Part shown: one piece after another, positions 1 through 64,000 of the stretch
Layout: each line of letters begins with the position of its first letter
Position numbering within the stretch: position 1 is the stretch's first letter
Source of the DNA: an uncultured Candidatus Saccharibacteria bacterium
GTDB lineage: Bacteria; Patescibacteriota; Saccharimonadia; Saccharimonadales; JAGQNJ01
Reading direction: 5' to 3'
DNA length: 64,000 bases
Assembly: GCA_964426755.1 (NCBI GenBank)
Contig: CAYRRR010000001.1
Coordinates: 58,946-122,945 of the forward strand
Program-made: the position numbers and the translations under genes
Notes under the pieces: model-generated
Told to the model about the DNA's origin: nothing
The model's database searches: none
The model's input: only the letters and a program-made list of their open reading frames with translations

Positions 1-216
1 ACCATAGCGCCAGCGCTTTCAACCAGCGTGAACGATATAACTTACAGTCTCTCAATTAGCGTTAATATCGGACCCATTACTCAACTAATAAATACTGATT
101 GATGATGTGCCCGTGGCGAGCACTGAATATTCAATTGGTCAGGATGATGGTAAAATTGCCTTGATCGGGAAACGCCTGGTTGAACCTCAACAAAAACCTT
201 TAGGGTAAGGAGAACA

Positions 217-462
217 ATGACACAGCAAACTGCATCTTCCAGCAATGTCTGGAGGTTTACGCTTAGCCTGGGTCTGGTGATGATCGTTGTTTCGGTGATC
301 GCCCTCATTGTCATGTACGTGACACGTGGCTCCAGCCACAGCAGTACCAGCGCACAAATCATGGATGTGCTATTTGTAGCCTATACCTTGATTGTTGGCG
401 CAGGTATGGCTGGAGCAAGTATGTTTGGCATGGCGCGGAGCAAGAGAGCTCTCAGCTCATAA
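217..462 (+). CDS. small membrane protein (81 aa, two hydrophobic helices), function unknown
   Basis: ORF with GGTAAGGAG Shine-Dalgarno a few nt upstream of the ATG. Two hydrophobic segments: LGLVMIVVSVIALIVMYV and VLFVAYTLIVGAGMAGASMF. Confidence 0.5.
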   Translation: MTQQTASSSNVWRFTLSLGLVMIVVSVIALIVMYVTRGSSHSSTSAQIMDVLFVAYTLIVGAGMAGASMFGMARSKRALSS

Positions 463-498
463 GCCCGGCAGACAGCAATTTGCATTGAGTCGAGCATA

Positions 499-527
499 TT
501 GACTATTAGTTGAAAAAGTGCTATAAT
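499..527 (+). promoter_or_regulatory. sigma70-type promoter (TTGACT, 17 nt spacer, TATAAT) upstream of ORF 595-807
   Basis: TTGACT at 499-504 and TATAAT at 522-527 with exactly 17 nt between them. Both hexamers are consensus or near consensus. Confidence 0.55.
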
Positions 528-594
528 GTAATATGATAGGCAAAGTATGTCTGTTGTACCTGTAACAAGGTAGCACCCCTGAAAAGGAGTCACC

Positions 595-807
595 ATGGCA
601 CGTCGTTTTCGCATTGTGGGAGGGCGAACGCCTCAGAGCCTCAATACGCAGATTGAAAAGCTTCAGGCAGACAATCCGCGCGACTTTCATGTCGGTGATG
701 TTGCGGTTACCTGGGAGCAGGCTGCGAAGCTGAGCCCCACTCAGTCGGAGCCACTGTTCGCCGTGACCTGTTCGTGGGAGGACGGCAATATCCCTTGGCA
801 GGAATAA
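595..807 (+). CDS. hypothetical soluble protein (70 aa)
   Basis: ORF preceded by a GAAAAGGAG SD. No family recognised. Confidence 0.5.
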   Translation: MARRFRIVGGRTPQSLNTQIEKLQADNPRDFHVGDVAVTWEQAAKLSPTQSEPLFAVTCSWEDGNIPWQE

Positions 808-849
808 CCAGTCGGTTATTCCATTACACCTTTATTAGGGGGTAAAACT

Positions 850-1113
850 ATGGTTAAACCTGAAAAGTCAAAGCGGCTTTCTTGGGGCTTAATGGTTAGC
901 GCTTTTCTTGGTGCTTTTGGGCTTGTCTCACTTTCTTTAGGGGTTATACTCCAGGTTGTAGTGCTGGTTATAAGAGTGCTGGATGTTCAGGCTCCAGGGG
1001 AGATGTCAGGACGCATGTATGGAATAGTTTTGACTTGTTCCGGTTTTGCTTTTCTAATAGCTTCTATGGTGACCTTTTGGTTGTTCTATCAGAAGAGAAG
1101 CAATAGCGAATAG
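850..1113 (+). CDS. small membrane protein (87 aa, two TM helices), function unknown
   Basis: ORF preceded by a TAGGGGGT SD-like sequence. Two long hydrophobic stretches. Confidence 0.5.
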   Translation: MVKPEKSKRLSWGLMVSAFLGAFGLVSLSLGVILQVVVLVIRVLDVQAPGEMSGRMYGIVLTCSGFAFLIASMVTFWLFYQKRSNSE

Positions 1114-1576
1114 CCACGTTTGACTCTACCCGGAGGTAAAAGTTATCGCGAGATAACGAGTGTTTGCTGTAAGCGAGGGCTTCACGTAAACGCGAGGGGA
1201 TGCTTTGGGTTTTACCCGACGCTAGAGAGCAAGGTCTTGGTGAACTCATAAACCAAGAATAAGGCTCAACGGAGGCGGTACGTCGTAGCTTTTGGCATTA
1301 GCCATCTTCAAAGCTCCGTACCACTCCCGATTACTGTCAACAAAGTTGTCGCTAGCTCCGCACCAGCTAGCTAATCCTTGCAAAGCCAGGATTTTGCTAA
1401 GCTTTTTAGTACCTAGCACAATTTTCTGTCAAAATACTCACTAAACGTATTTTATATACGGTTCATTCCGTTTTATGACAGAGAAATTGCAACTAGATAT
1501 CTAAATGCGAAACTAGCCGTATAGTTGTTCTGACGAGCTGTAACGGCAGCGAAACAGTGATACACTAAAAACACCC

Positions 1577-1750
1577 ATGACCCCACATATGAGCTCTGCA
1601 CTTAACCGACAGACGCAACTTCTCTGCAAGAAATTGCCTGAGGCGTACACAGGGTACAATAAAGGAATTTCGCAGCAGAAAATTGTGTATGGCATCAAGC
1701 GTTTTTACCAAAGCCGGACTTTGTTTGGTTTCAAGAAAGGCGCTGCATAG
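1577..1750 (+). CDS. possible small basic protein (57 aa) ending 3 nt before the sbcB start
   Basis: Uninterrupted ATG..TAG frame that I translated myself (MTPHMSSALNRQTQLL...KKGAA); it falls below the ORF-track length cutoff. No clear SD and no homology recognised. Confidence 0.2.
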   Translation: MTPHMSSALNRQTQLLCKKLPEAYTGYNKGISQQKIVYGIKRFYQSRTLFGFKKGAA

Positions 1751-1753
1751 CTC

Positions 1754-3184
1754 ATGCAGACATTCTTTTTCTATGATCTGGAGACCAGCGGTTTCAACCC
1801 GCGCGAGCAGCGCATTATGCAATTTGCCGGGCAGAGAACCGACCTTAACCTGAAAACTATCGGTAAATCGTACGATTGTATGTTGGCGCTTAATCCTGAT
1901 GTTTTACCTGACCCTGATGCGGTGATGGTAACCGGCATCACACCGCAGAAAACGCAAGAAGAAGGCATAACTGAAGCCGAATTTCTAACGCTTTTTCATA
2001 AAGAAATAGCCACGCCCGGTACCATTTTTGTGGGTTATAACACGATTCGGTTTGATGACGAATTTATGCGCTTTCTGCATTATCGCAATTTTTATGATCC
2101 GTACGAGTGGCACTGGCAGAACGGCAAAAGTCGATGGGACTTGTTAGATGTGGTGCGTATGACCCGTGCGCTAAGGCCTGAAGGCATTAAATGGCCGGTT
2201 GACAGTGATGGCCGACCAACCAATCGCCTAGAGTTGATTACCGGCTTAAACGGGCTTGACCATCAAAAGGCACACGACGCCCTGAATGATGTCTTGGCAA
2301 CTATTGCGGTCGCTAAGCTTATTAGGCAAAAGCAGCAAAAGCTGTTTGATTACCTGCTAACTATGCGAGATAAGAAAAAAGTTGAAGAACTCGTTTCGAG
2401 CAATCAGCCCTTTGTCTATGCAAGCGGCAAGTACTCATCAGAGACCGAAAAGACTACAGTAGTGGTACGAATTGCCGATAATCCAAAAAGTGGTGCGTTA
2501 GTATACGATTTGCGCCATGATCCCGAAGCATGGCTTGCGATGTCGCCAGAAAAACTGGCCGATGCTTGGAGGTGGAAGAAGGACAGTACCGAACCTCGGT
2601 TACCTATAAAAACGCTGCAATACAATCGTTGTCCAGCCGTTGCGCCCGTAGGAGTCTTAGATGATGATAGCAAGGCGCGACTCAAGATTGATATTGATAC
2701 CATAGACAAGAATCGCAAAAAAGTATTGGCCGCTTCGCAATTTACCCAAAATGTCTTGAAAGCGCTTGATATATTGAATCGACGGCAGCAAATGGCATTG
2801 TTAACTGACGAGCAGCTGGTAGATACGCAGCTATACGACGCGTTTTTTGATAACAGCGACAAGCCGCTTATGAAGACAGTCCGTGAAGCGGATGCGAAGG
2901 TGCTTGATGGCTTGAAGGTGCAGTTTAAAGATAAACGTTTGAATGGAATGCTGCCACTGTATAAAGCTCGTAATTTTCCATCCACCCTATCTGAGGAAGA
3001 GCGTGAAAAATGGCAACAATACTGTCATGCTCGCTTACTTGACGGTGGCGATAAAAGCCGGGCGTTTCGTTACTTTAAGCGTTTGGGTGAGTTAGCTGAA
3101 AACAGGCAACTTACTCAAAATCAACGATATTTACTAGAAGAGCTGCAGCTATACGGCCAAAGTATTTTGCCGGAACAATCCTAA
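1754..3184 (+). CDS. sbcB: exodeoxyribonuclease I (DEDDh 3'-5' exonuclease plus SbcB C-terminal domain)
   Basis: 476 aa. N-terminus FFFYDLETSGFNP carries the Exo I motif with D and E. HDALNDV is the Exo III motif. Length and layout are typical of ExoI. Confidence 0.88.
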   Translation: MQTFFFYDLETSGFNPREQRIMQFAGQRTDLNLKTIGKSYDCMLALNPDVLPDPDAVMVTGITPQKTQEEGITEAEFLTLFHKEIATPGTIFVGYNTIRFDDEFMRFLHYRNFYDPYEWHWQNGKSRWDLLDVVRMTRALRPEGIKWPVDSDGRPTNRLELITGLNGLDHQKAHDALNDVLATIAVAKLIRQKQQKLFDYLLTMRDKKKVEELVSSNQPFVYASGKYSSETEKTTVVVRIADNPKSGALVYDLRHDPEAWLAMSPEKLADAWRWKKDSTEPRLPIKTLQYNRCPAVAPVGVLDDDSKARLKIDIDTIDKNRKKVLAASQFTQNVLKALDILNRRQQMALLTDEQLVDTQLYDAFFDNSDKPLMKTVREADAKVLDGLKVQFKDKRLNGMLPLYKARNFPSTLSEEEREKWQQYCHARLLDGGDKSRAFRYFKRLGELAENRQLTQNQRYLLEELQLYGQSILPEQS

Positions 3185-3309
3185 GCGGTGGTGTGGCGTA
3201 TTTTGTGAAGAAAATACCACAAAGCAGCTAATGCTCCGAATAAGAACCACGCAAATGTAATTTGAATTTGAGTGCCAGGAATCTGGCCCAAAACAATGAA
3301 CTCTAGCAT
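3181..3309 (-). CDS. possible 42-aa single-TM micropeptide
   Basis: My own translation is MLEFIVLGQIPGTQIQITFAWFLFGALAALWYFLHKIRHTTA. A strong AAAGAGGAG SD lies 7 nt upstream of the ATG. It is below the ORF-track cutoff and converges on, and overlaps, the sbcB stop. Confidence 0.3.
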   Translation of the reverse strand: MLEFIVLGQIPGTQIQITFAWFLFGALAALWYFLHKIRHTTA

Positions 3310-3377
3310 AAAACCGCTCCTCTTTAATGAGTAATTTAATGCTAAATTGCTAATATGTCAATAATATTGTAAAGAGC

Positions 3378-3842
3378 TTATGTTTTGTTTGCGCGGCGAG
3401 TAATTCGTCTAACCAGAGCGTTAATTTTGGTTATCCGTTGACGGTTGCCAATCAGTAGCCCAAAACCAAAAAAAGCAATGATGCTGGCGAAGCCACGACC
3501 AAGGTTACCGTCAGCCGCACCAAGCGTTAAACCAGCAGTAACGAGTAATGCGATGGCCGCAATATCATATACGAGTACCAAAATGGGATGATCGCGAAAG
3601 ATAGTTTTTACAAATGAACTGCCGGTATCTTTCACGCGTAAGAGCAATCGTTTTGCCCATTCATGATTTGTCGCCAATAGTCCGAGGCCGGCAAGAAATA
3701 ATGGAATGCCGCCCACTCCCGGTAACCATCCAAATAATATTGAGGCGATAATAAGTAGTACACCAAGAATATCTACTGCAATTTTCTTTGGTAGCGGCAC
3801 TTCTTTTTTGAGTGTCTTATTAACAGTATCTCGCTTAGACAT
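3378..3842 (-). CDS. membrane protein, PGPGW-like (putative transmembrane protein family)
   Basis: 154 aa with four hydrophobic helices. The segment WLPGVGGIPLFLAGLGLLATNHEWAKRLL resembles the PGPGW motif region also present in ORF 53265-53528. Confidence 0.55.
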   Translation of the reverse strand: MSKRDTVNKTLKKEVPLPKKIAVDILGVLLIIASILFGWLPGVGGIPLFLAGLGLLATNHEWAKRLLLRVKDTGSSFVKTIFRDHPILVLVYDIAAIALLVTAGLTLGAADGNLGRGFASIIAFFGFGLLIGNRQRITKINALVRRITRRANKT

Positions 3843-3915
3843 GTAGTTAGTGTAGCAAACCCATGCCGAGTATGTAATTTATCGGTAGCGAAGCGGTTGC
3901 GATATAATAAAGATA

Positions 3916-4530
3916 ATGGCCGAAAACTTAGAAAGTTTTAAGAATATCGACCCGCAAGGCGTCGGCGTAGCTTTATCTATTAATGGGCACACAAGGGCGA
4001 TGGACAAGTTTTTTGGAAAGCTGCCCCCTAGCTACGGTGTGCCGATGCCACCAGACTCGCTGCACGTGACAATCTTGTCAGCCGAAGAAACCGTCATTCC
4101 GATCGAGAGCGAGCGTGAGCTGCTACTGCTTCGTAATGCGGAGCGAGAGATTCATCGCCGTTTGGCTCGGTTGCCACTCCAGGCAATGGTGATGCGGCCG
4201 GCCGGTGAAGAGCTTGAGAAGTTTGGCAGATTTCTCGCCATACCCGTACATTCTTTGCCCTATATGGAGTCATTACGGCAAGATCTTATAGAGGTATGCG
4301 AAGAGGAGATAGGAGTTACGGTTAATCAAGAAATTAACTGGCATATGTCAGTTGTGCGGCAGAACAGAAATCGGGTCAGGGCTCGTAATAATACACCGCC
4401 GTTTCCGGGTGCACTGCACGTTAATGGCTTCGATCTTCAGCGGCGTGTTTATGGTAGTGATCGTCAAGGCAAGCCTAAGCAAGCTTATATCAATCACCCG
4501 CAGCAATCTCATTTACGACGTGCGATCTAG
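3916..4530 (+). CDS. putative 2H phosphoesterase superfamily protein (LigT-like)
   Basis: Two H-x-T/S-x motifs in hydrophobic context: LHVTIL (His50) and WHMSVV (His143). The ~93 aa spacing is typical of the 2H fold. Confidence 0.45.
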   Translation: MAENLESFKNIDPQGVGVALSINGHTRAMDKFFGKLPPSYGVPMPPDSLHVTILSAEETVIPIESERELLLLRNAEREIHRRLARLPLQAMVMRPAGEELEKFGRFLAIPVHSLPYMESLRQDLIEVCEEEIGVTVNQEINWHMSVVRQNRNRVRARNNTPPFPGALHVNGFDLQRRVYGSDRQGKPKQAYINHPQQSHLRRAI

Positions 4531-4567
4531 AAAAAATCTTGAATTCCGCGTATAATAGTCTGATTAT

Positions 4568-7378
4568 ATGAAAGATGTCATCGCGGTTAAGGGAGCGCGT
4601 GAGCACAATCTTAAAGATATATCTTTAGAGATTCCTCGCGACAAGCTAGTGGTCATAACGGGCTTAAGTGGCTCTGGTAAATCGTCATTAGCGTTTGATA
4701 CTATTTACGCTGAAGGCCAACGTCGCTATGTTGAAAGTCTTTCAAGCTACGCGCGGCAGTTTTTGGGTTTAATGGAGAAACCGGATGTTGATCAAATTGA
4801 CGGTCTTTCGCCGGCAATCAGTATTGATCAAAAATCAACCAGCCGTAACCCGCGTTCAACGGTTGCTACTGTGACCGAAATTTATGATTATTTGCGGCTT
4901 TTATTTGCGCGCGTAGGTACACCGCACTGTCCAGTTTGCGGTAAACCGGTAACGCGTCAAACAACCCAGGCAATTGTGGACACTATTATTCGTAACAACA
5001 AAGACGCAAGACTTATTATTCTTGCTCCGGTTGTGATAGACAAAAAGGGTGCTTTTGAGCATGTTCCCGAACAGTACCAGCGTGCCGGCTTTGCTCGCGT
5101 CCGTGTCGACGGTGTAATCTATGCATTAGACGAATTTCCTGAGCTCGATAAAGCTAAAAAACACACAATCGAAATCGTGGCCGATCGTCTTACAAATAAT
5201 AAAGATAATGAAGGACGACTAAGCCAGTCGGTTGAACAGGCGCTGGATATTGCGGACGGTAAGGTTGCGGTTTTAAATGCTGATTCAAACGAAGAGTCTA
5301 TCCATACGCTTATGTACGCGTGTGTTGATCATCCCGATGTGTTGATTCCGGAGCTTGAGCCACGCACGTTTAGTTTTAATAGTCCGCACGGAGCATGCCC
5401 GGTTTGTACGGGACTTGGCTCTCGTTTAGAAGTTGACCCTGATTTAGTGATTCCAAACGGACGCCTAACACTTGCCGAAGGAGCTATCAGACCATTTAAC
5501 CGCGTTAATACCGATGCTTGGTACATGAAGAAGCTGCAAGCGGTTGGCGATGCCTATGGTTTTAGTATTCATGAGCAAACCAGCGAAATTTCCGAGGCCA
5601 ATATGGAGCGAATTTTGTACGGAACCGGCAGTCAAACGTATCGAATATCACTGGGGATTGGACGTTCATACCAGACTACCTATGAAGGTGTTATTCCTAA
5701 TCTTGAGCGCCGTCACAAAGAAACCGAGAGTGATTTTATTCGTCGTGACATTGAACGGTTCATGCAGGAACGGCCATGCCATGCCTGTCACGGTAAACGT
5801 TTAAAACCTGAAGTGCTGGCGGTAAAAGTTGATGGCAAATCGATTATGGATATATGTGAATTGTCGATTGATGATGCCGCCAGCTATTTCAATAACTTGA
5901 CCCTTAGCACCACCGAGCTTCATATTGCTGAACAAATTTTAAAAGAAATCTGTGCTCGCTTATCATTTTTACAAGACGTTGGATTAAATTATTTGTCGCT
6001 TCTTAGAAGCGCAACTACGCTGAGCGGCGGCGAGGCGCAGCGTATTCGGCTGGCTACACAGATTGGTTCTGGCTTAATGGGTGTACTATACGTGCTTGAC
6101 GAGCCATCTATTGGTCTGCATCAACGAGATAATGATCGGCTCATTAGAACCCTGAAACACTTACGTGACCTTGGTAATACTGTCATTGTAGTTGAGCACG
6201 ATGAAGATACGATTCGTACTGCTGATTATTTGGTAGACATTGGTCCAGGAGCTGGTATTCATGGCGGGCGAATAGTTGCTCATGGTACACCAGGGCAAGT
6301 GTCTAAAAACAGCAAGAGTATTACCGGTCAGTATCTGCAAGGTAGTAAGCAAATTGCCGTGCCAAAAAGACGACGCGAGGGCAATGGTAAGTTTTTAAGT
6401 GTAAAAGGCGCACGCGAGAACAACCTAAAAAGCATAGATGTTGATATACCGCTCGGTAAGTTAGTGGTTGTAAGCGGAGTGTCTGGTTCTGGTAAATCTA
6501 CTCTCATTAATGACATTTTAGCTAAAGAGCTGTCTGCGCGATTGCACCGAGCTAATGCGGTGCCGGGCAAGCACGATGATATTGAAGGCATTAAGCAGCT
6601 TGATAAAGCCATCATTATAGACCAGTCACCAATTGGTCGAACGCCAAGGTCAAATCCGGCAACTTATACTGGTGTCTTTACACCGATACGAGAACTGTTC
6701 GCAAGCGTACCTGAAGCCAAACTGCGAGGGTATAGCCCCGGGCGTTTTAGCTTTAACGTTAAGGGCGGACGTTGCGAAAACTGTGCTGGCGACGGCATCA
6801 TTAAGATAGAAATGCACTTTTTGCCTGATGTTTATGTGCCATGCGAAGTTTGCAAGGGTAAACGCTATAACCGTGAGGCTCTTGAGATCCATTACAAGGG
6901 TAAGACCATCAGTGATGTACTTGAAATGACCTGCGAAACTGCGCTGGAGTTTTTTGAAAATATTCCAAGCATTGCCCGCAAGCTGCAAACCTTAGTTGAT
7001 GTTGGTCTCGGCTACATAACTTTAGGTCAGCCGGCTACAACCTTGAGTGGTGGCGAGGCACAGCGTATCAAATTAGCCAGTGAGTTATCACGTCGCCCAA
7101 CTGGACGCACCTTGTACATTCTTGATGAGCCGACAACCGGTCTGCATATGGCTGACGTTGATAAGCTGCTCAACGTGTTGCACGCTCTCGTTGATGCTGG
7201 CAATAGTATGATTGTGATTGAGCACAACCTAGATGTTATAAAATCAGCCGATCACATTATCGATATGGGGCCCGATGGCGGACAGAACGGCGGCATGATT
7301 ATTGCTGAAGGTACGCCAGAAATTGTATCAAAAGCTACTAACTCTTACACCGGTCAGTTCTTGAAGCGTTTATTGTAG
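4568..7378 (+). CDS. uvrA: excinuclease ABC subunit A
   Basis: 936 aa. Two ABC modules with Walker A motifs GLSGSGKSS and GVSGSGKST. Signature LSGGEAQR appears twice. Zinc-finger cysteines CPVCG, CPVCTG and CENCAGDG. The N-terminus matches the UvrA consensus. Confidence 0.97.
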
Positions 7379-7387
7379 TATCTGCTT

Positions 7388-8092
7388 TTGTTTAGCTCGG
7401 CTACAGATGGTACTATGACGAATATGACTGATTTTGTTATTAACCCTTCTTGTTCAATGGAGTTACAACCGTATACTAAAGAAGGTTTTTTTAATGAGGT
7501 AGCGTTTGATGCTGAGTCCTGCAAGGAGTTGTTAAGGTCATTTGGTGTTGAACATAGTGATGTCCCGATTGATGTACAGCTAACGGTCGCAGACGGAAGG
7601 GTAGCGGGACACACAATCGGCACTTTTACAGGTACTGATGTTACCCATATTGAAGTTGCCATAGGCATAATTAATAATCCTAATGCTAGGTTTCGTAGCA
7701 AGGGGCGTGCAGCGAGGGTATTGTCCGATTGTCACACGACGGCAGTACATGAATTTTCTCACGTGGCTGATATGCTGAACACTCCCAGGTATCTCCAGGA
7801 ACGTGCTCGGCATGCCCGGGCTCGTTATGGGGCTTTGAGCGGTGGAGTGCTGTTAGGTATAGGATCCGTACTAACTTCAGCCGTAAAAGAGTCGAGGAAT
7901 AATTACCAAGATGAGCGAAACAAAAGATTACTTAAGAATATCGGGCTAAAAGGTGCAATTGGAGCGCTGGCGACGGCTCTTTCGATCGGCATCATTCATA
8001 GAAAAAGTTATACCGAATCACCAACTGAAAAACGCGCATACCAAAGAGAGGGCCAAAGTCATCAATATCCAACAATTGTAGAGGTGCTTTAG
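7388..8092 (+). CDS. hypothetical protein with HExxH motif and C-terminal TM helices (putative membrane-anchored metallopeptidase)
   Basis: HEFSH motif in TTAVHEFSHVADM. Hydrophobic segments GALSGGVLLGIGSVLTSAV and GAIGALATALSIGII. The start is uncertain: TTG at 7388 or in-frame ATG at 7415. Confidence 0.45.
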   Translation: MFSSATDGTMTNMTDFVINPSCSMELQPYTKEGFFNEVAFDAESCKELLRSFGVEHSDVPIDVQLTVADGRVAGHTIGTFTGTDVTHIEVAIGIINNPNARFRSKGRAARVLSDCHTTAVHEFSHVADMLNTPRYLQERARHARARYGALSGGVLLGIGSVLTSAVKESRNNYQDERNKRLLKNIGLKGAIGALATALSIGIIHRKSYTESPTEKRAYQREGQSHQYPTIVEVL

Positions 8093-8748
8093 TCGATTTT
8101 TTTATTTAAAAAGATATTACGCAAGCCTAATTTAAAGCGTTCAGCGATTTTTTGGCGGGTACTTTTTTCTTTCAAAAGGTGATGAAGTGCCGGGCCAAAC
8201 GTTAATAGGGTAACGAGTAAAAAGACCGGGATAACAAACAGCTCGATAATGTGCGGATCAATTATGGCGCCGGCAAAATAACCTAAAAGTGTAACACCTA
8301 CGCCCCAGATCAGTGCGCCCATCACATTATAGAGCATAAAACGCTGACGAGGCATCTTGCCTATGCCCGCAACCATTGGCGCAAAGGTGCGTACAACTGG
8401 TACAAAACGTGCCAAGATAATGGTTTTGCCGCCGTGGTCGTTATAAAACTTCTCTGCCCGTTCAATGTGCTTTTTTTGAAAAAAGATACCATCTTCTTTT
8501 CTAAAAATGCGCGGACCGGTACGGCGGCCAATGCTATAACCAACATTATCGCCAATGATTGCGGCCGCTACAATAACGGTAATTAGCCAGTAAATATTAA
8601 GATGTCCTTGCGCTGCGAAGAAGCCTGAAATAAACAACAATGTATCGCCCGGTAGAAAAAAGCCAATCAGCAAACCTGATTCAGCAAAAACAATTGCGCC
8701 AACCCCTAAAATGCCAAATGTTTGTAAAATCTTTTCTATATTGAACAC
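8089..8748 (-). CDS. DedA family membrane protein
   Basis: 219 aa. FAESGLLIGFFLPGDTLL and ARFVPVVRTFAP are typical DedA (SNARE-associated) signatures. Confidence 0.85.
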   Translation of the reverse strand: MFNIEKILQTFGILGVGAIVFAESGLLIGFFLPGDTLLFISGFFAAQGHLNIYWLITVIVAAAIIGDNVGYSIGRRTGPRIFRKEDGIFFQKKHIERAEKFYNDHGGKTIILARFVPVVRTFAPMVAGIGKMPRQRFMLYNVMGALIWGVGVTLLGYFAGAIIDPHIIELFVIPVFLLVTLLTFGPALHHLLKEKSTRQKIAERFKLGLRNIFLNKKID

Positions 8749-8825
8749 TGCTGTGTATTATATCAAACATTAAGACCATATTTTTGCTATAATAGTAAGA
8801 CATAAGCTGACACGGAGGAAGAATA

Positions 8826-9479
8826 ATGGCAACTGGTGATATTACATTAGCGCTTGAAAAAAGAGAAGTTACAGGTAAGCAAGTTCGTGCACTGCGGAGA
8901 AGCGGCATTACCCCAGCGGTTATACATAATCATGGTAAAGAATCGATTATTGTTAACGCGCCAAGCATTGAGATTACTAAAGTTTATCAAGCAGCTGGTA
9001 AGCACAGTCCGGTCGACTTGACTGTCGGCTCAGAAAAGTACCTTGCCATTATTAAAGAGGTAGATCTTGATCCGCGCAAAAATACGCTTAGGCATGTAGT
9101 ATTTAACGCGGTTCGTCAAAATGAGAAAGTACAAACCGAGGTACCGATTCGTCTTGAAGGTGACAGTGCTGCTGAAAAAGCCGGCCTTATGTTGTTGCCG
9201 CAGCTAGAGCAGGTTGAAGTTGAGGCAGTACCGCGCTCATTGCCTGACGAGCTTATAATTAGCATTGATCAGTTGACAGAAATAGGCGACAAACTGACAG
9301 TTGGCGATTTAACTGCACCAGACGGCGTAACAATTTTAACCGATGCTGAACATCCTATCGTGTCAGTTATTGAAACACCAGCACAACAGTCTGAAGAGGC
9401 AGAAGCTGAAGAACAGGCTGAAGAGGGCGAGGCCGGCGAAAAGGGCGCCGCTGAATCAACCGAAGCTGACGCCTCATAA
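8826..9479 (+). CDS. rplY: 50S ribosomal protein L25/general stress protein Ctc, with acidic C-terminal tail
   Basis: N-terminus resembles L25/Ctc (REVTGKQVRALRRSGITPAVIHNHGKE). The C-terminus is E/A-rich. A TGcTATAAT promoter-like box and a GGAGGAAG SD lie upstream. Confidence 0.88.
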   Translation: MATGDITLALEKREVTGKQVRALRRSGITPAVIHNHGKESIIVNAPSIEITKVYQAAGKHSPVDLTVGSEKYLAIIKEVDLDPRKNTLRHVVFNAVRQNEKVQTEVPIRLEGDSAAEKAGLMLLPQLEQVEVEAVPRSLPDELIISIDQLTEIGDKLTVGDLTAPDGVTILTDAEHPIVSVIETPAQQSEEAEAEEQAEEGEAGEKGAAESTEADAS

Positions 9480-9558
9480 ACAGTACGGTTAGTTGCTTTA
9501 ATAACTATACTGCAATTAATACTTAACGTGTTAACTATTAACATGTTAAGTATCATAG

Positions 9559-11346
9559 TTATGTTTCTATAAAGCCGCCTGATTGACGGTTCCATAGCTC
9601 AGCATATTTACCGTCCTTTCGGATTAGTTCTCGGTGCGAACCTTGTTCGATAATTTTACCGTTATGCAGTACAATTATGCGATCCATTTTTTGAACGGTG
9701 CTTAAACGGTGAGCGATTACTATTGCGGTGCGATCCTTCATAAGCGTCCAAAGTGCGTCTTGAATTAGTGCCTCACTCTCAGAATCGAGCGCACTGGTGG
9801 CCTCGTCAAGTACTAAAATCGGCGCGTTTTTTATCATCGCCCGGGCAATGGCAATCCGTTGACGCTGTCCGCCAGACAGTTTAACGCCGCGTTCACCCAC
9901 TAATGTATCGTAGCCACTTGGTAAGTCTTTAATGAAGTCATGGGCATGAGCCATTTTAGCGACAGCTTCAATCTCTCGTCGCGTAGCATTCAGGTTGCCA
10001 TATGCAATGTTTTCACGTAATGTGCGATGAAATAAAAGCGGTTCTTGTGGTACGTAAGAAATAACAGATCGCAAATCATTTTGTGTTATTTTTGCAATAT
10101 TCTGGTTGTCGATGGCTATTTCGCCGCTTTCGATATCTGAAAAGCGTAATAAAATTTTAGTGAGCGAGGTTTTGCCGGAACCCGAGTGACCTACTAATCC
10201 GACTTTTTCACCAGGTTTAATTGTTAAGTTCAATTTATTAAATAGCAGTTCATTAGCGTCTTTGTGCCGAAACACAACATTTTTGAAAACTATCTTACCT
10301 CTGGATATGTGTAGCGTTTCGGGCTCTAGCGGATCTTTTATTTCTGGAGCCATGGCTAGTTTGTGTACCATATCACTGGCATCGCCAATTGCTCGATTAT
10401 AATTTCTGAGCGAGCTATTACTAAAATTAAATAACTGACTAATGATATTGGCGGTGTAGTTCAAGATTAAAAAGACGAGAGCTACATTAGCGTTAAATAT
10501 CACTACGCTAAACGTTGCAATTACAAAAGATGCGATATTAATTGTACCGGTAGCGGCTGAAAATATCGCGACCTGCTTTTGTTGTTCAATCGCAACTTGT
10601 CTCAGTTTATTTTTAGTGGTGGTTGTGGCGCTTTGAAATCGTTTAACTTCAAAGTTATCTGACGAGAAACTTTTAATAGCCATAATGTTAGTCAAAGCGT
10701 CGGCTAGATATCCGGTTTGTTCGCTTTCAGCACGAGCATGAGCCTTGCCTGTTTGGCGCACCCTTTTTGATGCTTTAATCGCGATTAAAACGTAAGAAAT
10801 TGCAAAGAAAATTAACAATACAACAAATAGGGGCGATCGAGGGAACAAGATTATAGAGGTAATAAGTATGCCGACTACAAGTTGCAGCGTACCGTATACG
10901 GTTGTATCGGCGATACGAACATAGCTGCCAAGCAGTTTGTTGGTCTGCGACACTAACGATCCGCTAAAATTATCTGCAAAGAAGTTTGAGCTTTGAGAAA
11001 TAAGGTGCGAAAACACTCTGTCTGCCAAGTTTTTAAGCACCCTCATTTCAAGGCCCCATTGCAAAATGTCTAGTACGCGCCACAACACAAAGCTGCTGAT
11101 AAATACCAATAATGCATAGGTAAGTATTTCGCTGCCAAAGCTTTGCCATAACTGTCCAGGTACATAGTTTTGGTTACTTATTTTCTCTAAAGCATTGGCT
11201 AAGATAAGCGGTGGCAAATATTGTCCGCACAACACCGTAAGGGGTAAAACAATACCAATGCCAAGTAGCCTAAGTCTGTACTTAGAAACCTCGTCCCAAT
11301 AGACGCGCAATACCTTTTTTGCTTGTAATTTACTTTTTTGTGACAT
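9559..11346 (-). CDS. ABC exporter, fused permease/ATPase (MsbA/MdlB-like)
   Basis: 595 aa with an N-terminal 6-TM domain. Walker A GHSGSGKTS, signature LSGGQRQR, Walker B ILVLDEATSALD. Confidence 0.9.
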   Translation of the reverse strand: MSQKSKLQAKKVLRVYWDEVSKYRLRLLGIGIVLPLTVLCGQYLPPLILANALEKISNQNYVPGQLWQSFGSEILTYALLVFISSFVLWRVLDILQWGLEMRVLKNLADRVFSHLISQSSNFFADNFSGSLVSQTNKLLGSYVRIADTTVYGTLQLVVGILITSIILFPRSPLFVVLLIFFAISYVLIAIKASKRVRQTGKAHARAESEQTGYLADALTNIMAIKSFSSDNFEVKRFQSATTTTKNKLRQVAIEQQKQVAIFSAATGTINIASFVIATFSVVIFNANVALVFLILNYTANIISQLFNFSNSSLRNYNRAIGDASDMVHKLAMAPEIKDPLEPETLHISRGKIVFKNVVFRHKDANELLFNKLNLTIKPGEKVGLVGHSGSGKTSLTKILLRFSDIESGEIAIDNQNIAKITQNDLRSVISYVPQEPLLFHRTLRENIAYGNLNATRREIEAVAKMAHAHDFIKDLPSGYDTLVGERGVKLSGGQRQRIAIARAMIKNAPILVLDEATSALDSESEALIQDALWTLMKDRTAIVIAHRLSTVQKMDRIIVLHNGKIIEQGSHRELIRKDGKYAELWNRQSGGFIET

Positions 11347-11582
11347 GGGCAGCCTCCTGCTGCGAAGTTAAATAAGAATGTTTAGATTTTTGTTGGATTA
11401 ACAACGAACGAGTAGTTTAGCTTCGCTCGCTGTAGGCGACCGAAGAGAAAAATTGAATTTTGACTGTAATTCGCATGACTGCGTGTGATCGCCTTTCCGT
11501 TAGGTTAACAATATCGAAAAAAACTATACCATAAGACTGACGGTAATGACAAGGGCTGAATTTTATTATAGAATAATACATT

Positions 11583-12476
11583 GTGAACAAAGTGATTCTC
11601 TATTACAAATTCGTACCAGTTCCAGATCCGGCCATGACCGTACGTTGGCAAAAAGAATTATGCAATCGACTTGGTCTAAAGGGTCGCATAATTGTGAGCG
11701 AGCACGGCATAAATGGCACCCTTGGTGGTGACATTGAAAACTTGCGTGAATATAAGCGAGAGATGAACCGTTCGATTATATTCAAAGGCATTATGTACAA
11801 ATGGAGCGACGGTACAGGTCAGGAATTTCCGCGTTTAAGCGTAAAGGTTCGGCCAGAACTAGTTGCATTCGGCGCCCCCGATGAGTTAAAGGTTACCGAT
11901 AAAGGAGTGATAAATGGCGGGAAGCATCTCAAGCCCGAACAGCTTCATAAATTATTAGATGACCGCGGCGATGAGGTTATCTTTTTTGATGGCCGTAACG
12001 CCTACGAGGCAAAAATTGGTAAATTTAAAAACGCGGTGGTACCTAAAACTAAAACCACTCGAGACTTTTTAAAAGAAATCGAAAGTGACAAATACAATGA
12101 CATCAAAGACAAGCCGGTGGTAACGTATTGTACCGGCGGTGTTCGTTGCGAAGCGTTAAGTGTACTCATGAAAAACCGGGGCTTCAAAGAGGTGTATCAA
12201 ATTGATGGCGGCATTGTAAAATATGGCGAAAAGTTTGGTGATGACGGACTTTGGGAGGGCAAACTGCATATTTTTGATGACCGCATGGTGCACCAGTTTA
12301 GTGATAATGCCAAAGACATTGGCGAGTGCGTGCACTGTCAGGGTAAAACGAGTCGCTACATTAATTGTGATAATGTAGCCTGTAATCGTTTAGTTCTTGT
12401 CTGTAAAGATTGCGATACGAAAACACGATGTGACGATTGTAGCAGCATCAAGCCAGCAGTAATGGTTCACAACTAA
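11583..12476 (+). CDS. trhO: rhodanese-domain protein, UPF0176/TrhO family (tRNA uridine(34) hydroxylase)
   Basis: 297 aa. The N-terminus (ILYYKFVPVPDP) is typical of YceA/TrhO. Rhodanese active-site loop CTGGVRCE. Cys-rich C-terminus. Confidence 0.8.
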   Translation: MNKVILYYKFVPVPDPAMTVRWQKELCNRLGLKGRIIVSEHGINGTLGGDIENLREYKREMNRSIIFKGIMYKWSDGTGQEFPRLSVKVRPELVAFGAPDELKVTDKGVINGGKHLKPEQLHKLLDDRGDEVIFFDGRNAYEAKIGKFKNAVVPKTKTTRDFLKEIESDKYNDIKDKPVVTYCTGGVRCEALSVLMKNRGFKEVYQIDGGIVKYGEKFGDDGLWEGKLHIFDDRMVHQFSDNAKDIGECVHCQGKTSRYINCDNVACNRLVLVCKDCDTKTRCDDCSSIKPAVMVHN

Positions 12477-12505
12477 GCTACGGTGCATACGCTATAATTA
12501 CAAGT

Positions 12506-14014
12506 GTGAACAAGCAGTTGGAGAAGAAGTTAAAAGACCTCCCAAAAAGCCCGGGCGTATATTTTCATAAAGACGCGGCGGGTGAAATTATATATGTCGG
12601 CAAAGCGGCAATTTTACGAAATCGGGTACGACAATACTTTCAAGCCAGTCGCAATCGAGATCCAAAAACCGAACTGCTCGTTGCTGATATTGCCGATACT
12701 GATTGGCAAGTAGTGGATTCAGAGGTTGAAGCTTTATTTCTCGAAGCCGAGATGATTCGACGCTATATGCCGCGTTATAATATTTTGCTACGTGACGACA
12801 AGGCTATGTCTTACGTGCGTATAAATTTTAAAGATACCTACCCTAGCCTAACATATACACGTCGACCACTGGATGACGGCGCCGATTATTACGGCCCCTT
12901 TCTGAGTGCCTTTGCGTTGAAAAAAGCACTTAAATATTTACGACGTGCGTTTCCGTACTCTACGCATACACAGTTGCCAAAGCGAGCCTGTCTGCAATAC
13001 CACCTTGGATTGTGTCCCGGGCCAGAGACGGGCAATTTAGATGAAAAGGTGTATAAGACCAACCTGAAAAAATTGGTACGGGTTTTAAAGGGGCAGCGCA
13101 AAACCTTGATTTTAGAGCTAGAAAAAGAAATGAAACTGCAGTCAGCCTGTAAAGATTTTGAGGCCGCAACCGTAACGCGCAATCAGCTTTTTTCGCTGAA
13201 AAACCTGGGTCAACAAGTAATTTTTTCTGATAAAGAATTCCAAGATATATCAAAAGATCATGCACTGGTGGAGCTAACGAAGTTACTTGGTCTTCAAAAG
13301 CCGCCACGCCGCATTGAGGGTTTTGATATTTCACATATGTCAGGCACCGATACAGTTGCGAGTATGGTGGTGTTTACCAATGGAGTTTCAGACAAGGCAA
13401 ACTATCGTAAATTTAAATCACGAATACCCGGTAATGATGATTTTGCGCATATGCGTGAGGCGTTTATGAGGCGTTTCAGTGATAAAAATATAAAGCAGTG
13501 GGGAATGCCGGATTTACTCTTGATAGACGGCGGTAAGGGTCAGTTAGAGGCAGCATTGAGTATTTTGCGTGAAAAAAATATTACATTGCCAGCTATCGGC
13601 TTGGCAAAAAAGCATGAAGAAATTGTGATTCGCAATGACTGGCCGCATACTAGCCTTAACCCTGAGATGGTTTTGAAGCTCCGAGGTTTTAGTCGTGCCT
13701 CTGAAGGATATACACTGGTAGATCTGCCCAATAACTCAAATATAATCAAGCTTTTGCAGCGTATTCGCGACGAGTCACACCGTTTTGCGGTTAGCTATCA
13801 CAGTATTCTTAAGGTTAATCGTCAAACCAGCAGTATGCTTGACGACGTACCGGGGATTGGTCCGGTTACTAAAAAACGTCTTTTAAAAACGTTTGGATCA
13901 GTTCGCGGTATTATGCAGGCACGACAAGAAGAACTCGATAAGTTTTTGGGTGAAAAAAAGGCGGCGGTTTTACGACAATACATTAGAGCCGAGAATAAGT
14001 ACTACAAAAATTAG
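12506..14014 (+). CDS. uvrC: excinuclease ABC subunit C (compact, 502 aa)
   Basis: GIY-YIG N-terminus (PGVYFHKD..GEIIYVGKA). UVR-like helix pair (KDFEAATVTRNQLFSL). Endonuclease block IEGFDISH. C-terminal HhH (VPGIGPVTKKRLL). GTG start. Confidence 0.92.
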   Translation: MNKQLEKKLKDLPKSPGVYFHKDAAGEIIYVGKAAILRNRVRQYFQASRNRDPKTELLVADIADTDWQVVDSEVEALFLEAEMIRRYMPRYNILLRDDKAMSYVRINFKDTYPSLTYTRRPLDDGADYYGPFLSAFALKKALKYLRRAFPYSTHTQLPKRACLQYHLGLCPGPETGNLDEKVYKTNLKKLVRVLKGQRKTLILELEKEMKLQSACKDFEAATVTRNQLFSLKNLGQQVIFSDKEFQDISKDHALVELTKLLGLQKPPRRIEGFDISHMSGTDTVASMVVFTNGVSDKANYRKFKSRIPGNDDFAHMREAFMRRFSDKNIKQWGMPDLLLIDGGKGQLEAALSILREKNITLPAIGLAKKHEEIVIRNDWPHTSLNPEMVLKLRGFSRASEGYTLVDLPNNSNIIKLLQRIRDESHRFAVSYHSILKVNRQTSSMLDDVPGIGPVTKKRLLKTFGSVRGIMQARQEELDKFLGEKKAAVLRQYIRAENKYYKN

Positions 14015-14042
14015 CCGAAAAAAAGCTATACTATCAGAACGA

Positions 14043-15260
14043 GTGAAAGATTTTAGTTCCGAATTTTTTATAAACAATCGTACTACGTTGCGAGCACAGC
14101 TGCACAACAACGCACCGATAGTCGTCACGGCTAATGGGTTAGTGCAGCGAGCTGGCGATTCGGCCTTTGCGTTCAGGCAAGATAGCAATTTTTGGTATCT
14201 AACCGGATTACGTGATGTAGCTGATGCGGTTCTAGTGATGACGGAAGAAAAGGACTATCTTATTTTGCCTGAGCGTGATGCGGTGATGGATTTTTTTGAC
14301 GGCGCTTTTGATAAGCAAGCGCTTACACAGACATCGGGCATTGCTGAAATACTTGATCATCACACTGGCTGGGAGCAGCTCACACTACTCGTTAAAAAGC
14401 ATAAAACGATTAATGCGCTTGTTTATAAGGGCTTTGATGCGCGACATGGACTGTATTTAAATCCAAGCAAGCCCCGTCTCGTTAGCCGCCTAAAGAAGAT
14501 TAATCCATCAATTGTAATGAATGATATTCGCATAAACTTGGCACATCTTCGAATGATTAAATATCCGGCTGAAATTAAAGCTATTCAAACGTCCATTGAT
14601 AGTACGATCGAATCGTTTAAAAAGATATTTACCGAATCTTGGCCAAAGTGCTACAACAATGAGGCAGATATCAATACCGAGCTGCGTTATCAATTTATGA
14701 AGCGTGGCGGGCAGCCTGCTTATCCGTCAATCGTAGCGGGCGGCAAACGAGCTTGCACGCTACACTACCACGCCAATAACCAGCCTATTCGCAACGGCGA
14801 GCTGCTGCTGGTCGACGCTGGTGCCGAAGTTAATTATTATGCGGCCGATATTACACGAGTCTATGCAACAAGCAAAATGAACAGTGAGCAAGCTGCGGTT
14901 TACACGGCCGTAAAAGAAGCTCATGCCTATGCAGTAAGTTTAGTCAAACCAGGGGCTGACATTCGTAAAGTTGATAGTAAAGTCGCGCATTTTATTGGTA
15001 AATTTTTAAAAGCTGAAAAAATAATTACCAAAAACGAACCAGCACAAGTCAGACAGTATTATCCGCACGCCATTTCACATCATTTGGGTTTGGACGTCCA
15101 TGATGCTGCTGATTATGACTTGCCACTAACAGAAAACATGGTGATAACTATTGAGCCTGGTATTTACATACCCCAAAAGGGTATAGGGGTTCGCATTGAA
15201 GATGACTTTGTTATTTCGAAAAATGGCAACAAAAACCTATCGCGTCTCTTGCCTTCATAG
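14043..15260 (+). CDS. Xaa-Pro aminopeptidase (M24B family)
   Basis: Metal-ligand blocks LLLVDAGAEVNYYAADITR, HHLGLDVHD, EPGIY and RIEDD. The ORF track opens at 13893 but that stretch overlaps uvrC. In-frame GTG at 14043 just after the uvrC stop is my preferred start, though it is uncertain. Confidence 0.82.
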   Translation: MKDFSSEFFINNRTTLRAQLHNNAPIVVTANGLVQRAGDSAFAFRQDSNFWYLTGLRDVADAVLVMTEEKDYLILPERDAVMDFFDGAFDKQALTQTSGIAEILDHHTGWEQLTLLVKKHKTINALVYKGFDARHGLYLNPSKPRLVSRLKKINPSIVMNDIRINLAHLRMIKYPAEIKAIQTSIDSTIESFKKIFTESWPKCYNNEADINTELRYQFMKRGGQPAYPSIVAGGKRACTLHYHANNQPIRNGELLLVDAGAEVNYYAADITRVYATSKMNSEQAAVYTAVKEAHAYAVSLVKPGADIRKVDSKVAHFIGKFLKAEKIITKNEPAQVRQYYPHAISHHLGLDVHDAADYDLPLTENMVITIEPGIYIPQKGIGVRIEDDFVISKNGNKNLSRLLPS

Positions 15261-15288
15261 ATTAGCTGACCTACAATAAAGCATAACA

Positions 15289-15651
15289 ATGAACAATCCT
15301 TTAGCACGTTTTTTAATACGTTGGGGCGTTTGCAGCCTGGGTCTATGGATCTCAGCTGGACTGCTGGGCGATCGTATATCGTATCAAAATAAAATTAGCG
15401 TTGTTGTTATTGCCGGTTTGGTGCTAGCTCTTATCAATATGGTCATAAAGCCAGTGGTGGTAATTTTATCATTGCCGGCGCTGCTTTTTACGCTCGGTTT
15501 ATTTATGATCGTTATAAATGGATTTATGGTGATATTGGTAAGTAAACTGTACGGCTCATTAGAAGTAGCAAACTTTTGGGCGGCAATGCTTGCAGGCATG
15601 ATAATAGGCTTGGTAAACTATTTAGTAACTGCTATTGTGGAGGAACGATGA
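15289..15651 (+). CDS. phage holin family 4 / DUF360-like membrane protein
   Basis: 120 aa with four TM helices. N-terminal FLIRWGVCSLGLWISAGLL is typical of the family. Confidence 0.65.
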   Translation: MNNPLARFLIRWGVCSLGLWISAGLLGDRISYQNKISVVVIAGLVLALINMVIKPVVVILSLPALLFTLGLFMIVINGFMVILVSKLYGSLEVANFWAAMLAGMIIGLVNYLVTAIVEER

Positions 15652-15860
15652 CAATTTACAACTATGTAACTATAAGCGCGGCAATTTTAATGACAATTTT
15701 GATCTTAATACAAACCCGGGGGGCATCGCTTGGTGCAGGTTTTGGTGGCGGCGGAGAAGTTAATACAGTTCGTCGAGGATCTGACAAGACTATTTTCCAG
15801 ATTACGATTATTCTTGCTTTCGTCTTTGCGGCATCAATTATTGCCGGCATCGTTGCGTAG
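15648..15860 (+). CDS. secG: preprotein translocase subunit SecG
   Basis: 70 aa with two TM helices flanking a Gly-rich loop (RGASLGAGFGGGGE). GGAGGA SD at 15639-15644. ATGA overlap with the upstream stop. The longer track ORF from 15576 is rejected. Confidence 0.8.
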   Translation: MTIYNYVTISAAILMTILILIQTRGASLGAGFGGGGEVNTVRRGSDKTIFQITIILAFVFAASIIAGIVA

Positions 15861-15863
15861 CAT

Positions 15864-17648
15864 ATGGTAAACAAAACAACAAAATTGCGTTGGCGACGGC
15901 GTTTACGACGGAGTCGATACCAAGTTGAAAACTTGTCAGTTCAAGCCGAGCAAGGCATAGAGCAACATTTTTTTAAACGACTTGGCCGCCTGGGCAGTGT
16001 TCGCCGCTTTGCGTTTGGATGGGTTATGCTGGTGATGCTGCTAGGCTTGGGTGTATTGCTGCAGGTTCGAGCGTTGTCGCCTTATTACCAAACGATTCAA
16101 CCGGCCAACGGCGGAATATACACCGAAGGAATTTTGGGTACGTTTACCACTGCCAATCCTCTTTATGCAAGCGGACCGGTAGATGGTTCGGTTTCTAAGT
16201 TATTATTTGCTGCACCCATGAAATATAGCGCTGATAATAGGTTGATTACCGATCTTGCACAAGAACTCAAAACAGATGATCGAAGTATCGAGTATACATT
16301 AACGCTAAAAGATGATCTCAGATGGCATGATGGCAAGCGAGTGACCGCCGACGATGTGATATTTACCTATCAGCTCATCCAAAACCCTGACGCTAAGTCA
16401 TCACTGCGAGCCAACTGGGTTGGTATAAAAATGGAGAAAGCTGATGAAAAGTCCGTTAAATTTACACTGCCACACCCCCTCAGTTCATTCCCAACATTGC
16501 TCACTACCGGTCTGATTCCAAAACATTTGCTTGATTCTACAACGCCTTCGCAGTTGCGAACCGCGCTTTTTAATACCACTTCACCGGTTGGAACAGGCCC
16601 ATTTAAATGGGACAGTATTCAAATTAGTGGTCAAACGCCCGAAGCTCGTGAAGAACAAATTGGTCTCAGCGCCAATGAGCATTATCACGCTGGCAGACCG
16701 AGTCTTGATCGCATTATAGTTAAGGGTATTCATACGCACGATAGTTTGATACGACAGTTTAATAATCAAGAAATCGATGCAATGGTTGGTCTTGATAAAC
16801 TCCCCGATTCTGTAAAAGCTGACACCAGCATCTCTCAATACGAGATGCCGATAAATGCACAGGTTATGGTCTTTTTCAAATCTAGCAGCGAAATATTAAA
16901 AGACAAAATCATTCGACAAGCATTGACGAAAGGTACGAACCGAGCTGAAATTATTAAAGCATTGGGATATGGTGTTATTCCTGTAAACGGGCCTTTATTA
17001 AAGTCACACCTTGGTTATGCGGCCGACACAACACAATTTGCGTATAATCTTGATGAAGCCAATGATTTATTGGAGCAAAATGGGTGGGTTAAGAATGTCG
17101 ATGGTATGCGCGCTAAAAACGAGACTCCCTTAACAGTGCAACTTTATTCACAGAACAACGGTGAATATGCTCTCGTAACTCAAATTTTACAGCGTCAATG
17201 GCGAGATCTTGGCGTAAAAGTTGAGGTAGTCTTACAAGAAGACACCGATCTACAAAATACGTTGGCGTTACATGGTTATGATGCATTACTGTATGGTATA
17301 ACGGTTGGCTCTGATCCAGATGTATTTGCATATTGGCACAGTTCGCAGGCCGACCTCCGGGCATCAAGCCGCTTAAACTTCTCTGAATTTAAATCAAGTA
17401 CCGCAGACAGTGCGCTTGAGGGTGGTCGTACGCGTTCTGATGATGCGATCAGAGCTCCAAAATATAAACCATTTTTAGCAGCTTGGCGTGAAGAAGCTCC
17501 TGCGATAGGTTTGTACCAGCCCCGCTTTTTATATGTTACAAGGGGCACCCTGTATGGCTTCAACTCAAAAGTAGTAAACACGGTTACTGATCGTTACACT
17601 AATGTCCAGAACTGGCGCATAAGAACTGAACGTGTCACGATTGAGTAA
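15864..17648 (+). CDS. ABC transporter substrate-binding protein, family 5 (peptide/nickel type), N-terminal TM anchor
   Basis: 594 aa. Basic N-terminus followed by a TM helix (FAFGWVMLVMLLGLGVLL). SBP_bac_5-like blocks (YTLTLKDDLRWHDGKRVTADDVIFTY, GTGPFKW). No cognate permease or ATPase genes are adjacent. Confidence 0.82.
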   Translation: MVNKTTKLRWRRRLRRSRYQVENLSVQAEQGIEQHFFKRLGRLGSVRRFAFGWVMLVMLLGLGVLLQVRALSPYYQTIQPANGGIYTEGILGTFTTANPLYASGPVDGSVSKLLFAAPMKYSADNRLITDLAQELKTDDRSIEYTLTLKDDLRWHDGKRVTADDVIFTYQLIQNPDAKSSLRANWVGIKMEKADEKSVKFTLPHPLSSFPTLLTTGLIPKHLLDSTTPSQLRTALFNTTSPVGTGPFKWDSIQISGQTPEAREEQIGLSANEHYHAGRPSLDRIIVKGIHTHDSLIRQFNNQEIDAMVGLDKLPDSVKADTSISQYEMPINAQVMVFFKSSSEILKDKIIRQALTKGTNRAEIIKALGYGVIPVNGPLLKSHLGYAADTTQFAYNLDEANDLLEQNGWVKNVDGMRAKNETPLTVQLYSQNNGEYALVTQILQRQWRDLGVKVEVVLQEDTDLQNTLALHGYDALLYGITVGSDPDVFAYWHSSQADLRASSRLNFSEFKSSTADSALEGGRTRSDDAIRAPKYKPFLAAWREEAPAIGLYQPRFLYVTRGTLYGFNSKVVNTVTDRYTNVQNWRIRTERVTIE

Positions 17649-17806
17649 ATATTTTTACTAATCGTACGCATAAATAGTGCTATCCTAACGACAGTGTCAA
17701 GGAGCGTTGGTAATGTTCACGTCGACAATAGGATAATATATTTCTAAGTTATTCAGTAAGCAATACGGTTATGGTATGATGGTGATAAGAAATTTATGAC
17801 GGGTGC

Positions 17807-19450
17807 TTGGAATTTATGAATAAGGTTGCGCACTATCTTCAGGAACATTTGCTTGGAGAAGTATTAACATCTGCGGACGCTCGCAAGTACTTCTCAACAG
17901 ATGGCAGTATTTTTACGGTCGTACCGGCAATGGTGGTTTATCCTAAAAATGAAAACGACATTCGTAAAGTAGCCAGGTTTACTTGGCAGTTGGCTGAGCG
18001 CGGTCGGGTAATACCCATAACGGCGCGCGGTAAAGGGAGTGACCAAGCAGGGGCTGCTCTTGGCTCTGGGATAATACTCTCGTTTCCTAGCCATATGAAT
18101 CGAATCATTGAGCTTGACGGTAAAAGCGGTAATGTGGTGATCGAGCCCGGTATCGTGTACGGTAAGTTACAGCAAACCCTACATACTCACGGCCGTTTTT
18201 TGCCTCCATACCCATCATCAATTGAATTCTCTACGCTTGGTGGTGCGATAGCTAATAATGCAGCGGGTGAAAAGTCAGTCAAATATGGGGCGACACGTGA
18301 TTATGTAAAAGCACTACGCGTGGTTTTAGCTAACGGAGACGTGATTGAAACAAGAAGGTTAAATAAACGCGAACTTAGTAAAAAAATGGGCCTCGCAACA
18401 TTTGAAGGCGAAATTTATCGCAATCTTGATAAGCTAATTGATGAAAACAAAGATTTGATCGATAAAATTAATTTCGCCGTTACCAAAAACTCAGCCGGAT
18501 ATGACATTAGCGATGTAAAACATAAAAATAGTTTTGACTTAACTCCTCTGATTGTGGGCTCGCAAGGCACTCTAGGTATCGTAACTGAAGCTACGCTCGG
18601 TACGGAGCCATATAATCCGCATACCACGTTGATCGCTGCATTTTTTGATGATGTTGAAAAGGCCGAAAAGGCCGTTCTTGAACTGCGCAATTTACCAGAA
18701 ATTCCAAGCGCATTAGAGATGGTAGATGAAAACTTGCTGACCTTCCTTGATGAACACCAACCTAATTTACTCAAGGGCATTGTAACTAAACCATTCCATA
18801 AATTGATCGTTTTAATAGAGTTTGATAATCATAATGATAGGACTCGCAAAAAGCTTGCCAAAAAAGCCATCAAAGTTCTTGAACGATTTGGTGCGGAGTA
18901 TCAGCTTGAAACTGAAGAAGCGGCCAAAGACCGCTTATGGACCATACGCCATAGTGCTGCCGTGGCAATTTCACACACCGACGGTAATAAAAAGGCACTG
19001 CCAATCGTCGAAGATGGTGTAGTGCCGCTTAATAGATTTAATGAATATATTCACGGTGTATACAAGATTTTTGAAAAATATAAGCTAAAAGTTGCTATTT
19101 GGGGTCATGCGGGCAATGCAAATATTCATATGCAGCCGTTCTTAGATCTTAGCCAAGTAGGTGATCGGCAAAAGGCCTTTAAGATTATTGATGAATACTA
19201 TAATTTTGTAATTAGTTTAGGTGGCAGTACCAGTGGGGAGCATAGTGATGGTCGTTTACGTGCACCGTATCTGCCCAAACTCTATGGTGAGCAAGCCTAC
19301 GAGCTGCTAAAAAAGATCAAACAAATTTTCGACCCATACAATACACTTAATCCCGGTGTAAAGATTGATGTTCAATTAAATGATGTCAAGCCGCTCGTGC
19401 GCAGCGAATATTCCATGGGACATTTGTACGACCATTTGCCAAAATCATAG
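17807..19450 (+). CDS. FAD-linked oxidase (GlcD / D-lactate dehydrogenase-like), paralog 1
   Basis: 547 aa. FAD_binding_4-type blocks (RGKGSDQAGAALG, IEPGIVYGKLQ, STLGGAIANNAAGEKSVKYG) and C-terminal FAD-oxidase_C blocks (GSTSGEHSDGRLR, NPGVKI). The start may be ATG 17816 rather than TTG 17807. Confidence 0.85.
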   Translation: MEFMNKVAHYLQEHLLGEVLTSADARKYFSTDGSIFTVVPAMVVYPKNENDIRKVARFTWQLAERGRVIPITARGKGSDQAGAALGSGIILSFPSHMNRIIELDGKSGNVVIEPGIVYGKLQQTLHTHGRFLPPYPSSIEFSTLGGAIANNAAGEKSVKYGATRDYVKALRVVLANGDVIETRRLNKRELSKKMGLATFEGEIYRNLDKLIDENKDLIDKINFAVTKNSAGYDISDVKHKNSFDLTPLIVGSQGTLGIVTEATLGTEPYNPHTTLIAAFFDDVEKAEKAVLELRNLPEIPSALEMVDENLLTFLDEHQPNLLKGIVTKPFHKLIVLIEFDNHNDRTRKKLAKKAIKVLERFGAEYQLETEEAAKDRLWTIRHSAAVAISHTDGNKKALPIVEDGVVPLNRFNEYIHGVYKIFEKYKLKVAIWGHAGNANIHMQPFLDLSQVGDRQKAFKIIDEYYNFVISLGGSTSGEHSDGRLRAPYLPKLYGEQAYELLKKIKQIFDPYNTLNPGVKIDVQLNDVKPLVRSEYSMGHLYDHLPKS

Positions 19451-19468
19451 TTAAACGTAGGAGTAAGC

Positions 19469-21094
19469 ATGCAAGAAATATTGACCCAGCTGCAAAAGCA
19501 GTTGGAGGGTGAACTAAACCAAGAACAAAAAGTACTCAGTTATTATTCGACTGACGGCAGCATATATCGTATTCGTCCACAAGCTGCTCTGTTTCCGAAG
19601 AATACTAATGACGTAAGAAAGACAATGCAGATGCTTTGGAGCTTAGCGCGCCAAGGAACCTACTTACCATTAACGACGCGAGGAAAAGGAACCGACCAAG
19701 CTGGCGGTGCCTTAGGCAACGGTATTGTTATGGTAACGCCGGCTCATTTATATCATTTATTGCAAGTTACGTCCACGCGAGTCCGTGTTCAACCTGGTAC
19801 AATTTATGGTGACTTACAACAAATTCTGCAAATGCATGGTCGTTATTTACCGCCATACCCTTCAAGCTTTGCCTATTCTACAATTGGTGGTGCGGTGGCA
19901 AACAATGCTTGCGGAGAACATACCGTAAAATATGGTTCAACACGAGATTATGTTGAGTCACTTGATGTGGTGCTCGCTAACGGTGAGCATATTACAACTA
20001 AACGTTTGTCCAAACGTCAACTTAATCGCAAAAAGAAGCAGCGAAACTTCGAAGGTCAAATATATAGACAGCTTGATGAACTGCTAGAAGCAAACCGCTC
20101 GATTATACGACAGGCTGTTCCGGATGTTACAAAGAATTCAGCTGGTTATGACCTGTGGGACATTAAGGGCAAAGACGGTTCATTTGACTTGACGCCTTTA
20201 ATTGTTGGGTCACAAGGCACCTTGGGTGTTGTGACTGAAATATTGCTTAAAACAATGCCGGTTCATCCAGAAACAACGGTTATTAGGGTTAATTTTGATA
20301 ACTTAACACAAGCTGGTGCAGCTGCTGAAGCACTGCGCAGCTTGAGGCCAAGCGCGCTGGAGCTAGTAGACCATCATTTATTAGAGCATGTTCATGCGAC
20401 AAATCCTGGGCGCATCGCTGCGTTTGTTGGTGATAAAATTCCTGCAATTATGTTCTTGGTACAATTTGATGATAGACAGCGCTGGCGGCGCAATGCAAAA
20501 GTTAAAAAAGCTCTTAAGTTACTGCGTTCATACAGTAAAAACTTTGAAGTCGTGACAGATCCAATAAACGAGCAGCGATTATGGCGTATTCGCCGAAGCG
20601 CAGCAGCTGTAATCTGGCGAAGTAAAACTGCTGCCAAGGCTTTGCCGATTATTGAAGACGCTGCGGTGCCTGTTGGCAAGTTCGTGCCCTTTCTGCAGGC
20701 TGCTTATAAATTGTTTGACAAGCACAAAATTAAATTTGCTGTTTGGGGTCATGCTGGTGACGCAAATTTTCACATACAGCCATTCTTTGATTTAGCAAAA
20801 GCTGAAGAGCGGGACAAACTCTTTAAAATTGTCGATGAGTTCTATGCCATGGTTATCGAAATGGGTGGCACTACGGCCGGTGAACACAATGATGGCCGAC
20901 TCCGAGCGCCATTTTTACCGCAGCTGTATGGTCCCGAGGTGTACGAACTTTTCAAAAAGGTTAAAAATATTTTTGATCCGCATAATATTCTGAATCCGGG
21001 CGTTAAAATAGATGTTACCAAACAAGAAGCGATGAAACATGTTCGACGTGAATATTCAATGCCACAGCTAGATAGTAGCCCGTTGGAATCATGA
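19469..21094 (+). CDS. FAD-linked oxidase (GlcD / D-lactate dehydrogenase-like), paralog 2
   Basis: 541 aa and collinear with the upstream paralog over its full length. Shared blocks include RGKGTDQAGGALG, TKNSAGYD, FDLTPLIVGSQGTLG, WGHAGDANFH, GEHNDGRLRAP and NPGVKIDV. Confidence 0.85.
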   Translation: MQEILTQLQKQLEGELNQEQKVLSYYSTDGSIYRIRPQAALFPKNTNDVRKTMQMLWSLARQGTYLPLTTRGKGTDQAGGALGNGIVMVTPAHLYHLLQVTSTRVRVQPGTIYGDLQQILQMHGRYLPPYPSSFAYSTIGGAVANNACGEHTVKYGSTRDYVESLDVVLANGEHITTKRLSKRQLNRKKKQRNFEGQIYRQLDELLEANRSIIRQAVPDVTKNSAGYDLWDIKGKDGSFDLTPLIVGSQGTLGVVTEILLKTMPVHPETTVIRVNFDNLTQAGAAAEALRSLRPSALELVDHHLLEHVHATNPGRIAAFVGDKIPAIMFLVQFDDRQRWRRNAKVKKALKLLRSYSKNFEVVTDPINEQRLWRIRRSAAAVIWRSKTAAKALPIIEDAAVPVGKFVPFLQAAYKLFDKHKIKFAVWGHAGDANFHIQPFFDLAKAEERDKLFKIVDEFYAMVIEMGGTTAGEHNDGRLRAPFLPQLYGPEVYELFKKVKNIFDPHNILNPGVKIDVTKQEAMKHVRREYSMPQLDSSPLES

Positions 21095-21381
21095 CCATGG
21101 AATTTCTAGACTATCAAACACTAAAAATCGAGATCATTGGCTTGCTTGGTGCAATATTAATTTTGATAGGCTTTTATAGAACAAGTATAGGCAAGTGGCA
21201 AACAAATAGCTTTTGGTATGAACTTGATAATTTGATCGGGTCTTTGTTATTGGCCGTGTATCATGTTTTAAACAAAACATATGTCGCGTTAATACTGAAT
21301 GTGGTATGGTCAGTCGTAGCCTTTAAGGGTATTACAGCCTATCGAGAGCGTAGAAAAGTTAGTAAGCGTGTGAAGCGCTAG
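21091..21381 (+). CDS. small membrane protein (96 aa)
   Basis: ATGA start/stop overlap with the preceding gene. Three hydrophobic helices. No family recognised. Confidence 0.5.
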   Translation: MTMEFLDYQTLKIEIIGLLGAILILIGFYRTSIGKWQTNSFWYELDNLIGSLLLAVYHVLNKTYVALILNVVWSVVAFKGITAYRERRKVSKRVKR

Positions 21382-21432
21382 AGTTGTTCAAAAAGGCAAA
21401 AGATTATAAAATACTTTTTGCGTATCTTGCAC

Positions 21433-21519
21433 GCGGACGTGGCGGAATTGGTAGACGCGCTGGCTTGAGGGGCCAGTGGGAGCAATCCTGTGAAGGTTCA
21501 AGTCCTTTCGTCCGCACCA
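21433..21519 (+). tRNA. tRNA-Leu (anticodon GAG), type II with long variable arm, CCA encoded
   Basis: Hand fold: acceptor GCGGACG/CGTCCGC. Anticodon stem CTGGC/GCCAG with loop TTGAGGG. T arm GAAGG-TTCAAGT-CCTTT. Discriminator A followed by CCA. Confidence 0.92.
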
Positions 21520-21556
21520 TTGATTGAGTTTCTTCCGAAATAATTAGGAGTTTTGC

Positions 21557-22273
21557 GTGAATGATGAAATAGAACAAAGTCCCTCGTTTGAGCATAGAAA
21601 GCCCGATCCATTAGCAGAAGAGCAATATAAAGATTTCTTTGTCGAGCGGTTAACGCTAGAGGTAGATGATGTTACTGCTTCGTATAGCGTTTATGTATTT
21701 ACGCCTGACGATGAAATGCCTGAAGAAATAGCAGCTTGGCTTCATTATCGCACGATGACAGAGCCGGTGGTCGCAGCTGAGAATGACGGTGATTTTACGC
21801 GATTTAAAAGTACCGAGTATATAAAAGAGCGTTTCTTGCAGGACAAAGGCGGACGCACACTTTACGTTGCTGTAGATGAGGAAAGCGGGTCTATAGATGG
21901 TATTGCGTGGCTTCATCCTCTTCACAACAACCAAGTAGATTACTTGTTGGTGCAAGCTGGCCGCAAGGCACTTGATGATGAAACAATCCTACCTAATGAG
22001 CTCGCAACTATTGCCACTCGAGAATATGGTAGGGCGGTGCGCAAGGATATGTCATTACGGCTTGGCGCGCTTTCAATTGATAAATGTTTCGCAAGCAATG
22101 AAACAACACGAGGGGTTGTCGGTATATTTGGCGATGGCGATAACATAGCATTAGAACTTATAAATTCTGGTAAATTACCACAAGGTACGTCTATGCGAAC
22201 TATTGAAAATGGGCTTGGCTGGGTGATATTGATGGCAATGCGAGACAGGGGCGATGAAGTAACGTATACGTAA
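21557..22273 (+). CDS. hypothetical protein (238 aa; weak GNAT-like beta-strand pattern)
   Basis: Long ORF between two tRNA genes. LYVAVDEESGSIDGIAWL resembles the GNAT beta4 strand, but no clear acetyl-CoA motif was seen. Confidence 0.5.
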   Translation: MNDEIEQSPSFEHRKPDPLAEEQYKDFFVERLTLEVDDVTASYSVYVFTPDDEMPEEIAAWLHYRTMTEPVVAAENDGDFTRFKSTEYIKERFLQDKGGRTLYVAVDEESGSIDGIAWLHPLHNNQVDYLLVQAGRKALDDETILPNELATIATREYGRAVRKDMSLRLGALSIDKCFASNETTRGVVGIFGDGDNIALELINSGKLPQGTSMRTIENGLGWVILMAMRDRGDEVTYT

Positions 22274-22319
22274 TGTTGAAAAACAGATAAGAGTACCGTA
22301 TAATATCTCAGTCTCATAG

Positions 22320-22396
22320 GGGCGCTTAGCTCAGCTGGCTAGAGCACTTCGTTTACACCGAAGGGGTCGGGGGTTCGAGTCCCTCAGCGCCCACCA
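22320..22396 (+). tRNA. tRNA-Val (anticodon TAC), CCA encoded
   Basis: Acceptor GGGCGCT/AGCGCCC. Anticodon stem CTTCG/CGAAG with loop TTTACAC. T arm GGGGG-TTCGAGT-CCCTC. TATAAT box at 22299-22304. Confidence 0.93.
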
Positions 22397-22406
22397 TACA
22401 AATAGT

Positions 22407-22429
22407 CCATCCGAAAGGATGGGTTTTTT
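22407..22429 (+). terminator. rho-independent terminator after tRNA-Val
   Basis: CCATCC-GAAA-GGATGG hairpin followed by G and T6. The outer TACAAA/TTTGTA pairing extends the stem. Confidence 0.7.
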
Positions 22430-22560
22430 GTATGGGTATTGTCTAGGCTTAGCCTATGATCCCCCGGGTCGGGGTGAGAGCTGCCTGTGGCAGTTTGCAA
22501 GGAAGTCTTCTCTTGAAAGCTTGCTTTCAAAGATGAAGTTTCGGGCCTGTCGAATCTAGG

Positions 22561-22582
22561 TCGAGTCCCTCAGTGTCTACTA
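22561..22582 (+). repeat. decayed direct copy of the tRNA-Val 3' end (T-loop to CCA)
   Basis: TCGAGTCCCTCAGTGTCTACTA versus tRNA TCGAGTCCCTCAGCGCCCACCA. The first 13 nt are identical and the remaining 9 nt differ only by four C-to-T transitions. Confidence 0.7.
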
Positions 22583-22672
22583 TAAAGTACCGATCATTGT
22601 TAACCGGTTTTTAAGTACAAAATTTTAAAATTTATAATTCTCGACTATACTCGTAATTATAAATAAAGGAGT

Positions 22673-23413
22673 GTGACCATGTGGGTTTTAATTATCATCA
22701 TTGTATTTATACTGATTACGGGTATTCGGATTATAAATCAATATGAACGAGGTGTAATATTAACACTTGGAAAGTACACTGGTACCAGAAGTCCTGGGTT
22801 GAACATTATTATTCCTATCATTCAAGTGATGAAAAAGGTTGATGTGCGCTCGACACCTGTTGATGTGCCAAAACAAGAAGTAATCACTAAAGATAACGTC
22901 ACTATCGGTGTGGATGCGGTGGTGTATTTTAGAGTCATTTCAGCTGAAAAAGCAGTACTAGAAACAACCAACTATACTTATGCTACTGCTCAATTTGCCC
23001 AGGCTGCGCTTAGAGACGTTGTAGGCAACGTTGAGCTGGATGAGCTCTTAAGTAAGCGTGACGAAATAAGCCAGCAAATTAAAAAAGTGGTAGATAGTGA
23101 GACCGATAAATGGGGTATTGATGTCGAGAACGTAAAAATTCAGAATATTGAGCTACCGCAAGATATGAAACGAGCAATGGCCAAACAGGCTGAGGCCGAA
23201 AGAGAGCGACGAGCGGTTATCATTACGGCTGAAGGTGAAAAGGCGGCAGCTCAACAGGTGGCTGAAGCAGCACAGATGCTTAGCAAGGTTAAGGGCGGTG
23301 TTTCAATCAGGACCCTGCAAACGCTAGAGAAAATATCGGTAGAGCCGTCACAAAAAAGTGTGTTTGTGCTACCGGTTGAGTTATTAGAAAATCTTCAAAA
23401 ACTTACGAAATAA
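22673..23413 (+). CDS. SPFH/band-7 (stomatin/slipin-like) membrane protein
   Basis: 246 aa. N-terminal TM helix, then SPFH blocks (RIINQYERGVILTLGKY, QEVITKDNVTIGVDAVVYFRV) and an ERERRA coiled-coil region. AAAGGAG SD upstream. Confidence 0.9.
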   Translation: MTMWVLIIIIVFILITGIRIINQYERGVILTLGKYTGTRSPGLNIIIPIIQVMKKVDVRSTPVDVPKQEVITKDNVTIGVDAVVYFRVISAEKAVLETTNYTYATAQFAQAALRDVVGNVELDELLSKRDEISQQIKKVVDSETDKWGIDVENVKIQNIELPQDMKRAMAKQAEAERERRAVIITAEGEKAAAQQVAEAAQMLSKVKGGVSIRTLQTLEKISVEPSQKSVFVLPVELLENLQKLTK

Positions 23414-23464
23414 CTTGTTAAAAAGTTTACAAGCGAAGCTTAAAAGCAGGCTTATAATTTTATT

Positions 23465-23824
23465 ATGGCAGGTGAAGAGTATATTCGGGTTGCAGCAAGT
23501 AATCTGCAGCGGGCAGCAGTTGCTAAGCAAAATGAAGCTAACGAAATTCGAGTTCAAATTGGCAGACTGGAAGAAGAGCGTCATAAAAAAGTCCAAGATA
23601 TTGAGTCAGAGGTCAATCGCAACAATGCAATCTCGTCAAACCCAAATGTTGATGATGAACGGCGTGCACTTGCAGCACGACAGAGCATTAAATTAGAAAG
23701 CGATCGCTCGAACCTTGAGAATGATATTGCTCACCGGCGGTCGCAATTAGAGCAAAAATTGAGAGAGATTGAAGACCAAGCTCGTGACTGGCAAGATAAA
23801 GTCAGTGAGCTTACTAATCTGTAG
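23465..23824 (+). CDS. coiled-coil protein (119 aa), unknown function
   Basis: Sequence is highly charged and heptad-like throughout (RVQIGRLEEERHKKVQDIESEV...LEQKLREIEDQARDWQDKV). It follows the SPFH gene. Confidence 0.55.
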   Translation: MAGEEYIRVAASNLQRAAVAKQNEANEIRVQIGRLEEERHKKVQDIESEVNRNNAISSNPNVDDERRALAARQSIKLESDRSNLENDIAHRRSQLEQKLREIEDQARDWQDKVSELTNL

Positions 23825-24000
23825 TAATTGTAATTTCACCCCTGATCCGCTATTATAAGTTTGCCTTATTCTTAATTTAGGGGTCCCCAACTTGAGGGGA
23901 TTCAAGTTGGGAAAAGGTACTGACTATATTTGTTGTATTGTGGTTTTTTGGAAGCTTTGCTTTCAAAAAGCTTCGATATCAAATATTTACGCAGTGATGT

Positions 24001-24076
24001 GGCGCTTTAGCTCAGTTGGTAGAGCAGAGGCCTGAAGAGCCTTGTGTCCCCAGTTCGAGTCTGGGAGGCGCCACCA
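24001..24076 (+). tRNA. tRNA-Phe (anticodon GAA), CCA encoded
   Basis: Acceptor GGCGCTT/AGGCGCC. Anticodon stem GAGGC/GCCTT with loop CTGAAGA. T arm CCCAG-TTCGAGT-CTGGG. Confidence 0.95.
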
Positions 24077-24221
24077 TAAATATTTTGTAACCTTTCGGCT
24101 AGAAAATATTTATCATGTTCACCAAGCGCGAACTGGATAGCTACGAAGCAGCCAGTTCGTTCGTAAGAAACTATCGCAGGAGCTTGCTCCGAGAAAGTTT
24201 AGAAGCGTGCCGAAGGCAGCC

Positions 24222-24237
24222 CTGGAAGGCGCCACCA
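24222..24237 (+). repeat. direct copy of the tRNA-Phe 3' end
   Basis: CTGGAAGGCGCCACCA versus tRNA CTGGGAGGCGCCACCA, 15 of 16 identical. It ends 161 nt after the tRNA 3' end. Confidence 0.75.
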
Positions 24238-24271
24238 GTTTAAAAAAATAAGGGCGGGATGCCCTTTTATT

Positions 24272-25666
24272 ATGTCTGAAATTGAGCAACTACGACCAAG
24301 AATAGTCGGTACTGAGCTTGAGTTTGGGGTAGCGTTCGAGTTAAGAGGCGGCTATCGTCATCTAACTTCACCGTACAAACTTTTACTGAATAATATACCG
24401 ACAAATGTTATATCACATCGTAATAATCCAACCTCCAATGATTATTTTTTAGAAAATGGTGGTCGTTATTATCTGGATATGAGACATCATTGGGAGTATG
24501 CGACTCCAGAATGTGCTACTTTTGCTGACGCTGTTACGTATGACATTGCGGGTGAAGATTTTATTTGCGACCATTTTAGCTCACCGCTTGCTCAAGAAAT
24601 TTTCGAAAATGCTGGTATATTTAAGAAAGTTTCTGATCATAGTGAAGGTCAGACGCAGACTGCTGGAGCGCACGAGAACTATCACACGGATAGAATTAAT
24701 CTTGGATTTGAATATAACAGGAAAAAAAGTCTTTTTGTAGCTGGTCTTGCATCTCATCTAATAACTCGCTCGGTTTTTACTGGTGCTGGTTCAGTAGATG
24801 CCGATGGGGTGTTTCATAAAACTCAAAAGTTGCGCACCCTCACACGAACACAAAGCGGAAGCACCACCAGCGACAAGCCCATAGTTAACACACGTATTGA
24901 GTCTCTGGCAGAAGGGGAGCATGAGCGCGTGCATATAATCAGCGGGGATCCAAACATTTCACCGTGGGCTGGATGGATGAAGCTTGGCACCACTAGCCTT
25001 GTTCTGCGATTACTGGAGCATAGTTCATTTCCCATAGAAGCAGTTATTGCTAATGAGCGCATGGTAGAAGCGGCTGTCGCAATAGGCAGTACTGCTGCGC
25101 TTGACACATTGGTTGTCATTGAAGGTGGAAAAAGCGCCACGGCATTAGATGTTCAAGAAATAGTATTTGATGCTGCAGAAGAGCTAGGCAGAAAATATGA
25201 GTTACCACCTGAGGAGTACGCAGTTTTGGGCGAATGGGAAGCCGTAATACAAGATTTACGTCAAGACCCAGAGAGGTGCATGGACAGAATCGATTGGCTT
25301 TCTTGCCGTTACGTTATCGAAAGTGCCGTTAATGCAGAAGAAAGAAAAAAACGAGACCTCGGGTACACTATGCTATACCCCGGTGGTGGTTTTGGACTTA
25401 AACTGAGGGATCGTAGCAGATTTAAGATGACACCTACCAGGGAAGAGATTGTTCGCGCACGAACCACTCCGCCTGCTGACACTCGGGCTGTGCTAAGAGG
25501 AGAGGCTATACGCCAATTTAAAATGAATAATGTAAATGGAGTAATCGGCTGGGATTTTGCGCGTAACGACACTAAGCCTAAAAAAATTGCCAGAATTATG
25601 TTTAATGACCCTTATGACCATGATGTCAGTAGGCTAAATAAGTGGCTTAAGGCTACTCTTAGCTAA
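24272..25666 (+). CDS. Pup ligase / Pup deamidase family protein (PafA/Dop-like carboxylate-amine ligase)
   Basis: 464 aa with family blocks in canonical order: RIVGTELEFG, ENGGRYYLDMRHHWEYATPEC, GAHENY, PIVNTR, RVHIISGDPNIS, MKLGTTSLVLRLLE, ATALDVQ, IDWL and TPPADTRAVLRGEAI. No SD seen. Confidence 0.82.
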   Translation: MSEIEQLRPRIVGTELEFGVAFELRGGYRHLTSPYKLLLNNIPTNVISHRNNPTSNDYFLENGGRYYLDMRHHWEYATPECATFADAVTYDIAGEDFICDHFSSPLAQEIFENAGIFKKVSDHSEGQTQTAGAHENYHTDRINLGFEYNRKKSLFVAGLASHLITRSVFTGAGSVDADGVFHKTQKLRTLTRTQSGSTTSDKPIVNTRIESLAEGEHERVHIISGDPNISPWAGWMKLGTTSLVLRLLEHSSFPIEAVIANERMVEAAVAIGSTAALDTLVVIEGGKSATALDVQEIVFDAAEELGRKYELPPEEYAVLGEWEAVIQDLRQDPERCMDRIDWLSCRYVIESAVNAEERKKRDLGYTMLYPGGGFGLKLRDRSRFKMTPTREEIVRARTTPPADTRAVLRGEAIRQFKMNNVNGVIGWDFARNDTKPKKIARIMFNDPYDHDVSRLNKWLKATLS

Positions 25667-25714
25667 TGAAACTTGAGATATAATGTGAAATAACGTATAA
25701 TTTTCCTCTGTTAT

Positions 25715-25790
25715 GCGGGTGTAGCTCAGTTGATAGAGCGCTTCCTTGCCAAGGAAGAGGCCACGAGTTTGAGTCTCGTCACCCGCACCA
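25715..25790 (+). tRNA. tRNA-Gly (anticodon GCC), CCA encoded
   Basis: Acceptor GCGGGTG/CACCCGC. Anticodon stem CTTCC/GGAAG with loop TTGCCAA. T arm ACGAG-TTTGAGT-CTCGT. TATAAT box at 25696-25701. Confidence 0.95.
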
Positions 25791-25819
25791 AACACATTTT
25801 AGAAAATGACCTCAATAAA

Positions 25820-25843
25820 ACGTCGAGCAAATCGGCGTTTTTT
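25820..25843 (+). terminator. rho-independent terminator after tRNA-Gly
   Basis: ACGTCGA-GCAAA-TCGGCGT hairpin (one G-U pair) followed by T5. Confidence 0.6.
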
Positions 25844-25892
25844 GCTTATACCCAAACTAGGACTCTAACTTCACCTCTGTTATCATATTGTT

Positions 25893-26615
25893 ATGGACAT
25901 TAACCACAAAATTGCCGCAATTAAACAAAAACCTGCTGAATGTATGCAGACTTCGGCAACACAATTACTGTCATTTTTCGACCCTACTATTAAAGTGGAT
26001 GATGTCATTAATGAAGTACCAGTATATGTTGAAAATGGTGAAAAAATAGGCACATCACCAGGCCATTTAGCCACTTACTTTGTTCAAAAAGGCTATAAGA
26101 CGACGGTTTACATATTCGATGTCGAACTATTCGATTTAAGTTGGGAAATGACTAGCGGAAGTGAAATTATTGAATTATTAAAGCAGAGACAAAAATATAT
26201 TCCTGCTAATTCGTGGCTCGCAAAATATCACCATATACTTGTCGACGGATGGGAGTTATTTGTCAAAGCGGGTGGCAGCTTTGCTCAACCCCCTCTCACG
26301 GCGCAGTTAATTAAAGATTTGCTTATAAAAAGTCCAATCTTAGTTATGGTTAACTCCACATACCTTAATCATCAATCAAAACAGCAATACGATAAAAAGA
26401 AAGATAAATTTGAGGACGACGCGATTAAAGGCCGCTCGCTAACTCATGGGGTTACATGCACGGGATATAAAGATGGTAGATTTTTGATTGTTGACCCCGA
26501 CCCACCTGAGGGGCGAGAACAGCACCGCTGGATACAGTCAGACCACCTGATTGCTTCTATAATGGCCGCACAAACCGAATCTGATAACCTGCTGATGGTC
26601 ATAGAGCAAGAATAA
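25893..26615 (+). CDS. putative papain-fold / peptidase C39-like cysteine peptidase
   Basis: 240 aa. Q-x5-C pattern near the N-terminus (KQKPAECMQTSATQLL). Candidate His and Asp later in the protein (SLTHGVTCTGY, LIVDPD). The call is based on motifs only. Confidence 0.45.
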   Translation: MDINHKIAAIKQKPAECMQTSATQLLSFFDPTIKVDDVINEVPVYVENGEKIGTSPGHLATYFVQKGYKTTVYIFDVELFDLSWEMTSGSEIIELLKQRQKYIPANSWLAKYHHILVDGWELFVKAGGSFAQPPLTAQLIKDLLIKSPILVMVNSTYLNHQSKQQYDKKKDKFEDDAIKGRSLTHGVTCTGYKDGRFLIVDPDPPEGREQHRWIQSDHLIASIMAAQTESDNLLMVIEQE

Positions 26616-26646
26616 CTCTCACCAACTTTCTTGGTATGATGTAAAT

Positions 26647-27483
26647 ATGCAGACTAAATCAGGTAAGAAATTATTTCCTATTGGTATAGGGACATGGAAC
26701 ATCGGTGGTACTTTTAATCCGAACGACCCGACCTCCAAGTATAAGGGTGCAGAGCCTAGCTATGAAAACGAACAAGAAGAAGTCGAGGCAATCCGATATT
26801 CCATTGAGAAAGGTCAAAATCATATTGATTGTGCTGAGTTATACGGCGCATTCCATACCGATGAAGTTGTCGGTAAGGCTATTGCTGGATTGAATCGTGA
26901 AGATTTGTATATTGCAGATAAACTCTGGAAAACGAGCGTGGGCAATGGTTTAGTGCGGCCTACAGTCGAGAAAATGCTAAAAAAGCTCGGAACAGATTAT
27001 CTAGATATGCTTTATATTCATGCACCTTGGGAAGAAATTGATTGGCATGAAGCTATTCCTCAGATTGATGAGTTGATTGACGAAGGAGTTGTAAAAGACT
27101 TTGGAGTAAGTAACTTTAATGTAGCCGATATGGAGAAAGCTCGAAAGATTGCCAAACACCCAATCGTTGCAAATCAAATGAATTACAATGTGCTATATAA
27201 AGATGAAGTAAACAAAGAATTTAAGATATATTTGATAGAGAACAACATACAGCTTGTTGCTTACCAACCAATAAAGAGACAAGCCGTGTTAGATAACGAA
27301 ACAATTCAAGCAATCGCAGATCTCCATAGTTCCACACCTGCACAGATAGCCCTTGCATGGCTTATCGCACAAAACGCTTTGCCGATACCTAAAGCAGTTA
27401 ATAAAAAGCATATAGATGAAAATGTCGAAGCAGTGGCAATAAAATTGACCGATGAAGAACTAGGAGCGTTAAACCAGCTTTAA
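26647..27483 (+). CDS. aldo/keto reductase
   Basis: 278 aa. AKR blocks GIGTWNIGG, IDCAELYG, LDMLYIHAP, GVSNF and PIPKA. Confidence 0.9.
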   Translation: MQTKSGKKLFPIGIGTWNIGGTFNPNDPTSKYKGAEPSYENEQEEVEAIRYSIEKGQNHIDCAELYGAFHTDEVVGKAIAGLNREDLYIADKLWKTSVGNGLVRPTVEKMLKKLGTDYLDMLYIHAPWEEIDWHEAIPQIDELIDEGVVKDFGVSNFNVADMEKARKIAKHPIVANQMNYNVLYKDEVNKEFKIYLIENNIQLVAYQPIKRQAVLDNETIQAIADLHSSTPAQIALAWLIAQNALPIPKAVNKKHIDENVEAVAIKLTDEELGALNQL

Positions 27484-27605
27484 CAGACTAAATCAGCTTG
27501 TAGATTAAACTGACTTACCAGCTCTTTTAGTTTATAATTGTCTACATTGTCAGGAGAAGCGGTTAGAAATATGTCAGCTATCCGGCACCATGATAAAGTC
27601 GTAAG

Positions 27606-27630
27606 AGACGTCCAAACGGATGTCTTTTTT
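27606..27630 (+). terminator. rho-independent terminator after the aldo/keto reductase gene
   Basis: AGACGTCC-AAAC-GGATGTCT hairpin (one G-U pair) running into a T-run. Confidence 0.7.
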
Positions 27631-27658
27631 AATTCAACTTTAGATTTACATGATAGAC

Positions 27659-27688
27659 TTGACCAATACCCCCAGGGGGTATTAGAAT
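27659..27688 (+). promoter_or_regulatory. promoter of the copper operon with an embedded CsoR-type operator palindrome
   Basis: TTGACC at 27659-27664 and TAGAAT at 27683-27688. The spacer holds the perfect inverted repeat AATACCCCC-A-GGGGGTATT (27665-27683). G/C-tract palindromes of this type are typical CsoR operators. Confidence 0.65.
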
Positions 27689-27694
27689 GAAAGT

Positions 27695-27979
27695 ATGATT
27701 AGTGATATTAAGAAACGAGCATTGCACCGAGCCAAGATTTTAGAAGGTCAAATGCGTGGTATCCAAAAGATGATTGAAAACGAAAATTACTGTATGGACA
27801 TACTCACGCAGAGTCTTGCTATCAAAAAGTCCATCGGTTCATTAAATAAGTTAATACTTGAGAACCACGTGCGAACACACATACAGGAGAATCTTGGTTC
27901 TGGCTCGGCTAAAGATCACGAAAAAGCCGTTGAGGAGCTACTGGCCTTATACGAGCTATCAAATGTAAGAAGTAAGTAA
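27695..27979 (+). CDS. csoR: CsoR/RcnR/FrmR-family metal-sensing transcriptional repressor
   Basis: 94 aa. LHRAKILEGQMRGIQKMIENENYCMDILTQSLAIKKSI is the DUF156 core and includes the Cys of the metal site. Confidence 0.85.
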   Translation: MISDIKKRALHRAKILEGQMRGIQKMIENENYCMDILTQSLAIKKSIGSLNKLILENHVRTHIQENLGSGSAKDHEKAVEELLALYELSNVRSK

Positions 27980-27986
27980 AGGGGGA

Positions 27987-28427
27987 ATGATGAAAAAAGA
28001 AAGCATTATGGTCGGCATTATCGGGTTGCTGGCTGGATTACTAATAGCTGGCTCAGCAGCGGTGCTAGCCGTTAACAACGACAATCACTCAATGATGGGT
28101 ATGATGGGTATGGACGCTAGTCACTCACATCAGCAAGAGGCATCAAATCACGGCGAGATGTCTATGAGCGAAATGACCCAGCAGCTCAAAAACAAAACGG
28201 GTGATGATTTTGACAAGGCATTTATTGAAATGATGATAAGCCATCACGAAGGTGCAGTAGATATGGCAGAGCTCATCCCCTCACGCGCTAAGCATGATGA
28301 AGTTAAGCAACTTGGCGAGGCAATTATTACTGCTCAAACTAAAGAAATTGCTGATATGAAGCAGTGGCAAAATGACTGGGGTTACTCTACTGATGAAATG
28401 ATGGATATGATGCACGGCAGTCACTAA
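27987..28427 (+). CDS. DUF305 family protein (exported, Met/His-rich, copper-resistance associated)
   Basis: 146 aa. N-terminal TM/signal segment. Met/His-rich segment MMGMMGMDASHSH. DUF305 block DFDKAFIEMMISHHEGAVDMA. Confidence 0.85.
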   Translation: MMKKESIMVGIIGLLAGLLIAGSAAVLAVNNDNHSMMGMMGMDASHSHQQEASNHGEMSMSEMTQQLKNKTGDDFDKAFIEMMISHHEGAVDMAELIPSRAKHDEVKQLGEAIITAQTKEIADMKQWQNDWGYSTDEMMDMMHGSH

Positions 28428-28428
28428 A

Positions 28429-30450
28429 ATGGACCACTCACACCACAGCAATCACCAACATTCAGAGCATCAAGAACACGACAAGCATGCTGGACACAGC
28501 CCGAATATGTTCAAGGCTAAATTTTGGTGGAGCTTGCTATTAACGATACCAGTACTTTTGTATTCGGAAACAGTCATGAGCTGGTTGAACTTCCAGATGC
28601 CAGCATTTACAGGAAGTGAGTGGATACCAGCGATTTTAGGTATTGTTATCTATTTCTACGGGGGCATGGTCTTTCTTAGAGGTGCGAAAGCCGAAATTGC
28701 TTCTCGCATACCTGGAATGATGACCCTAATCTCGATGGCAATAACGGTTGCCTTCACTTACAGTCTTGCCGTATCGCTTAATTTGGTAGATGGCATGGAC
28801 TTCTGGTGGGAGCTAGCAACGCTCGTAACGATCATGCTACTTGGTCACTGGCTAGAAATTGCAAGCGTCAGCAATGCACAAGGGGCTCTAAAAGAGTTAG
28901 CAAAGTTACTGCCTGATAAAGCCGAGAAAGTAACATCTGAGGGTACTCAAAGTGTTGCAGTATCTGAGTTAAGAGTGGGTGACAACGTATTGGTTCGTCC
29001 TGGTTCGAGCGTGCCAGTTGATGGAGAAGTTATTAAGGGTGAATCTGATGTAAACGAGTCAATGTTAACGGGTGAATCCAAACCGATGAAGAAGAAGGTC
29101 AAAGACGAGGTAATCGCAGGCACGATTAACGGCAGCGGTGCTTTGACGATAAAAGTTACAAAAACAGGCGATGATACCGCGTTAGCAGGAGTCATGAAGC
29201 TAGTTGCTGACGCGCAAAAAAGTAAATCGAGGACTCAAGTTCTTGCTGACAAAGCAGCCTTCTACCTAACTTTTATTGCAATAGCGGCGGCAATTGCAAC
29301 TATGGTTGGTTGGACATTGTTCAGCAACGAGTCAACTTCATTCGTACTTGAGCGAGTTGTAACAGTATTGATCATTGCCTGTCCTCACGCTCTCGGCTTG
29401 GCGATCCCGCTCGTCACAGCTATATCAACTACTACTGCAGCTAAAAATGGTCTACTGGTGCGCCAACGCATGGCTTTAGAATTAGCGCGAAATATTGATG
29501 TCGTGCTTTTTGACAAAACCGGAACCCTTACCAAAGGAGAACAGGGCGTAGTAGATATTTATGCAGCCGACAATGATAAAAACAAATTACTAGCACTGGC
29601 GGCTGCGGTTGAGTCAGAGTCAGAACACCCAATTGCTAGAGCAATTATGCTCTCGGCAGATGAACGCAATCTCAAAATTAGAAAATCCAATAAGTTTTCT
29701 GCCCTCTCAGGACGAGGGGCAAAAGCAATTGTAGACGGTAGAACCATACATGTTGGAGGGCCTAGACTTCTTGAAGAACTTAAAGCAGATCCAACGCAAG
29801 AATTAGCTATTGCTGCCGATACTGCCGGTAAAGATGGCAAAACTGTCGTCTATGTAATAGAAGACAACAAAATATTAGGTGCAGTCATGCTGGCTGATGC
29901 AATCCGTGAAGAGTCAAAAAATGCGATTTCTCTTCTGCGGTCCTCTGGAATGCAGGTAGCTATGCTTACGGGAGATTCCCAGGAAGTGGCTGCTTGGGTA
30001 GCTAAAGAGTTGGACATTGATGAGTACTTCGCAGAAGTATTGCCCGAAAACAAGGCAGCAGTTGTCAGTAGACTGCAGTCTGACGGTAGCCGTGTGGCGA
30101 TGGTAGGCGATGGGGTGAATGACGCGCCGGCTCTTGCTCAAGCCGATGTTGGCATTGCGATTGGTGCCGGCACAGACGTAGCTATTGAAGCAGCTGGCAT
30201 AATACTTGCAAGTAGTGATCCTCGAGGGGTGGCAAAAATCGTAAAATTATCCAAAGCTACTTACCGTAAGATGGTACAAAATCTTGTTTGGGCAACCGGA
30301 TACAATGTCTTGGCCATTCCCTTGGCAGCGGGAGTGCTGGCAGGCTTTGGTTTTGTGCTATCACCGGCAGCCGGTGCAGTGCTGATGTCTCTCTCGACAA
30401 TTATTGTCGCTGCAAACGCCCAACTGCTGCGGCGACTGCACCTTAATTAG
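28429..30450 (+). CDS. copB: copper-translocating P1B-type ATPase with His-rich N-terminus and CPH motif (CopB-like)
   Basis: 673 aa. N-terminus [26 protein letters not shown] motif ([11 protein letters not shown]). [15 protein letters not shown] and TGES motifs present. Confidence 0.9.
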
Positions 30451-30678
30451 CTATCGGGAATCACACCAAAGTGCTTTTGAGATTAGTCAATGATCTAAGT
30501 TATTTATAGATATTAATATGTGCTGTCGTAGCAGAGTGTTAGAGCATGTTGATATCCGATACTAGACCACAGTCACTTAATTGTTCCAATAGAGCGTTTA
30601 AATAAGTCAGCGTACGTATGGTTATTAATATCTGGTGAAATTGTACTTTAGAACACTTATGGTTGTTATACTTGGATT

Positions 30679-31533
30679 ATGAAAAAAATCTTATCAATAC
30701 TTGTCCTGTCATTTTTTGTTGTTATCACCGTATCGTCGTCTGCCTTTGCTGCAAAGCCAGACAAGGTAGGTAAGCCTAAACCACCGTCTGGAGACAGCAC
30801 AACTGAAATGGTTGGATACGACGTATCTTACCCACAATGCGGCAAGAAGCTACCCACAGATCATTATTTTGGAATAGTGGGAGTTAATGGCGGCAATGCA
30901 GCCACGCCAAACCCTTGTTTGGCCGATCAATTAGTTTGGCAGAGCAAAGCAAAGGATGGCTCGAAGCAATCTAAGTTGCAGCTATATGTAAACACTGCAA
31001 ACCCAGCTCAAGACCCTATGTATAACTGGGAGTCCTGGCCGAAAAGTGGAAGCACCCCTTACGGCTCATGTACGGGCGCAAATGATAAAGCTTGTTCCTG
31101 GCAGTATGGTTGGAACCGCTCCATTTACACCGAAGATGTATTTATAAAAGCTGCTGACGGTAAAGGGCTAAATGCTAACATGAGTGATTATGTTTGGTGG
31201 CTAGATGTAGAAACGATGAACTCATGGCAATCAGGTTCATCAGAGGCATTGGCTCGCAACCAAGCAGCCATTGAGGGTTTTGCGGCTTATTACCAATCAA
31301 AGGATGCTCGGGTTGGTCTATACTCAACGGAATACCAATGGGGCGAGATTGTCGGTAGGACTTTAATTACCGATGGCAACTTGGTTGGCTTGCCTAACTG
31401 GCGACCTAGCGGGGCTAACCTAACAAATGCAATAAATAACTGTAGCGCCGCTGTGCCACTCACTAGTAGTGGTCAGATAGTTCTTACACAGTACGTTAAA
31501 AAGAATCTGGATCACAACCATTCTTGTTTATAA
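30679..31533 (+). CDS. secreted protein, DUF1906 / glycoside-hydrolase-like domain
   Basis: 284 aa. Signal peptide (MKKILSILVLSFFVVITVSSSAFA). The GYDVSYPQCG and FGIVGVNGG blocks resemble the Rv2525c-like GH-like domain. Confidence 0.55.
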   Translation: MKKILSILVLSFFVVITVSSSAFAAKPDKVGKPKPPSGDSTTEMVGYDVSYPQCGKKLPTDHYFGIVGVNGGNAATPNPCLADQLVWQSKAKDGSKQSKLQLYVNTANPAQDPMYNWESWPKSGSTPYGSCTGANDKACSWQYGWNRSIYTEDVFIKAADGKGLNANMSDYVWWLDVETMNSWQSGSSEALARNQAAIEGFAAYYQSKDARVGLYSTEYQWGEIVGRTLITDGNLVGLPNWRPSGANLTNAINNCSAAVPLTSSGQIVLTQYVKKNLDHNHSCL

Positions 31534-31670
31534 ATAATTAGTAATAGTATTTAAATTGCATTTAGTTTTATAATTTTCGATTTATACGTTACGGCCTGTT
31601 TTCTACGCTCTTTAGTTCATTGACAATAGAATTCATTATTGTTACGATTTAATTTCGTGCCAAAAACAAA

Positions 31671-32243
31671 ATGATCGAAAGGAGCTTGGTATTTATGGGT
31701 ATTCTTCCTCGTGAAATTGGTGAAATTCCTGAAGGTTTTGAGAATCATGACGGTTTATATTTACCCTTTCCAGCCGCTGTTGAAGACGATGAACTAAGGG
31801 AGTCTTTGAAGAGGGCTAAACGGTATACACCGCAAGAAGCTGCCCAGTATATAAACAATGGCTATATTCCTCCGGCAGGTAGCGTAATAGAATACCCCTC
31901 TACTGGTGATGATTTAGAAAATGCTGGGGCTTATGACTTAGTTGCTGCAGAGTTCGACAATCGAATCCTAAGAATATATCCCACATCTAAAGAAGCGGTA
32001 GATCCTGCAACTCATGAAGTGAGGGGGCAGGGATTAGTAGTACTATCGTTAACTGTCGAGCGCTTACGGCCAGTCAAGGTGGCGGCACCAGAAAGCATGA
32101 AGTATTGGCTAGGATCACGCGCAATTATACGCAGCAATGTAGTATATGCTAACATTGATTTTGCGGCTCGACGTGATTTTGAGAAAAAAGATATAACTCC
32201 TGACGGAGTCATTATAGCAACTGAAAGACGTAGATATTTTTAG
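31671..32243 (+). CDS. hypothetical protein (190 aa)
   Basis: Long ORF with no family recognised. An AAAGGAG-like sequence overlaps the start region, so the true start may be the internal ATG (MGILPRE). Confidence 0.45.
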   Translation: MIERSLVFMGILPREIGEIPEGFENHDGLYLPFPAAVEDDELRESLKRAKRYTPQEAAQYINNGYIPPAGSVIEYPSTGDDLENAGAYDLVAAEFDNRILRIYPTSKEAVDPATHEVRGQGLVVLSLTVERLRPVKVAAPESMKYWLGSRAIIRSNVVYANIDFAARRDFEKKDITPDGVIIATERRRYF

Positions 32244-32406
32244 GATTATAAAGTAATAATCGAAAGATTTATTATTAAAATAAAGAATAGATATACAACA
32301 AGCCAAATGCTATTCTCTATAGTAAAGCGAATATGAGAAGCACTTGAATATTAGCCAGGTGATACTTTGAAATACATGAGCAAAATTAATAGTAGGACGT
32401 AAGTGC

Positions 32407-32706
32407 ATGAGTGCCACGCAAAAATCATCAAAGAGCGATCTTAAAGCCATAATGTCAGGAACAATTGCATTATTGATAATACCGTTAGTAGCCATGCAGT
32501 TTAATGCGGAAGTAGATTGGGGTTTGAGAGATTTTGTGATTATGGGAATTTTGTTATTTGGTGCTGGTTTTGCGATTGATCAGATTGCACGTAACGCTCG
32601 TAAGCAATATCAAGCACTATATATACTGCTCCTAGTAGCGTTGTTCTTTCTGGTTTGGGCTGAGCTTGCGGTTGGCGTGATTGGATCACCCTTTGCTGGC
32701 AATTAG
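32407..32706 (+). CDS. small membrane protein (99 aa, three TM helices)
   Basis: Hydrophobic helices. No family recognised. Confidence 0.45.
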   Translation: MSATQKSSKSDLKAIMSGTIALLIIPLVAMQFNAEVDWGLRDFVIMGILLFGAGFAIDQIARNARKQYQALYILLLVALFFLVWAELAVGVIGSPFAGN

Positions 32707-32891
32707 GTGCAGAAACGATTGGTTTATATGTTTAGCTAAATTCAGACGTTAGTCTTCTCTCCCAGAAGGGGACCTTACTAAAGTAAGCATCAAACAGCTT
32801 ATCCTCATCCATTTCTATTAGGCTTTCTTCAGCTGCCATATGTGTAAGCTACACTACACATAGCTTTCAGTAAGAAAAAATCGTTACTTCT

Positions 32892-34604
32892 TTACAAACC
32901 GAGTTCTTTACGATGATAGTCTTCGTTTCGATTTTCTATTGCTTTTGCTTGGCGCCATCGTCCATAGAAGTTAACCGCCAGCAGCGCTCCAAAGGCGACA
33001 CCGCCAATTACCACCAAGAAGATCATTATTTTTATGAATGTTGGCATAGATTTCTTTTTACCTAATACAGCAAAGGACGTAGAATTCTCAAGATTAAATG
33101 AGCCTTTGCCGTCAGTAAAATCTCCTTTTACCGATTGCCACTCATGCTGTTCATCCAGGATGTAATACGCAAATTGGCTGTAATTTGTATTTGGTGAGCT
33201 GACCGTAACTTGCAGAGGCTTACTAAAAGTAGCGATTTTATTACCGGAAGCCGTTTTACATATAACTTCATACGGCCCCGATACGGTTACGAAATCCTTT
33301 TGAGAAGGTATTGATACGTCATAATTGCCTTGCAATGAGCATGAGGCATCTTCATCAATTGCATCAGATGGAATAAATACCGAAACCAAACCATCGTCAC
33401 TATTCAGTGTTGTGCCCTCAGCGCTTGTATTAGGCAAAAAGGGTGGCGTTGTAACTTCAGTTGTAGCATATTCTGATTTTTCTCCTCCTTGGTCAACAGC
33501 TCTCAGGCGATAGTAGTAAGTTGTTTCGAACTGTGTGGTCGTATCAGTAAAAGACTCGTTGGTGATTAGGTCTGATCCAAGTACTTGCCAGGTTTCGTTA
33601 TCAGCTGAACGATCAATTTCATAGTTTTGTAATATGCCCGCATAATTTGGTCGATCCCATCTAAGCTGGACCGCTACATCATCTTCAACAGTAGCGCTAA
33701 ATCCCGTAGGAACTGGTGGTGTTGGATTAGGGTCTTGCTGAGGCGGCTGTGCTGGATTTGTTGGTGTAGGTGTTGAGCCGCGTGGACTTGAAGGAGTTGA
33801 AGGCCTGCCTGGCGAGGGGGGTGGAGGCGACGACGGTGGATTGTGTATGTTTACCGTACGAGTTGCACTGCCTGTTCCTGCGCCATTTGAGCACGCTAAA
33901 GTGTACGTTTTTGTGCCAGCTGTAGTTGTATCACCAGACCGATTCTCACTACCTGACGCAGCTTTGCCACCGCTCCAGCTTCCTGATGCTGTACAGTTTG
34001 TAGGATTGTTTGTTGCAGACCATGCTAGAGTCAGCCCGTTGCCGCGGGTTAGATTTAATGTTCCTGTTTGGTTATTGGCGGTTAACGAAACTGCAGGCGG
34101 GTTTGTAACTAGTATTGATCGACCAGTACAAGGGTTTCGCACATAGCCCGTAAACACAATTCCCATACCCCAGTTAAATGAATAATTGCCAGGCTGCGAG
34201 GGTGCTCTAACGGTAATATTAAATGTTGCGATACCACCCGGACCTACATCATTACTTAGGTTGGTTCCTGTGGCATTCCATACTGCTCCTCCGTCTCTAA
34301 ATTCCCATAATGCGATTCCGAACTTGCCGCTGAATGTTGAGCTTCCGGAATTTCTAATACGTATTCGAGCCGTAAAAGTTTCACCTGGCCTTACGATTGT
34401 TTTGCTGGGTGAATTTTCTACACAAGTGGCAGCATGGGGCGGATTAGGGGCATACGTTACTGCTGCTTCGGTGCGCAGTAATAAGATAGTTCCGCCAACA
34501 GCAGCAAACACAACAGTAAACCATAATAAGCGGTGAAATGGCTTAGAAGGTAGTTTTGTCGCCAACTTAATAACTGACTGAAGTTTGTGTTTGACTTTAT
34601 TCAT
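32892..34604 (-). CDS. large cell-surface protein: N-terminal anchor/signal, Ig/CARDB-like domains, Pro-rich linker, fibronectin type III domain, C-terminal TM anchor
   Basis: 570 aa. Linker PPSSPPPPSPGRPSTPSSPRGSTPTPTNPAQPPQQDPNPTPPVP. FN3-like block VQLRWDRP...YYYRLRAVDQGGEKSEY. C-terminal helix IMIFLVVIGGVAFGALLAV followed by a basic tail. Confidence 0.75.
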   Translation of the reverse strand: MNKVKHKLQSVIKLATKLPSKPFHRLLWFTVVFAAVGGTILLLRTEAAVTYAPNPPHAATCVENSPSKTIVRPGETFTARIRIRNSGSSTFSGKFGIALWEFRDGGAVWNATGTNLSNDVGPGGIATFNITVRAPSQPGNYSFNWGMGIVFTGYVRNPCTGRSILVTNPPAVSLTANNQTGTLNLTRGNGLTLAWSATNNPTNCTASGSWSGGKAASGSENRSGDTTTAGTKTYTLACSNGAGTGSATRTVNIHNPPSSPPPPSPGRPSTPSSPRGSTPTPTNPAQPPQQDPNPTPPVPTGFSATVEDDVAVQLRWDRPNYAGILQNYEIDRSADNETWQVLGSDLITNESFTDTTTQFETTYYYRLRAVDQGGEKSEYATTEVTTPPFLPNTSAEGTTLNSDDGLVSVFIPSDAIDEDASCSLQGNYDVSIPSQKDFVTVSGPYEVICKTASGNKIATFSKPLQVTVSSPNTNYSQFAYYILDEQHEWQSVKGDFTDGKGSFNLENSTSFAVLGKKKSMPTFIKIMIFLVVIGGVAFGALLAVNFYGRWRQAKAIENRNEDYHRKELGL

Positions 34605-34744
34605 AGTAGACTTATCTTAATTATAGCGGTTTTATCATTGACTGCTAAATGTATTACTATGATTTTATTGCTTAAATGCTTTGCAAGTATTAAATTTGCT
34701 TACTTTTAGCGTTTTTTTGATAGAATAACAGGGTAAGTATAACT

Positions 34745-34818
34745 GGCGCGGTGGCCGAGGAGTTAGGCAAGGGTCTGCAAAACCCTGTACACGGGTGCGA
34801 ATCCCGTCCGTGCCTCCA
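34745..34818 (+). tRNA. tRNA-Cys (anticodon GCA), CCA encoded
   Basis: Acceptor GGCGCGG/CCGTGCC. Anticodon stem AGGGT/ACCCT with loop CTGCAAA. Discriminator U73 is the Cys identity element. T arm ACGGG-TGCGAAT-CCCGT. Confidence 0.9.
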
Positions 34819-34906
34819 GGGCGAGTGGCGGAACTGGTATACGCGACGGACTTAAAATCCGTTGGTTGAATAAACCTTGAGGGTTCGAGTCCCTCCTCGC
34901 CCACCA
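34819..34906 (+). tRNA. tRNA-Leu (anticodon TAA), type II, CCA encoded
   Basis: Acceptor GGGCGAG/CTCGCCC. Anticodon stem ACGGA/TCCGT with loop CTTAAAA. Long variable arm. T arm GAGGG-TTCGAGT-CCCTC. It starts at the nucleotide right after the tRNA-Cys CCA. Confidence 0.92.
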
Positions 34907-34920
34907 GTTTAGAATTTAAT

Positions 34921-34950
34921 AGCCTCTGTTCAGAAAAGAGGCTTTTTTTC
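34921..34950 (+). terminator. rho-independent terminator after the tRNA-Cys/tRNA-Leu pair
   Basis: AGCCTCT...AGAGGCT hairpin followed by T7. Confidence 0.75.
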
Positions 34951-35006
34951 TGTTTTTATATGCCGTCTGGGTTATAATATATAGCAGTAATAAGGAGGAT
35001 TGTGTA

Positions 35007-35567
35007 ATGTGGATAGCTTTAGTTATAGTGGCTGTCTTGGTTGTGTTGATCATTGTAGTTTATAACGGTTTAATTCGCGCTAAATTACGGGTTGATGAAG
35101 CTTGGAGTGATATTACCGTACAGCTTAAACGACGTAGTGATTTAATCCCTAACATAGTTAATACCGTTAAAGGTTACGCGAAGCATGAGAAGCGAGTTTT
35201 TGAAGATGTAACTAAAGCTCGAACCGCTGTTATGAACGCGGAGGGCGTAAAAGATACTGCAAAAGCCGATAACATGTTTGAAGGTGCCTTAAAAAGTTTA
35301 TTCGCAGTGGCGGAGGCCTATCCAGACCTTAAGGCCAATGAAAACTTTAAGCAGTTGCAAGACGAATTGGTCGACACTGAAGACAAGATTCAGGCAGCAC
35401 GACGCTTTTATAATGGTGCGGTACGCGATTATAACGGCAAGACACAAGTATTTCCAACCAACTTGCTTGCTGGTATCTTCGGCTTCAAAACACGGGACTT
35501 TTACGAAGTTGAAGAAGCTGAGCGTTCAGCTATTCAAAAGCCAACAGACGTTTCATTTGACACATAA
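35007..35567 (+). CDS. lemA: LemA family protein
   Basis: 186 aa. N-terminal TM helix then LemA blocks (YNGLIRAKLRVDEAWSDITVQLKRRSDLIPN, AEAYPDLKANENF, RRFYNGAVRDYN). Confidence 0.9.
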   Translation: MWIALVIVAVLVVLIIVVYNGLIRAKLRVDEAWSDITVQLKRRSDLIPNIVNTVKGYAKHEKRVFEDVTKARTAVMNAEGVKDTAKADNMFEGALKSLFAVAEAYPDLKANENFKQLQDELVDTEDKIQAARRFYNGAVRDYNGKTQVFPTNLLAGIFGFKTRDFYEVEEAERSAIQKPTDVSFDT

Positions 35568-35587
35568 GCAAGGAGGCGAGGCGATAT

Positions 35588-36465
35588 ATGTATAGCCAAA
35601 TCGCATCCAATAAACGTAAAACTGTCCTTATAATGGGTCTGTTTGTATTGCTGGTGGCAAGTCTCGGGTGGTTGTTCGGAGAATATATGGGCAATCAATA
35701 CATTACGGCCTATGTATTAATTGGAGCGCTTATATATGTATTTATAAGCTATTTTACGAGTTCTCGGTTGGCATTATCGGTGAATGGTGCTCAACCAATC
35801 GAAAAGCGTGATAATCCGCGACTGTATCGTATGGTAGAGAATTTAGCAATTACGGAAGGTATGCCTATGCCAAAGGTATATATTATTAATGATCCGGCAC
35901 CCAATGCTTTTGCTACAGGACGTGATCCGAAACATGCTTCGGTTGCTGCCACTACTGGTTTGCTTGATATTATGAATGATCAGGAACTCGAGGGCGTTAT
36001 GGCACACGAACTAGGCCACATTAAAAATTATGATATTCGAGTTTCGATGATTGCCTTCGCAATGGTGGCGGTCGTCGGGTTGCTTTCAGATATTATGTTG
36101 CGAGCTACTTTTTTTCGTGATAGTGATGATGACAGCAGTATGGGGCAGGTGATTGTTATCGTGGGGATCATTGCTGCCATTTTGGCACCTTTTTTAGCGG
36201 CTTTAATTCAGATGGCAATATCAAGAAAAAGAGAGTATTTGGCTGACGCTACAGGTGCATTAACAACACGGTATCCTGACGGGTTAGCCAGCGCGTTGGC
36301 AAAAATTAGAGATCACGGTAGCGCAATAAAGCGCCAAAATTCTTCCACTGCTCATCTTTTTTTTGCAAATCCGCTAAAAAAGGGCAGCTTGGCTAATATG
36401 TTTAGCACTCATCCTCCACTCGATGATCGAATTAAGCGCTTGCAAGAAATGGGGGATAGCGTTTA

Positions 36466-36466
<1 letters not shown>
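35588..36466 (+). CDS. htpX: M48 family zinc metalloprotease HtpX
   Basis: 292 aa. HELGH motif (MAHELGHIKNYD), four TM helices, and a C-terminal STHPPLDDRIKRL block. Confidence 0.9.
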
Positions 36467-39413
<2,947 letters not shown>

Positions 39414-39489
39414 CTTCATATAAGCATTAGTTGTATAACCTAGAGTAATTCGTGCGTCGTTAGAGCGGCGCGTGAAACAAACACTTTTC

Positions 39490-39512
39490 AAAAAACCACC
39501 CGCCGCGGGTGG
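39490..39512 (-). terminator. rho-independent terminator (minus-strand sense), second of two after the cytochrome b5-like gene
   Basis: CCACCCG-CCG-CGGGTGG hairpin with an A6 run on the plus strand, which is T6 after the hairpin on the minus strand. Confidence 0.6.
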
Positions 39513-39527
39513 GCACGCACGAAAACC

Positions 39528-39555
39528 ATAACTCCGGTATGATAACCGGAGTTAT
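39528..39555. terminator. perfect 10-bp hairpin between convergent ligA and the cytochrome b5-like gene (probably bidirectional terminator)
   Basis: ATAACTCCGG-TATGATAA-CCGGAGTTAT, flanked by T-rich sequence on both strands. Confidence 0.6.
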
Positions 39556-39561
39556 TTATAA

Positions 39562-39969
39562 TTAATTTGAAAGGCTGCCAATTAGATATTGCTCACGGAG
39601 ATTTCGTGCAGTAGATGAATGGCTGCCTTCGCCATCTTTCGTATTGAAGGCTTGGGTTGCATCCTCGCCACAATAGGGGCTAATACGGTCAGCACCGCCA
39701 GGATGTTCACTTAAGAAATTAGTTACGTTGTACACTTTATTTTCAATAATGATCCAACAATCCTCGTCATTGTCATGCCGTTTTATCTCATCAAGGCTGT
39801 AGGTTTGGCTTTGATTTGATTCAGTTTGTTGTGTTGTCTGCTCAGTTGAAACAGGAGAATTAGTTGTTTGGGTTGTGGCTTCATCTCTGCCCGCCAAGTA
39901 ACCTCCAATAAGCACGCTACCTGCGATTACAGCGGTTATTATAATGGCGATTAAAACGACTTTTTTCAT
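39562..39969 (-). CDS. membrane-anchored cytochrome b5-like heme-binding protein
   Basis: 135 aa. N-terminal TM helix, a T/Q-rich linker, then a b5 fold (CWIIIENKVYNVTNFLSEHPGG...GEGSHS) with two candidate axial histidines. Confidence 0.75.
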   Translation of the reverse strand: MKKVVLIAIIITAVIAGSVLIGGYLAGRDEATTQTTNSPVSTEQTTQQTESNQSQTYSLDEIKRHDNDEDCWIIIENKVYNVTNFLSEHPGGADRISPYCGEDATQAFNTKDGEGSHSSTARNLREQYLIGSLSN

Positions 39970-41261
39970 GATAATGAGAACTCCTCGTAGTGAATATTAG
40001 CTTTTTTAACGCCTAAGGTTATGAGTTGGGTTTCTAGGCTCTTCATCATAGGCGGTGGCCCGCAAAGTAAAACCTCTTGGCCAATGCCGGTTTTCTGCTT
40101 AATGGTTTCAGCTGTTAAAAAACCGTCTTTATCAGTATATACAGGAAAAATGTTGAACAAAGCGTTTTTTGTGGCGATTTTTTGTAATTCAGCTAAAAAG
40201 ACAGCCTCTGACGGCTGCTTTACGCAATAATACATATCAATTTTTATATGTTGAGGATTACTGCGCGCCATTGATAGAAAGGGAGTGATACCGATGCCGC
40301 CCGCTATCCAGGTTTGGTGCGTGCCACCGATTTTAGTAGATGAAAATTGTCCATATGGACCGTCTACTCGTGCTTTATCGCCTGCTTTAAGGAGCGGGAT
40401 TCGACTTGTATAATCCCCAACATTTTTGATACTAAAAACGAGTCGATCATCGGATGAGCCCGAGCTTATCGTAAAAGGGTGCTGTTCATCAGGTACACCT
40501 TTGCTATTAAAGCTCACAAACGCAAACTGGCCCGCATAACGCTGCAAAGACTTGTCGAGAGGCTTTAGCGCCACAATAGCGACGAGCTCTTTTACATGAA
40601 CGGACTCTACAATATAGTCATAGGTGCGCTGCAGCGAACGATGAAAAATGGATCGATACATATAAATAACTGCAGCGGTGCCACCAAGCAAAATCATATA
40701 GATAAATAGGGGTGTTATGTGTCGGATATCGCTGCCATCAACAAACAAAGCATGATAACCGCCAATAAACACCACGAAACCCATAACTCGTTGCGCGGTG
40801 ATGAACCATTGATACTTGACCTTAAAATATACCACGACTATCATGGCACTTGTTAAAGTCAATAAAGCAAATCGTCCCGCAATCAGTGCAAAGTCGCTGG
40901 TGTCAGTAAGGAATGAATATCCAGTTTTGACAGATATGCTTGCATTGAGAAGAATTAATATATTGGCATGCAGGAGCAGGCTCAACAGTGTAAGGCAGCC
41001 AATTGTGTGATGGACACGATACATTCTATCCAGGCCATGAAACAGTCTGCCTAGAATTTTAAGCCGGGCACTTAGAATCACATTAATTGATAATAACGAT
41101 ACGCCAACCAATCCTGCCCAGCGAGCGATTACATCCCATGAAATATCACGCCATCCAAACAGACTCCATAAAACGACGGGTGTTAGGGCTAGAAAAGCAA
41201 CAAGGGCGGAGCCGGCAAGGGGTCGTTTCATTACGTCAATTATAACGCACAATATCTCCAT
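39966..41261 (-). CDS. ferric-reductase-domain flavocytochrome (NOX/FRE-like: 6-TM heme domain plus FAD and NAD(P)H-binding domains)
   Basis: 431 aa. Paired histidines in TM helices (VHHTIGCLTLLSLLLHA; YHALFVDGSDIRH). FAD motif HPFTISS. NAD(P)H motifs WIAGGIGITP and LLCGPPPM. Confidence 0.8.
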   Translation of the reverse strand: MEILCVIIDVMKRPLAGSALVAFLALTPVVLWSLFGWRDISWDVIARWAGLVGVSLLSINVILSARLKILGRLFHGLDRMYRVHHTIGCLTLLSLLLHANILILLNASISVKTGYSFLTDTSDFALIAGRFALLTLTSAMIVVVYFKVKYQWFITAQRVMGFVVFIGGYHALFVDGSDIRHITPLFIYMILLGGTAAVIYMYRSIFHRSLQRTYDYIVESVHVKELVAIVALKPLDKSLQRYAGQFAFVSFNSKGVPDEQHPFTISSGSSDDRLVFSIKNVGDYTSRIPLLKAGDKARVDGPYGQFSSTKIGGTHQTWIAGGIGITPFLSMARSNPQHIKIDMYYCVKQPSEAVFLAELQKIATKNALFNIFPVYTDKDGFLTAETIKQKTGIGQEVLLCGPPPMMKSLETQLITLGVKKANIHYEEFSLS

Positions 41262-41285
41262 GCACGGAGATTTGTAGATGTAAAT

Positions 41286-41362
41286 TGGTGGAGTGTACCG
41301 GGCTCGAACCGGTGACCTCTTGCCTGCCAGGCAAACGCTCTAGCCAACTGAGCTAACACCCC
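41286..41362 (-). tRNA. tRNA-Ala (anticodon GGC), CCA encoded
   Basis: The reverse complement folds with acceptor GGGGTGT/ACACTCC, including the G3-U70 Ala identity pair. Anticodon stem TTTGC/GCAAG with loop CTGGCAG. T arm ACCGG-TTCGAGC-CCGGT. Confidence 0.93.
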
Positions 41363-41389
41363 AAGAATAGATAAATTCTACAATACTTT

Positions 41390-42346
41390 ATGTTTATTGA
41401 CCAGTCGGGACTGTTTTCTTGTTACAATAAGCATGTGGCAAATTTTGATAGTGACACAAAACTGGTTTACATCAAAACGAGTATTATTGTTTGTATATTT
41501 TTGCTGATTGGTCTCATCTGGATTTGGTGGGTTGTTATTTATACCAGCCCTGAAGCGGTATTTAGGGCAATGCTTAAGAATAGCTTAAGCACGACAGGTG
41601 TCACAAAAACGATTGTGCAAGAAGATCAAACCGGTTCCTTAGAGCAAATTTCTCAGGCACATTTTGGTGCCAACAATTATGTAGATGTACGCACTACAAT
41701 TAGTCAAGAGAACGAATCAGGCAAAACAAAAATTGTTACTCAGACGATAGGTGATAGCAAAGATAATTATGTACGATATACCAATATTGAAATTCCTGGG
41801 CAAAACAATAAGCCTGACCCAGATTTCTCATCGTTGATTAATGTGTGGGGCAAACAGGCCGAGCCACAAACCAACGAGAATGTTTTTACTGAAGCCGTTT
41901 TTGGTGCGGTTTTGTTTGGTTTCTTACCCACAGACAAAAGAGGCGAGCTGCTTGATAGGATTGCTCGCGACGATATTTATGAAGCAGATTTCGACAGTGT
42001 TGAGCGCACCAGACACGAAGGTCGCAATGTTTATGTATATGACGTAAAAATTAAAACTGCAAAATATATTGAACTGCTCAAAAACTATGATCGTATGCTT
42101 GGACTTTCATTAACTGCAGGTCTAGAGCCGGATGTATATAATGACGCCTCGCCAATCAATGTCAAAATAACGGTAGACAGAGCGAGCCGAAACCTTGTTA
42201 AGCTTGAATATGGTGATCAGGCGAGAACTGAGGAGTACGGCGGTTATGGTATTCATCGCGAGCTACAACCACCAGACAAGCCAATAAGTCGTTCAGAGCT
42301 TGAATCTAAGCTACAAGACGTGCTAACCGAGAGCCAGATGCAATGA
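41390..42346 (+). CDS. hypothetical membrane-anchored exported protein (318 aa)
   Basis: One N-terminal TM helix (IIVCIFLLIGLIWIWWVVIY) followed by a hydrophilic domain. No family recognised and the start is uncertain. Confidence 0.55.
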   Translation: MFIDQSGLFSCYNKHVANFDSDTKLVYIKTSIIVCIFLLIGLIWIWWVVIYTSPEAVFRAMLKNSLSTTGVTKTIVQEDQTGSLEQISQAHFGANNYVDVRTTISQENESGKTKIVTQTIGDSKDNYVRYTNIEIPGQNNKPDPDFSSLINVWGKQAEPQTNENVFTEAVFGAVLFGFLPTDKRGELLDRIARDDIYEADFDSVERTRHEGRNVYVYDVKIKTAKYIELLKNYDRMLGLSLTAGLEPDVYNDASPINVKITVDRASRNLVKLEYGDQARTEEYGGYGIHRELQPPDKPISRSELESKLQDVLTESQMQ

Positions 42347-43608
42347 AAAAAATTGTAAAAAATAGCTTAGTTTCAATTTTTGGATGGCAAGTACGTCGAC
42401 TTATCGCAAAAAATGACTTTCAAATAGTTGCTATTGTTGGAAGTGTCGGAAAGACGAGCACAAAATTTGCTGTTGCACGGGTTTTGTCAGAGGGCAGAAA
42501 GGTTAGATGGCAAGAGGGCAATTACAATGACCATCTGTCGGTACCATTAGTCTTCTTCGGACAAACTATGCCGAATATTTTGAACCCTTTTGCATGGATC
42601 AAGATTTTTATTCGTAACGAAAAGGTTCTTCGTCAAAAGTATCCATATGAAGTTGTGGTGATTGAACTAGGCACAGATGGGCCAGGTCAGATTTCAGCAT
42701 TTAAGAAATACATACTAAATGATATTGCTGTAGTAACCTCGGTTGCTCCGGAACATATGGAAAATTTTAAAGACATACAAGCGGTAGCCAATGAAGAGTT
42801 ATCAGTTGAACTGTATAGCAATAAGTTAGTTGTTAATAGTGATTTAGTTAAAGAATGCTACTTATCTAATCGTGCTGTTCCTGTAATTTCTGTGGGAGCC
42901 AATACCGGAGTGGTGCGTATTCGCAATACAAAGCTTGGAGCAGCAGCTACATTTGCTCTGCAATATAGCAGTGAGCAGATTGCGTTCACCGGCAGTTTTT
43001 ATTCAAAAGCAGAAGTATATTCTGCTGCATTAGCGGCTGTCGTTGCGCGTGAACTCGGTGTAGATAATCGACAAGTCAAAGAAGCCGTTACGAAGTTACG
43101 GCCTGTTCCTGGCCGCATGCAGCGGTTAAAAGGTGCTAACGACTCACTGATTATTGACGATACCTATAATGCCAGCCCCGATGCAATGATTGCGGCGCTC
43201 GATACGCTTTACGACGAAAAGGCAGCGCATAAAATTGCATTGCTTGGGAACATGAATGAACTTGGTGTTTTTGCGAAAACAGAGCACGAAAGAGTAGGTG
43301 GGTACTGCGATCCCAAAAAACTAGAGCTTGTAGCTACGCTGGGACCAGAGGCTAACAGCTATCTTGCGGCGGTGGCGGAAGCCAAAGGTTGCAAAGTAAA
43401 ACGCTTCAATTCGCCTTATGAGCTTGGAGAATATGTAAAAACACAGCTAAAGAAAAATACGGTCATTTTAGCTAAAGGCTCGCAGAATAATGTATACATG
43501 GAAGAGGCAGTCAAGATGTTATTAAAAAATCCAGATGACCAAAAGAAACTTGTGCGCCAAAGTACTGCCTGGGCTAAAGTAAAAGCTAAGAACTTTGAGC
43601 GTGTCTAA
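42343..43608 (+). CDS. murF: UDP-N-acetylmuramoyl-tripeptide--D-alanyl-D-alanine ligase
   Basis: 421 aa. Mur ligase P-loop GSVGKTST. The DDTYNASPDAMIAAL block is typical of MurF. The gene overlaps ddl. Confidence 0.82.
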   Translation: MKKIVKNSLVSIFGWQVRRLIAKNDFQIVAIVGSVGKTSTKFAVARVLSEGRKVRWQEGNYNDHLSVPLVFFGQTMPNILNPFAWIKIFIRNEKVLRQKYPYEVVVIELGTDGPGQISAFKKYILNDIAVVTSVAPEHMENFKDIQAVANEELSVELYSNKLVVNSDLVKECYLSNRAVPVISVGANTGVVRIRNTKLGAAATFALQYSSEQIAFTGSFYSKAEVYSAALAAVVARELGVDNRQVKEAVTKLRPVPGRMQRLKGANDSLIIDDTYNASPDAMIAALDTLYDEKAAHKIALLGNMNELGVFAKTEHERVGGYCDPKKLELVATLGPEANSYLAAVAEAKGCKVKRFNSPYELGEYVKTQLKKNTVILAKGSQNNVYMEEAVKMLLKNPDDQKKLVRQSTAWAKVKAKNFERV

Positions 43609-44578
43609 GCTTCAAGTAGCAGTTATATACGGCGGTCCGTCGAGTGAGCATGAAATATCGCTTAAATCAGCCCAAGCCGTATTGGATGCCATAGACAACA
43701 CAAAATATGACGTATTACCCATCAGGATTTCTAAAGAGAATAAATGGAGCATAAACGGGCAAATTCATGAGCTCTCTGATGCATTAGATTATCTGCAACA
43801 TAATAATTTTTTTGTCTTAAATATGCTTCATGGTACATTCGGTGAAGACGGCACTATTCAGATGTATTTAGAAAAGCATGGTATAGCGTTTAGTGGTTCA
43901 GGTAGCGACGCTTGCAAAACGACTATGCAAAAAAGAGTAGCCTCAAAACTGTTCTCTAAAGCCGGATTTTTAGTCCCAAACGAAATAGTATTAGACCATA
44001 AAGAAAGCTTTAATATAGACAAAATTATAAATAAGCTTTCATTACCTGTTTTCGTTAAGCCAAATGCCCAAGGATCGAGCATTGGTGTGACAAAAGTTCA
44101 TACCAAAAATAAGCTTGAAGATGCGATCAAACATGCCTTTAGGCAAGATAAGGTCGTAATTGTGCAAGAATGTATTGAGGGAGATGAGGTAGCCGCCGGC
44201 GTAATCGAGGATGAAAAAGGCAAGCTCATAGCTCTTCCGCCCACCCAATTAATACCACTAACTGCTGAGTTTTTTGATTATAACGCTAAGTATATTAAAG
44301 GTGCTACCGATGAAATTACACCGCCAAATTTACCAGTTGGACTCGTGTCTAAGATTCAACAAACAGCCATTAAAGCACACAGACTTATGAATTGCAGCGG
44401 GTATTCTCGTACAGATATGATTATTAAAGAAGAGAGTATTTATATTATCGAAATCAATACGTTGCCCGGCATGACAGAAACGAGTATGTTGCCGCAACAA
44501 GTTGCAGCTGCAGGAATATCGTTTAAGGATATGATCGATATGATTATTCAAGCAGGCTTACGTCAACACAAGGTATAA
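43595..44578 (+). CDS. ddl: D-alanine--D-alanine ligase
   Basis: 327 aa. GGPSSEHEISLKSA, HGTFGEDGTIQ, FVKPNAQGSSIGV and EINTLPGMT are ATP-grasp Ddl signatures. Confidence 0.93.
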   Translation: MSVSKLQVAVIYGGPSSEHEISLKSAQAVLDAIDNTKYDVLPIRISKENKWSINGQIHELSDALDYLQHNNFFVLNMLHGTFGEDGTIQMYLEKHGIAFSGSGSDACKTTMQKRVASKLFSKAGFLVPNEIVLDHKESFNIDKIINKLSLPVFVKPNAQGSSIGVTKVHTKNKLEDAIKHAFRQDKVVIVQECIEGDEVAAGVIEDEKGKLIALPPTQLIPLTAEFFDYNAKYIKGATDEITPPNLPVGLVSKIQQTAIKAHRLMNCSGYSRTDMIIKEESIYIIEINTLPGMTETSMLPQQVAAAGISFKDMIDMIIQAGLRQHKV

Positions 44579-45513
44579 TGGTTTTCATGAATGAATTTAA
44601 TTTTCAAGAAGCCAAAGTATACTTTGGCGACGGGCTTATTCCATTTAATGATGCTAATTTAAGCATCGCAAGTTCAGCTGTTTTGTATGGTCTTAGCGTA
44701 TATACCGTATTTGCAGTCAATAAAACTTCGCGTGGATTAGCAGCTTTTAGATTAAAAGATCATTTTAATCGTCTGCTAGAATCATCCAAAATTATTGGCA
44801 TGGATGATTTTGAAAAAAACTGGAATTATGAAAAATTTATTACTGCAGTTAATCAACTCATAGCTGCTAATAAGATTGAGACAGATGTTTTTGTACGAGC
44901 ATCGGCACATGTTAATGAGCTAGTGCCCGGTACGAGGTCGCGAGGCTTAAAGACTACGCTCAGTATGTTTATTTATCCGGCTAAAGCAATAGTTCCACGA
45001 GACGGTGTACGGCTTAAGACAAGTGTTTGGCGGCGGGTGCCGGATGATGCTATTCCGGCACGTGCGAAAGTCAATGGTGCATATGTTAACTCAGTTCTCG
45101 CTAAGCAAGATGCCATTGATAGTGGCTATGACGATTGTATATTTTTGGATTCCTTTGGTCATGTGTGTGAGCTTTCGGCGGCTAATATCTTTTTAGTAAA
45201 GAACGGCTGCGTTATCACACCTGATACGACAAGTGATCTGCTTGAAGGTATAAACCGTAAAACTATTATTGAATTGGCAGAGCAGGAGGGCTATGCATTA
45301 GAGCAGCGTACGGTTGATTTGACGGAATTGTACGTTGCGGATGAGGTCTTTATTTGTGGAACGTCGGCTTTTGTCGCGTCAGTCAAAGAAATTGACGCGC
45401 GAATGATCGGTAACGGTCAGCGTGGGCCTGTTACTGAAAAACTCGGTAAACTACACAGTGATCTGTTGCACGGTAATCATCAACGTGCGGATACGCACCT
45501 GACACAATTTTAG
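44578..45513 (+). CDS. class IV (fold type IV) aminotransferase: branched-chain or D-amino-acid aminotransferase
   Basis: 311 aa. Fold-type IV blocks (VLYGLSVYTVFAV, AKVNGAYVNSVLAKQDA, ELSAANIFLV, LEGINR). The start overlaps the ddl stop (TAATG). Confidence 0.82.
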   Translation: MVFMNEFNFQEAKVYFGDGLIPFNDANLSIASSAVLYGLSVYTVFAVNKTSRGLAAFRLKDHFNRLLESSKIIGMDDFEKNWNYEKFITAVNQLIAANKIETDVFVRASAHVNELVPGTRSRGLKTTLSMFIYPAKAIVPRDGVRLKTSVWRRVPDDAIPARAKVNGAYVNSVLAKQDAIDSGYDDCIFLDSFGHVCELSAANIFLVKNGCVITPDTTSDLLEGINRKTIIELAEQEGYALEQRTVDLTELYVADEVFICGTSAFVASVKEIDARMIGNGQRGPVTEKLGKLHSDLLHGNHQRADTHLTQF

Positions 45514-45555
45514 CTACCTATCGTTGTATCTGTTAAGATGGTATAATTACCACTG

Positions 45556-48432
45556 ATGAAGCGATATAATCCAAAAGAAATTGAACCCAAATGGCAACAG
45601 GCATGGGAAGAGGCGGGTATTTACTCGGCTACTGAAAATTCTCATAAGCCAAAAAAATATATTCTAGAGTATTTTCCGTATCCCAGTGGTGCTGCTATGC
45701 ACGTTGGGCATGTGCGTAACTATACTATTGGTGATGCGACCGCGCGCTTCAATCGTATGCGCGGTTATAATGTACTGCATCCGATGGGGTGGGATGCGTT
45801 TGGTTTGCCTGCGGAAAATTACGCACTTAAAACTGGTATTACTCCTCGTAAAGCAATCGATGAAAATACAGCGCGTTTTAAGCGACAACTTGTGCAAATG
45901 GGGTTTGGCTACGATTGGTCGCGCGAGATAGACAGTACGGATCCTGCTTACTATAAATGGACACAGTGGTTCTTTTTGTTGCTTTATAAAAAAGGCTTGG
46001 CGTATCAGCAAGAAAGTTTGCAGTGGTGGTGTCCGGTCGACAAAACGGTATTGGCCAACGAGCAGGTAGAAGCCGGTAAGTGTTGGCGTTGCGGTAATGA
46101 TGTTGAGAAAAAAGCGCTCAAACAGTGGTTTTTTAAGATAACTGACTACGCCGATCGGTTATTGACAGATCTGGATGATCTTGACTGGTCTGATGCAATT
46201 AAAGCAATGCAGCGCAATTGGATTGGCAAAAGTAAAGGTGCTGAAATTGATTTTAATATCAACGGTTCTGACGAGCTTATAAAAGTGTTTACGACTCGTC
46301 CAGATACCTTATTTGGTGTAACCTTTATGGTTCTGGCTCCAGAGCATCATATTGTAAAAAGTATTACTACCAAAGATCAAAAGAATGCGGTCGAAAACTA
46401 CATCAAACAAGCACAAAATAAAAGTGATATTGAGCGTCAGGAGACGGCAGCGGAGCAAAAAACGGGCGTATTCACTGGCGCGTATGCTATTAACCCGGTT
46501 AATAATGAAAAGATTCCTATTTGGATTGCCGATTATGTATTGATGGGCTATGGTACAGGCGCTATTATGGCCGTCCCCGCTCATGATCAACGAGATTATG
46601 AGTTCGCAAAAGCATTTAATTTACCAGTAAAGTTTGTAGTTGAACCAACTTTTGGACAAGCGCAGGGCGATGATATGTATAAGAAATCGATTTTTGTGGT
46701 TTTGCGCAATCCTACAACAAACCAGATTATTGTCTTAGATTGGGGTCCGCGCCAAGAACGACACGGCGGTAACATGTTGATTGGTGGTGGTGTAGAGGAT
46801 GGTGAAAGTTATCAGATAGCAGCCGAGCGTGAAATTGTCGAAGAAACAGGCTATAAGAACTTTAAATTTGTTAAAGAAGCCGAGTTTTCTGGCCACGGCT
46901 TTTTTTACTCAAATACTAAAAATAAGAATATGAATGTTTCTGGCAAAGGGTTGCTATTCGATCTCATAGACGAAGAAAAAGCTTCTACAAATCTGGATGA
47001 AGGTGAAAAGAACAAGTTTAAAGTCACATGGCAGCCTGCTGATGCCGTAGCTGCTATGTTGCATGATGGTAACCACGAGGCCTTTTATCGGTATCTCGTG
47101 CTCAATGAAGTTTATAGTGGCGAAGGAGTTATGATTAACTCTGGTGAGTATAATGGCATGTCGTCTGCTGAAGTACGCAATAAAATCATCGCTGATTTAC
47201 AAGCGAAAGGTTTAGCGCAAGAAAAAGTCAATTTTAAAATGCGCGATTGGCTCATAAGTCGCCAACGTTATTGGGGTGCACCGATACCAATGATCCATTG
47301 TCAACAATGCGGTATCGTGCCAGTACCCGAAGATCAATTACCGGTAAAGCTACCCGAACTTTCAAAGTTTGAACCGAGTGGCGATGGCCGCAGCCCTTTA
47401 GCTAACGTGCCCGACTTTGTAAATACGACATGTCCTCAATGTGGTGGCAAAGCCGAGCGCGAAACTGATACGATGGATGGCTTTGCGTGCAGCAGTTGGT
47501 ATTTCTTGCGTTTCGCTGATCCGCATAATGATACCGCTGCTTTCTCTGAAGATAAAGTAGAGTTTTGGTTACCAGTTGATGATTATATTGGCGGCGCAGA
47601 GCATGCCGTCATGCATCTTTTGTATGCACGCTTTTGGACAAAGGTTATGTACGACGAAGGCTTAATTAACTTTACAGAACCATTCACGAGCTTACGGAAT
47701 CAAGGCATGATTCTAGCCCCAGACGGGTTAAAGATGAGTAAAAGTAAGGGTAATACTATAGAGCCCGATGGTTTAATTGACCAAGGTTACGGTGCAGACT
47801 CTATACGGCTCATGGAGCTGTTTATTGGCCCATGGAACCAATCAGCAAACTGGAGTGTGGAAGGTATGGGAGGGACATTTCGATTTCTGCAGCGGGTGTG
47901 GACGCTTGTGCAAGAGTATATTGCTGCTGGTTCAAAGAATACAGCCGGCAATAAAGAATTAATGGTTCTGTCTCATCAAACAATTGCTAAAGTAAGTAAA
48001 GATCTTGAAGCATTTGGCTTTAATACGGCCATTGCGAGTCTCATGGAGCATGTCAATGCTCTCTATAAAATCAAAGCCAAGGACGGTTTTATGGCTAAAG
48101 AATGGGCAATTACCTTTGAGATACTGTTGAAGTTACTGGCGCCATTCGCACCCCATATTACTGAAGAATTGTGGCAAGATTTAGGTAACGAATCCTCAAT
48201 TCATACAGCTGATTGGCCGATTCACGACGAGAAGTATCTTGTTGCTAAGTCGGCAACGATTGTTGTGCAAGTTAACGGCAAGGTTCGGGCAAATATTCAA
48301 ATCCCAGTTGATAGTTCTCAAGAAACAGTCGAACAGGTCGCAAAAACTGACGAAAAAGTGACAATCTATCTTAAGAACAACCCAAAAAAAGTTATATACG
48401 TACGAAATAAGCTCATCAACTTTGTTGTTTGA
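45556..48432 (+). CDS. leuS: leucine--tRNA ligase with an inserted Nudix hydrolase domain (aa ~363-520)
   Basis: 958 aa. HIGH motif (HVGH), CP1 editing blocks (TTRPDTLFGVTF, GTGAIMAVPAHDQRDYEFA), RDWLISRQRYWGAPIP, and KMSKSK. Extra ~158 aa segment carries the Nudix box GGVEDGESYQIAAEREIVEETGY. Confidence 0.96.
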   Translation: MKRYNPKEIEPKWQQAWEEAGIYSATENSHKPKKYILEYFPYPSGAAMHVGHVRNYTIGDATARFNRMRGYNVLHPMGWDAFGLPAENYALKTGITPRKAIDENTARFKRQLVQMGFGYDWSREIDSTDPAYYKWTQWFFLLLYKKGLAYQQESLQWWCPVDKTVLANEQVEAGKCWRCGNDVEKKALKQWFFKITDYADRLLTDLDDLDWSDAIKAMQRNWIGKSKGAEIDFNINGSDELIKVFTTRPDTLFGVTFMVLAPEHHIVKSITTKDQKNAVENYIKQAQNKSDIERQETAAEQKTGVFTGAYAINPVNNEKIPIWIADYVLMGYGTGAIMAVPAHDQRDYEFAKAFNLPVKFVVEPTFGQAQGDDMYKKSIFVVLRNPTTNQIIVLDWGPRQERHGGNMLIGGGVEDGESYQIAAEREIVEETGYKNFKFVKEAEFSGHGFFYSNTKNKNMNVSGKGLLFDLIDEEKASTNLDEGEKNKFKVTWQPADAVAAMLHDGNHEAFYRYLVLNEVYSGEGVMINSGEYNGMSSAEVRNKIIADLQAKGLAQEKVNFKMRDWLISRQRYWGAPIPMIHCQQCGIVPVPEDQLPVKLPELSKFEPSGDGRSPLANVPDFVNTTCPQCGGKAERETDTMDGFACSSWYFLRFADPHNDTAAFSEDKVEFWLPVDDYIGGAEHAVMHLLYARFWTKVMYDEGLINFTEPFTSLRNQGMILAPDGLKMSKSKGNTIEPDGLIDQGYGADSIRLMELFIGPWNQSANWSVEGMGGTFRFLQRVWTLVQEYIAAGSKNTAGNKELMVLSHQTIAKVSKDLEAFGFNTAIASLMEHVNALYKIKAKDGFMAKEWAITFEILLKLLAPFAPHITEELWQDLGNESSIHTADWPIHDEKYLVAKSATIVVQVNGKVRANIQIPVDSSQETVEQVAKTDEKVTIYLKNNPKKVIYVRNKLINFVV

Positions 48433-48554
48433 TGATTGGCCGGTGTCGCAGCGACAAGAGTCTAGCTTCACTGATTAGAGGACTTGAGAATTCTGTAATA
48501 ATTTGCTATAATAATTACGATACAATAACAAACATAAGGAGAAGAGCGCTTTTT

Positions 48555-48710
48555 ATGGGTAAACCCAAGAAACGAACTACCCCGCGACGTACTGGTAATC
48601 GACGCAGCCATTTAGTGGTGAAGCTTGCTCGCGCCGTTAATGCAAAATCTCCGGTAAAGGCCTATACGACCCGCCGAGAGTCTGGCAAAAAAACTGCCAA
48701 AACCGCCTGA
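48555..48710 (+). CDS. rpmF: 50S ribosomal protein L32
   Basis: 51 aa. PKKRTTPRRTGNRRSH matches the L32 N-terminal signature (PKxKTSxxRxxxRRSH). The longer track ORF from 48429 is rejected. Confidence 0.78.
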   Translation: MGKPKKRTTPRRTGNRRSHLVVKLARAVNAKSPVKAYTTRRESGKKTAKTA

Positions 48711-48779
48711 ACAGCGATACAAAAACGGGTATAATATTAAATATACCGCTAATGTTCAAAGAAGAGGATATTTAACAAT

Positions 48780-49235
48780 ATGGCATCTAACCGTCACTTG
48801 GGCCGAATCATTGCACTTCAAACCTTGTATGAGCAAGACTTTCGTCGCGATTGCAAAGATAAGTCGCTCAAGCTTGATGATGTGCTTGAGAGAAATATCG
48901 ACCGGTATAGCAAAACTGTAGATGACATAGAGTTCATTCGCAACTTAGTTGTCGGGGTAGATAAGCACGATAAATATCTAGATGAAGTGCTGCAACCAAT
49001 TGCACCCGATTGGCCGCTTGACCAAATTGCGCGTATGGATCACATGATCTTGCGTATTGGTGCTTACGAGCTACTATTTGCCGAAACAGCAGTACCTTCC
49101 AAGGTTGCCATCAATGAAGCGGTTGAGCTGGCTAAGTCGTTTGGCGGAGATAATTCTTCAAAGTTTGTCAACGGCGTACTCGGTACACTCATTAAGCAAA
49201 AAGAAGATGGCAAGCTTCCCCCTTATACGGCATAA
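48780..49235 (+). CDS. nusB: transcription antitermination factor NusB
   Basis: 151 aa. [30 protein letters not shown] and FVNGVL are NusB blocks. Confidence 0.9.
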
Positions 49236-49248
49236 AAGGAGATTAATC

Positions 49249-49740
49249 ATGAAACGACCTAAACCAATTCAAGGCTTTAGAAAATTTGTCACCCGGCGTA
49301 AACCGGTTATTAAAGAGGTGCTTCGTGAACCGACTGCCGGAGGTATCGTGTACCGCAAAAAAGCCAAAAAAGTTGAAATCTTACTTATCCAAGACGCGAA
49401 AGATCGCTGGACTATTCCAAAAGGTCATATCGAAGAAGGTGAGGCAGCCAAAGACACTGCCGCCCGTGAAATCAAAGAAGAAACCGGACTTGAAAAATTA
49501 CGAGTATTAAACTGGTTAGGTAAAATTAACTTTCGGTACCGCCGACAAAACAGTTTGGTTTTAATGACTACCGATATTTTTTTAGTTGAAGCTCAAGGTG
49601 ACACCGATGCCTTAAAACCTGAAGATTGGATGAACGGCATTAAGTGGTTTCCCGCACAAGAAGCACTTGATAAAATTGAATATGAAGATATTGGCAAAAT
49701 CATTTTATTAGGATTAAATCGAATACGTAAAGCCGCCTAA
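49249..49740 (+). CDS. Nudix hydrolase (stand-alone)
   Basis: 163 aa from the ATG at 49249 with an AAAGGAG SD upstream. Perfect Nudix box GHIEEGEAAKDTAAREIKEETGL. The track ORF start at 49057 overlaps nusB and is rejected. Confidence 0.85.
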   Translation: MKRPKPIQGFRKFVTRRKPVIKEVLREPTAGGIVYRKKAKKVEILLIQDAKDRWTIPKGHIEEGEAAKDTAAREIKEETGLEKLRVLNWLGKINFRYRRQNSLVLMTTDIFLVEAQGDTDALKPEDWMNGIKWFPAQEALDKIEYEDIGKIILLGLNRIRKAA

Positions 49741-49742
49741 AG

Positions 49743-50438
49743 ATGCAAGATACAACTAAATTTCAAGACTTTGCACGAAAAACGCTTGGCGTAGAATTTA
49801 AAGACATCTCATTACTGGTAACGGCTTTTACGCACCGCTCTTACGTTAATGAGCATCGTAAAACTGCTAAAATTCATAATGAACGATTAGAGTTTTTAGG
49901 TGATGCCGTCCTTGAGCTGGTTGTGACAGAGTATTTATATTCGCATTTTGATGAGCCAGAAGGAATCTTAACTAACTGGCGCAGTGCGTTGGTGCGGACC
50001 GAGAGCATCAGTGATGCCGCCAAAAATCATGATTTTGAACCGTTATTGCGTTTAAGTAGAGGTGAGCGTCGCGGCACTGAGCGTGCTCGGGCTCAGATTT
50101 TAGCCAATTGTTACGAGGCGGTAATAGGTGCTCTCTATCTTGATCAAGGATATGACGTGACTAAAAATTTTATTGAAAAGACATTACTCATAACCTTTGA
50201 AGAGATATTAAACAGCGGTTCATGGATGGATCCTAAGTCACATTTGCAAGAAAAAGCTCAAAGCAAAGAAGGTTTTACGCCAGTGTACCGTGTTTTGAGT
50301 GAAGAAGGACCCGATCACGATAAAATCTTTACAGTGGGTGTATTCGTGGGCGAAAACATGCGTGGTCAAGGGGTTGGACCGAGTAAGCAAGCTGCCCAGC
50401 AGCAAGCTGCTCAGAACGCTTTACAGTTCTATCTCTAG
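49743..50438 (+). CDS. rnc: ribonuclease III
   Basis: 231 aa. Signature NERLEFLGDAVL. C-terminal dsRBD (GPDHDKIFTVGVFV...GPSKQAAQQQAAQNAL). Confidence 0.95.
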   Translation: MQDTTKFQDFARKTLGVEFKDISLLVTAFTHRSYVNEHRKTAKIHNERLEFLGDAVLELVVTEYLYSHFDEPEGILTNWRSALVRTESISDAAKNHDFEPLLRLSRGERRGTERARAQILANCYEAVIGALYLDQGYDVTKNFIEKTLLITFEEILNSGSWMDPKSHLQEKAQSKEGFTPVYRVLSEEGPDHDKIFTVGVFVGENMRGQGVGPSKQAAQQQAAQNALQFYL

Positions 50439-50445
50439 TCTTTAG

Positions 50446-50474
50446 TTGACAACAGAGGCCGACACCTGTAAAAT
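50446..50474 (+). promoter_or_regulatory. sigma70-type promoter upstream of rpsP (TTGACA, 17 nt spacer, TAAAAT)
   Basis: TTGACA at 50446-50451 and TAAAAT at 50469-50474 with a 17-nt spacer. Confidence 0.5.
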
Positions 50475-50531
50475 ATATCGGACGCTTAAGTATTAATTCT
50501 GTAAGGAAGAAAGAGAGCTAATCAAAAATCA

Positions 50532-50945
50532 ATGCTAGCTATTCGTTTACAACGAACCGGACGTAAAGGGCACGCTCAGTACCGTGTTGTCGTTCAAGAC
50601 TCTCGCTTGACCCCTACGAGTGGTCGAGTGGTGGCGCGCCTCGGTCATTATGATCCACACACCAAAGACTTGGTTTTGAAAAAGGACCAAGCAGAGTTTT
50701 ATCTTAAGAATGGTGCGCATCCGTCAGATCGCGTCATTAAGCTCTTAAAAAAAGAGGGTGTAACGCTACCAGCATGGGTAAGCGAACCTATTGAGCAAAG
50801 CCGTACCACACGAAACGCTGAAAAATTGCGTAAAAATCAACCAAAAGATGAGACGCCGAAAGATGATGCTCCAGAAGAAAAGCCAGCTGAAGTCGAGGCA
50901 CCTGAACCATCTGAAGACCAGTCTCAAGAATCAACACAAGAATAG
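50532..50945 (+). CDS. rpsP: 30S ribosomal protein S16 with a long acidic/Pro-rich C-terminal extension
   Basis: 137 aa. MLAIRLQRTGRKGHAQYRVVV is the canonical S16 N-terminus. The last ~50 aa are a low-complexity K/E/P tail. Confidence 0.93.
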   Translation: MLAIRLQRTGRKGHAQYRVVVQDSRLTPTSGRVVARLGHYDPHTKDLVLKKDQAEFYLKNGAHPSDRVIKLLKKEGVTLPAWVSEPIEQSRTTRNAEKLRKNQPKDETPKDDAPEEKPAEVEAPEPSEDQSQESTQE

Positions 50946-51004
50946 TAGTTTTTTGACTTTGCTATAATAAAGCAGTAATTGAGATAAGGAAGGAACTTCT
51001 TACC

Positions 51005-51430
51005 ATGAGTACCATCGACCAGCAGTTTGTAGAGTTTATTGTCAAATCCGTTGTCGGCAATCCCGATGCAGTGCAAGTTACTCGTAAAATTGACGAACGA
51101 GGAGTTCTATTAGAGCTAACCGTTGATCCGCAGGATCTTGGACGTGTTATAGGCAAGCGCGGAGCAGGTGCTCAAGCGCTCCGAACTCTTTTGCGTGCAT
51201 TGGGTACAAAAAACGATGCTCGTTATAATCTGAAGATCGTAGATAATGGAGATGCCGTAGATAAAAGTGATAATAATTCAGCGGTAGAGAAGGCGAATAA
51301 TGATCCCGATGCTGGTACAGCCACAACACAAACAGATGAACCAGCTGATGAAGACGATGCAGTAGAAGAAAACTCACGTACTGAGAAAACACGTCGTGAG
51401 CTAGAAGAGCTTGACGACCTCGACATTTAA
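51005..51430 (+). CDS. KH-domain RNA-binding protein (UPF0109/YlqC-like) with acidic C-terminal extension
   Basis: 141 aa. The LGRVIGKRGAGAQALRTLL block contains the GxxG KH motif. The gene sits in the conserved position between rpsP and trmD. Confidence 0.85.
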   Translation: MSTIDQQFVEFIVKSVVGNPDAVQVTRKIDERGVLLELTVDPQDLGRVIGKRGAGAQALRTLLRALGTKNDARYNLKIVDNGDAVDKSDNNSAVEKANNDPDAGTATTQTDEPADEDDAVEENSRTEKTRRELEELDDLDI

Positions 51431-51439
51431 GAAAAGTCT

Positions 51440-52087
51440 ATGAAGATTCAAATCATCTCATTATTCCCAGAGATGTTCGATGGTGTGCTCAATACCAGCA
51501 TGCTCTATAAAGCACAAGATAAAAAACTTGTTTCGTTTCAGCATATAAATTTGCGTGATTTTGGTCTGGGGCCACGCAAGCAAGTCGATGATGTGCCGTA
51601 TGGCGGTGGTGACGGCATGCTGTTACGGCCAGAGCCATTGTTTGCGGCGGTTGAGGCGGCAAAAAAGAACGATTCGCATGCAAATGTTTATTTAATGACT
51701 CCTCGTGGTGAAAGATTGGTACAACCAGTTGTACAAGAAATTGCTGCATCTGATCGGGGAATGATTATTATTTGTGCCCGTTACGAAGGTTATGACGAGC
51801 GTGTGACAGCACTGGTAGATAGACAAATTTCTATTGGCGATTATATCTTGACGGGTGGAGAGCTTCCGGCAATGGTTTTAATAGATAGTGTTGTGCGGTT
51901 ATTGCCAGGAGTTTTAGGTGGTGAAACCTCTGCTCAGATTGAAAGTTTTAGTGATGGTAAGACACTCGAATATCCGCAGTATACCCGTCCGGAAGATTAT
52001 AATGGCTTAAAAGTCCCTCCTGTTCTATTAAGCGGTAACCACGCACAAATTGCTAAATGGCGAGAAGAAAATTCAAAGTCGACATAG
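51440..52087 (+). CDS. trmD: tRNA (guanine37-N1)-methyltransferase
   Basis: 215 aa. IISLFPEMF, DDVPYGGGDGML, ICARYEGYDERV, SIGDYILTGGELPAMVLIDSVVRLLPGVLG. Confidence 0.95.
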   Translation: MKIQIISLFPEMFDGVLNTSMLYKAQDKKLVSFQHINLRDFGLGPRKQVDDVPYGGGDGMLLRPEPLFAAVEAAKKNDSHANVYLMTPRGERLVQPVVQEIAASDRGMIIICARYEGYDERVTALVDRQISIGDYILTGGELPAMVLIDSVVRLLPGVLGGETSAQIESFSDGKTLEYPQYTRPEDYNGLKVPPVLLSGNHAQIAKWREENSKST

Positions 52088-52113
52088 TATTAAAAACATG
52101 ACATAATAAAATT

Positions 52114-52899
52114 ATGTCGGGAGAAGAAATTACTTCTTTTGAGTTTGTCAAAGAGCAAATGACTGTTTATTTTGATCGCGCAAAAGATAAACTCAGTCAT
52201 TTTTATTTCGCTGCTGATGCGGATAGAGAGGCCTTTCATAACTCGGTGGGCCTCTCTTTTGAGTCTGAAAGACAAAAGGGGGCTCTTATTCCCACTATCA
52301 GCAAATCAAGCGAAGAGGGTTTGGTAGTAAAAGTTGAGCCAGACAGCCTTATGGAACTCTCTGAGGCGCTCACCCAAGATACGGGCTTTAGTCCAGCTGA
52401 TGTAGCAAAACTTCTAGTAGGAATAGGCGTAGCCAGAGCCATGCTTTTCTTTAAGATGCCAAGCACAGCTTTTAATACTGATCCAAGTCAAATAGAGCGC
52501 TTTGAAGAGATATTGTACGATGATCAGTCATTATTATCGCAGGCATATATTGCTGATCCAAAAGGTGAAGCTAATTTGGTAGAAACTATCGGCCGGCTAG
52601 ACCATGATGACAGGCTGAAGATTAATACACTGCGTTTTCTGGCTGGTATAAGTTTGCAGCACCTTACAGATTCGCTGCCGTTGCAGCACACTATTGCTAA
52701 AGTGTTCCATCCACTTTTGTTCGGCGATCAAAAAAAACGCGAAATGGATTATAAGATGGCGTTAGTTCTGACTGAAGATACAGAGCAGGCTGAAAAGTAT
52801 TACGATAGTACCGTAGATCACGTGTTGATTGCATTAAGTTTTCCGATGTCACCATCCGAAACGGTGCGACTAATCGTTCATAATGAGGATGACGCTTAA
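52114..52899 (+). CDS. hypothetical protein (261 aa)
   Basis: Long ORF with no family recognised. Confidence 0.5.
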   Translation: MSGEEITSFEFVKEQMTVYFDRAKDKLSHFYFAADADREAFHNSVGLSFESERQKGALIPTISKSSEEGLVVKVEPDSLMELSEALTQDTGFSPADVAKLLVGIGVARAMLFFKMPSTAFNTDPSQIERFEEILYDDQSLLSQAYIADPKGEANLVETIGRLDHDDRLKINTLRFLAGISLQHLTDSLPLQHTIAKVFHPLLFGDQKKREMDYKMALVLTEDTEQAEKYYDSTVDHVLIALSFPMSPSETVRLIVHNEDDA

Positions 52900-52962
52900 T
52901 GTAAGTTATCTCACTGAACTCGTAGGCTGCAGCACTTACAGTTATGACTACACGGAGGAAAT

Positions 52963-53262
52963 ATGCAGCCAGATGATAAAAAAGATGATACGGCACCACA
53001 AAGAGATGCTTCTCGGCTAAATAGTGCAAATAGGACGCCTAATGAGTCAGATCTTGGCACCGAGCTACCACAAGATCATGCAACGCCGTTTTCGCCACCC
53101 TCAGGGGTGCAGGACCGGATTGATGATACTCACCAGGTGACCGATTCAAATATCGACCCTGATGAGCGCTATCATAAAGGCATTGAAGGGGCTGCAGGCG
53201 TAGACCTACCGGGGCAGGCTGCCGATGAAAGTGGTGATATTCCTGAAATACAAGAAAGTTAA
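52963..53262 (+). CDS. hypothetical acidic, probably disordered protein (99 aa)
   Basis: GGAGGAAATATG SD context. Composition is D/E/P/S-rich. Confidence 0.45.
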   Translation: MQPDDKKDDTAPQRDASRLNSANRTPNESDLGTELPQDHATPFSPPSGVQDRIDDTHQVTDSNIDPDERYHKGIEGAAGVDLPGQAADESGDIPEIQES

Positions 53263-53264
53263 AT

Positions 53265-53528
53265 ATGAAGCGCACACGTTATTCGATCAAAAAAATGATT
53301 AGTGCTACTATAGGTTTTCCGCTGGTGGTATTAGGCATTATTTTAATTCCATTGCCTGGCCCCGGTTTGCTAACAAGCCTGTTGGGCTTGTTTGTATTGT
53401 CGTATGAATTTGACTGGGCAAAAACGCGCAAAGAGCAAACCTTAAAAGAGCTTCATAAAATTATACAAAGGGCTCAAATGAGAGCTGACCGGATTGCTAA
53501 TTATCAAAAAGACAATAAATCTTCATAA
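53265..53528 (+). CDS. PGPGW-domain transmembrane protein
   Basis: 87 aa. IPLPGPGLLTSLLGLFVLSYEFDWAK contains the PGPG motif. It resembles ORF 3378-3842. Confidence 0.65.
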   Translation: MKRTRYSIKKMISATIGFPLVVLGIILIPLPGPGLLTSLLGLFVLSYEFDWAKTRKEQTLKELHKIIQRAQMRADRIANYQKDNKSS

Positions 53529-53703
53529 TACGACCGTATCAAATAGAATTAACTCTTGATAAGTCTGTTATTTGACTTAGGCATGATAAATCAGCATAAA
53601 CCATTTCACCAAAGTATCGATGTTTTTCTGCTTAAAAACCGCAGCAGTTTTTTATTTTAGGTGGAATGACGTAAGAGCTGGTAGCTGCTGCTACAATATC
53701 TTC

Positions 53704-54123
53704 ATGAGCAATATTAAAACTAAAGTCAATGATGCGAGTGTTGATGATTTTATTAACAGCGTTGAAGACGAAACTAAACGTCGTGATAGCTTTACGTTAC
53801 TTGAAATGTATAAAAAAACTACGGGTGAAATGCCAAAGATGTGGGGCAGTAGTATGATAGGCTTTGGCCAATACCACTATAAATCGGAACGAAGCCGTCA
53901 AGAAGGTGACTGGCCACTTGCAGCTTTTTCGCCTCGTAAGCAAAGTTTAACGCTATATCTCATGAGCGGATTGACTAACCTTACTGATTTGCTGATTGGT
54001 CTGGGTAAGCACAAAACAAGCAAGGGTTGTCTTTATATACAGAAATTGGCAGATGTCGATTTAAACGTGCTAACAAAAATAATAGAACAATCATATAAAG
54101 ATTCTAAAGCTAAATTTTCATGA
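53704..54123 (+). CDS. DUF1801 (YdhG-like) domain protein
   Basis: 139 aa from the ATG at 53704. VDDFINSVEDETKRRDSFTLLEMYKKTTGEMPKMWGSSMIGFG is typical of DUF1801. The upstream extension from 53620 is rejected. Confidence 0.7.
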   Translation: MSNIKTKVNDASVDDFINSVEDETKRRDSFTLLEMYKKTTGEMPKMWGSSMIGFGQYHYKSERSRQEGDWPLAAFSPRKQSLTLYLMSGLTNLTDLLIGLGKHKTSKGCLYIQKLADVDLNVLTKIIEQSYKDSKAKFS

Positions 54124-54129
54124 AAGGCA

Positions 54130-55395
54130 TTACCTAGATTTTTTTGCATGTAGCCCCGAACGCTTGCGCTGCTTCTCAATCAAAGTGGTCGCGGCTTGAA
54201 CACTATCGAGATAATTTCTTGCTTCAGAGGTTGCAATTAAAGGTTCGCCGGAAACCGGGGTTACTTTGATGGTGCTCGTATACAATCGAGGCTGCTTAGC
54301 AGTATTTTTACGCACGCCTGTAGCTACATTAATTTTTTCAATATTCATTCGTTTTCGTAATTTTTCCCAAAACAGAGCAAGATGTCTTTCGCCAGCTATC
54401 AGCTGATCTTCAGGTGTATCAGAGACAGGTACATTGATAGTGAGTGGTGAATCGATGTCGGCTTTGGATGGTGTAATGGCTCTTAATATATCTCGAATTG
54501 ACACTAAGCCAGTCGGTCGAAATTTGCGGTCTATCAACACTACGCTATTATGCGGTGAATTCGTTAGATGAACAACAAGATCTGTTTTGCTAGAGTCGGC
54601 CGGAAGAGAATCTACCATAGTTGTGGCATAACGCCGCACTGGATAATCAGCGCGAAACTTCTTTTCACCTCCACGGGAGTAAAAACCGACAACCGATCCT
54701 TCAGAAGGGTAGCGACGTTTCACTGATGGTTTTATGAATGCGCGCGCTAAGTCGTTTCGAGTGATAATGCCACCAATTGCGCCGGTATCTTTAGCAAGAA
54801 TGATGCGTGATACGCCCGTATCTTTTAGCTGGTTGTAAATATCACCAACCAGTGAATCGATAGGCGCAGTCACTGGTTTTTGAACTGATATGGCGCTACT
54901 TATCTTTTGCAATACATCTGAATCGCCAATGATGTGGTTTATGATATCATGACCATTCACTACACCAATGATTTTTCTAGAGTCGTCAAAAACGGGCAGA
55001 GTATAAATTTTTGTAGCAAGCATATGAGTGACGACTTCGTGCAGCAATGTCTCTTCGGTAAGGGTGGGCGGCACCATTAATACCGTTTCTACTTTTGTGT
55101 CATAAGGGAAGTGGTTGGTGTAGAGCGTTTTGTAGGGCGACACCAGTCCCATAAAATCTCCAGACTCATCAAAGATGAATACAGCCTCATGGCTAGAAGT
55201 AACTTTTGAGAGAACGCTGCCGAGTGTTTTTTCGATTGTATCAGTTATTACGGTATCTAGCGGCTTCACAAGACCAGTAAGTTTCCTCGTGTTAATCGCA
55301 CTCGCAATTTGTTGTAGCATACTTATATTATGACTTATGCAAGCAGAAGTGGCTGTACGTTTTCTTATTGCGTAAATGTAATTAGTATGTAACAA
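54130..55395 (-). CDS. four-CBS-domain protein with HPF/YfiA (S30AE)-like C-terminal domain
   Basis: Four CBS-like repeats (e.g. LPVFDDSRKIIGVVNGHDII, AIGGIITRNDLARAF, PTGLVSIRDILRAI). The C-terminal ~95 aa align by eye with ribosome hibernation factors (LYTSTIKVTPVSGEPLIATSEARNYLDSVQAATTLIEKQRKR). The start is more likely Met26 at 55320. Confidence 0.7.
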   Translation of the reverse strand: MLHTNYIYAIRKRTATSACISHNISMLQQIASAINTRKLTGLVKPLDTVITDTIEKTLGSVLSKVTSSHEAVFIFDESGDFMGLVSPYKTLYTNHFPYDTKVETVLMVPPTLTEETLLHEVVTHMLATKIYTLPVFDDSRKIIGVVNGHDIINHIIGDSDVLQKISSAISVQKPVTAPIDSLVGDIYNQLKDTGVSRIILAKDTGAIGGIITRNDLARAFIKPSVKRRYPSEGSVVGFYSRGGEKKFRADYPVRRYATTMVDSLPADSSKTDLVVHLTNSPHNSVVLIDRKFRPTGLVSIRDILRAITPSKADIDSPLTINVPVSDTPEDQLIAGERHLALFWEKLRKRMNIEKINVATGVRKNTAKQPRLYTSTIKVTPVSGEPLIATSEARNYLDSVQAATTLIEKQRKRSGLHAKKSR

Positions 55396-55525
55396 ATATA
55401 CTTTGTTTTTGAATGTATTAGCTCACCAAAAACTTTATAAAGCGGTCTGTCAGCTTAAGTATGTATTTCTATTATTACCGCGACGTTTGTTTGTAATTTA
55501 TCTTTAAACATTGGTTATGAAACTA

Positions 55526-55547
55526 TGGCTGGGGATGAGGGATTCGA
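55526..55547 (-). repeat. perfect 22-nt direct copy of the tRNA-Gln 3' end (T-loop to CCA)
   Basis: Plus-strand TGGCTGGGGATGAGGGATTCGA at 55526-55547 is identical to 55707-55728, the 3' end of tRNA-Gln. Confidence 0.85.
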
Positions 55548-55675
55548 CTTACCTTCGGCGAGCCCACAACTTTTGCTTTGCAAACAAGTTCGCAAGTGAA
55601 GATTGCTTTGCGACATGTCACCGACATGTTTCACCCCGATCACTTTCGTTCGGGTGTTCAAATTGCTGAGCTAAG

Positions 55676-55699
55676 AAAAAACGAGCCCCGAAGACTCGC
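55676..55699 (-). terminator. rho-independent terminator immediately downstream of tRNA-Gln (minus strand)
   Basis: Minus-strand GCGAGUC-UUCG-GGGCUCG imperfect hairpin followed by U6, which is the A-run at 55676-55681 on the plus strand. Confidence 0.6.
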
Positions 55700-55706
55700 C
55701 TTTTCT

Positions 55707-55780
55707 TGGCTGGGGATGAGGGATTCGAACCCCCGATCATGGGACCAGAACCCACTGCCTTACCGCTTGGCTAATCCCCA
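55707..55780 (-). tRNA. tRNA-Gln (anticodon CTG), CCA encoded
   Basis: The reverse complement folds with acceptor TGGGGAT/ATCCCCA. U1-A72 and G73 are Gln identity elements. Anticodon stem GTGGG/CCCAT with loop TTCTGGT. T arm GGGGG-TTCGAAT-CCCTC. Confidence 0.93.
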
Positions 55781-55965
55781 ATAAGGTATAAAAAACGTTT
55801 TAAAATTGTCCTTGTCGACAACGCTGGCTTCTAATGACCATGCTGACTGCTTTTTGACACTCTAACAGGGCTATTTTATCAGGGATAAAGATAAAATTCT
55901 AGAGGTAGGGCATTTATTACCATGAGCAATTTTTTATTTCGATAAAATCTTGTATAGTCACGTTT

Positions 55966-56115
55966 ATGAGTTTAGCAGCTTGGGTTTCATTGTTATTGTT
56001 CTTTCTTATTACGCCTATTATTTTGTTGCATTTTGCGGTCATGCCGGCTCTGAATCAGTTGAAATATACGTATGAAAGCGCTGATACAACTGCTCGACAC
56101 ATTATTGAGCAATAG
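55966..56115 (+). CDS. possible 49-aa single-TM micropeptide upstream of corA
   Basis: My own translation is MSLAAWVSLLLFFLITPIILLHFAVMPALNQLKYTYESADTTARHIIEQ. It is below the ORF-track cutoff and has no clear SD. Confidence 0.25.
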   Translation: MSLAAWVSLLLFFLITPIILLHFAVMPALNQLKYTYESADTTARHIIEQ

Positions 56116-56169
56116 GCATTCCCCAATCTTCTGTTATACTTTTAGTAAATAACCTAAACAAATACTCCT

Positions 56170-57096
56170 ATGATTGAAATTTTATATAGTACGAACCACA
56201 GCCCGGTTATTCAGCGGCTAGAAAAAAGCAAAGCCGGGGCCTGGATTAATGTTATCGAGCCGACCAAAGAAGAGCTTGAGTCGCTGGCTGATACCTATAA
56301 TCTTGACATTGACTTATTGGTTGATGCCGTAGATATTTATGAAACACCACGTATTGAACAAGAAGGAAGTGATACCTATATCTTCTCTCGTTACTGTTAT
56401 CCGCAAGGACGTGACATTGCAACAGAGCCACTACTCATTATTTATACAAAAAATCATCTCTTCACAATAGCACGCATAAAAAGTACGGTACTCGAGCGTC
56501 TTACTGGCGGAATTGAACCGGTTGCCACCACTCAAAAGACAAAAACGTTGTTGCAAATTTTGGCAGCGATTAACTTTTCGTATGAACGCAACATGTATAG
56601 TGTTAACAAACTATTGCTAAGCCTTAGAAGTAAGTTAAGTAAATCAGACATTAGAAATGAATACTTTATTGAATTTATTGATATTGAAGAGAACTTAAAT
56701 GAGTATCTTACTGCCTTGCAACCTCAAGCGGTTATGTTTAGAAACCTACTAAATGGACGTTTCTTGCCGCTTTATGAACAAGACAAAGATTTAGTTGAAG
56801 ATTTATCTTTAAGCACGAATGAGCTGATAGATTTGATCAAATCAAGACTTAAAACAATATCAAACATTCGTGATGCCTACTCAACCATTATGGCAAATAA
56901 CCTAAACCGAATCTTTAAGCGCCTAACCAGTATTGGCATATTTATGGCAGTGCCAACGATTATTGCGAGTTTATATGGAATGAACGTAGCACTACCAAAC
57001 GATGACAGCGCATTTGCCTTTTGGGAGATCTTGCTTACAATCTCAATAATCACCGGACTTGTAGTTTACATCTTTAAAAAACTCAAATGGCTTTAA
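56170..57096 (+). CDS. corA: CorA-family divalent cation (Mg/Co) transporter
   Basis: 308 aa. The YGMNV motif (SLYGMNVALP) lies between two C-terminal TM helices. Confidence 0.88.
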   Translation: MIEILYSTNHSPVIQRLEKSKAGAWINVIEPTKEELESLADTYNLDIDLLVDAVDIYETPRIEQEGSDTYIFSRYCYPQGRDIATEPLLIIYTKNHLFTIARIKSTVLERLTGGIEPVATTQKTKTLLQILAAINFSYERNMYSVNKLLLSLRSKLSKSDIRNEYFIEFIDIEENLNEYLTALQPQAVMFRNLLNGRFLPLYEQDKDLVEDLSLSTNELIDLIKSRLKTISNIRDAYSTIMANNLNRIFKRLTSIGIFMAVPTIIASLYGMNVALPNDDSAFAFWEILLTISIITGLVVYIFKKLKWL

Positions 57097-58199
57097 CAAC
57101 ACCCGAACAAAAACAGTTACCAGATTTTAGTGCCCTCGAAGGTATTAAGAAGCAGTCACTTATGTCGGTTTATTTTGCGGTAAGTGTGGCTGCTTATGTG
57201 CTTACAATGATTATTTCTGCCAAAACCGGGAATGCGGTGCCCCTGATGATTGTGATGGCACTAAGCGTTGTCGGTCTTTTGATCGTCTATTTGCAACAAA
57301 AAAAGCTTAAAAAAGCTAACATAGAAAAGTTTGCGCAATTTGCAGTAATAAATAATTTTGATTATGTCAACACAAACCGTCCGACCGGCAATGAAAGCGG
57401 TACGGTTTTCGGTCTGGGTACTGATCGAAGGCTTGTTAATATTATTGCCGGTCGCATTCGCAATTTACCATTTAGGACGTTCGAGTATAAATATACAATT
57501 CGAAGAGGCAAATCGACTCACACTATAGATTTGCAAGTTTTTGAAATAACCTTGCCTCGCATATTGCCGCATATGGTTATTGACTCATTGGTCGAATATG
57601 GTAACTGGAATGGCTCGGCGTTACCAATTAGTTTTGATAAATCTCAGAAAATTGAATTGGAAGGCGATTTTCATAAGTATTTTGCGCTCTATGCACCGGA
57701 TAAATACGGCATTAGTGCTCTGTCAATCATTGCTCCTGATGCAATGGAGGCGCTGATGAGGTACGCAGCGATGTGCGATATAGAGATTATTGATAACAAA
57801 ATATATTTCTTATGGGCTGATGTAGCTAACAGCAAGCAACAATATGAAAAAATCTTTGAGACGATAAATGGAGTTATGGCAGAGATCGAAGATAAGCTAA
57901 CCCGTGGTGATATCTTTGCTCACGATACGCATGCAAGGGTGCATGCTGAAGCTGCCGAAAAAGGTGTCAGACTTAAGAAAAGTCGGTGGCCGGGAAGAAT
58001 AATAGTCGGCGCTATTATTTTTTATTTTGCGTCCGTCATGTTCCAGGATATTATTCCATATGGAGTAAGAGAGGCTATTTACTGGCTTGGAATGGGTGGA
58101 GTCTATATATTGACTTTTATCGGTATCGTTTGGTCCTTACTTCAGTCGAGGCGTAAGCGCAACCTGCAAACACAGCTCCGTCAACGTAATTATAATTAA
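57087..58199 (+). CDS. membrane protein with two N-terminal and two C-terminal TM helices (DUF3137-like)
   Basis: 370 aa. Overlaps the corA stop by 10 nt. The family assignment is tentative. Confidence 0.55.
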   Translation: MALTTPEQKQLPDFSALEGIKKQSLMSVYFAVSVAAYVLTMIISAKTGNAVPLMIVMALSVVGLLIVYLQQKKLKKANIEKFAQFAVINNFDYVNTNRPTGNESGTVFGLGTDRRLVNIIAGRIRNLPFRTFEYKYTIRRGKSTHTIDLQVFEITLPRILPHMVIDSLVEYGNWNGSALPISFDKSQKIELEGDFHKYFALYAPDKYGISALSIIAPDAMEALMRYAAMCDIEIIDNKIYFLWADVANSKQQYEKIFETINGVMAEIEDKLTRGDIFAHDTHARVHAEAAEKGVRLKKSRWPGRIIVGAIIFYFASVMFQDIIPYGVREAIYWLGMGGVYILTFIGIVWSLLQSRRKRNLQTQLRQRNYN

Positions 58200-59380
58200 T
58201 CGCGCACAATTTTGATATTTTTCAGTTCTTCAGGCAAAAAGCCCCCAGTGTGTTTGAAACCTGCTTGCCATTGATAATCTTTTTGGTAGCCCAAATCTTT
58301 CATGAGCTTGGTTGGGGCATTTCTAAGGTGCAAGGGCACGGCTGCATCAGGAAAATCTTTGGCCGCTTTCGTAGCAGCGTACATAGCGTCAGCCACCGTG
58401 CGAGATTTTGGTGATTTTGCTAAAACGAGCGCACATTGATAGAGATTGTATGAGCATTCTGGCATACCGATGCGTTCTACGGCTTGAAAGGTGCTAACCG
58501 CTTGATTTAACGCCGCCGGAGCAGCAATGCCAATATCTTCACTGGCAAAAATTACCATTCGTCGAGCAATAAATTTTGGATCTTCACCTGCATCTAACAT
58601 GCGAGCTAAATAGTACAAAGCAGCATCAGGTTCGCTGCCACGCATGCTTTTAATAAAGGCACTTATTAAGTTGTAATGATATTCGCCTTGTTTATCATAT
58701 CCGGGCAAACGCCGCTGCGCCGCTGTTTTCACTGCGTCAATCGTCACCTTACCCTTGGATAATTCAAGCGCAAGTTCTAAGTTGCCAATAGCTACTCTCG
58801 CATCGCCGCCAGATAGCTCTGCCAGATAATCCAACGCTTTTTTATCAACTCCTGCTGTGGTCTTAAGACGCTTCAGTGCCCGCTTTAAAATTGCAATAAT
58901 ATCATCTTTTGAGTGCGGGTTAAGTACCAATACACGACTACGTGATAGAAGCGGTGTAATAACTTCAAAACTTGGATTTTCAGTTGTAGCGCCAATAAGC
59001 GTGATGAGACCACTTTCTACATGGGGCAGAAAAGCATCTTGTTGTGATTTATTAAAGCGATGAATCTCGTCTACGAATAGCAACGTTTGCATGCCCAGCC
59101 GCTGATTTTCTTCGGCTCGTTTAATAACTTGTCGCACCTCTGCCAAGCCGGCTGTTACGGCTGATAGCTCAATAAAGTCAGCCTCTACCTCTTTGGCAAT
59201 AATACGAGCTAGTGTTGTTTTGCCACTGCCGGGCGGGCCCCATAAAATAAGCGAAACGGGTCGTTTGTGTTTAATAATTTCACGCAGGATTTCACCCTCT
59301 CCTAATAGATGAGTTTGTCCGATCACTTCACTAATAGATTGGGGTCGCAGCGTATCAGCTAGCGGAGCGTCCTTGTTCAT
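58196..59380 (-). CDS. rarA: replication-associated recombination protein A (AAA+ ATPase RarA/MgsA)
   Basis: 394 aa. Walker A GPPGSGKTT, Walker B LLFVDEIHRFNK, and the C-terminal MgsA block (GEYHYNLISAFIKSMRGSEPDAALYYLARML). Confidence 0.93.
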   Translation of the reverse strand: MNKDAPLADTLRPQSISEVIGQTHLLGEGEILREIIKHKRPVSLILWGPPGSGKTTLARIIAKEVEADFIELSAVTAGLAEVRQVIKRAEENQRLGMQTLLFVDEIHRFNKSQQDAFLPHVESGLITLIGATTENPSFEVITPLLSRSRVLVLNPHSKDDIIAILKRALKRLKTTAGVDKKALDYLAELSGGDARVAIGNLELALELSKGKVTIDAVKTAAQRRLPGYDKQGEYHYNLISAFIKSMRGSEPDAALYYLARMLDAGEDPKFIARRMVIFASEDIGIAAPAALNQAVSTFQAVERIGMPECSYNLYQCALVLAKSPKSRTVADAMYAATKAAKDFPDAAVPLHLRNAPTKLMKDLGYQKDYQWQAGFKHTGGFLPEELKNIKIVRD

Positions 59381-59442
59381 AAGTAGTAGTATACTCTGTT
59401 GCCGAGCGGTGTATACTAAAAGTCAGTAAGAGGGAGACTACA

Positions 59443-60600
59443 ATGATACGGCATAAGCTAATCATCTTGGGTGTGGCGTTTATAACAGTAATGGTGTTGG
59501 CAGGTGTGGGAACAGCTCGGGCTCAAACAGTGCGGTCCGGAGACTCGGTTACTGTCAAAGCAGGTGAAAGAGTAGATAGCATGCTGTTTGCAGCTGGCAA
59601 TAATGTTGATATAGCTGGCGAGGTTAATGGTGATGTGTACTGTGCGGGTCAAAGCGTAATAATTAGTGGCACGGTGCAGGGTGATGTGTTTTGCGTTGGT
59701 CAAAATGTAAGAATTGCCGGCAAAATTGAAGGTAGTGTACGTGTTGCAGGTCAAAATGTCACGCATGGTGGAGAGGTTTTCGGTAGTATGACTGTTGCCT
59801 CACAAAGTTTTACAGCGGAAAGTTCAAGCCGAATCGGCAGAGACTTATTGGGCGGAACCCAAACAGCCAATCTTGACGGCATCATTTCACGAGATGTCGC
59901 ACTCGGAGCGGCTACCGGCTATATTACAAATCAAATTGGGCGAAATGTTAAAGGCGATATTGCTAACTTAACGTTAACAAGTAACGCACGCGTGGGGGGT
60001 GTAATCGAATATACAAGCGCAAATGAACCAACGGTTAATGAGGGGGCTCAAATAGCCAGCGGCATACAGCGCAAAACTCCACCTAAAGCCGAAACAAAGC
60101 CCCGTTACGCGCCTTTAGCGTTTACGTTCATGACGATTCTCTATATTTTCGTTGCATTGTTGCTTGTAATTCTGGCCTTAGCTGTACTAATTCCTCAAAT
60201 ATTACACGATGCATCGACTCGCTTAATGCGACAGCCAGGCAAGGTTATGGGTATTGGCTTGTTGGCGGGCTTAATTGTGCCGGTGCTAATAGTTTTATTA
60301 TTGATCTCAATTGTTGGTATACCGCTGGCATTGCTCGTAATCTTGCTATGGTGCACTATTGGCATGTTGAGCGGTCCATTTTCAGCTTACGCATTGGGGC
60401 GGCTAATGTTAAAAGATAGCAAAAGCCCTATTTTAATCGCATTATTAGGAGGCAGTGTTTTATTATTGCTTTACTTTGTACCGTTAATTGGCTTTTTTGC
60501 GCTCATTGGAGCCCATATAATTGGAACAGGCATGATAATTAATGACGCAATGTATCGATTGCCTAAGCCTGACCAAAAAGTTAGAACCAAACTTAAATAG
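59443..60600 (+). CDS. bactofilin-like (polymer-forming cytoskeletal family) beta-helix repeat protein with signal peptide and C-terminal polytopic membrane domain
   Basis: 385 aa. Signal-like N-terminus ending in ARAQ. Tandem repeats of the G-x-V-x-G-D/S-V type (IAGEVNGDVYCAGQSVIISGTVQGDVFCVGQNVRIAGKIEGSVRVAGQNV). About 4 TM helices at the C-terminus. Confidence 0.6.
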   Translation: MIRHKLIILGVAFITVMVLAGVGTARAQTVRSGDSVTVKAGERVDSMLFAAGNNVDIAGEVNGDVYCAGQSVIISGTVQGDVFCVGQNVRIAGKIEGSVRVAGQNVTHGGEVFGSMTVASQSFTAESSSRIGRDLLGGTQTANLDGIISRDVALGAATGYITNQIGRNVKGDIANLTLTSNARVGGVIEYTSANEPTVNEGAQIASGIQRKTPPKAETKPRYAPLAFTFMTILYIFVALLLVILALAVLIPQILHDASTRLMRQPGKVMGIGLLAGLIVPVLIVLLLISIVGIPLALLVILLWCTIGMLSGPFSAYALGRLMLKDSKSPILIALLGGSVLLLLYFVPLIGFFALIGAHIIGTGMIINDAMYRLPKPDQKVRTKLK

Positions 60601-60703
60601 TTGTAAGTGTTCATACAGACTACTATTTATTAGTAAGCTGCAAGAGGTTTATTAAAAAGTAAGTTATAGTAATTATGCTTTTTGTAACGTACAATAGATG
60701 TGA

Positions 60704-61222
60704 TTGATGAGCAGTCGGTTAGTAGTTCAAGCCAAAAGTACCACAAAAGAACGCATGAAATTTGCGGGTATCCTTATATTTTTATCAATAGCCGCAACAC
60801 TGATGGGTACACTGAACGGTTTTAATGGCCAAGAATGGATACGGTGGTTTTTGGGCGGATTTTTAATTATGTTCGGTGGCTTTAAGATGATTGGTATCGA
60901 AGTATTTTTGCGGGTTTTTCCGCTTTACGACCTCATAGCTAAGCGATTTGCGCTATATAAATATGCCTATCCTTTATTGCAGGCTTTTATTGGTATGTGG
61001 TACATCACCGGCTTAAGTCCGCTCCTTCGTGACATCATAGTGCTGGTTATTAGTTTTTCTGGTTTGTGGGGCATGCTAAAGCTTGTTTCGGCTCGGGGTG
61101 CGGTACGACTGGCATACCTAGGAAATATTATCCAGCTTCGTTATTCGACGGTAACAATTATTGAAAATGCCACTATTGTAACACTAGCTATCGTAATGCT
61201 CGCTACAGATATCGCGCTTTAA
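60704..61222 (+). CDS. polytopic membrane protein, unknown function
   Basis: 172 aa with 4-5 hydrophobic helices. The start is uncertain. Confidence 0.45.
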   Translation: MMSSRLVVQAKSTTKERMKFAGILIFLSIAATLMGTLNGFNGQEWIRWFLGGFLIMFGGFKMIGIEVFLRVFPLYDLIAKRFALYKYAYPLLQAFIGMWYITGLSPLLRDIIVLVISFSGLWGMLKLVSARGAVRLAYLGNIIQLRYSTVTIIENATIVTLAIVMLATDIAL

Positions 61223-62016
61223 GCTATAATATCTCTTCGCCTGAACACGAGCCATGAAATTATGCCGGTCAGTATTATGACAGCTAGAAAGAAATAAATA
61301 TTTGACCAGTTATAAGTCGATTCCATAATTTTGGCCGGTTGGTAATAATTGAATGCAAATATTTTTGACGGCCATTTGAGCCATTCCGCCGCACCTATGA
61401 GCGAAGCGATAATGTAGCCGCCGAGTGCGTACAGCGTAGCGATGCCAACACTGGCAATGCGAGCCCTACCGAACGAGGTGATCATAAATGATATCGATCC
61501 AAACGAAACAGCCATAAGCCAGCAGACTATCGAAGTCAGTAAAATGCCAACAGTACTTACTTCAAGTCTTACGATTTTTGATAATAGTGTGGTTACGATT
61601 GTCGCTAACAAAGCAACAACAAGCGTTATAATCAGTCCGGCTAGAGCTTTGCTGACAAGTAGCCTTGAGCGAGATATTGGTCGACTTAATAATAGCTCTA
61701 AGGTGCCTTCTTTTTCTTCTTTGCCAATAAGTGACGCGCCAAGTGAAATAGCCAATATGCCTAATAACATTGGCAGCATCAGGTAAAAAATTTGGCTACT
61801 TAAATAGCCAACAGGAGACATAAAGTCACCTGTATCAGACAATAGGGCCATGGCAGAATCGGGAATATCAGCAAATGCTTGCTCTAATTGTTGAGACTGA
61901 TCCCTAAAAGAAGGGTAGAAGGCAAGATTTAACGCAATGAAGGCAACAATGCCAATACTCCACCACATAATGCTCCAGCGTCGTTGCCATAATTCCGACG
62001 TAATAATGCTATGCAT
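61219..62016 (-). CDS. ABC-2 type transporter permease
   Basis: 6-TM protein directly downstream of the ABC ATPase. I prefer the start at the Met encoded at 62016, an 8-nt overlap with the ATPase stop, over the track start at 62058. Confidence 0.72.
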   Translation of the reverse strand: MHSIITSELWQRRWSIMWWSIGIVAFIALNLAFYPSFRDQSQQLEQAFADIPDSAMALLSDTGDFMSPVGYLSSQIFYLMLPMLLGILAISLGASLIGKEEKEGTLELLLSRPISRSRLLVSKALAGLIITLVVALLATIVTTLLSKIVRLEVSTVGILLTSIVCWLMAVSFGSISFMITSFGRARIASVGIATLYALGGYIIASLIGAAEWLKWPSKIFAFNYYQPAKIMESTYNWSNIYFFLAVIILTGIISWLVFRRRDIIA

Positions 62017-62920
62017 TTTTGTCTCCTGTTCCGTAATAACGCATAAACTCTTCTTCAAGATTTAACTCCTTGGTAGTAAGATGAGCAATTTTTTGTTGAG
62101 ACAAGAATTTTAATAAAGGTTCTAAGCTGCCTTTGACATGTATTACAAATGCGCCGTTTTGGTTCATTGCCTTTTTAACGCCTGCAATTTTACGAATATC
62201 ACCCAAAGAAACCTTATTGTTAAATACCACTTCGAACGTTTGCGATGCTTCAAGAGCCATATCAGCAATTTTATTTTCACTTACCAGTTTACCGTCACGA
62301 ATAATACCAACACGATCACACATTTTTTTCACTTCACTCAAATTGTGACTGCTGACGAACACTGTTGTGCCATTTGCTTGCAAGCGATTAACGAGTGCAT
62401 AAAAAGCTTCTTGCATCAGCGGATCAAGCCCGTCCGTTGGTTCATCTAAAATTAATACCTTAGGTTCATGCATGCATGCTTGAATGATTCCAATTTTTTG
62501 TCGATTTCCTTTTGATAAATCGCTTATGCGCTTTGTTAAGGTGGCATTAAAGGTCTTCACCAGTTCTTTAACAGCAATTTTGCGTTTCGGCGGCTGCAGG
62601 CTCGCCATAAAGTCTAAGAACTGTTGACCTGTCATCTTCTCATACGCTTTGAAGTCACCAGACAGATAGCCTAAGTGTTGACGTAGCTGGACTGCATCCT
62701 TAACGATGTCATAGCCTAAAATTGATGCGGTACCTTCAGATGGCTGGAGAAAGTTTAGCAAGGTTCTAATTGTTGTTGACTTCCCGGCACCGTTAGGTCC
62801 AAGAAAGCCGTATACCTCGGCTTTTTTTACCGTAAGCGTAAGATCTTTTAAAGCATATGCTCCGCTTGAGGCATAGCGCTTGCTAAGACTTTTAATTTCT
62901 ATCGTATTTTCAAGTTCCAT
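62009..62920 (-). CDS. ABC transporter ATP-binding protein (ABC-2/DrrA-like)
   Basis: 303 aa. Walker A GPNGAGKST, signature LSKGNRQK, Walker B VLILDEPTDGLD. Confidence 0.92.
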   Translation of the reverse strand: MELENTIEIKSLSKRYASSGAYALKDLTLTVKKAEVYGFLGPNGAGKSTTIRTLLNFLQPSEGTASILGYDIVKDAVQLRQHLGYLSGDFKAYEKMTGQQFLDFMASLQPPKRKIAVKELVKTFNATLTKRISDLSKGNRQKIGIIQACMHEPKVLILDEPTDGLDPLMQEAFYALVNRLQANGTTVFVSSHNLSEVKKMCDRVGIIRDGKLVSENKIADMALEASQTFEVVFNNKVSLGDIRKIAGVKKAMNQNGAFVIHVKGSLEPLLKFLSQQKIAHLTTKELNLEEEFMRYYGTGDKNA

Positions 62921-62959
62921 TGATTCTAGTGTAGATAATCACGTGCTACTATTCAATGA

Positions 62960-63529
62960 ATGAATGATTTATTACGGCAATCATCTGAAATTGTTGCCCC
63001 GGCGCTACTTGGTTGGCGGTTGGTGCGAACACTCGAGGGCAAACAACTGGCTGGCATGATTGTAGAAACAGAAGCATACGATCAAGCAGATGCTGCCAGT
63101 CACAGCTATAAAGGTATGACTGCGAGAACCCGAGTAATGTTTGGTGAGCCTGGTCATGCGTATGTTTACTTTACTTACGGAATGCACTACTGCGTGAATG
63201 TTGTGACCGGACGAAAAGGACGCGGCAGCGGTGTGCTGATACGCGCCCTTGAGCCACTTGAAGGAATTGAATCCATGCGTCAATTCAGAAAAATTGATAA
63301 TGTCGGCAGCCTTACAAATGGGCCGGCAAAGTTATGTCAAGCTTTAGCGATTGATAAGGCCTTTAATGGTCACAAGCTCTCAGAGCCACCGCTGCAGCTT
63401 ATGCCTCCGCTTGATAATCGTTCACTAAATATCAAATCGTCCACCCGAATAGGTATTAGTCGAGACACGCATCGGCTGTGGCGATTTTACGTCAAAGGCA
63501 ATGCCTATGTTTCACATCCCAAGCATTAG
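62960..63529 (+). CDS. mpg: DNA-3-methyladenine glycosylase (Mpg/AAG family)
   Basis: 189 aa. IVETEAYDQADAASHSYKG, GHAYVYFTYGMHYCVNVV, VLIRALEP and GPAKLCQAL are family blocks. Confidence 0.9.
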   Translation: MNDLLRQSSEIVAPALLGWRLVRTLEGKQLAGMIVETEAYDQADAASHSYKGMTARTRVMFGEPGHAYVYFTYGMHYCVNVVTGRKGRGSGVLIRALEPLEGIESMRQFRKIDNVGSLTNGPAKLCQALAIDKAFNGHKLSEPPLQLMPPLDNRSLNIKSSTRIGISRDTHRLWRFYVKGNAYVSHPKH

Positions 63530-63544
63530 CGGTATTATAGAGAT

Positions 63545-64000
63545 ATGACTAAAGCCGTTAAGGCAAGCAATAAAAAAAGTTTCCCGATATTAGTTGCTTT
63601 GCTGGTATCATTTTTGGTTTTTACCCTGCTTGCTAAAAGTAATACGATGCTGGGGATAGAGCAAACCATTTTTCAGTTCTTTCATCGCATACCCGAAAAA
63701 TTGGACGTCATAGTCATTAATATTACTCATTTTGGCAGCACGGCCGCTTTATATAGTATGGCAACTGTAACCTTTATTTTGGGTCAAAAAAAGCTCGGCT
63801 GGAGTCTTCTTATTAATGGCATGGGCGCTTATTTATCGGCGTGGCTACTGAAAGAGTTAATTATGCGGCCTCGTCCGGTTGGCTTATGGAACGAGGTTTT
63901 AGCGCGCGAAGGTGGTGTTATTAGTTACGGGTATCCTTCCGGTCATGCTGCAGTTGTCGCTGCTATTGCAGTAACACTGTGGCCGCATGTTTCAAAACAA
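63545..64000 (+). CDS. PAP2-family phosphatase (partial, 3' end beyond window)
   Basis: ATG at 63545 and the frame stays open to the window edge. PAP2 motifs KELIMRPRP and YPSGHAA. Several TM helices. Confidence 0.72.
   Translation, partial: MTKAVKASNKKSFPILVALLVSFLVFTLLAKSNTMLGIEQTIFQFFHRIPEKLDVIVINITHFGSTAALYSMATVTFILGQKKLGWSLLINGMGAYLSAWLLKELIMRPRPVGLWNEVLAREGGVISYGYPSGHAAVVAAIAVTLWPHVSKQ

Follow-up and report, generated by a model that had tools for sequence, protein, structure and literature searches.

Units beside three tRNA genes of the window

The window, which is the whole stretch of 64,000 nucleotides analysed here, carries eight tRNA genes. Units of the kind described below were found at three of them, tRNA-Val, tRNA-Gln and tRNA-Phe, and the other five have none. 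The 186 bases that follow tRNA-Val are one member of a family of gene-less inserts, about 180 bases long, found beside tRNA genes of Saccharibacteria. The features of this member are:

22320-22396, plus strand: tRNA-Val(tac), intact, the target or host gene of the unit (ARAGORN; Rfam tRNA, 67.3 bits)
22397-22436, plus strand: terminator palindrome TACAAAT-AGTCCATCC-gaaa-GGATGGGT-TTTTTGTA, brought by the unit
22433-22461, plus strand: leader, a degenerate antisense copy of the 3' third of the tRNA (read from the sequence)
22462-22474, plus strand: hairpin CCCCG-GGT-CGGGG (comparison of sequence with tRNA)
22475-22562, plus strand: module M, a three-hairpin fold (covariance model R1)
22478-22485 with 22489-22496, plus strand: hairpin H1 of M, CTGCC-TGT-GGCAG
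22502-22520 with 22523-22542, plus strand: hairpin H2 of M, with a CUUG cap, apex CTTGAAAGC-TT-GCTTTCAAAG
22544-22551 with 22555-22562, plus strand: hairpin H3 of M, with a GAA loop, GCCTG-TCGAATC-TAGGT, degenerate
22561-22582, plus strand: distal repeat of tRNA-Val nt 55-76, T-loop to CCA (repeat search)

The initial annotation had reported that the 3' end of tRNA-Val is repeated downstream with four C-to-T changes, and this was confirmed: 22375-22398 and 22561-22584 are identical at 20 of 24 positions, the four differences being those transitions. The distal repeat overlaps the final two bases of H3. A terminator had also been placed at the start of the unit, where the terminator scan indeed found a stem (22404-22425) and a T-run. 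The palindrome is followed by TGGG, complementary to the ..CCCA/CCA end of the tRNA, and the layout a, stem, loop, stem, a', TGG recurs at other loci in units of the order called type A below. Within the leader, GGGTATTG (22434-22441) can pair with CAGTGTCT (22572-22579) through four Watson-Crick and four G.U pairs. As read from the sequence, the leader and the distal repeat differ from the tRNA by six transitions, all of which preserve pairing: they give the four G.U pairs and one double change from G-C to A-U. The loop and 3' arm of the CCCCG hairpin, GGGTCGGGG (22466-22474), are a sense copy of tRNA-Val nt ~44-52, which comprise the variable loop and the 5' strand of the T-stem, and most type A units show a counterpart of this antisense/sense hairpin. 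All the hairpins named earlier in this unit are present, and three correspond to helices (H1, H2 and H3) conserved in the fold of the whole family. The third of these, GCCTG-TCGAATC-TAGGT, which had been called T-arm-like, is a degenerate H3 of M with two apical pairs broken in the Val copy. The Val module was matched by R1 at 22461-22572 (109.8 bits, E = 5e-33).

The unit behind tRNA-Gln lies on the minus strand:

55707-55780, minus strand: tRNA-Gln(ctg) (tRNA search; Rfam)
55526-55706, minus strand: Gln unit (sequence; R1; repeat)
55706-55674, minus strand: terminator palindrome
55654-55650 with 55639-55635, minus strand: leader CCCGA paired with TCGGG
55633-55546, minus strand: module M (R1)
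55630-55623 with 55619-55612, minus strand: H1
55606-55588 with 55585-55566, minus strand: H2
55564-55557 with 55553-55546, minus strand: H3
55547-55526, minus strand: distal repeat, an exact 22-nt copy of tRNA nt 55-76

The Gln module was matched by R1 at 55536-55647 (102.9 bits), and the direct repeat is perfect (55707-55728 against 55526-55547, 22 of 22 identical). A module M of ~90 nt with three hairpins is common to Val and Gln, and a weak relative of it occurs in the Phe unit, whose features are:

24001-24076, plus strand: tRNA-Phe(gaa) (tRNA search; Rfam)
24077-24237, plus strand: Phe unit, laid out as the Val and Gln units, with a weak relative of M
24078-24111, plus strand: hairpin
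24129-24136 with 24152-24159, plus strand: antisense/sense T-arm hairpin, CGAACTGG with CCAGTTCG
24167-24200, plus strand: H2-like hairpin, apex GGAGC-TT-GCTCC
24208-24218, plus strand: H3-like hairpin TGCC-GAA-GGCA
24222-24237, plus strand: distal repeat CTGGAAGGCGCCACCA (repeat search)
24250-24266, plus strand: ancestral tRNA-Phe terminator, AAGGGCGGGATGCCCTT and a T-run (terminator scan)
23946-23969, plus strand: hairpin upstream of tRNA-Phe that resembles the H2 apex (R1, filters off)

The Phe direct repeat (24061-24076 against 24222-24237) is identical at 15 of 16 positions, the unit contains a GTAAG junction, and the ancestral terminator now stands 3' of the distal repeat. The claim that all three units have one layout held, although the Phe module is recognised weakly: R1 gave 24113-24234 at 7.9 bits with filters off and no match in the Phe unit with default filters. 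No close relatives of the Phe unit were found in other loci; related module variants adjoin other tRNA-Phe and tRNA-Glu genes on the 3' side. The resemblance among the three units is more than chance, since a degenerate pattern made from them matched in the window at those three places alone, with 0 matches expected. The hairpin upstream of tRNA-Phe, described earlier as related, does match the H2 apex but nothing beyond it (8.5 bits with filters off, model positions 51-73 only), and could be either what is left of a decayed unit or a chance match.

A conserved fold in module M

Support for the structure comes from covariation across relatives and not from stability; the folding-energy z-scores of the three units (-1.45, +0.86 and -0.94) are not exceptional. 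Among 26 copies, 95% of cells were paired and 22 of 38 pairs changed on both sides, with 134 compensatory cells against 9-19 in slid controls. With 113 distinct copies, 96.1% of cells were paired, 31 of 34 pairs showed compensatory change, and 669 compensatory cells were counted against 67-94 in slid controls, in an alignment that was fitted to the model and hence biases the count toward structure. Conservation also extends to two G.U pairs, one kept in about 100 of 111 copies and the other in 98 of 110. On the opposite strand these would be A.C mismatches, and the sequences indicate that selection maintains the fold on one strand only, the tRNA-sense strand. Many single-stranded bases of M are invariant, as is typical of functional RNAs, and the junctions of the module read G/TGAGAA and GG/TCGAAT. 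We infer that M is a conserved structured element of single-stranded nucleic acid, either RNA or ssDNA.

Extent of the family

Copies were gathered by a pattern scan and by R1, a model of the Val/Gln-type module. The suggestion in the initial annotation that these are miniature elements targeting tRNA genes was borne out for Val and Gln, with about 115 copies of M found by R1 in the collected loci, and weakly for Phe. More than 60 units could be classified; a second DNA pattern yielded 77 metagenome loci. Every genome-scan locus with an organism title and a copy of M was from Saccharibacteria or Saccharimonadales, except one (L079) titled 'MAG: bacterium', and no M was found by R1 in roughly 85 loci of other phyla (716-kb search, 97 loci). 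Within everything searched, the M family is confined to Saccharibacteria. In Rfam 15, searches with the window units and a canonical copy gave tRNAs alone above threshold, and E-value searches stayed at chance level; M matches no Rfam intron, ribozyme, tmRNA or IS-associated guide RNA family. No description of these units was found in the full-text literature searched, and the family was previously uncatalogued.

Identity between copies is no higher within a genome (0.71) than between genomes (0.73), which gives no sign of recent bursts, although such a signal could be masked by saturated stem positions, and saturation probably limits the power of clustering tests as well. Module similarity showed no signal with tRNA type (permutation p = 0.23), and modules did not cluster by type A or B or by genome.

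Arrangement of the units

In every case M is found next to an intact tRNA, within a partial sense copy of it, where it occupies the T-loop position (tRNA nt 52/55) and takes the place of G53-U54. The units, gene-less and ~160-200 bp long, occur in two orders. Type A (40 classified copies) runs tRNA, terminator, degenerate antisense tRNA piece, M and 3' repeat, with 72-89 nt between the tRNA and M. Type B (22 classified copies) runs 5' tRNA copy, M, hairpin, promoter and tRNA, with 22-46 nt between M and the tRNA. For type A the repeat measures 16-22 nt, for type B at least 52 nt; in one type B unit (L104) the 5' copy is identical to tRNA nt 1-52. The target tRNAs are of at least 11 types (Gln, Val, Arg, Gly, Lys, Glu, Ser, Ala, His, Tyr and Leu). 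At three loci (L194, L124 and L129) a single tRNA has a type B unit upstream and a type A unit downstream.

In 35 type A units, the leader was aligned with the antisense sequence of the tRNA 3' end, and the aligned positions were compared with the distal repeat, giving 65% Watson-Crick pairs, 7% wobble pairs and 28% mismatches. In minimum-energy folds of many units, a leader/repeat stem closes the module. The count of flanking antisense/sense hairpins was weakly above that in shuffles; being crude and mixing both types, it is descriptive only. Promoter-like sites were predicted outside the Val and Phe units but nowhere within them. Clean insertion at a common GT dinucleotide was considered and rejected: every copy is one G and one T short of what it predicts.

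Filled and empty sites

In the syntenic relative L004, tRNA-Val is followed by a terminator and then by Band_7, and tRNA-Phe by a terminator and then by a gene of the Pup-ligase family, with no unit at either site. The empty Phe site reads from the tRNA directly into GGGCGGGAGCCC, TTTTTATT and the ATG of the Pup-ligase-family gene. The orthologous loci thus provided empty sites at both tRNA-Val and tRNA-Phe, which identifies the units as insertions; each is delimited by a repeat of the 3' end of its tRNA. Presence and absence are reciprocal, as L004 carries a unit at tRNA-Gly(gcc) and the corresponding site of the window has none. The close relatives of L004 all have the same tRNA-Gly unit, with no strain-level gain or loss there; across genomes, the occupied tRNAs vary. 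A search of genome contigs with the Pup-ligase-family protein as query gave no matches. The units also form tandem arrays and nested insertions, including insertions into displaced pseudo-tRNA pieces, where the D-loop and the anticodon loop are used as well.

Search for an enzyme or carrier

The window had been said to lack an integrase, and a crude regex check for an HxLRH-type motif in its ORFs found none. Beyond the window, a non-exhaustive check by regex and partial Pfam found no linked integrase and a single Xer-like ORF, 1.6 kb from a copy of M, in 669 kb of module-bearing loci. When 1585 neighbouring ORFs were clustered, the top clusters were housekeeping by Pfam; no recombinase or reverse transcriptase was linked to the units, and no transposase family was identified among these clusters. 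M had 0 matches in IMG/VR (2.9 million viral contigs), INPHARED phages and PLSDB plasmids.

Interpretation

The M family is apparently mobile. The explanation we favour, and hold to be probable, is that M units are a non-autonomous mobile element, or a mobile RNA gene, whose working form is a folded single strand. A unit would be, or would once have been, mobile and would act as folded RNA or ssDNA. Its tRNA pieces, one sense and one antisense, would pair into a duplex mimicking a tRNA or tRNA gene, from which M would branch at the T-loop, and entry would occur by recombination inside the tRNA sequence, with a catalyst encoded elsewhere or by the host. An insertion keeps one tRNA gene intact and expressed, while the duplicated fragment ends up on the outer side; this is the 3' part in type A, the form present in the window, and the 5' part in type B. 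The unit supplies a ready-made terminator (type A) or promoter (type B). The mechanism of mobility is conjecture, since the units have no transposase, integrase or reverse transcriptase linked to them. It is a more tentative proposal, which we think rather doubtful, that this is a new class of mobile element or mobile RNA that recognises tRNA loops by their structure and inserts as a folded single strand, copying the tRNA in sense and antisense, with M as the active part. M might then be a ribozyme, or an RNA or ssDNA handle of an undiscovered recombinase, ligase or reverse transcriptase encoded by the host.

Several observations were counted against the favoured explanation. The leader/repeat duplex is imperfect, with its 28% of mismatches; the flanking hairpins barely exceed shuffles in number; there is no sign of recent bursts; the Phe unit is a loose fit; and the strong conservation of M across very divergent hosts also suits an RNA beneficial to the host.

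The units may be small RNAs with a tRNA-like 3' end. M could be a resident non-coding RNA that benefits the host and is tied to tRNA biology, the tRNA copies being functional parts of it and new copies being rare products of local duplication and gene conversion from the neighbouring tRNA; it might act in tRNA transcription, processing or quality control, as a decoy for tRNA nucleases, or by docking at the tRNA elbow. Such an RNA would fit with an M that is strongly conserved, in sequence and structure, between hosts with Pup-ligase-family (PafA-like) proteins of only 47% identity, with the strand-specific G.U pairs, with the fixed geometry to the tRNA and the supply of a terminator or promoter, with within-genome copies that are old, divergent and free of bursts, and with the lack of a linked mobility enzyme. 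We nevertheless consider it unlikely, given the patchy and reciprocal presence between syntenic genomes and an occupancy that reaches three of eight tRNAs in the window and varies by genome. Decayed copies (the broken H3 and repeat of Val, and the Phe unit) also speak against it, as does the independence of module similarity from tRNA type, and the tandem arrays and nested insertions in pseudo-tRNA pieces look like parasitic accumulation.

Mobilisation by reverse transcription is less likely still, and we regard it as improbable. In this scheme, either M RNA would be linked to half of a tRNA, or reverse transcription of a read-through pre-tRNA would involve template switching and snap-back, and the hybrid cDNA would then recombine by homology with a tRNA gene. 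Neurospora mitochondrial retroplasmids reportedly integrate at tRNA genes, a precedent by analogy. The sense and antisense copies with a hairpin turn-around resemble a snap-back product, the 5'-half-M and M-3'-half forms would be its two mirror outcomes, and insertions into tRNA loops (always the T-loop; the D-loop and anticodon loop in displaced pseudo-tRNAs) and an RNA-like fold with conserved G.U pairs would also agree. However, no reverse transcriptase was found near any copy among the neighbouring ORFs, there is no poly-A or other hallmark of a retro-element, and the units have collinear, homologous terminators and leaders, which speaks for whole units having moved and against cDNA chimeras formed afresh.

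That the units are scars of integrase-borne islands or prophages, with nearly all cargo lost and the DNA next to attL and attR left, is very improbable, and the earlier idea of three independent near-total deletions is rejected because independent deletions would not reproduce collinear units with a fixed spacing of 72-89 nt at many tRNAs and genomes and with no adjoining integrase. The classic repeat of a tRNA 3' end, the restored tRNA and the old terminator after the distal copy do look like such scars, and at one locus (L133) two units flank an ORF cassette with a 10-nt tRNA-end repeat at its borders. Large elements use such sites in this lineage: one of the strains related to L004 carries a block of type IV secretion (conjugative) genes that ends in ..CCACCA just upstream of the Pup-ligase-family gene, at the position held by tRNA-Phe in other strains. 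The repeat of that block, however, is about 6-10 nt at the CCA end and not the 22 nt from the T-loop seen in the units. The >60 classified units at at least 11 tRNA types have one collinear structure of 160-200 bp with equal spacing, M is never beside an integrase and is absent from viral, phage and plasmid collections, and deletion leaves the type B mirror form and the covarying single-strand fold unexplained.

M is a family of structured nucleic acid with >100 copies and strong covariation in an under-studied phylum, and is absent from Rfam. The element occupies single-copy essential tRNA genes without killing them, duplicating either half of the tRNA and bringing its own terminator or promoter. 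If the units are mobile, a trans-acting machinery targeting tRNA loops awaits discovery in these tiny-genome bacteria, and could become a useful tool; if they form a new class, structure- or RNA-guided insertion into tRNA genes would exist outside the known transposon, integrase and intron families. In genomes of the candidate phyla radiation (CPR), the tRNA fragments and pseudo-tRNAs of the units can mislead tRNA annotation, the prediction of att sites and islands, and assembly.

Comparison with known systems

Group I introns of bacterial anticodon loops, archaeal loop introns and split tRNAs resemble M in having a structured RNA element at a tRNA loop position. In contrast to tRNA introns, M never interrupts a complete tRNA: a tRNA that would need splicing was sought by in-silico removal of M from 96 copies, with 0 genuine cases. 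M is also far smaller than group I or group II introns. Motifs of the hammerhead (CUGAUGA/GAAA, GUC site) and hairpin (AGAA/GUC) ribozymes, group II or spliceosomal-like GUGAG..AG ends, the k-turn and the double T-loop were inconsistent across copies by eye, in agreement with Rfam.

Like MITEs, REP/REPIN, Correia elements and PATEs (IS200/IS605), M units are short, gene-less, hairpin-rich, multi-copy and trans-dependent. Compared with MITEs, they have no terminal inverted repeats, one end being a terminator palindrome and the other the tRNA repeat; they make no target duplication of fixed length, and they are strictly targeted to tRNAs, with target-specific flanks.

Integron attC cassettes and the CTX-phage attP(+) site, used by host XerCD, are similar to M in that the structure of one strand is kept while the stem sequence varies. 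They too are small and sometimes ORF-less units in arrays at a single site, with target-like sequence in both orientations that can fold into a duplex mimic, and with the enzyme encoded elsewhere. Compared by eye with attC, M does not show the R/L box consensus, and it seems to have no integron integrase or attI; its target is neither attI nor dif but a tRNA gene, and M differs from both in its many invariant single-stranded bases.

P4-type prophages, ICEs, tycheposons and CIMEs likewise insert into a tRNA gene that is kept intact by a copy borne on the element, and share with the units the direct repeat of the displaced fragment starting in the T-loop, the tandem arrays and the presence or absence among relatives. 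The attL/attR reading of the initial annotation holds in this respect, for the tRNA 3'-end repeats and the empty sites. These integrative elements are kilobases long, whereas M units are about 180 bp with a recombinase neither in nor near any of them. The module at the T-loop with its covarying three-hairpin fold, the mirror form carrying the 5' part and the antisense tRNA copies go beyond attL/attR, and distinguish M units from the integrative elements.

Repeats behind three tRNA genes

ARAGORN and Rfam identified eight tRNA genes in the window, and behind three of these the gene's own 3' end is repeated, as the initial annotation had claimed:

tRNA-Val(tac), 22320-22396: proximal repeat 22375-22398, distal repeat 22561-22584, 20/24 identical
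tRNA-Phe(gaa), 24001-24076: proximal repeat 24061-24076, distal repeat 24222-24237, 15/16 identical
tRNA-Gln(ctg), 55707-55780, minus strand: proximal repeat 55707-55728, distal repeat 55526-55547, 22/22 identical

No such unit, that is, a gene-less insert of about 160-200 bp beside a tRNA gene and bounded by a partial copy of that tRNA, was found behind the other five tRNAs of the window. All four mismatches in the Val repeat are C-to-T changes, as had been described, and the proposed opening terminator was found as a terminator-like hairpin with a T-run at 22404-22425. Every hairpin listed previously is present in the window sequence, but the "hairpin-rich" units showed no exceptional stability, as their folding energies did not differ from those of shuffled sequence (z = -1.45, +0.86 and -0.94 for the three units), and hairpin richness alone is therefore no evidence of function. 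Short-read Logan contigs of the window's own strain (L001-L003) break within the tRNA 3' ends adjoining the units; conserved tRNA sequence or repeats may cause assembly fragmentation at unit loci.

A conserved module with three hairpins

The Val and Gln units could be aligned without gaps over about 96 nt, their hairpins differing through compensatory changes, and they have in common a module of about 90 nt, M. A degenerate pattern derived from all three units matched the window at those three places only, with no match expected, and a pattern scan of one genome per prokaryotic species gave at least 119 loci. Among the listed loci with titles, the conserved element occurred only in records labelled Saccharibacteria or Saccharimonadales, except for L079 ('MAG: bacterium'), and the remaining listed loci were chance matches within coding sequence from other phyla. 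With a tighter pattern, 77 further metagenome loci were found, and no match in 2.9 million viral contigs. The structure was drawn on an alignment of 26 copies (A2):

H1: 8 bp, NGU triloop
H2: long bulged hairpin, CUUG cap
H3: 8 bp, GAA triloop
Junctions: invariant UGAG.., GCAAGG and GAAU

In A2, 95% of the cells are paired, double-sided change is seen in 22 of 38 pairs, and 134 cells are compensatory, compared with 9-19 when the partners were slid by 1-3 columns. Shuffled alignments never reached the observed value for four of five measures; for the count of further pair types, 6 of 500 did. A covariance model of M (R1) scored the Val and Gln copies of the window at 109.8 and 102.9 bits and found about 115 copies among Saccharibacteria and metagenome loci, with zero copies in the approximately 85 loci from other phyla of a specificity control (716 kb, 97 loci). 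For the 113 distinct copies, in an alignment fitted to the model and so favouring structure, 96.1% of the cells are paired, 31 of 34 pairs show double changes, and compensatory cells number 669 versus 67-94 in controls. Two G.U pairs of H3 are kept in about 100 of 111 and in 98 of 110 copies. Since these would be A.C mismatches on the complementary strand, the fold belongs to the tRNA-sense strand. The fold is strand-specific and selected, and the family is large and, within the data searched, occurs only in Saccharibacteria. M had no match in phage and plasmid collections, no matching family was found in Rfam 15 (window, one canonical M copy and ten loci), and literature searches returned no description of these units.

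The Phe unit was not recovered by R1 with default filters; with the filters off it was aligned end to end at 7.9 bits. Judged by eye, it has the family layout:

leading hairpin
antisense/sense T-arm hairpin, CGAACTGG with CCAGTTCG
GTAAG junction
long hairpin, GC-UU-GC cap
CC-GAA-GG hairpin
repeat beginning in the T-stem 3' strand

No close relative of this unit was found among the compared loci besides same-strain contigs, and related yet distinct modules lie behind other tRNA-Phe (L152, L184) and tRNA-Glu (L169) genes. The Phe unit of the window is a divergent or decayed family member. The common layout described initially is visible in all three units; the Val and Gln units also share sequence, and the relationship of the Phe unit to M is weak. 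Behind Saccharibacteria tRNAs lie modules of at least two further families, likewise with a terminator palindrome, an antisense T-arm, hairpins and a tRNA 3' repeat, one starting with GGGATTCGAACGG and a second containing CGCGCAGAAGCTYRCTTCGAGCATGA (L111 190-310; downstream of tRNAs in L097, L058, L087 and L126; L152, L184, L169), so the phenomenon is broader than one module. A 3'-end repeat 40-320 nt downstream was found for 44 of 129 distinct tRNAs, 33 of them with M, in a sample biased by the choice of loci containing M.

Upstream of tRNA-Phe, at 23880-23975, the window has two hairpins. The first, CCCAACTTGA-gggga-TTCAAGTTGGG, includes the T-loop-like GGATTCAAG; the second, GAAGCTTTGCTTTCAAAAAGCTTC, is similar to the H2 apex. 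Both may be left over from an older unit that lay 5' of the gene.

Empty and occupied sites

On the closest named homologue for its Pup-ligase-family protein, PafA2, the organism is placed in Candidatus Saccharimonadales (Saccharibacteria, CPR). L004, the closest syntenic locus among those compared (its Pup-ligase-family protein is 47% identical to that of the window), keeps the order tRNA-Val, Band_7, small gene, tRNA-Phe, Pup-ligase-family gene, tRNA-Gly. There, tRNA-Val is followed directly by a terminator and then Band_7, with no unit, and tRNA-Phe leads straight into GGGCGGGAGCCC, TTTTTATT and then the start codon (ATG) of the Pup-ligase-family gene. The tRNA-Phe terminator of L004 (GGGCGGGATGCCC, then TTTTATTATG) lies in the window 3' of the distal repeat of the Phe unit. 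From the empty site and the native terminator after the distal repeat it follows that the stretch of about 161 nt separating the repeat copies and a fresh tRNA 3' end were inserted. Occupancy is reciprocal: at tRNA-Gly(gcc) it is L004 that carries a unit, and the tRNA-Gly of the window lacks one. Empty sites, which the initial annotation had proposed to look for in relatives, therefore exist at both tRNA-Val and tRNA-Phe, and the units are insertions.

The Pup-ligase-family gene (PafA/Dop-like, PF03136) of this Saccharimonadales lineage lies at 24272-25666 of the window; in L004, where a WhiB-family protein adjoins it, the corresponding stretches are 1466-1705 and 1945-3324. Both protein families are better known from Actinobacteria. 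L202 (5240-6010) and L203 encode a Pup-ligase-family protein that matches that of L201 exactly and that of L004 at 90% identity or more. In both, the gene is immediately preceded by a type IV secretion/conjugation block (TraG-like, TraC-like, PrgI, TrbL/pilin and PLD-nuclease genes), which ends in ..ctagagtCCACCA; next comes the native terminator of tRNA-Phe. In other strains (L201 5760-6010, L004 1700-1950) this place is taken by Band_7, WhiB and tRNA-Phe. To judge from the one end seen, a conjugative element seems to have integrated at the outermost 3' end of tRNA-Phe, with a repeat of only about 6-10 nt.

Position of the module relative to the tRNA

Immediately 5' of M lie tRNA nt ~44-52, comprising the variable loop and four of the five T-stem bases, and immediately 3' of it U55 C56 G57 A58 onward. 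M thus stands in place of G53-U54 in a partial copy of the tRNA, and U55 and C56 become part of H3. The classified copies fall into two mirror arrangements, 40 of type A, including the Val and Gln units of the window, and 22 of type B:

Type A (M downstream): intact tRNA; terminator palindrome, its descending arm continuing into TGG.., the complement of the ..CCA at the end of the tRNA; leader, degenerate and antisense to the 3' third of the tRNA; short hairpin in which nt ~46-52 are copied in antisense and in sense; M, 72-89 nt from the tRNA end; tRNA nt 55-76
Type B (M upstream): original promoter; copy of tRNA nt 1-52; M; UCGAAUCC; antisense copy (10-15 nt) of the real T-arm; -10 box; intact tRNA, beginning 22-46 nt after M

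In L104 all 52 nt of the type B 5' copy are identical to the tRNA, and the antisense piece follows variant T-loops, L058 having ATCGAACCCC to match a UUCGAUC T-loop. Both types flank one and the same tRNA in L194, L124 and L129. The targets cover at least 11 amino-acid types, and none of the copies interrupts a complete tRNA. The units always keep an intact tRNA, and their two mirror forms are spread over many tRNAs. In terminators behind Saccharibacteria tRNAs the descending arm, e.g. TGGTGG, tends to complement the tRNA's own ..CCACCA, both in type A units of many loci and in the native terminator at the empty site of L004 (530-575); this complementarity may be relevant to tRNA 3' processing or termination, apart from the units.

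A single strand of type A is predicted to be able to fold with the leader paired to the distal repeat and M branching out, as in many minimum-energy folds. Over the aligned positions of 35 units, 65% are Watson-Crick, 7% wobble and 28% mismatched. In the Val unit of the window, the decayed repeat pairs through CAGTGTCT with GGGTATTG in the leader, and the six transitions that separate leader and repeat from the tRNA all preserve pairing (four G.U and one G-C to A-U double change), a single case that hints at selection on this helix.

Arrays, nested insertions and neighbours

Tandem stacks in which each unit ends in a tRNA repeat were found in L111, L121, L028 and L133. In the displaced 5' pseudo-tRNA of L194 (590-1260), extra TGAGA-type insertions sit in both the D-loop and the T-loop and also after nt 5, and similar insertions lie in the anticodon loop in L058 (6180-6260) and L088 (pseudo-tRNA upstream of tRNA-Arg). 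Some of these nested insertions begin with M's own TGAGA.. motif, and their positions in D-, anticodon and T-loops indicate that insertions favour tRNA loops. The units accumulate and decay. Small ORF-bearing segments within or beside unit arrays (L133 200-830, L116 4190-4400, L069 upstream of 779) end in short tRNA 3'-end copies, TGGCCCTCCA or ..CTCAGCCA, suggesting a build-up of gene cassettes, too, at the ends of these tRNAs.

Clustering of 1585 ORFs around M copies gave only syntenic housekeeping neighbours, among which ABC transporter, response regulator, FAD oxidase, histidine kinase, P-type ATPase, VanY, Band_7, VIT1, FtsX and MurB recur. A tyrosine-recombinase motif was found once in 669 kb of M-bearing loci, in a Xer-like ORF 1.6 kb from a copy, and was absent from the window, in agreement with the earlier view that no integrase lies there. 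The units encode nothing and have no link to a recombinase.

The similarity of M copies did not depend on tRNA type (identity 0.745 versus 0.739, permutation p = 0.23; the nearest neighbour has the same amino acid in 20 of 69 cases), on type A or B (0.740 for both) or on genome (0.71 within, 0.73 between), and gave no sign of recent bursts. Because the variable positions, mostly covarying stem bases, are probably saturated, these comparisons argue only weakly for frequent retargeting.

Nature of the units

We propose that the units are, or formerly were, mobile and non-autonomous, that they would work as a folded single strand, and that recombination may take place within the tRNA sequence. 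The main rival, a resident host RNA, accounts well for the conservation of M; it accounts poorly for a distribution that is patchy and reciprocal, for arrays and nested insertions, and for the existence of decayed copies. Deleted islands, one of the explanations offered initially, were rejected because the units are collinear with fixed spacing and lack integrases, and because phage and plasmid data contain no M; a family of miniature elements that target tRNAs, offered beside it, holds.

The active strand of such an element may be RNA or single-stranded DNA. RNA is favoured by the many invariant unpaired bases, by the conservation of G.U pairs and by insertion at tRNA loops. For single-stranded DNA, the sense-plus-antisense mimic of the target recalls, by analogy, CTX-phage attP(+) and integron attC, and C-GAA-G and C-UU-G loops also give stable DNA mini-hairpins.

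When the units were compared with named families, none of the defining features tested was shared, except for the tRNA repeat. We class them as miniature tRNA-site insertion elements of a variant not previously described, and think it rather unlikely that they represent a genuinely new class of element. The finding reaches beyond what the sequence of one window alone could show. The closest known kind is the integrative element that targets a tRNA gene and restores its target, and in mechanism the units are best likened to folded single-strand recombination sites and, for a route through RNA, to retroplasmid integration at tRNA genes.

Follow-up and report, generated by a model that had tools for sequence, protein, structure and literature searches.

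Genomic islands and prophages that enter tRNA genes by means of tyrosine integrases, such as the tycheposons of Prochlorococcus, leave attL/attR direct repeats. Other mobile DNAs recombine at folded single-stranded sites, as is the case for the attC sites of integrons and the attP site of CTX-phi, and integron cassettes have no recombinase of their own. Elements of the IS110/IS1111 type specify a bridge (seek) RNA, a non-coding structure at the element end with segments that match the target in both senses, and in the rtT RNA/178-bp repeats of the E. coli tyrT operon (RF00391) a unit of ∼170 nt behind a tRNA ends in the last bases of that tRNA, CCA included. Finally, Sugahara et al. 2012 (PMC3293823) have described archaeal tRNA genes disrupted by mobile elements, with a 1.8 kb insertion that encodes a recombinase.

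The 161-nt unit of interest here lies directly behind a tRNA-Phe gene in a stretch of 64,000 nt that was analysed as a whole (the window in what follows). On balance, and with some reservation, we favor the view that it is a small integrative element that is non-autonomous, amounting to an empty cassette, of a tRNA-targeting family that is widespread in Saccharibacteria. The window carries genes for UvrA, UvrC, LigA, LeuRS, Ddl, a slipin and transporters along with eight dispersed tRNA genes, and is part of the chromosome of a Candidatus Saccharibacteria (TM7) bacterium; homologues of its LigA and slipin that carry an organism name, and the genome records obtained via the slipin, belong to Candidatus Saccharibacteria/Saccharimonadales. 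A phage or cyanobacterial origin was rejected, as the phage collection gave no match and the gene content is that of a housekeeping region. The closest genome compared (L004) has a slipin 98% and a LigA 81% identical to those of the window. The LeuRS of the window (45556-48432, + strand) contains a NUDIX domain at residues 375-511 (E = 1.5e-11), right behind the match to the editing-domain model at residues 220-372.

The positions of the main features are collected in Table 1. As the first-pass annotation had claimed, a near-perfect copy of the tRNA 3' end, CCA included, closes the unit, and the chance probability of a match of this quality (15/16) anywhere in 450 nt is ∼5e-6 by our own arithmetic. 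This copy, referred to as C', covers the 3' T-stem strand, the 3' acceptor strand and the CCA. The hairpins that had been listed for the unit, as well as the GC hairpin with T-run beyond it, were all found where they had been placed. In addition, and beyond what had been noticed before, the T arm recurs within the unit both in reverse complement and as a short direct copy. The distal repeat makes up just the long arm of a tRNA copy that is partial and split by a structured module; positions 1-49 of the tRNA are lacking entirely.

Table 1. Positions of the tRNA-Phe unit, its parts and its neighbors, of two sister units in the window, and of endonuclease-like genes in three comparison loci
Feature	Position	Strand	Basis
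Intact tRNA-Phe(GAA), CCA encoded; target gene	24001..24076	+	ARAGORN; Rfam tRNA 66.5 bits
Hairpin TAAATATTTT..AAAATATTTA (10-bp, AT), abuts CCA	24077..24112	+	sequence, fold
Antisense segment GCGCGAACTGG	24126..24136	+	sequence; family-wide statistics
Inner hairpin GCUAC-GAA-GCAGC, C-GAA-G triloop, inside P1 loop	24140..24152	+	sequence
Short direct copy b, CCAGTTCG, of tRNA-Phe positions 50-57	24152..24159	+	sequence, fold
Structured module of type M2, 62 nt	24160..24221	+	fold; nhmmer homologues
Direct copy C', CTGGAAGGCGCCACCA, of tRNA-Phe 3' end (distal direct repeat)	24222..24237	+	15/16 identical to tail CTGGGAGGCGCCACCA, CCA included
Native terminator-like hairpin (24250-24266) and T-run, abuts Pup-ligase ATG at 24272	24250..24271	+	sequence; L003 comparison
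Pup-ligase/Dop family gene	24272-25666	+	PF03136, E = 4e-75; ATG at 24272
Unit after tRNA-Val(UAC), 186 nt: terminator, P1 hairpin, M1 (22471-22563), decayed 3' copy GGTCGAGTCCCTCAGTGTCTACTA (22559-22582)	22397..22582	+	R1 92.9 bits
Unit after tRNA-Gln(CUG), 181 nt: terminator, antisense, copy b, M1 (55545-55637), perfect 22-nt 3' copy (55526-55547)	55526..55706	-	R1 86 bits
LAGLIDADG ORFs	L006:7523-8206, L031:5296-5952, L143:1929-2621	-	

The AT hairpin that opens the unit stands where other units of this kind begin with a terminator; it is AT-rich and has no T-run, whereas a GC hairpin with T-run occupies the equivalent place in 43 other units. The 3' 8 nt of the antisense segment, CGAACTGG (24129-24136), are the reverse complement of tRNA-Phe positions 50-57, that is, of the 5' T-stem strand and the TTCG of the T loop, and pair with copy b to give a helix denoted P1. 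In L004 the antisense segment of the Phe unit matches at 11 of 11 positions by reading of the sequence. Covarying counterparts of the hairpin within the P1 loop are CCAC-GAA-GUGG (L004), CUGC-GAA-GCAG (L195), GCUCC-GAA-GGAGC (L113) and ACGGC-GAA-GCCGU (L143). Module M2 consists of an outer stem in which AAACU (24168-24172) pairs with AGUUU (24196-24200), an inner hairpin GGAGC-TT-GCTCC (24179-24190) with a CUUG-type loop, an internal loop with AUCGCA opposite GAGAA, and a UGCC-GAA-GGCA hairpin. The motif GCCGAAGG at 24209-24216 does recur in the tRNA-Gln unit, as had been pointed out, but it precedes the distal repeat by 13 nt and not by about 20. The unit folds with -46.5 kcal/mol (z = -2.4 relative to shuffles), which is modest by itself; it is the comparative evidence and not the fold score that raises the unit above chance. 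Neither an ORF nor a sigma-70-like promoter was found within its 161 nt.

Locus L003 shares the gene order of the window (tRNA-Val, slipin, small gene, tRNA-Phe, Pup ligase, tRNA-Gly). In L003 the CCA of tRNA-Phe is followed by 13 nt, aaaatgtttagtt, and then by AAGGGCGGGAGCCCTTTTTATTATG, the same hairpin/terminator and start codon that are found 3' of the second copy in the window, and there is no unit. Because tRNA-Phe of L003 thus runs straight into the downstream hairpin and ATG of the window, we take the unit to be an insertion whose 161 nt are present or absent as one block, with the repeat as boundary. It also follows that the terminator before the Pup-ligase gene lies outside the insertion, since in L003 it sits right behind tRNA-Phe. 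That no space is left for a Shine-Dalgarno sequence or a promoter belonging to this gene, as had been remarked, is true but unrelated to the unit, for L003 has the identical abutment of terminator and ATG without it. The tRNA-Val site of L003 is empty as well, with 66 nt to the slipin gene as compared with 276 nt in the window. As L003 is distant (47% protein identity), it may alternatively have lost the unit.

In L004, tRNA-Phe is followed by a homologous unit with an unrelated first hairpin, mismatches in the stems and a truncated distal repeat. The distal copy has C at position 69, the allele of the tRNA-Phe of the window, and the L004 tRNA itself has A, which suggests either that the distal copy travels with the element or that there was a crossover within the last 7 nt. 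The Phe unit of the window is unchanged in two Logan contigs from different sequencing runs, and a unit of the Phe type is intact behind tRNA-Lys in L195, with compensatory changes in its stems. Polymorphism among relatives, a check that had been proposed for the mobile-element interpretation, is therefore found: an empty site at both tRNA-Phe and tRNA-Val in L003, a diverged and decaying copy in L004, and patchy occupancy of tRNA sites across 80 loci.

The Pup-ligase gene itself has no close relative in a scan of the genome contigs, and the next best homologue, that of L003, is 47% identical. Of the loci examined, just three (the window, L003 and L005) have a homologue in the interval from tRNA-Phe to tRNA-Gly, and the gene is therefore an accessory gene in a tRNA-linked variable region.

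In order to gauge recurrence we have scanned 233 tRNAs in 84 sequences, with 80 Saccharibacteria loci retrieved via the slipin gene. For about 20 of the 233 (Val, Phe, Gly, Ala and Gln) the last 16 nt of the tRNA are copied 107-193 nt downstream. Several tRNAs have two or three units in tandem (L004, L006, L031), with the better-preserved repeat being the one nearer the tRNA in L006, and the same tRNA can have different module types in different genomes. A pattern built on the 5' part of M1, the commonest module, finds related modules in at least 120 metagenome contigs. The kinship that had been noted between the Phe unit and the units behind tRNA-Val and tRNA-Gln holds, with one architecture and related hairpins in all three. 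The tRNA-Val unit looks old and decaying. Most differences between its 3' copy (22559-22582, + strand) and the tRNA are of the C-to-T kind (GCGCCCACCA to GTGTCTACTA), a drift consistent with neutral decay under AT-biased mutation. A published description of the family was not found in the literature searched, nor does Rfam have a family for it, and these are apparently abundant, undescribed small structured insertions of Saccharibacteria in tRNA genes, with the gene kept intact.

Units that follow a tRNA, referred to as 3'-type, have a common order: the intact tRNA, a hairpin (usually a GC stem with T-run, straight after the CCA), a reverse-complement tRNA copy around a point X, a short loop, copy b (a direct copy of the 6-13 nt to the left of X), the module, and C', which runs from X to the CCA. 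The order is mirrored in 5'-type units, not recognized previously, where a displaced promoter region and tRNA positions 1 to X are followed by the module, a short copy of the sequence to the right of X, and the intact tRNA; the complement of the right-of-X copy is often present, and several copies have a TATAAT-like box before the intact tRNA. The tRNA copy that bears the module invariably breaks off on its side toward the intact gene, at a distance of 6-17 nt from the module. The location of X varies between D loop (17-19), position 25-27, anticodon loop (37-39), variable region (44-48) and T loop (53-56); for the Phe unit it falls in the T loop, at about positions 57-61. The direct repeats range from 8 to 64 nt and sometimes reach into locus-specific terminator or promoter sequence (L041, L104). 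In 3'-type units (for example L088, L003 and L115) the terminator usually lies within a longer palindrome, of the form CCA-AAnnAAA...TTTnnTTT-TGG, with arms that reach the CCA of the tRNA and a TGG after the T-run.

The antisense copy is specific to its target. An exact reverse-complement match of at least 10 nt to the tRNA is found in 11 of 23 units and in 6 of ∼199 tRNA trailers that lack a unit, and in 43 M1 units an antisense score of at least 8 is reached for 65% with the unit's own tRNA versus 20% with other tRNAs. The matches in M1 units fall at standard positions ∼42-63, and because they span X the antisense piece could base-pair with both flanks of the module, with b to its left and the beginning of C' to its right.

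Upstream of tRNA-Phe (23879-23975, + strand) there are two strong hairpins, CCCAACTTGA-GGGGAT-TCAAGTTGGG and GAAGCTTT-GCTTTCAA-AAAGCTTC, which are nearly unaltered in L004. The first of these, with its T-loop-like TTCAAGT, could be the remnant of an old 5'-type unit.

Module M1 (∼93 nt) is common to the tRNA-Val and tRNA-Gln units of the window and is laid out as GUGAGA, hairpin P2, UYGCAAGG, a long hairpin P3 that often has a CUUG cap, CGGGG, and hairpin P4, whose loop is GAA. From 11 copies RNAalifold predicted 34 pairs, 27 of them with compensatory change, and a covariance model (R1) located 12 copies in an unbiased 1.3 Mb of Saccharibacteria loci and 129 in 100 metagenome loci. Over these 129 copies 93.9% of the cells are standard pairs as compared with 69.9% in shuffles, a value reached by none of 500, and both-sided changes occur in 32 of the 34 pairs; with slid partners as controls, pairing falls to 32-50%. 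M1 is hence a real structure of a single strand, be it RNA or single-stranded DNA. At one pair, 94 copies have G.U and 14 have G-C, and because of this conserved G.U pair the structure can be assigned to the strand with the sense of the tRNA (96% of the tRNA-linked copies). Against Rfam 15 (ribozymes, riboswitches and sRNAs among its models) the units and modules return only tRNAs and chance-level hits by gathering score and E-value thresholds. M1 copies do not group by tRNA type, and element lineages specialised by tRNA are unsupported by module similarity.

M2 is a shorter relative, with a CUUG-capped hairpin within an outer stem and a C-GAA-G hairpin, and by reading it appears homologous to M1; its AUCGCA/GAGAA loop can form a UCGC/GAGA helix with a G.A mismatch, as at the base of P2 in M1. 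In L195 (tRNA-Lys), the best-preserved relative, AAACU/AGUUU is replaced by AAGCU/AGCUU and GGAGC/GCUCC by AAAGC/GCUUU. As only 3-5 relatives were found, the covariation evidence for M2 itself is thin and its case rests largely on the family.

The genomic context of M1 was established for 145 pattern-matched modules among the matches listed, 4 of which are chance hits inside a coding region in viral contigs. Modules downstream and upstream of a tRNA in the same orientation are about equally frequent (51 and 49 of 145, respectively), 4 are inverted relative to the tRNA and 1 overlaps a tRNA call; the remaining 40, which include the 4 viral chance hits, have no tRNA within 600 nt and are at contig ends, in cargo or at a few non-tRNA hosts. 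More than 20 tRNA species adjoin M1 modules. At three places (L095:3085-3177, L100:382-595, L129:720-806) M1 is found within partial copies of a host that cannot be recognised as a tRNA, in two or three tandem units; this host is a hairpin, AAAGAGCCTACGG-AGGGGGTGGGCACCG-CCGTAGGCTCTTT, where Rfam has no known RNA.

Some units carry cargo genes of 1-5 kb (L072, L043, L012, L206, L089), versions of which the first-pass annotation had no inkling. From a reading of the translated ORFs, the 4.5 kb between tRNA-Gly and the unit in L072 encode a CsoR-like repressor, a DUF305-like protein, a copper P-type ATPase and a reductase, and a comparable copper cassette is present at tRNA-Gln in L206; the cargo genes of L043, L012 and L089 are different ones. 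In L151 three successive cargo blocks form an array, each closing with a short tRNA 3' copy, a terminator hairpin, antisense, b, M1 and C'. In several genomes the cargo behind tRNA-Gly or tRNA-Gln is a copper-type cassette with a small CsoR-like repressor, small proteins and a P-type ATPase, as listed for L072, L206 and L003. In the window a small ORF, a 146-aa ORF and a P-type ATPase are located at 27695-30450 (+), ∼2 kb downstream of tRNA-Gly, and a distal repeat was not found for them. The island behind tRNA-Gly(CCC) in L012 (10117-11503, +) has terminal inverted repeats of ∼60 nt with outer ends TCGAACCC and GGGTTCGA, and its antisense/sense pairing spans a 1.1-kb cargo and not a short loop.

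No recombinase was found in the cargo versions or the L151 array, none among the 30 window ORFs scanned with Pfam, and no tyrosine/serine recombinase motif, by a crude regular expression, in 426 ORFs within 3 kb of 137 modules. Clustering of these 426 ORFs for a recurrent mobility gene gave housekeeping neighbors only, with the exception of a LAGLIDADG gene, and similarity to the modules was not found in phage and plasmid collections. The LAGLIDADG ORF (homing-endonuclease-like, free-standing, 218-230 aa) lies directly upstream of tRNA-Leu(GAG) in the same orientation at 3 loci (Table 1); its last codons enter the first bases of the tRNA in L006 and L143, and in L031 it ends 20 nt upstream.

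The insertion polymorphism, the family architecture, the strand-specific structure, the target-specific antisense copy, the versions with cargo or in arrays, and the lack nearby of any recombinase motif or recurrent recombinase family have each been demonstrated above, and the data on the units fit elements that integrate at tRNA genes, keep them working, carry or flank cargo, accumulate in tandem and decay. The first-pass annotation had left the choice between a mobile element and a small RNA; it is the mobile reading that the polymorphism and the behavior of the family support, the mechanism being our inference. Probably a folded strand guides recombination by an enzyme encoded elsewhere, a mechanism that we favor because the want of an integrase, the structure at the junction and the antisense copy across X recall attC, the attP of CTX-phi and the bridge RNAs of IS110. 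The element would enter at or 3' of loop position X of the tRNA gene and supply or preserve a working tRNA 3' end, followed by the hairpin, and a second copy from X to the CCA would be left at the far end, accounting for the near-perfect repeat. The antisense copy, the sense copy to the left of X and the module may then fold in one strand, RNA or single-stranded DNA, with the module looped out, and the folded site would be recognized by a recombination enzyme encoded elsewhere in the genome, with recombination in trans by way of circular or single-stranded intermediates.

A more ambitious version, which we put forward tentatively and hold to be rather doubtful, is that Saccharibacteria possess a system for integrating cassettes in which tRNA genes, and a few further sites, serve as landing pads. 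Its specificity would lie in the folded strand of the element itself (an antisense copy of the target and a conserved four-helix module exactly at the insertion point), which would be the guide or substrate for a host enzyme, or be itself catalytic as a new class of small ribozyme or guide RNA, and the Phe unit would be a member without cargo. It weighs against the integrative-element view as such that no enzyme, circular junction or excision product was seen. Moreover, the variable repeat length and the run-in of terminator or promoter sequence fit homology-driven recombination or local duplication as well as they fit site-specific integration, and the fact that M1 does not cluster by tRNA is awkward for tRNA-specialised lineages, unless modules are exchanged within genomes.

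With respect to described systems, integrase-type tRNA islands also leave their target tRNA gene intact, place a 3' copy at the far end, accumulate in tandem, carry cargo and are variably present. Unlike them, the units have no integrase and can be as small as ∼120-190 nt; they have a covarying structure exactly at the junction and an antisense copy of the target, and they occur in 5' mirror versions (with a TATAAT-like box in several) and at an X that may also be the D loop, position 26 or the variable region. Integron cassettes and attC are alike in that structure, not sequence, is conserved in one strand at the cassette end, with inverted and direct copies of the target core, and the L151 array beside its primary site, with a structured site closing each block, is arranged as cassettes are. 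However, a tRNA gene takes the place of attI or dif as primary site of the units, no IntI/tyrosine recombinase motif is nearby, the structure is built of three or four helices, with the module bulging out where the crossover lies, as opposed to the one imperfect hairpin of attC, and the GTTRRRY core is not evident by eye. In contrast to IS110/IS1111 elements the mini-units have no ORF, no DEDD recombinase was seen, the matching segments are much longer and there are long direct repeats. The archaeal case (PMC3293823) resembles the units in its displaced tRNA fragment beside a complete gene and in insertion points that are intron positions, but is archaeal, 1.8 kb in length and recombinase-encoding, with introns that are real and spliced. 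The E. coli tyrT locus, for all the likeness of its repeat to the Phe unit, is a single enterobacterial locus without antisense copy, conserved multi-hairpin module or cargo versions, and its Rfam model (RF00391) gives no hit at E ≤ 10 over 21300-26000 and none at the gathering score.

Among the alternatives to an integrative element the one that fares best, which we nonetheless consider unlikely, is that the units are in the first place RNA genes: the tRNA promoter would drive a structured non-coding RNA (through read-through in 3' units, directly in 5' units), which tRNA-processing enzymes would free and which would serve the host or the element, for example as decoy, guide or ribozyme, with DNA mobility being secondary. 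The strong strand-specific covariation with its conserved G.U pair and A.G mismatch, the CUUG, GNRA and GAA loops typical of RNA, and the displaced tRNA promoter in front of 5'-type copies all speak for such a transcript, as does the orientation shared with the tRNA by 100 of 104 tRNA-linked modules; this co-orientation (100 to 4) hints at a role at the level of a transcript rather than purely of DNA, and rtT RNA of the E. coli tyrT operon and 3'ETS-leuZ are precedents. Yet in 3' units a terminator hairpin, usually with T-run, separates the tRNA from the module, and the Phe unit has no sigma-70-like promoter inside. Nor would an RNA gene lead one to expect the patchy occupancy and decaying copies (the tRNA-Val unit of the window, the Phe unit of L004), a module type that varies at one tRNA between genomes, or cargo and array versions that behave as mobile DNA.

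Quite unlikely, in our estimate, is an origin of the units as scars, that is, as fused attL/attR arms of integrase-encoding prophages or islands in tRNA genes that have later lost their interior. No doubt an intact tRNA with a direct repeat of its 3' end is the textbook signature of integration, cargo islands between tRNA and repeat do occur, and archaeal tRNA fragments have been left by insertion of recombinase-bearing elements (PMC3293823). Against this stand the lack of any integrase motif in the cargo versions or within 3 kb of the 137 modules, and of an integrase domain in the 30 window ORFs scanned, together with the location of X, which includes positions 26 and 44-48 that are not hairpin loops. 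Independent deletions would not be expected to leave the same 90-nt structure exactly at X in more than 20 tRNAs, nor would compensatory, strand-specific changes be expected for double-stranded protein-binding arms.

Very improbable is a decayed second tRNA-Phe gene or an intron-bearing tRNA gene with an intron-like insert in the T loop: the module flanks are contiguous in the tRNA and insertion is at loop positions, as for archaeal tRNA introns, but excision of M1, in 160 offset/length variants for each module as far as the contig reached, gave a complete tRNA for just 2 of 141 non-viral modules, and we judge both to be artefactual, a product of the lengths cut. The copy always ends short on the side of the intact gene, there is no group I intron or other Rfam match, and because removal of M1 almost never yields a complete tRNA we have rejected M1 as an intron of a working gene. 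tmRNA, hammerhead-like cores, box C/D guides, group I internal guide sequences and TnpB/IscB guide RNAs were set aside as well, as neither sequence nor arrangement fits any of them.

Independently of mechanism, M1, with its more than 140 copies placed at loop positions of partial tRNA copies, is a structured motif with good support that Rfam lacks, and it poses a direct experimental question; the units also create tRNA fragments that are able to confuse tRNA annotation in genomes of candidate phyla. If the units are indeed self-targeting cassettes that do without a recombinase of their own, they would represent a sequence-programmable way to insert DNA at conserved genes, and they would bear on how ultra-small episymbionts with genomes of ∼1 Mb gain and shuffle accessory genes, with copper-resistance cassettes as a recurrent cargo.

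Follow-up and report, generated by a model that had tools for sequence, protein, structure and literature searches.

In the 64-kb stretch of DNA analysed here (the window), two overlapping genes appear, from sequence and predicted fold, to encode a transmembrane flavocytochrome of the SpNOX type (gene 1) and a membrane-anchored cytochrome b5 (gene 2). We consider it reasonably likely that the pair forms a two-component, quinone-independent transmembrane electron-export unit, in which electrons would pass from NAD(P)H through FAD and haems to a b5 domain on the outside of the cell. The core of the original prediction, a path from NAD(P)H via FAD and b haems to an external b5, survives, but its reading of the TM5 haem ligands does not, as one of the expected histidines is a glutamine.

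Organization of the locus

Both genes are on the minus strand and occupy the positions originally assigned to them (Table 1). Their ATGA stop/start overlap suggests translational coupling, and a Shine-Dalgarno-like GAGGAG ends 11 nt 5' of the b5 ATG, within the conserved YEEF codons of gene 1. Although the upstream open reading frame does have the predicted 431 codons, the true start of gene 1 is almost certainly M11, because homologues are 421 aa long, residues 1-11 are disordered in the structural model and, in a 79% identical relative (L001), the upstream ATG reads into an in-frame TAG.

Table 1. Features of the gene pair and its borders, in window coordinates
Feature	Position	Strand	Basis and remarks
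Weak sigma-70-like promoter match (TGGTCA-17-TAGAAT)	41375..41403	-	Consensus scan, 9/12 matches; 5' of tRNA-Ala
tRNA-Ala (anticodon GGC)	41286..41362	-	ARAGORN and Rfam; directly 5' of the gene pair
Gene 1, SpNOX-like transmembrane flavocytochrome	39966..41261	-	ORF 431 aa; conserved start ATG 41231 (M11) gives 421 aa
Ferric-reductase-type haem-binding TM domain	40761..41117	-	Pfam residues 49-167; six TM helices at about 16-206 (AF2 model)
H84 codon (haem site)	41012-41010	-	
H98 codon (haem site)	40970-40968	-	
Q157 codon	40793-40791	-	Replaces canonical His
H170 codon (haem site)	40754-40752	-	
H207 codon	40643-40641	-	Clade-specific
FAD-binding domain	40398..40592	-	Residues 224-288; invariant HPF[TS] (H261-P262-F263)
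NAD(P)H-binding domain	40035..40307	-	Residues 319-409; GGIGITP 321-327, CGPPP 400-404
ATGA stop/start overlap, gene 1/gene 2	39966..39969	-	Sequence; 4 nt
Gene 2, membrane-anchored cytochrome b5	39562..39969	-	135 aa
N-terminal signal-anchor helix	39889..39960	-	Residues 4-27, after MKK; hydropathy maximum 2.87
T/Q/S/N-rich low-complexity linker	39808..39888	-	Residues 28-54; predicted disordered (AF2 pLDDT <50, residues 19-51)
Cytochrome b5 haem domain	39565..39807	-	Residues 55-135; Pfam Cyt-b5, 1cxy match
C71 codon	39759-39757	-	b5 Cys pair
H89 codon	39705-39703	-	b5 haem ligand (HPGG)
C100 codon	39672-39670	-	b5 Cys pair
H117 codon	39621-39619	-	b5 haem ligand (GSHS)
Intrinsic-terminator hairpin 1	39528..39555	-	11-bp stem; tail GGTTTTCG
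Intrinsic-terminator hairpin 2	39496..39512	-	7-bp stem, 6 G-C pairs; tail TTTTTT

The module is bracketed by a tRNA-Ala and two tandem terminators, as had been noted. The tRNA gene is found at the identical syntenic site in L001, L086, L087 and L088 and is one border of a variable genomic slot. This slot is empty in close relatives, and the gene pair is therefore an accessory unit. The weak promoter match upstream of the tRNA could drive the tRNA and both genes as a single unit; the number of sigma-70-like sites in the consensus scan was no higher than in shuffled sequence. Separately, a TATAAT (TATACT in L001) is located 7 nt 5' of the M11 ATG. It has no -35 match and was not flagged by the promoter scan, so we make no claim for a leaderless promoter there.

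The genes near the pair are ligA, a Mur ligase gene and one for a 318-aa protein without a family match, and no iron-uptake gene was found beside the pair in the window. The window holds a single b5 domain and a single NOX-like gene. Carriage of the pair by mobile elements was considered and dropped, since viral contigs contained only distant relatives (27-31% identity) and none from the window's clade. An exact-sequence look-up of the gene 1 protein, covering the window sequence and an identical database copy (P0001), returned no record.

A SpNOX-like flavocytochrome with an altered inner haem site

The Ferric_reduct, FAD_binding_8 and NAD_binding_1 families all match gene 1 above their gathering scores, while NAD_binding_6, the NAD family originally proposed for checking, stays below threshold. 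The protein aligns over its full length with SpNOX in the PDB (phmmer E 4.7e-35, 24% identity). Its AF2 model (pLDDT 91.9) has helices where expected and superimposes on the SpNOX structure 8qt6 with a Foldseek TM-score of 0.83/0.90 and an rmsd of 2.7 Å. Pfam, AF2 and Foldseek agree on the SpNOX fold, in which a six-TM ferric-reductase domain precedes the FNR-like dehydrogenase domain, in line with the NOX/FRE-like architecture first proposed.

The FAD and NAD(P)H motifs named earlier (HPFTI, GGIGITP, CGPPP) are present and conserved. Gene 1 matches two of the motifs by which Hajjar et al. 2017 filter sequences for bacterial NOX (PMC5676040), H[PSA]F[TS][LIMV] being represented by HPFTI (261-265; H261, P262 and F263 invariant or nearly so) and the second motif by GIGITP (322-327, likewise). 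Across 41-116 homologues, there is little or no variation at H84, H98, H170, HPF, GGxGxTP and F428. The last of these, an invariant Phe near the C-terminus, aligns with F397 of SpNOX, which is a gating residue (PMC11564096). Unlike SpNOX, gene 1 also has an FVxGSD motif in the E-loop. Its 'SD' was considered as a docking signature and rejected, as it is common to the CPR/DPANN clade as a whole, also where b5 is missing, and is confounded by phylogeny.

Haem ligands were assigned by alignment to SpNOX H69/H83/H129/H142 (PMC11564096) and by conservation among homologues. Three of the four canonical histidines are present in gene 1. The original prediction had placed paired histidines in two helices. 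The TM3 pair is confirmed (H84-x13-H98), whereas the proposed TM5 pair (YHALFVDGSDIRH, H170/H181) has the wrong spacing and H181 is replaced by S, Q, R or N in homologues. H170 is invariant, and its partner position, equivalent to SpNOX H129 at the inner haem, is Gln157. Gene 1 accordingly does not have the two bis-histidyl motifs (His-X12/14-His in TM3 and TM5, four haem-ligating histidines) that are a further filter of Hajjar et al. 2017 (PMC5676040). Activity is lost in the SpNOX double mutant H69A/H129A (PMC5676040) and, with Gln157 in the TM5 position, inner-haem binding by gene 1 is putative.

Column 157 holds only H, Q or M across the homologues; His and Met are established ligands of haem iron, and Gln as a ligand is speculative. 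In the Gln157 subclade the pocket is altered in concert: K154 is replaced by I/V, R82 is gained, and loss of the TM5 His is accompanied by the clade-specific His207. Substitution of His207 for the missing ligand is unlikely because the helix register places it about eight residues deeper than the level of the haem.

This remodelling might mean that the subclade has lost its inner haem, either as a single-haem protein like STEAP/MsrQ or through functional decay, and that the NOX electron path is inoperative. A TM5 Gln is indeed the STEAP/YedZ state (PMC3591440), and the concerted pocket changes are compatible with such a loss, but we judge it quite unlikely. The TM5 Gln is the sole STEAP/YedZ-like trait of gene 1, whose H84 is invariant where STEAP/YedZ (MsrQ) have Arg and whose FNR-like dehydrogenase domain has no counterpart in those proteins. 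The restriction of column 157 to three residues also counts against this reading, as does strong conservation of the whole protein in the subclade, including the FAD/NAD motifs and F428. Further, the FAD-inner haem and inner-outer haem gaps in SpNOX are each about 10 Å edge to edge (PMC11564096), so that skipping the inner haem would be implausibly slow.

An anchored cytochrome b5 as recurrent partner

The gene 2 product has the organization first described for it, namely a single hydrophobic helix at the N-terminus, then a T/Q-rich linker and a domain with HPGG and GSHS, and it matches Cyt-b5 (PF00173) with an E-value of 1.3e-24 and 86 bits against a cut-off of 23.7. H89, H117, C71 and C100 are invariant in alignment A2. 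The best PDB match of the domain is 1cxy (Ectothiorhodospira vacuolata b558; E 2e-17), with which both histidines and both cysteines align, and H89/H117 fall on the axial ligands of 1cxy and of mammalian b5. By the HP/HS motif criterion, gene 2 encodes a conventional bis-His ('clade-2') cytochrome b5, with haem binding predicted from the sequence. The AF2 model of the b5 protein, built from a 12-sequence alignment, reached a pLDDT of 59, too poor for a fold search or for judging Cys-Cys proximity.

Judged by sequence rules, the b5 domain is probably extracytoplasmic (N-in/C-out), as originally predicted, because a short KK N-terminus precedes a single TM helix and a T/Q-rich linker, and because the Cys pair is common to 1cxy, a bacterial b5 that we take to be periplasmic with a disulfide bond. 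In each of the 22 distinct partner proteins, an N-terminal stretch of 3-13 residues, K/R-rich and almost free of acidic residues, leads into a hydrophobic helix about 19-24 residues long. The pre-helix segment carries 1-3 K/R; the weak hit L021, with 30 residues and 8 K/R, is exceptional. Nearly all partner proteins have two Cys per b5 domain, at the positions of the 1cxy pair.

Homology of the gene 1 dehydrogenase domain to cytochrome b5 reductases (2eix, E 7e-12; Foldseek TMt 0.73) could point to a different arrangement, in which a cytoplasmic b5 is reduced directly by the FAD/NAD domain, as in the eukaryotic reductase/b5 couple, and the TM haems are irrelevant. We consider this very improbable. 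The N-terminal charge pattern and long helix predict N-in/C-out in every distinct partner, and the Cys pair shared with 1cxy is absent from cytosolic eukaryotic b5. In addition, long S/T/Q/P-rich linkers and acidic tails, as seen here, are typical of surface proteins. Proteins with two b5 domains in tandem occur in L016, L039 and L044; a PepSY-like domain suspected at their C-terminus was not borne out, Pfam finding Cyt-b5 only.

In 20 of 80 species-level loci, the gene directly downstream of the flavocytochrome gene, and on its strand, is a b5 or b5-like gene, as it is throughout the subclade to which the window belongs. About 59 of the 80 loci of the wider family have no downstream b5, so enzymes of the gene 1 type can work without one. 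The co-occurrence expected by the original prediction extends over many CPR bacteria and three loci with DPANN-archaea records (L010, L014 and L030). Where the genes overlap, it is mostly by 4 nt, and this overlap is repeated in L001, L004, L007-L009, L014, L016, L030, L039, L041, L048, L049 and L094, while flanking genes vary between loci. Multi-haem cytochromes c with signal peptides (L066, L076, L081, L085) and a cytochrome b561 (L037) take the downstream position elsewhere, which makes a haem-protein partner look like a general theme.

A neighbour scan of 148 ORFs from 19 b5-linked loci against Pfam revealed no conserved third gene, no iron-uptake set and no consistent redox partner. Only generic ABC/MacB/FtsX transporters were recurrent (6-8 matches), and response regulators appeared just twice.

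Proposed electron export, its alternatives and related systems

In the proposed mechanism, the cytoplasmic C-terminal dehydrogenase of gene 1 would transfer hydride from NAD(P)H onto FAD, from which electrons would move singly to an inner-face haem (ligand H84, with Gln157 for the usual second His), provided that the remodelled site is occupied as we infer, and then to an outer-face haem (H98/H170). Gene 2, made from the same message by translational coupling, would be inserted N-in/C-out, with its bis-His b5 outside and joined to the anchor through some 27 flexible residues. By docking on the outer face, the tethered b5 would take electrons from the outer haem, as the protein acceptor dedicated to it, and would pass them to a terminal acceptor. 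Candidates for the latter are metals such as Fe(III), O2, extracellular flavins and a surface or host redox protein. To our knowledge, CPR bacteria are generally without haem synthesis, and the three haems would therefore have to be scavenged.

SpNOX (PDB 8qt6, 8qq7) is the closest model. Like gene 1, it is a single chain that joins a six-TM ferric-reductase domain to domains for FAD and NAD(P)H, and the two have in common three of the four haem histidines, HPF, GxGxTP and the C-terminal gating Phe. It differs in having His129 in place of Gln157, and the gene 1 clade has His207 and FVxGSD. The outer haem of SpNOX is solvent-exposed, cytochrome c is reduced directly under anaerobic conditions, and a canonical O2 site is absent (PMC11564096, PMC5676040). 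Its authors suggest that a protein acceptor may exist (PMC11564096), and the notability originally claimed for the pair is to that extent overstated. SpNOX has been studied as a stand-alone protein, whereas gene 1 is coupled to an anchored b5 gene.

Gene 1 could also be a stand-alone oxidase that reduces O2 to superoxide/H2O2, with the b5 serving surface haem binding or scavenging, or haem delivery to the outer site, rather than accepting electrons. SpNOX produces superoxide in vitro (PMC5676040), the b5 neighbour is missing in most family members, and an anchored b5 may occur alone, as in L093, where no NOX-like gene is adjacent. We nevertheless regard this explanation as unlikely. Tight translational coupling has been kept across distant lineages in differing genomic contexts, and electron-transfer cytochromes (c, b561) occupy the same position in other lineages. 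Gene 2 is of the bis-His electron-transfer type and not of the MAPR-like type with a Tyr ligand, for which haem handling has been proposed, and the SpNOX authors themselves doubt that O2 is the physiological acceptor (PMC11564096).

Pairing of such genes in CPR bacteria has been noted before. A 2021 preprint reported co-localization of putative ferric-reductase (pFre) and cyt-b5 genes in 185 of 1427 CPR genomes carrying PF01794, and proposed that the two form a membrane complex (bioRxiv 10.1101/2021.11.17.468889); it was the only literature found on CPR bacteria or Saccharibacteria with a ferric reductase or cytochrome b5. The window, whose host belongs to the Saccharimonadales (CPR) as judged from relatives of its LigA, has its PF01794 and PF00173 genes not only within 10 kb but adjacent and overlapping, and the pair is a further member of this known pairing; its original description as notable for CPR was right about the host but overstated. 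The preprint clusters are larger operons that encode cytb5MY (a MAPR-like b5 with a Tyr ligand), a pair of atypical b5-like proteins (CBLA/CBLB) and a two-component system, none of which was found within the 64-kb window, where the arrangement is the minimal pair, its b5 of the conventional bis-His kind, and no regulator is present. No link between pFre and SpNOX/NOX is drawn in the preprint, which makes no prediction of topology or of which way electrons would flow and describes the pairing as confined to CPR (bioRxiv 10.1101/2021.11.17.468889), whereas we also find it in the three DPANN-labelled loci.

Reduction of Fe3+ by way of cyt-b5 proteins is a speculation of the same preprint (bioRxiv 10.1101/2021.11.17.468889), and the pair might be an assimilatory, FRE/FRO-like ferric/cupric reductase for the uptake of extracellular Fe(III) chelates, with the b5 optional. 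This would be a specific version of the outward chain and not a true alternative. Gene 1 matches the Ferric_reduct family, and in L004/L005 a gene for a low-affinity iron permease (PF04120) is found 1.1 kb upstream of the two genes. However, we do not think an assimilatory role likely, as iron-transport genes are not enriched among the scanned neighbours or present beside the window pair, and SpNOX does not reduce ferric iron directly (PMC5676040).

Other couples resemble parts of the electron-export unit favoured here. E. vacuolata b558 is soluble, whereas the window b5 is fixed to the membrane through its N-terminal TM helix and low-complexity linker, and its gene is coupled to a SpNOX-like gene. 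Eukaryotic NADH-cytochrome b5 reductase and b5 combine a homologous FAD/NAD(P)H reductase fold with a bis-His b5, but both act at the cytosolic face of the membrane, and the b5 is tail-anchored at its C-terminus. The window reductase is instead fused to a two-haem-type TM domain, and its N-terminally anchored b5 is predicted on the opposite side. Listeria uses flavin-based extracellular electron transfer (Ndh2-DMK-EetAB-PplA) to carry electrons from cytoplasmic NADH to a tethered surface redox protein in a Gram-positive-type envelope. That route, which has no homology to the window module, requires a quinone and flavinylated proteins, and the module would require neither. In MsrQ-MsrP (YedZ-YedY), an analogy already drawn for SpNOX (PMC11564096), a membrane haem protein with a ferric-reductase domain feeds an extracytoplasmic partner encoded next to it. 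MsrQ differs from gene 1 in having no fused dehydrogenase, one haem, Arg for the inner TM3 His and electrons from quinol or Fre, and MsrP is a molybdoenzyme, not a cytochrome b5.

The conserved, coupled and predicted outward-facing b5 is a concrete candidate for the protein acceptor of SpNOX-type enzymes, and the cytochromes c or b561 in the same position in other lineages widen the set of candidate acceptors. As a tentative generalization, one of several possibilities, SpNOX-type enzymes may not be primarily oxidases but the core of a modular, quinone-free electron export in which the adjacent cytochrome is the dedicated acceptor. In CPR bacteria and in the DPANN-labelled loci, groups without respiratory chains, a tethered single or tandem b5 would then relay NAD(P)H electrons across the envelope to external or host acceptors as an electron sink for these fermentative episymbionts, with a re-tuned inner haem in the subclade with Gln/Met157 and His207. 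Gln or Met at a haem-ligand position would be a natural experiment in haem tuning within the NOX fold. If the chain works as proposed, the ultra-small CPR/DPANN cells would gain a quinone-independent means of disposing of reducing equivalents or of reducing metals at their surface. Since the usual picture of these cells is one of pure fermentation, such a chain would bear on both their redox balance and their interaction with hosts.

The gene pair and its flavocytochrome

Gene 1, a flavocytochrome gene, and gene 2, encoding a cytochrome b5, form a two-gene module in which both ORFs and the ATGA overlap were recovered as originally predicted, together with the tRNA-Ala(GGC) and the two tandem terminators said to bracket it (see table). 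A GAGGAG run falls within the codons for the conserved YEEF of gene 1 and ends 11 nt before the gene 2 ATG. The start of gene 1 is most likely M11 (ATG at 41231; numbering of the 431-aa ORF), because its closest homologues have 421 aa, the structure model shows residues 1-11 as disordered and an in-frame TAG follows the upstream ATG in L001, the locus of a 79%-identical relative. Directly after the tRNA-Ala lies a short inverted repeat, TCTCCGTGCATGGAGA (window 41251-41266), which is largely kept in L001 (one loop mismatch, both stem arms identical); the intergenic bases flanking it have diverged between the two. The repeat could have a role in tRNA 3' processing or attenuation.

Features of the gene pair (positions in the window)
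Feature	Position	Strand	Basis
Gene 1 ORF, 431 aa	41261..39966	-	ORF call
Gene 2 ORF, 135 aa	39969..39562	-	ORF call
ATGA overlap of gene 1 stop with gene 2 start, 4 bases		-	sequence
tRNA-Ala(GGC), directly upstream of gene 1	41286-41362	-	tRNA and Rfam searches
Intrinsic-terminator hairpin 1, after gene 2 stop codon	39555-39528	-	
Intrinsic-terminator hairpin 2, after gene 2 stop codon	39512-39496	-	
Codon H207 of gene 1	40641-40643	-	
Codon Q157 of gene 1	40791-40793	-	

The proposed NOX-type architecture of gene 1 was borne out. Ferric_reduct, FAD_binding_8 and NAD_binding_1 each scored above the Pfam cut-off, and the best solved relative, matched over the full length (E 4.7e-35), is SpNOX, the Streptococcus pneumoniae NADPH oxidase (PDB 8qt6). 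SpNOX entries were also the top structural matches (TM-score 0.83/0.90, rmsd 2.7 A) of a confident AlphaFold2 model based on 41 homologues (pLDDT 91.9, pTM 0.86). Among homologues, HPFTI (FAD motif), GIGITP (NAD(P)H motif) and C-terminal Phe428, which aligns with the gating residue F397 of SpNOX, are invariant or nearly so. Both its homology and its predicted fold place gene 1 with the SpNOX-like bacterial NOX proteins.

The paired haem histidines of the original prediction held only in part. The inner and outer haems of SpNOX are ligated by H69/H129 and H83/H142, respectively (PMC11564096). H84, H98 and H170 of gene 1 align with H69, H83 and H142 and are invariant in 116 homologues, whereas the H129 position is Gln157; H181, used for the second pair, is a non-conserved outer-loop residue. 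Gene 1 therefore falls short of the four haem histidines that are one criterion defining SpNOX-like bacterial NOX (PMC5676040). That it is a single-haem or decayed protein is nevertheless very unlikely in our view: among the 116 closest homologues, His (52), Gln (33) and Met (31) are the only residues in column 157. Gln/Met is the defining state of the window's own subclade. Loss of the TM5 inner-haem histidine is accompanied almost perfectly by gain of His207 at the cytoplasmic end of TM6, found in 60 of 64 Gln/Met157 sequences vs 1 of 52 with His157. At inner-haem level the Gln/Met157 group has also gained R82 and lost K154 (R82 and I154 in the window protein). These changes look like a coordinated reshaping of the pocket around the inner haem, or they may be plain clade signal. 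His207 was considered as a substitute axial ligand for the TM5 histidine; the helix register speaks against it. The YedZ/STEAP state combines Arg in TM3 with Gln in TM5 (PMC3591440), and gene 1 matches it only by half because H84 is retained. Our inference is that gene 1 retains an inner haem with altered ligation.

The cytochrome b5 partner and its predicted orientation

Gene 2 is, by its sequence, probably a conventional cytochrome b5 (Pfam Cyt-b5, 86 bits). Among solved structures it best matches cytochrome b558 of the bacterium Ectothiorhodospira vacuolata (1cxy, E 2e-17), with mammalian b5 next; its own structure model is poor (pLDDT 59). H89 (HPGG), H117 (GSHS), C71 and C100 are invariant among homologues, and each of the two cysteines aligns with one in 1cxy, which we take to be a periplasmic protein with a disulfide bond, whereas cytosolic eukaryotic b5 lacks them in the same alignments.

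All 22 distinct partners recovered share one layout, in which a strongly hydrophobic helix follows the N-terminus and precedes a low-complexity S/T/Q/P/N linker. The N-terminus has 3-13 residues with 1-3 K/R and almost no acidic residues, except in the weakly matching L021 partner (30 residues, 8 K/R), and nearly all partners have, in each b5 domain, one Cys pair able to form a disulfide. Because this layout fits the positive-inside rule, gene 2 should be an N-in/C-out signal anchor with its b5 domain outward, in agreement with the predicted export. The reading that b5 is cytoplasmic and takes its electrons straight from the dehydrogenase domain of gene 1 is accordingly given very little credence. 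Three partners place two tandem b5 domains behind one anchor, with long low-complexity linkers (L016 6311-7360, L039 6326-7411, L044 6242-7084). The L016 and L039 proteins also have an unassigned C-terminal domain of ~50 aa, and acidic D/E-rich tails end the partners of L010, L014, L023 and L044.

Recurrence of the pairing and its genomic slot

Among 80 species-representative loci gathered with the gene 1 profile, 20 have a b5 or b5-like ORF directly downstream on the same strand, so that both genes do co-occur elsewhere. Fifteen of these score at least 50 bits, and the other five (L012, L021, L029, L048, L049) are weaker or divergent; a further partner, in L045, lies under the Pfam threshold. 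The 20 loci include Saccharibacteria, Paceibacterota, Staskawiczbacteria, Buchananbacteria and Collierbacteria, and in L010, L014 and L030 the pair sits on contigs whose records name DPANN archaea (Pacearchaeota, Woesearchaeota). A rough neighbour-joining tree places all b5-linked genes in a single section of the family, dominated by CPR and DPANN members; within the window's subclade, no gene lacks the b5 link. The b5 gene overlaps the NOX-like stop by 4 nt in both the 79%- and a 45%-identical relative, the latter in an entirely different genomic context, and the pairing is predicted to be translationally coupled. In the reverse search, a NOX-like gene with the same overlap precedes the b5 homologue P0127, the Roizmanbacteria b5 P0131 has none upstream, and several other b5 matches may share contigs with NOX-like matches, as their contigs are equal in length. 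That gene 1 is a stand-alone oxidase and the b5 unrelated to it is, on balance, unlikely.

SpNOX-like genes that lack a b5 neighbour are sometimes followed by another haem protein: a signal-peptide multi-haem cytochrome c of ~1090 aa at four Rhizobiales loci (L066, L076, L081, L085; about 6150-9430) and a prokaryotic cytochrome b561 at one Saprospiraceae locus (L037 6137-6667). The haem-protein partner thus varies between lineages, which fits the published view of SpNOX. In three CPR/DPANN relatives without b5 (L018 6143-6397, L024 6349-6978, L032 6317-6670), the overlapping downstream gene encodes a small N-terminally anchored, linker-rich protein that may be an alternative partner; the L024 protein, the one scanned, had no Pfam match. 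The neighbouring genes of 19 b5-linked loci held no consistent third component. Only one iron-related neighbour was seen, a gene for a low-affinity iron permease (PF04120), which in a Patescibacteria relative (L004 3364-3864, L005 91-591) lies ~1.1 kb upstream of the pair. A dedicated ferric reductase, which would be a special case of an outward chain, is a doubtful reading.

The adjoining LigA has 65-67% identity to proteins named Candidatus Saccharimonadales, and the CPR assignment therefore holds. Relatives at 70-74% LigA identity share a conserved block of LemA, peptidase M48, a 309-aa protein, LigA, a slot, tRNA-Ala, a ~300-aa protein and Mur ligase. The slot is empty in L086 (8023-8153) and L088 (5979-6126), holds an acyl-ACP-type fatty-acid desaturase gene (PF03405) in L087 (8151-9134), and carries the pair in the window (39414-41285) and in L001, there with an additional HD/YfbR-like gene. 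Because slot content varies in this way, the pair is an accessory cassette at a variable site beside a tRNA gene. No integrase accompanies it, and the viral contigs searched held no close relative.

Elsewhere in the window, a tRNA array (Leu-Val-Phe-Gly-Cys-Leu, 21433-34906) is spread over 13.5 kb; in L086 it is compact, with Val to Leu within about 600 nt. Genes for several proteins lie between the window tRNAs, among them SPFH/Band7 (22673-23413), a member of the Pup-ligase family (24272-25666; PF03136, E 4e-75), DUF305 with a P-type ATPase (27987-30450), a C39-like peptidase, an aldo/keto reductase and an Ig/fn3 protein of 570 aa. The Pup-ligase match in a Saccharimonadales genome may merit attention of its own, as pupylation is found mainly in actinobacteria.

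Proposed electron flow and earlier work

In the cytoplasmic domain of gene 1, hydride from NAD(P)H would reduce FAD, from which single electrons would travel through the inner haem (H84, Gln157 standing in for the usual second His), the outer haem (H98/H170) and the tethered extracytoplasmic b5 to a terminal acceptor. We hold this whole chain to be probable, with moderate confidence. The linker and the tandem-b5 variants suggest that b5 is a shuttle or short relay reaching out from the membrane.

The gene association itself was already reported: PF01794 genes occur in 1427 of 7645 CPR genomes, 185 of which also have a cyt-b5-domain gene no more than 10 kb away, and a membrane complex whose CPR-specific function is not known was proposed (bioRxiv 10.1101/2021.11.17.468889). 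That preprint focuses on larger operons with Tyr-ligated b5, describes the pairing as absent outside CPR, and gives neither a link of the reductase to NOX/SpNOX nor an orientation or direction of electron flow. The window pair is one more case of this uncharacterised pairing. The present analysis adds the identification of the reductase as SpNOX-like, the prediction that b5 faces outward, the variant combining Gln/Met157 with His207, the loci with DPANN labels, the different cytochromes that serve as candidate partners in other lineages, and the accessory-slot context. The pair in the window makes the SpNOX acceptor question directly testable.

Follow-up and report, generated by a model that had tools for sequence, protein, structure and literature searches.

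The window analysed here is a stretch of 64,000 nt of DNA, which relatives of its CorA protein place in Candidatus Saccharibacteria. Among its eight tRNA genes (ARAGORN) is an intact tRNA-Gln on the minus strand, on which ARAGORN and Rfam agree with the initial annotation. The neighbouring genes are housekeeping genes, including those for CorA, a CBS-domain protein and MgsA. The tRNA is followed by a 181-nt unit that, as first described, encloses no ORF; just two chance ORFs (52 and 68 aa) overlap it, on the opposite strand. The unit closes with a copy of the tRNA's own 3′ end. In a repeat search, 55526-55547 and 55707-55728 were identical over 22 of 22 nt at a spacing of 181 nt, and the copied segment begins at T55 in the T-loop and takes in the encoded CCA at its end. 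The probability of an exact 22-nt copy inside 400 nt by chance is about 2e-11, which bears out the original reading of the repeat as both perfect and non-random. The features of this unit and of its sister units are collected in Table 1.

Table 1. Positions and make-up of the tRNA-Gln unit and of the two related tails in the window.
Feature	Position	Strand	Parts or sequence	Basis
tRNA-Gln(CTG), intact	55707..55780	minus	CCA encoded	ARAGORN; Rfam tRNA, 60.1 bits
Terminator-like hairpin and T-run	55674..55706	minus	right after CCA; part of the inserted DNA	sequence and MFE fold
Inverted T-arm-like segment	55650..55664	minus	AATTTGAACACCCGA	read from sequence
Segment 'a'	55634..55642	minus	TGATCGGGG; copy of tRNA-Gln gene nt 42-50 (variable loop and T-stem 5′ strand)	
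S module, 86 nt	55548..55633	minus	P1, junction GCAAA, P2, P3	covariance model R1, 108 bits, E 8e-35
P1 of S	55612-55631	minus		
P2 of S	55566-55606	minus		
P3 of S	55546-55564	minus		
Segment 'b', exact 22-nt copy, T55 to CCA	55526..55547	minus	T-loop, T-stem 3′ strand, acceptor 3′ strand, discriminator, CCA	
Val(TAC) sister unit	22397..22582	plus	hairpin and T-run; 'a' GGGTCGGGG; S 22475-22560; decayed 3′ copy 22561-22582 (18/22)	
tRNA-Phe(GAA) tail, other filler (type B)	24077..24237	plus	core CAGGAGCTTGCTCCGAGAAAG ... GCCGAAGGC; 3′ copy 24222-24237 (15/16)	

The unit is a fragment of tRNA-Gln split in its T-loop

The 22-nt repeat is not the only tRNA-derived piece of the unit. Segment a, which the initial annotation had overlooked, makes the repeat the right half of a split T-arm and not merely a terminal repeat. 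Read on the minus strand, the order of parts is intact tRNA, terminator-like hairpin, inverted T-arm-like segment, tRNA nt 42-50, S, and tRNA nt 53-74. The tail holds 31 of the last 33 nt of tRNA-Gln in their original order, with G53 absent, and the copy is without tRNA nt 1-41. The 181-nt unit amounts to the 3′ third of a tRNA-Gln copy, now displaced, and the module that we call S divides the T-loop of that copy at the junction of T54 and T55.

A terminator had been annotated directly after the tRNA. A hairpin with a T-run does lie there, but the terminator scan made no call because the stem is imperfect. All tails carry an equivalent hairpin, with sequences unlike the terminator that lies 3′ of the empty sites described below. 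In the inverted segment, pairing is possible between ATTTGA and TCGAAT of the 3′ copy, and CACCCGA pairs with TCGGGGTG; the segment is better kept elsewhere, as GGGATTCGAACACCCGA in L099 and L164 and as TGGTGGGTG... in L130.

Two independent Logan contigs from the same population (L002 and L003) cover the full Gln tail and differ by one SNP, so the arrangement is not an artefact of assembly. Look-ups with exact proteins returned just same-population Logan contigs that end within the tRNA T-arm, and these are uninformative on excision. An empty site would show ...CCCCAGCCA joined straight to TAGTTTCATAACC, and a circle-specific junction would read ...GAAGGTAAG joined to TCGAATCCCTCATCCCCAGCCAAGAAAAGG.

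Two further tRNAs in the window carry related tails

The same layout follows tRNA-Val, where the copy (18/22) lies 164 nt past the gene, and tRNA-Phe, where it lies 145 nt past the gene (15/16). A scan of all eight window tRNAs found no such layout after Leu-GAG, Gly, Cys, Leu-TAA or Ala. Three of the eight tRNAs thus carry small non-coding units built on split tRNA fragments.

The Val unit contains an 86-nt S that R1 recognises with 114 bits and that shows compensatory changes when aligned to the Gln copy; its segment a, GGGTCGGGG, matches tRNA-Val. The Phe tail scores just 5.8 bits with R1 and represents a second family of fillers, type B, with relatives in L029, L122, L130, L181, L184 and L191. 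When R1 was run across the window with filters off, the Val and Gln tails were the sole copies of S that it found. The window holds two type-A units and one type-B unit, and with at least 44 distinct tails in metagenomes (see below) the initial description of a discrete unit with related copies stands.

S is a conserved four-way junction on the tRNA-sense strand

We aligned 56 non-identical copies of S (alignment A3) and represented the module by the covariance model R1. The consensus fold of S together with the T-stem is a four-way junction. P0 consists of the T-stem (G49-G52 with C62-C65) and a GA:UC extension with an invariant bulged U, P1 forms a hairpin of 8 bp, the two-part hairpin P2 is long and often has a CUUG-type loop as its cap, and P3 carries a GAA(R) loop. 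The last two pairs of P3 are formed with T55 and C56, so that in the Gln unit this helix reaches into the tRNA copy. The junction nucleotides GUGA, GCAAGG, GGGC and the GAA of the T-loop are invariant. Where its start is correctly placed, S is 84-89 nt long (modal 86-87); reported lengths of 48 and 91-119 are start-detection errors of the script.

The fold is strongly supported by covariation. Across the 56 homologues, paired cells amount to 96.5%, compared with 31-49% when the partners are slid, and 27 of the 38 pairs show compensatory, two-sided changes; none of 500 shuffles reached the observed values. Several pairs are persistently G.U, namely 92-108 (56/56 copies), 96-104 (46/56) and 10-117 (37/56). 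On the opposite strand these would be C.A mismatches, and hence the fold belongs to the tRNA-sense strand. This is how an RNA, or one particular DNA strand, behaves.

The inside of the unit is a highly conserved 86-nt module and not a set of arbitrary hairpins. Of the hairpins first drawn in this region, ACATGTC-GGT-GACATGT is real and conserved and corresponds to P1. In place of AACTTGTTTGC-AAA-GCAAAAGTT, covariation supports a pairing of CUUGCGAA with UUUGCAAAG, nested in the longer helix P2. The motif GCCGAAGG, noted near the repeat, falls in the loop region of the conserved hairpin P3 and starts 14 nt before the repeat, not about 20.

Searches of Rfam 15 at gathering and permissive thresholds (E<=10 for the unit, E<=0.1 for six loci) returned tRNA models alone; S and its relatives matched nothing, and no intron family appeared. 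Literature searches likewise found no description of such units. The core of the unit is an undescribed, strongly supported structured module.

S adjoins many tRNA genes of Saccharibacteria

The distribution of S was followed in two samples. The first comprised 80 CorA-syntenic loci from species representatives, in which homologous tRNA-Gln tails are present at L004, L011, L035, L064 and L076; L016, L029 and L032 have other fillers at tRNA-Gln, and many of the loci have no tail. S occurs at about a third of 29 tRNA-Gln loci, in a patchy distribution. Run on 1.29 Mb of Saccharibacteria DNA selected by CorA synteny only, R1 found 11 matches, all of them at tRNA-Gln loci; ten directly adjoin the tRNA, and that of L022 sits 4.4 kb downstream.

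The second sample came from a metagenome scan with a pattern taken from the 3′ part of S. It returned 111 loci, roughly a fifth of which are, with flanks judged by eye, chance matches in unrelated coding DNA. With these set aside, there were 44 distinct tails with an adjoining ARAGORN tRNA. S tails occur at 11 or more isoacceptors, including Gln (CTG, TTG), Val, Arg (TCT, TCG), Glu (TTC, CTC), Lys (CTT, TTT), Ala and Tyr. The 44 units are 175-198 nt long (median 186), apart from two outliers of 227 and 240 nt, and 19 of them close with a 22/22 copy of the end of their own tRNA. A search for tails that lack S found none; as the sample was picked by a pattern within S, frequencies of S-less fragments in it are biased.

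Over 29 tails, the 10 nt leading into S agree with the tRNA of the same unit at 8.2 positions on average, compared with 5.6 for other isotypes, and the flanks of S track lineage-specific tRNA variants. Since the flanks fit their own tRNA across many tRNAs, both derive from the host tRNA. Similarity among the S modules themselves is unrelated to tRNA type, and clustering by tRNA type or by genome gave no signal. The L166 unit is mixed, with a left flank of Gln type and a right flank of Lys type.

We found no free form of S. Two patterns gave 0 and 5 matches in IMG/VR, all five being chance matches that the model rejected, and neither GenBank phages nor PLSDB plasmids contained a match.

The tail is an old insertion in this lineage

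The presence of the unit varies among related Saccharibacteria. The initial annotation had called for a comparison with relatives whose tRNA-Gln lacks the tail, and two loci look like such empty sites. In L025 and L079, a AGCATAAGCAC... terminator lies directly 3′ of the end of tRNA-Gln, and in L011, L087 and L160 the same terminator (87-100% identity over 31-60 nt) lies 3′ of the tail's copy. Set against these sites, the tail is an insertion that duplicates 22 nt. In L126, however, this terminator is also found after a tRNA-Arg tail and may be modular, which weakens the argument.

Described at first as the best-preserved unit and a miniature element, the Gln tail is neither a recent nor the best-preserved such element of this genome; the closest species, L004, has the same tail at 75% identity. 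The CorA protein of L004 is 93% identical to that of the window (tblastn) and the gene 80% at the nucleotide level; the tail common to both is therefore older than the split of the two species. In L004 the tail has been pushed away from the tRNA by a later insertion of about 780 nt, which contains an ORF of about 240 aa (236-252 by start choice) and ends in GCTCAGCCA.

When six species are compared, identity of the Gln tail to that of the window holds at 77-79% in L004, L011, L035, L064 and L076 and is 74% in L022, while nucleotide identity of CorA over those six species falls from 80% to about 67%. S is intact even where the acceptor part of b has decayed. S is probably kept by purifying selection.

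S also lies upstream of intact tRNAs

S is found right upstream of intact tRNAs as well, fused to tRNA positions 1-53, in arrays of one to three units per gene whose degeneracy rises with distance from the gene (for example L084, L087, L015, L011, L126 and L186). An upstream unit consists of a promoter-like TATAAT, tRNA positions 1-53, S, TCGAATCC and a short spacer, which often includes an inverted half T-arm; the tRNA-derived sequence after S is at most 8 nt. In some dead copies the D-loop or the acceptor stem also contains related modules, of the form TGAGA, hairpin, GCAAGG.

The S-split tRNA-Gln of L022, full-length but degenerate, is separated from the intact gene, 4.4 kb upstream of it, by TetR, SDR and hydrolase genes, with no integrase among them. 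An older S-split tRNA-Gln in L015 and in L052 encloses an intact tRNA-Gln, complete with short leader and trailer, and a 7-bp duplication, GAATCCC, flanks this insert; the old 5′ and 3′ pieces of L015 come from a tRNA-Gln allele that differs from the intact gene. The duplication around the inserted tRNA suggests that site-specific recombination in T-loops may occur in this phylum.

Discussion

A proposed scheme for insertion and duplication

The closest known kind of locus is the tRNA gene fragment made by an integrating element. The reading that we favour, to which we give an even chance of being correct, takes the unit for a non-coding module of insertion and duplication, one that interrupts T-loops and persists solely in tRNA fragments that the cell can spare. 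DNA with an S-split T-arm would recombine with an intact tRNA gene on one side of S, in the manner of a Campbell-type insertion-duplication. If the crossover fell in the 22-nt 3′ homology, the product would be an intact tRNA with a new terminator, followed by a, S and b (the tail); if it fell in the 5′ homology, the old promoter with positions 1-53 and S would remain, followed by a new promoter and an intact tRNA (the upstream unit). Both crossovers would regenerate an intact tRNA, with the S-bearing fragment remaining beside it. Replacement of the whole gene by an S-split allele would instead destroy an essential tRNA; because replacement would be lethal, only duplications would survive and S would be confined to dispensable fragments. 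The recombination enzyme may act in trans and could be a T-loop-specific tyrosine recombinase or host homologous recombination, perhaps after natural transformation. The scheme would explain why the repeat begins at T55, why S always lies in fragments beside an intact gene, and why the flanks are host-specific, and it would also account for the polarity of decay.

We infer that S is a structured RNA, transcribed with the tRNA or read through from it, that aids the persistence or spread of the element itself.

Several observations sit uneasily with the scheme. It leaves the inverted T-arm segment and the absent G53 unexplained, a recombinase was found nowhere, and 22 nt is short for RecA-dependent recombination. 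The strong conservation of S fits a host-beneficial RNA equally well.

The search for a recombinase was made at two scales. A Pfam scan of the window that covered nearly all larger ORFs (all but a few of at least 120 aa near 61-63.5 kb) found housekeeping proteins or no Pfam match, and no integrase, transposase, reverse transcriptase or TnpB among the scanned ORFs. Across 93 loci, no protein family recurred within 4 kb of S. The initial reading of the unit as a miniature element is thus upheld as regards a discrete insertion with related copies, but no recombinase appears in the scanned ORFs or recurs at the 93 loci.

S and its relatives as a possible class of mobile RNA

A bolder reading, which is possible but which we would hold only tentatively, is that S and its relatives, S2 and type B, form a new class of small mobile structured RNA element that homes to the elbow loops of tRNAs (at 54/55 of the T-loop and sometimes in the D-loop). 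Such an element might provide its own catalysis, by ribozyme-like cleavage and ligation or reverse insertion, or S might be the folded single-stranded DNA site of an integron-like cassette system on tRNA genes. If true, S as an autonomous homing device for T-loops at the RNA or single-stranded DNA level would be a new kind of mobile element.

A possible non-coding RNA that benefits the host

S could instead belong to a host-beneficial non-coding RNA, combining a tRNA-like T-stem with the 3′ end of tRNA-Gln, that serves as a decoy or sponge for enzymes or toxins recognising the T-arm or CCA, or that influences how the tRNA transcript is processed or stabilised. Over distant species S is more conserved than the adjoining protein gene, the structure of the sense strand is conserved, and the unit has been retained from a time when the species of the window and L004 had yet to diverge; at the junction, moreover, unpaired nucleotides that never vary suggest a tertiary fold or a binding site. 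We nevertheless think such a function unlikely. A terminator-like hairpin precedes the unit and the promoter search was negative, the distribution of S is patchy even at one and the same tRNA-Gln locus (S in about a third of 29), and in many copies the acceptor and CCA region has been free to decay. A tRNA-like minihelix is not maintained, since the strand that would pair with the acceptor strand is unconserved, and the same position is filled in different cases by several unrelated sequences (types A, B and others). A mimic of a tRNA minihelix in particular was rejected, as this complement is unconserved in the window and in most tails.

Relation to attachment sites of integrating elements

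Integrase-mediated integration of islands and prophages leaves tRNA gene fragments in the form of attL/attR repeats (Reiter 1989; Williams 2002; both as cited in PMC9897764). Compared with the att repeats outlined there, our tails are alike in the partial copy from T-loop to CCA, the new terminator on the regenerated gene, the occupied and empty sites among relatives and the stacking of later insertions beside the tRNA. They differ in that the unit was found with no integrase, cargo or free form, is about 180 nt long and uniform over 44 cases, and has its fragment split by a conserved structured module that also occurs on upstream 5′ fragments.

The tail could accordingly be read as the scar of an integrase island or prophage that entered the T-loop of tRNA-Gln and was later deleted, leaving fused attL and attR, with S as an attP arm bearing palindromes for protein binding. 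An identity block from T-loop to CCA is classical for elements that integrate into tRNAs (Williams 2002, via PMC9897764), the regenerated tRNA has its own terminator, modules stack at tRNA 3′ ends with the newest nearest the tRNA (L004, L022, L126), and L015 and L052 show a 7-bp core duplication in the T-loop. We consider this origin decidedly improbable all the same. The 44 independent tails are nearly uniform (175-198 nt) and never contain cargo, and S has RNA-type covariation, stable tetraloops and strand-specific G.U pairs but no conserved half-sites. S is also fused to 5′ parts of tRNAs upstream of the gene, and upstream S on positions 1-53 is not predicted by a simple 3′-end attachment-site model. 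Finally, there is no true copy in IMG/VR, GenBank phages or PLSDB plasmids, and no integrase nearby.

Relation to tRNA introns

In archaea and red algae, tRNA introns occur in D- and T-loops. Patescibacteria are rich in tRNA group I introns, which lie in the anticodon loop, including position 35/36 (PMC13011429). S resembles a tRNA intron in being a structured insert at a fixed loop position, in several tRNA species, with exon sequence (the T-stem) in its closing helix; as in group I introns there is a U before it and a G at its end, and related modules occur in the D-loop and acceptor stem. S might then be a T-loop intron removed at the RNA level, with the fragments as halves of functional genes. 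In contrast to tRNA introns, however, the host copy of S is a fragment or pseudogene beside an intact, intron-less gene: every tail and array examined had an intact tRNA of the same kind close by, as a rule adjoining it (in L022 at 4.4 kb), contig-end cases aside. Removal of S in silico gave an ARAGORN tRNA in just 5 of 98 copies, none of them demonstrably functional; two of the five (L022 and L187) have the anticodon CTA and not the CTG of Gln, L022 is degenerate, and several are 3′-truncated array units. Precise excision would not restore the T-arm, as one G of the T-stem is missing. S has no group I core, its 86 nt fall far short of any known self-splicing core or intron, and even at E<=10 the unit matched no Rfam intron. 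We regard an intron or split tRNA as very improbable, and on the in-silico splicing result the group I and split-tRNA reading was set aside.

There is practically no chance that the unit is an assembly artefact or a chance repeat, even though same-population Logan contigs break within the tRNA T-arm, because L002 and L003 span the whole tail, dozens of independent assemblies contain homologous units and the repeat has a chance probability of about 2e-11; the independent assemblies refute an artefact.

Comparison with other elements

The favoured scheme, insertion with duplication, has a partial parallel in Caldiarchaeum, where the proposed model is disruption of tRNA genes by a mobile element (PMC3293823). 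There, too, tRNA fragments and inserts arise together at one locus by integration or recombination, and populations differ. The Caldiarchaeum case is archaeal and involves a recombinase-encoding element of 1.8 kb and functional intron-containing genes, whereas the S units have no linked recombinase and their split copies are non-functional.

We also compared S with candidates of other kinds, none of which was retained. An LTR-like pair of S modules around an intact tRNA was rejected because upstream and downstream S differ in P2 (L126, L087). A T-stem target-site duplication made by S was rejected because covariation ties the 3′ strand of P3 to the 5′ strand of that helix and not to tRNA type. 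A scaffold like the omega-RNA of TnpB with a 22-nt guide was rejected, since there is no TnpB and upstream units have no 3′ segment that matches the tRNA. With respect to PATEs, omega-RNA and HEARO of the IS200/IS605 group, no tnpA or tnpB was found nearby and Rfam gave no match.

Bacterial miniature elements include MITE-like Correia/NEMIS elements, REP/BIME, and PATEs of IS200/IS605. Like MITE-like elements, S is short, non-coding and multi-copy, with hairpin folds, inverted terminal similarity and, on the favoured scheme, mobilisation in trans. Unlike them, it lies only at tRNA genes, its flanks are copied from the specific host tRNA and are not short target duplications, no matching transposase was found, and its core is far more conserved than is typical of MITEs. 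In the unit itself, the inverted T-arm faces a direct T-arm, R1 copies lie only at tRNA loci, and the flanks are tRNA copies of 9 nt and 22 nt.

Implications for small genomes and tRNA evolution

The genomes of Saccharibacteria and other Patescibacteria are tiny and regarded as poor in mobile elements. Split-tRNA units occur at up to about half of the sampled tRNA-Gln loci, when S (about a third), other fillers and short scars are taken together. With 27 covarying pairs and absent from Rfam, S is among the best-supported unannotated RNA structures. If S is such an autonomous homing device, it would offer a direct experimental route to how tRNA genes become split, interrupted and duplicated, which has so far been studied mainly in archaea. 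Even on a conservative reading, the units call for recognition, as they give rise to false tRNA fragments in annotation and flag hotspots for the insertion of accessory genes. In L126, the AGCATAAGCAC terminator after the tRNA-Arg tail opens a cassette that contains a 432-aa ORF; at the far end of this cassette lie a partial tRNA end and another tail, nearly identical to the first.

The tRNA-Gln gene has the appearance of an inserted cassette

In three of the Saccharibacteria and metagenomic loci compared with the window (L015, L022 and L052), the intact tRNA-Gln gene is preceded by a leader of ~38 nt, which carries an inverted copy of the junction at the gene's own 3' end, and is followed by a trailer of 13 nt. 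In L015 and L052, this intact gene is nested in an older tRNA-Gln T-arm, split in both cases by the conserved structured module S, and a 7-bp duplication (GAATCCC) lies on the flanks. In L022, GAATCCC is kept on the right-hand side only, and the S-split copy is 4.4 kb distant. The impression is of a tRNA-Gln gene that was itself inserted as a cassette.

Dead tRNA-Gln copies located 5' of the intact gene contain further modules, S2 and S3, placed in the acceptor stem, the D-loop or the T-loop. These modules open with TGAGA, followed by a hairpin and then GCAAGGCCGGAA, also include GAGGCGGGGTC, and had no match in Rfam. Separately, two independent S-split tRNA-Gln-like copies (in L022 and L187) carry the amber-reading anticodon CTA in place of CTG, which could reflect decay or hint at suppressor tRNAs.

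All three Logan contigs from the same population as the window (L001, L002 and L003) break off within the tRNA-Gln T-arm, and a single SNP separates the tail of L002 from that of L003 (AGCACAGC vs. AGCTCAGC).

Coordinates of tRNA-associated units and neighboring features
Feature	Locus	Position	Strand	Remarks
tRNA-Val(TAC) tail with S	window	22397-22582	+	S at 22475-22560; 114 bits with R1, the covariance model of S
tRNA-Phe tail, type B filler	window	24077-24237	+	core CAGGAGCTTGCTCCGAGAAAG ... GCCGAAGGC
Palindrome region 5' of tRNA-Phe	window	23880-23975	+	
Hairpin 5' of tRNA-Phe	window	23944-23967	+	
238-aa ORF	window	21557-22273	+	
Pup-ligase family protein	window	24272-25666	+	
Leucyl-tRNA synthetase	window	45556-48432	+	
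Intact tRNA-Gln with leader and trailer	L015	6480-6640	-	
	L052	8680-8800	-	
	L022	7690-7840	-	
Dead tRNA-Gln copies with S2/S3	L084	500-930	-	
	L087	1090-1260	-	
	L015	6800-6990	-	
	L011	1859-2011	-	
S-split tRNA-Gln-like copies, CTA anticodon	L022	3160-3310	-	
	L187	about 5950-6120	+	
CGAYTTGCAYC cassette	L004	8853-9611	-	
tRNA-Arg(TCT) with stacked modules	L126	7600-9900	+	
Gln/Lys chimera	L166	1308-1449	-	

Insertions stack, and may recombine, at tRNA ends

A cassette starting with CGAYTTGCAYC is inserted exactly 3' of the tRNA-Gln CCA; in the closest species (L004), it terminates in GCTCAGCCA, immediately ahead of the old tail. The cassette occurs in three species, with similar starts in L010 and L028, and encodes an ORF of 236–252 aa that had no match in a Pfam search. 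At tRNA-Arg(TCT) in L126, an S unit precedes the gene and a tail follows it; beyond the tail come an ORF of 432 aa, part of a tRNA end (GCGGAGTACCA) and another tail that is nearly identical to the first. Modules thus stack or duplicate at a single tRNA. In the L166 chimera, the flank to the left of S is of Gln type (GTGATCGGGG), whereas the one to the right matches the tRNA-Lys(TTT) 3' end exactly, and these mixed flanks suggest that S copies at different tRNA loci have recombined.

In the window, a 238-aa ORF begins 38 nt past tRNA-Leu(GAG) and stops just short of tRNA-Val. It had no match in a Pfam search and is a candidate for an accessory cassette placed at the end of a tRNA.

The Val and Phe tails of the window

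In the Val tail, the 3' copy has decayed (18/22) and helix P3 contains two broken pairs; by appearance, this tail is older than the Gln tail. The junctions of the Phe tail's type B filler are shifted, such that CCAGTTCG is kept in the left flank and the 3' strand of the T-stem opens the right flank. Type B, which has relatives in six loci (L029, L122, L130, L181, L184 and L191), is a second family of filler.

The region 5' of tRNA-Phe holds a T-arm-like, 10-bp perfect palindrome (CCCAACTTGA GGGG ATTCAAGTTGGG) and a hairpin with 75% identity to P2 of the Val tail; it could be what is left of an upstream S unit after decay. A protein of the Pup-ligase family (Pfam E 4e-75) is encoded between tRNA-Phe and tRNA-Gly in this Saccharibacterium. 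The leucyl-tRNA synthetase of the window carries a NUDIX domain (residues 375–511) immediately past its editing domain (residues 220–372).
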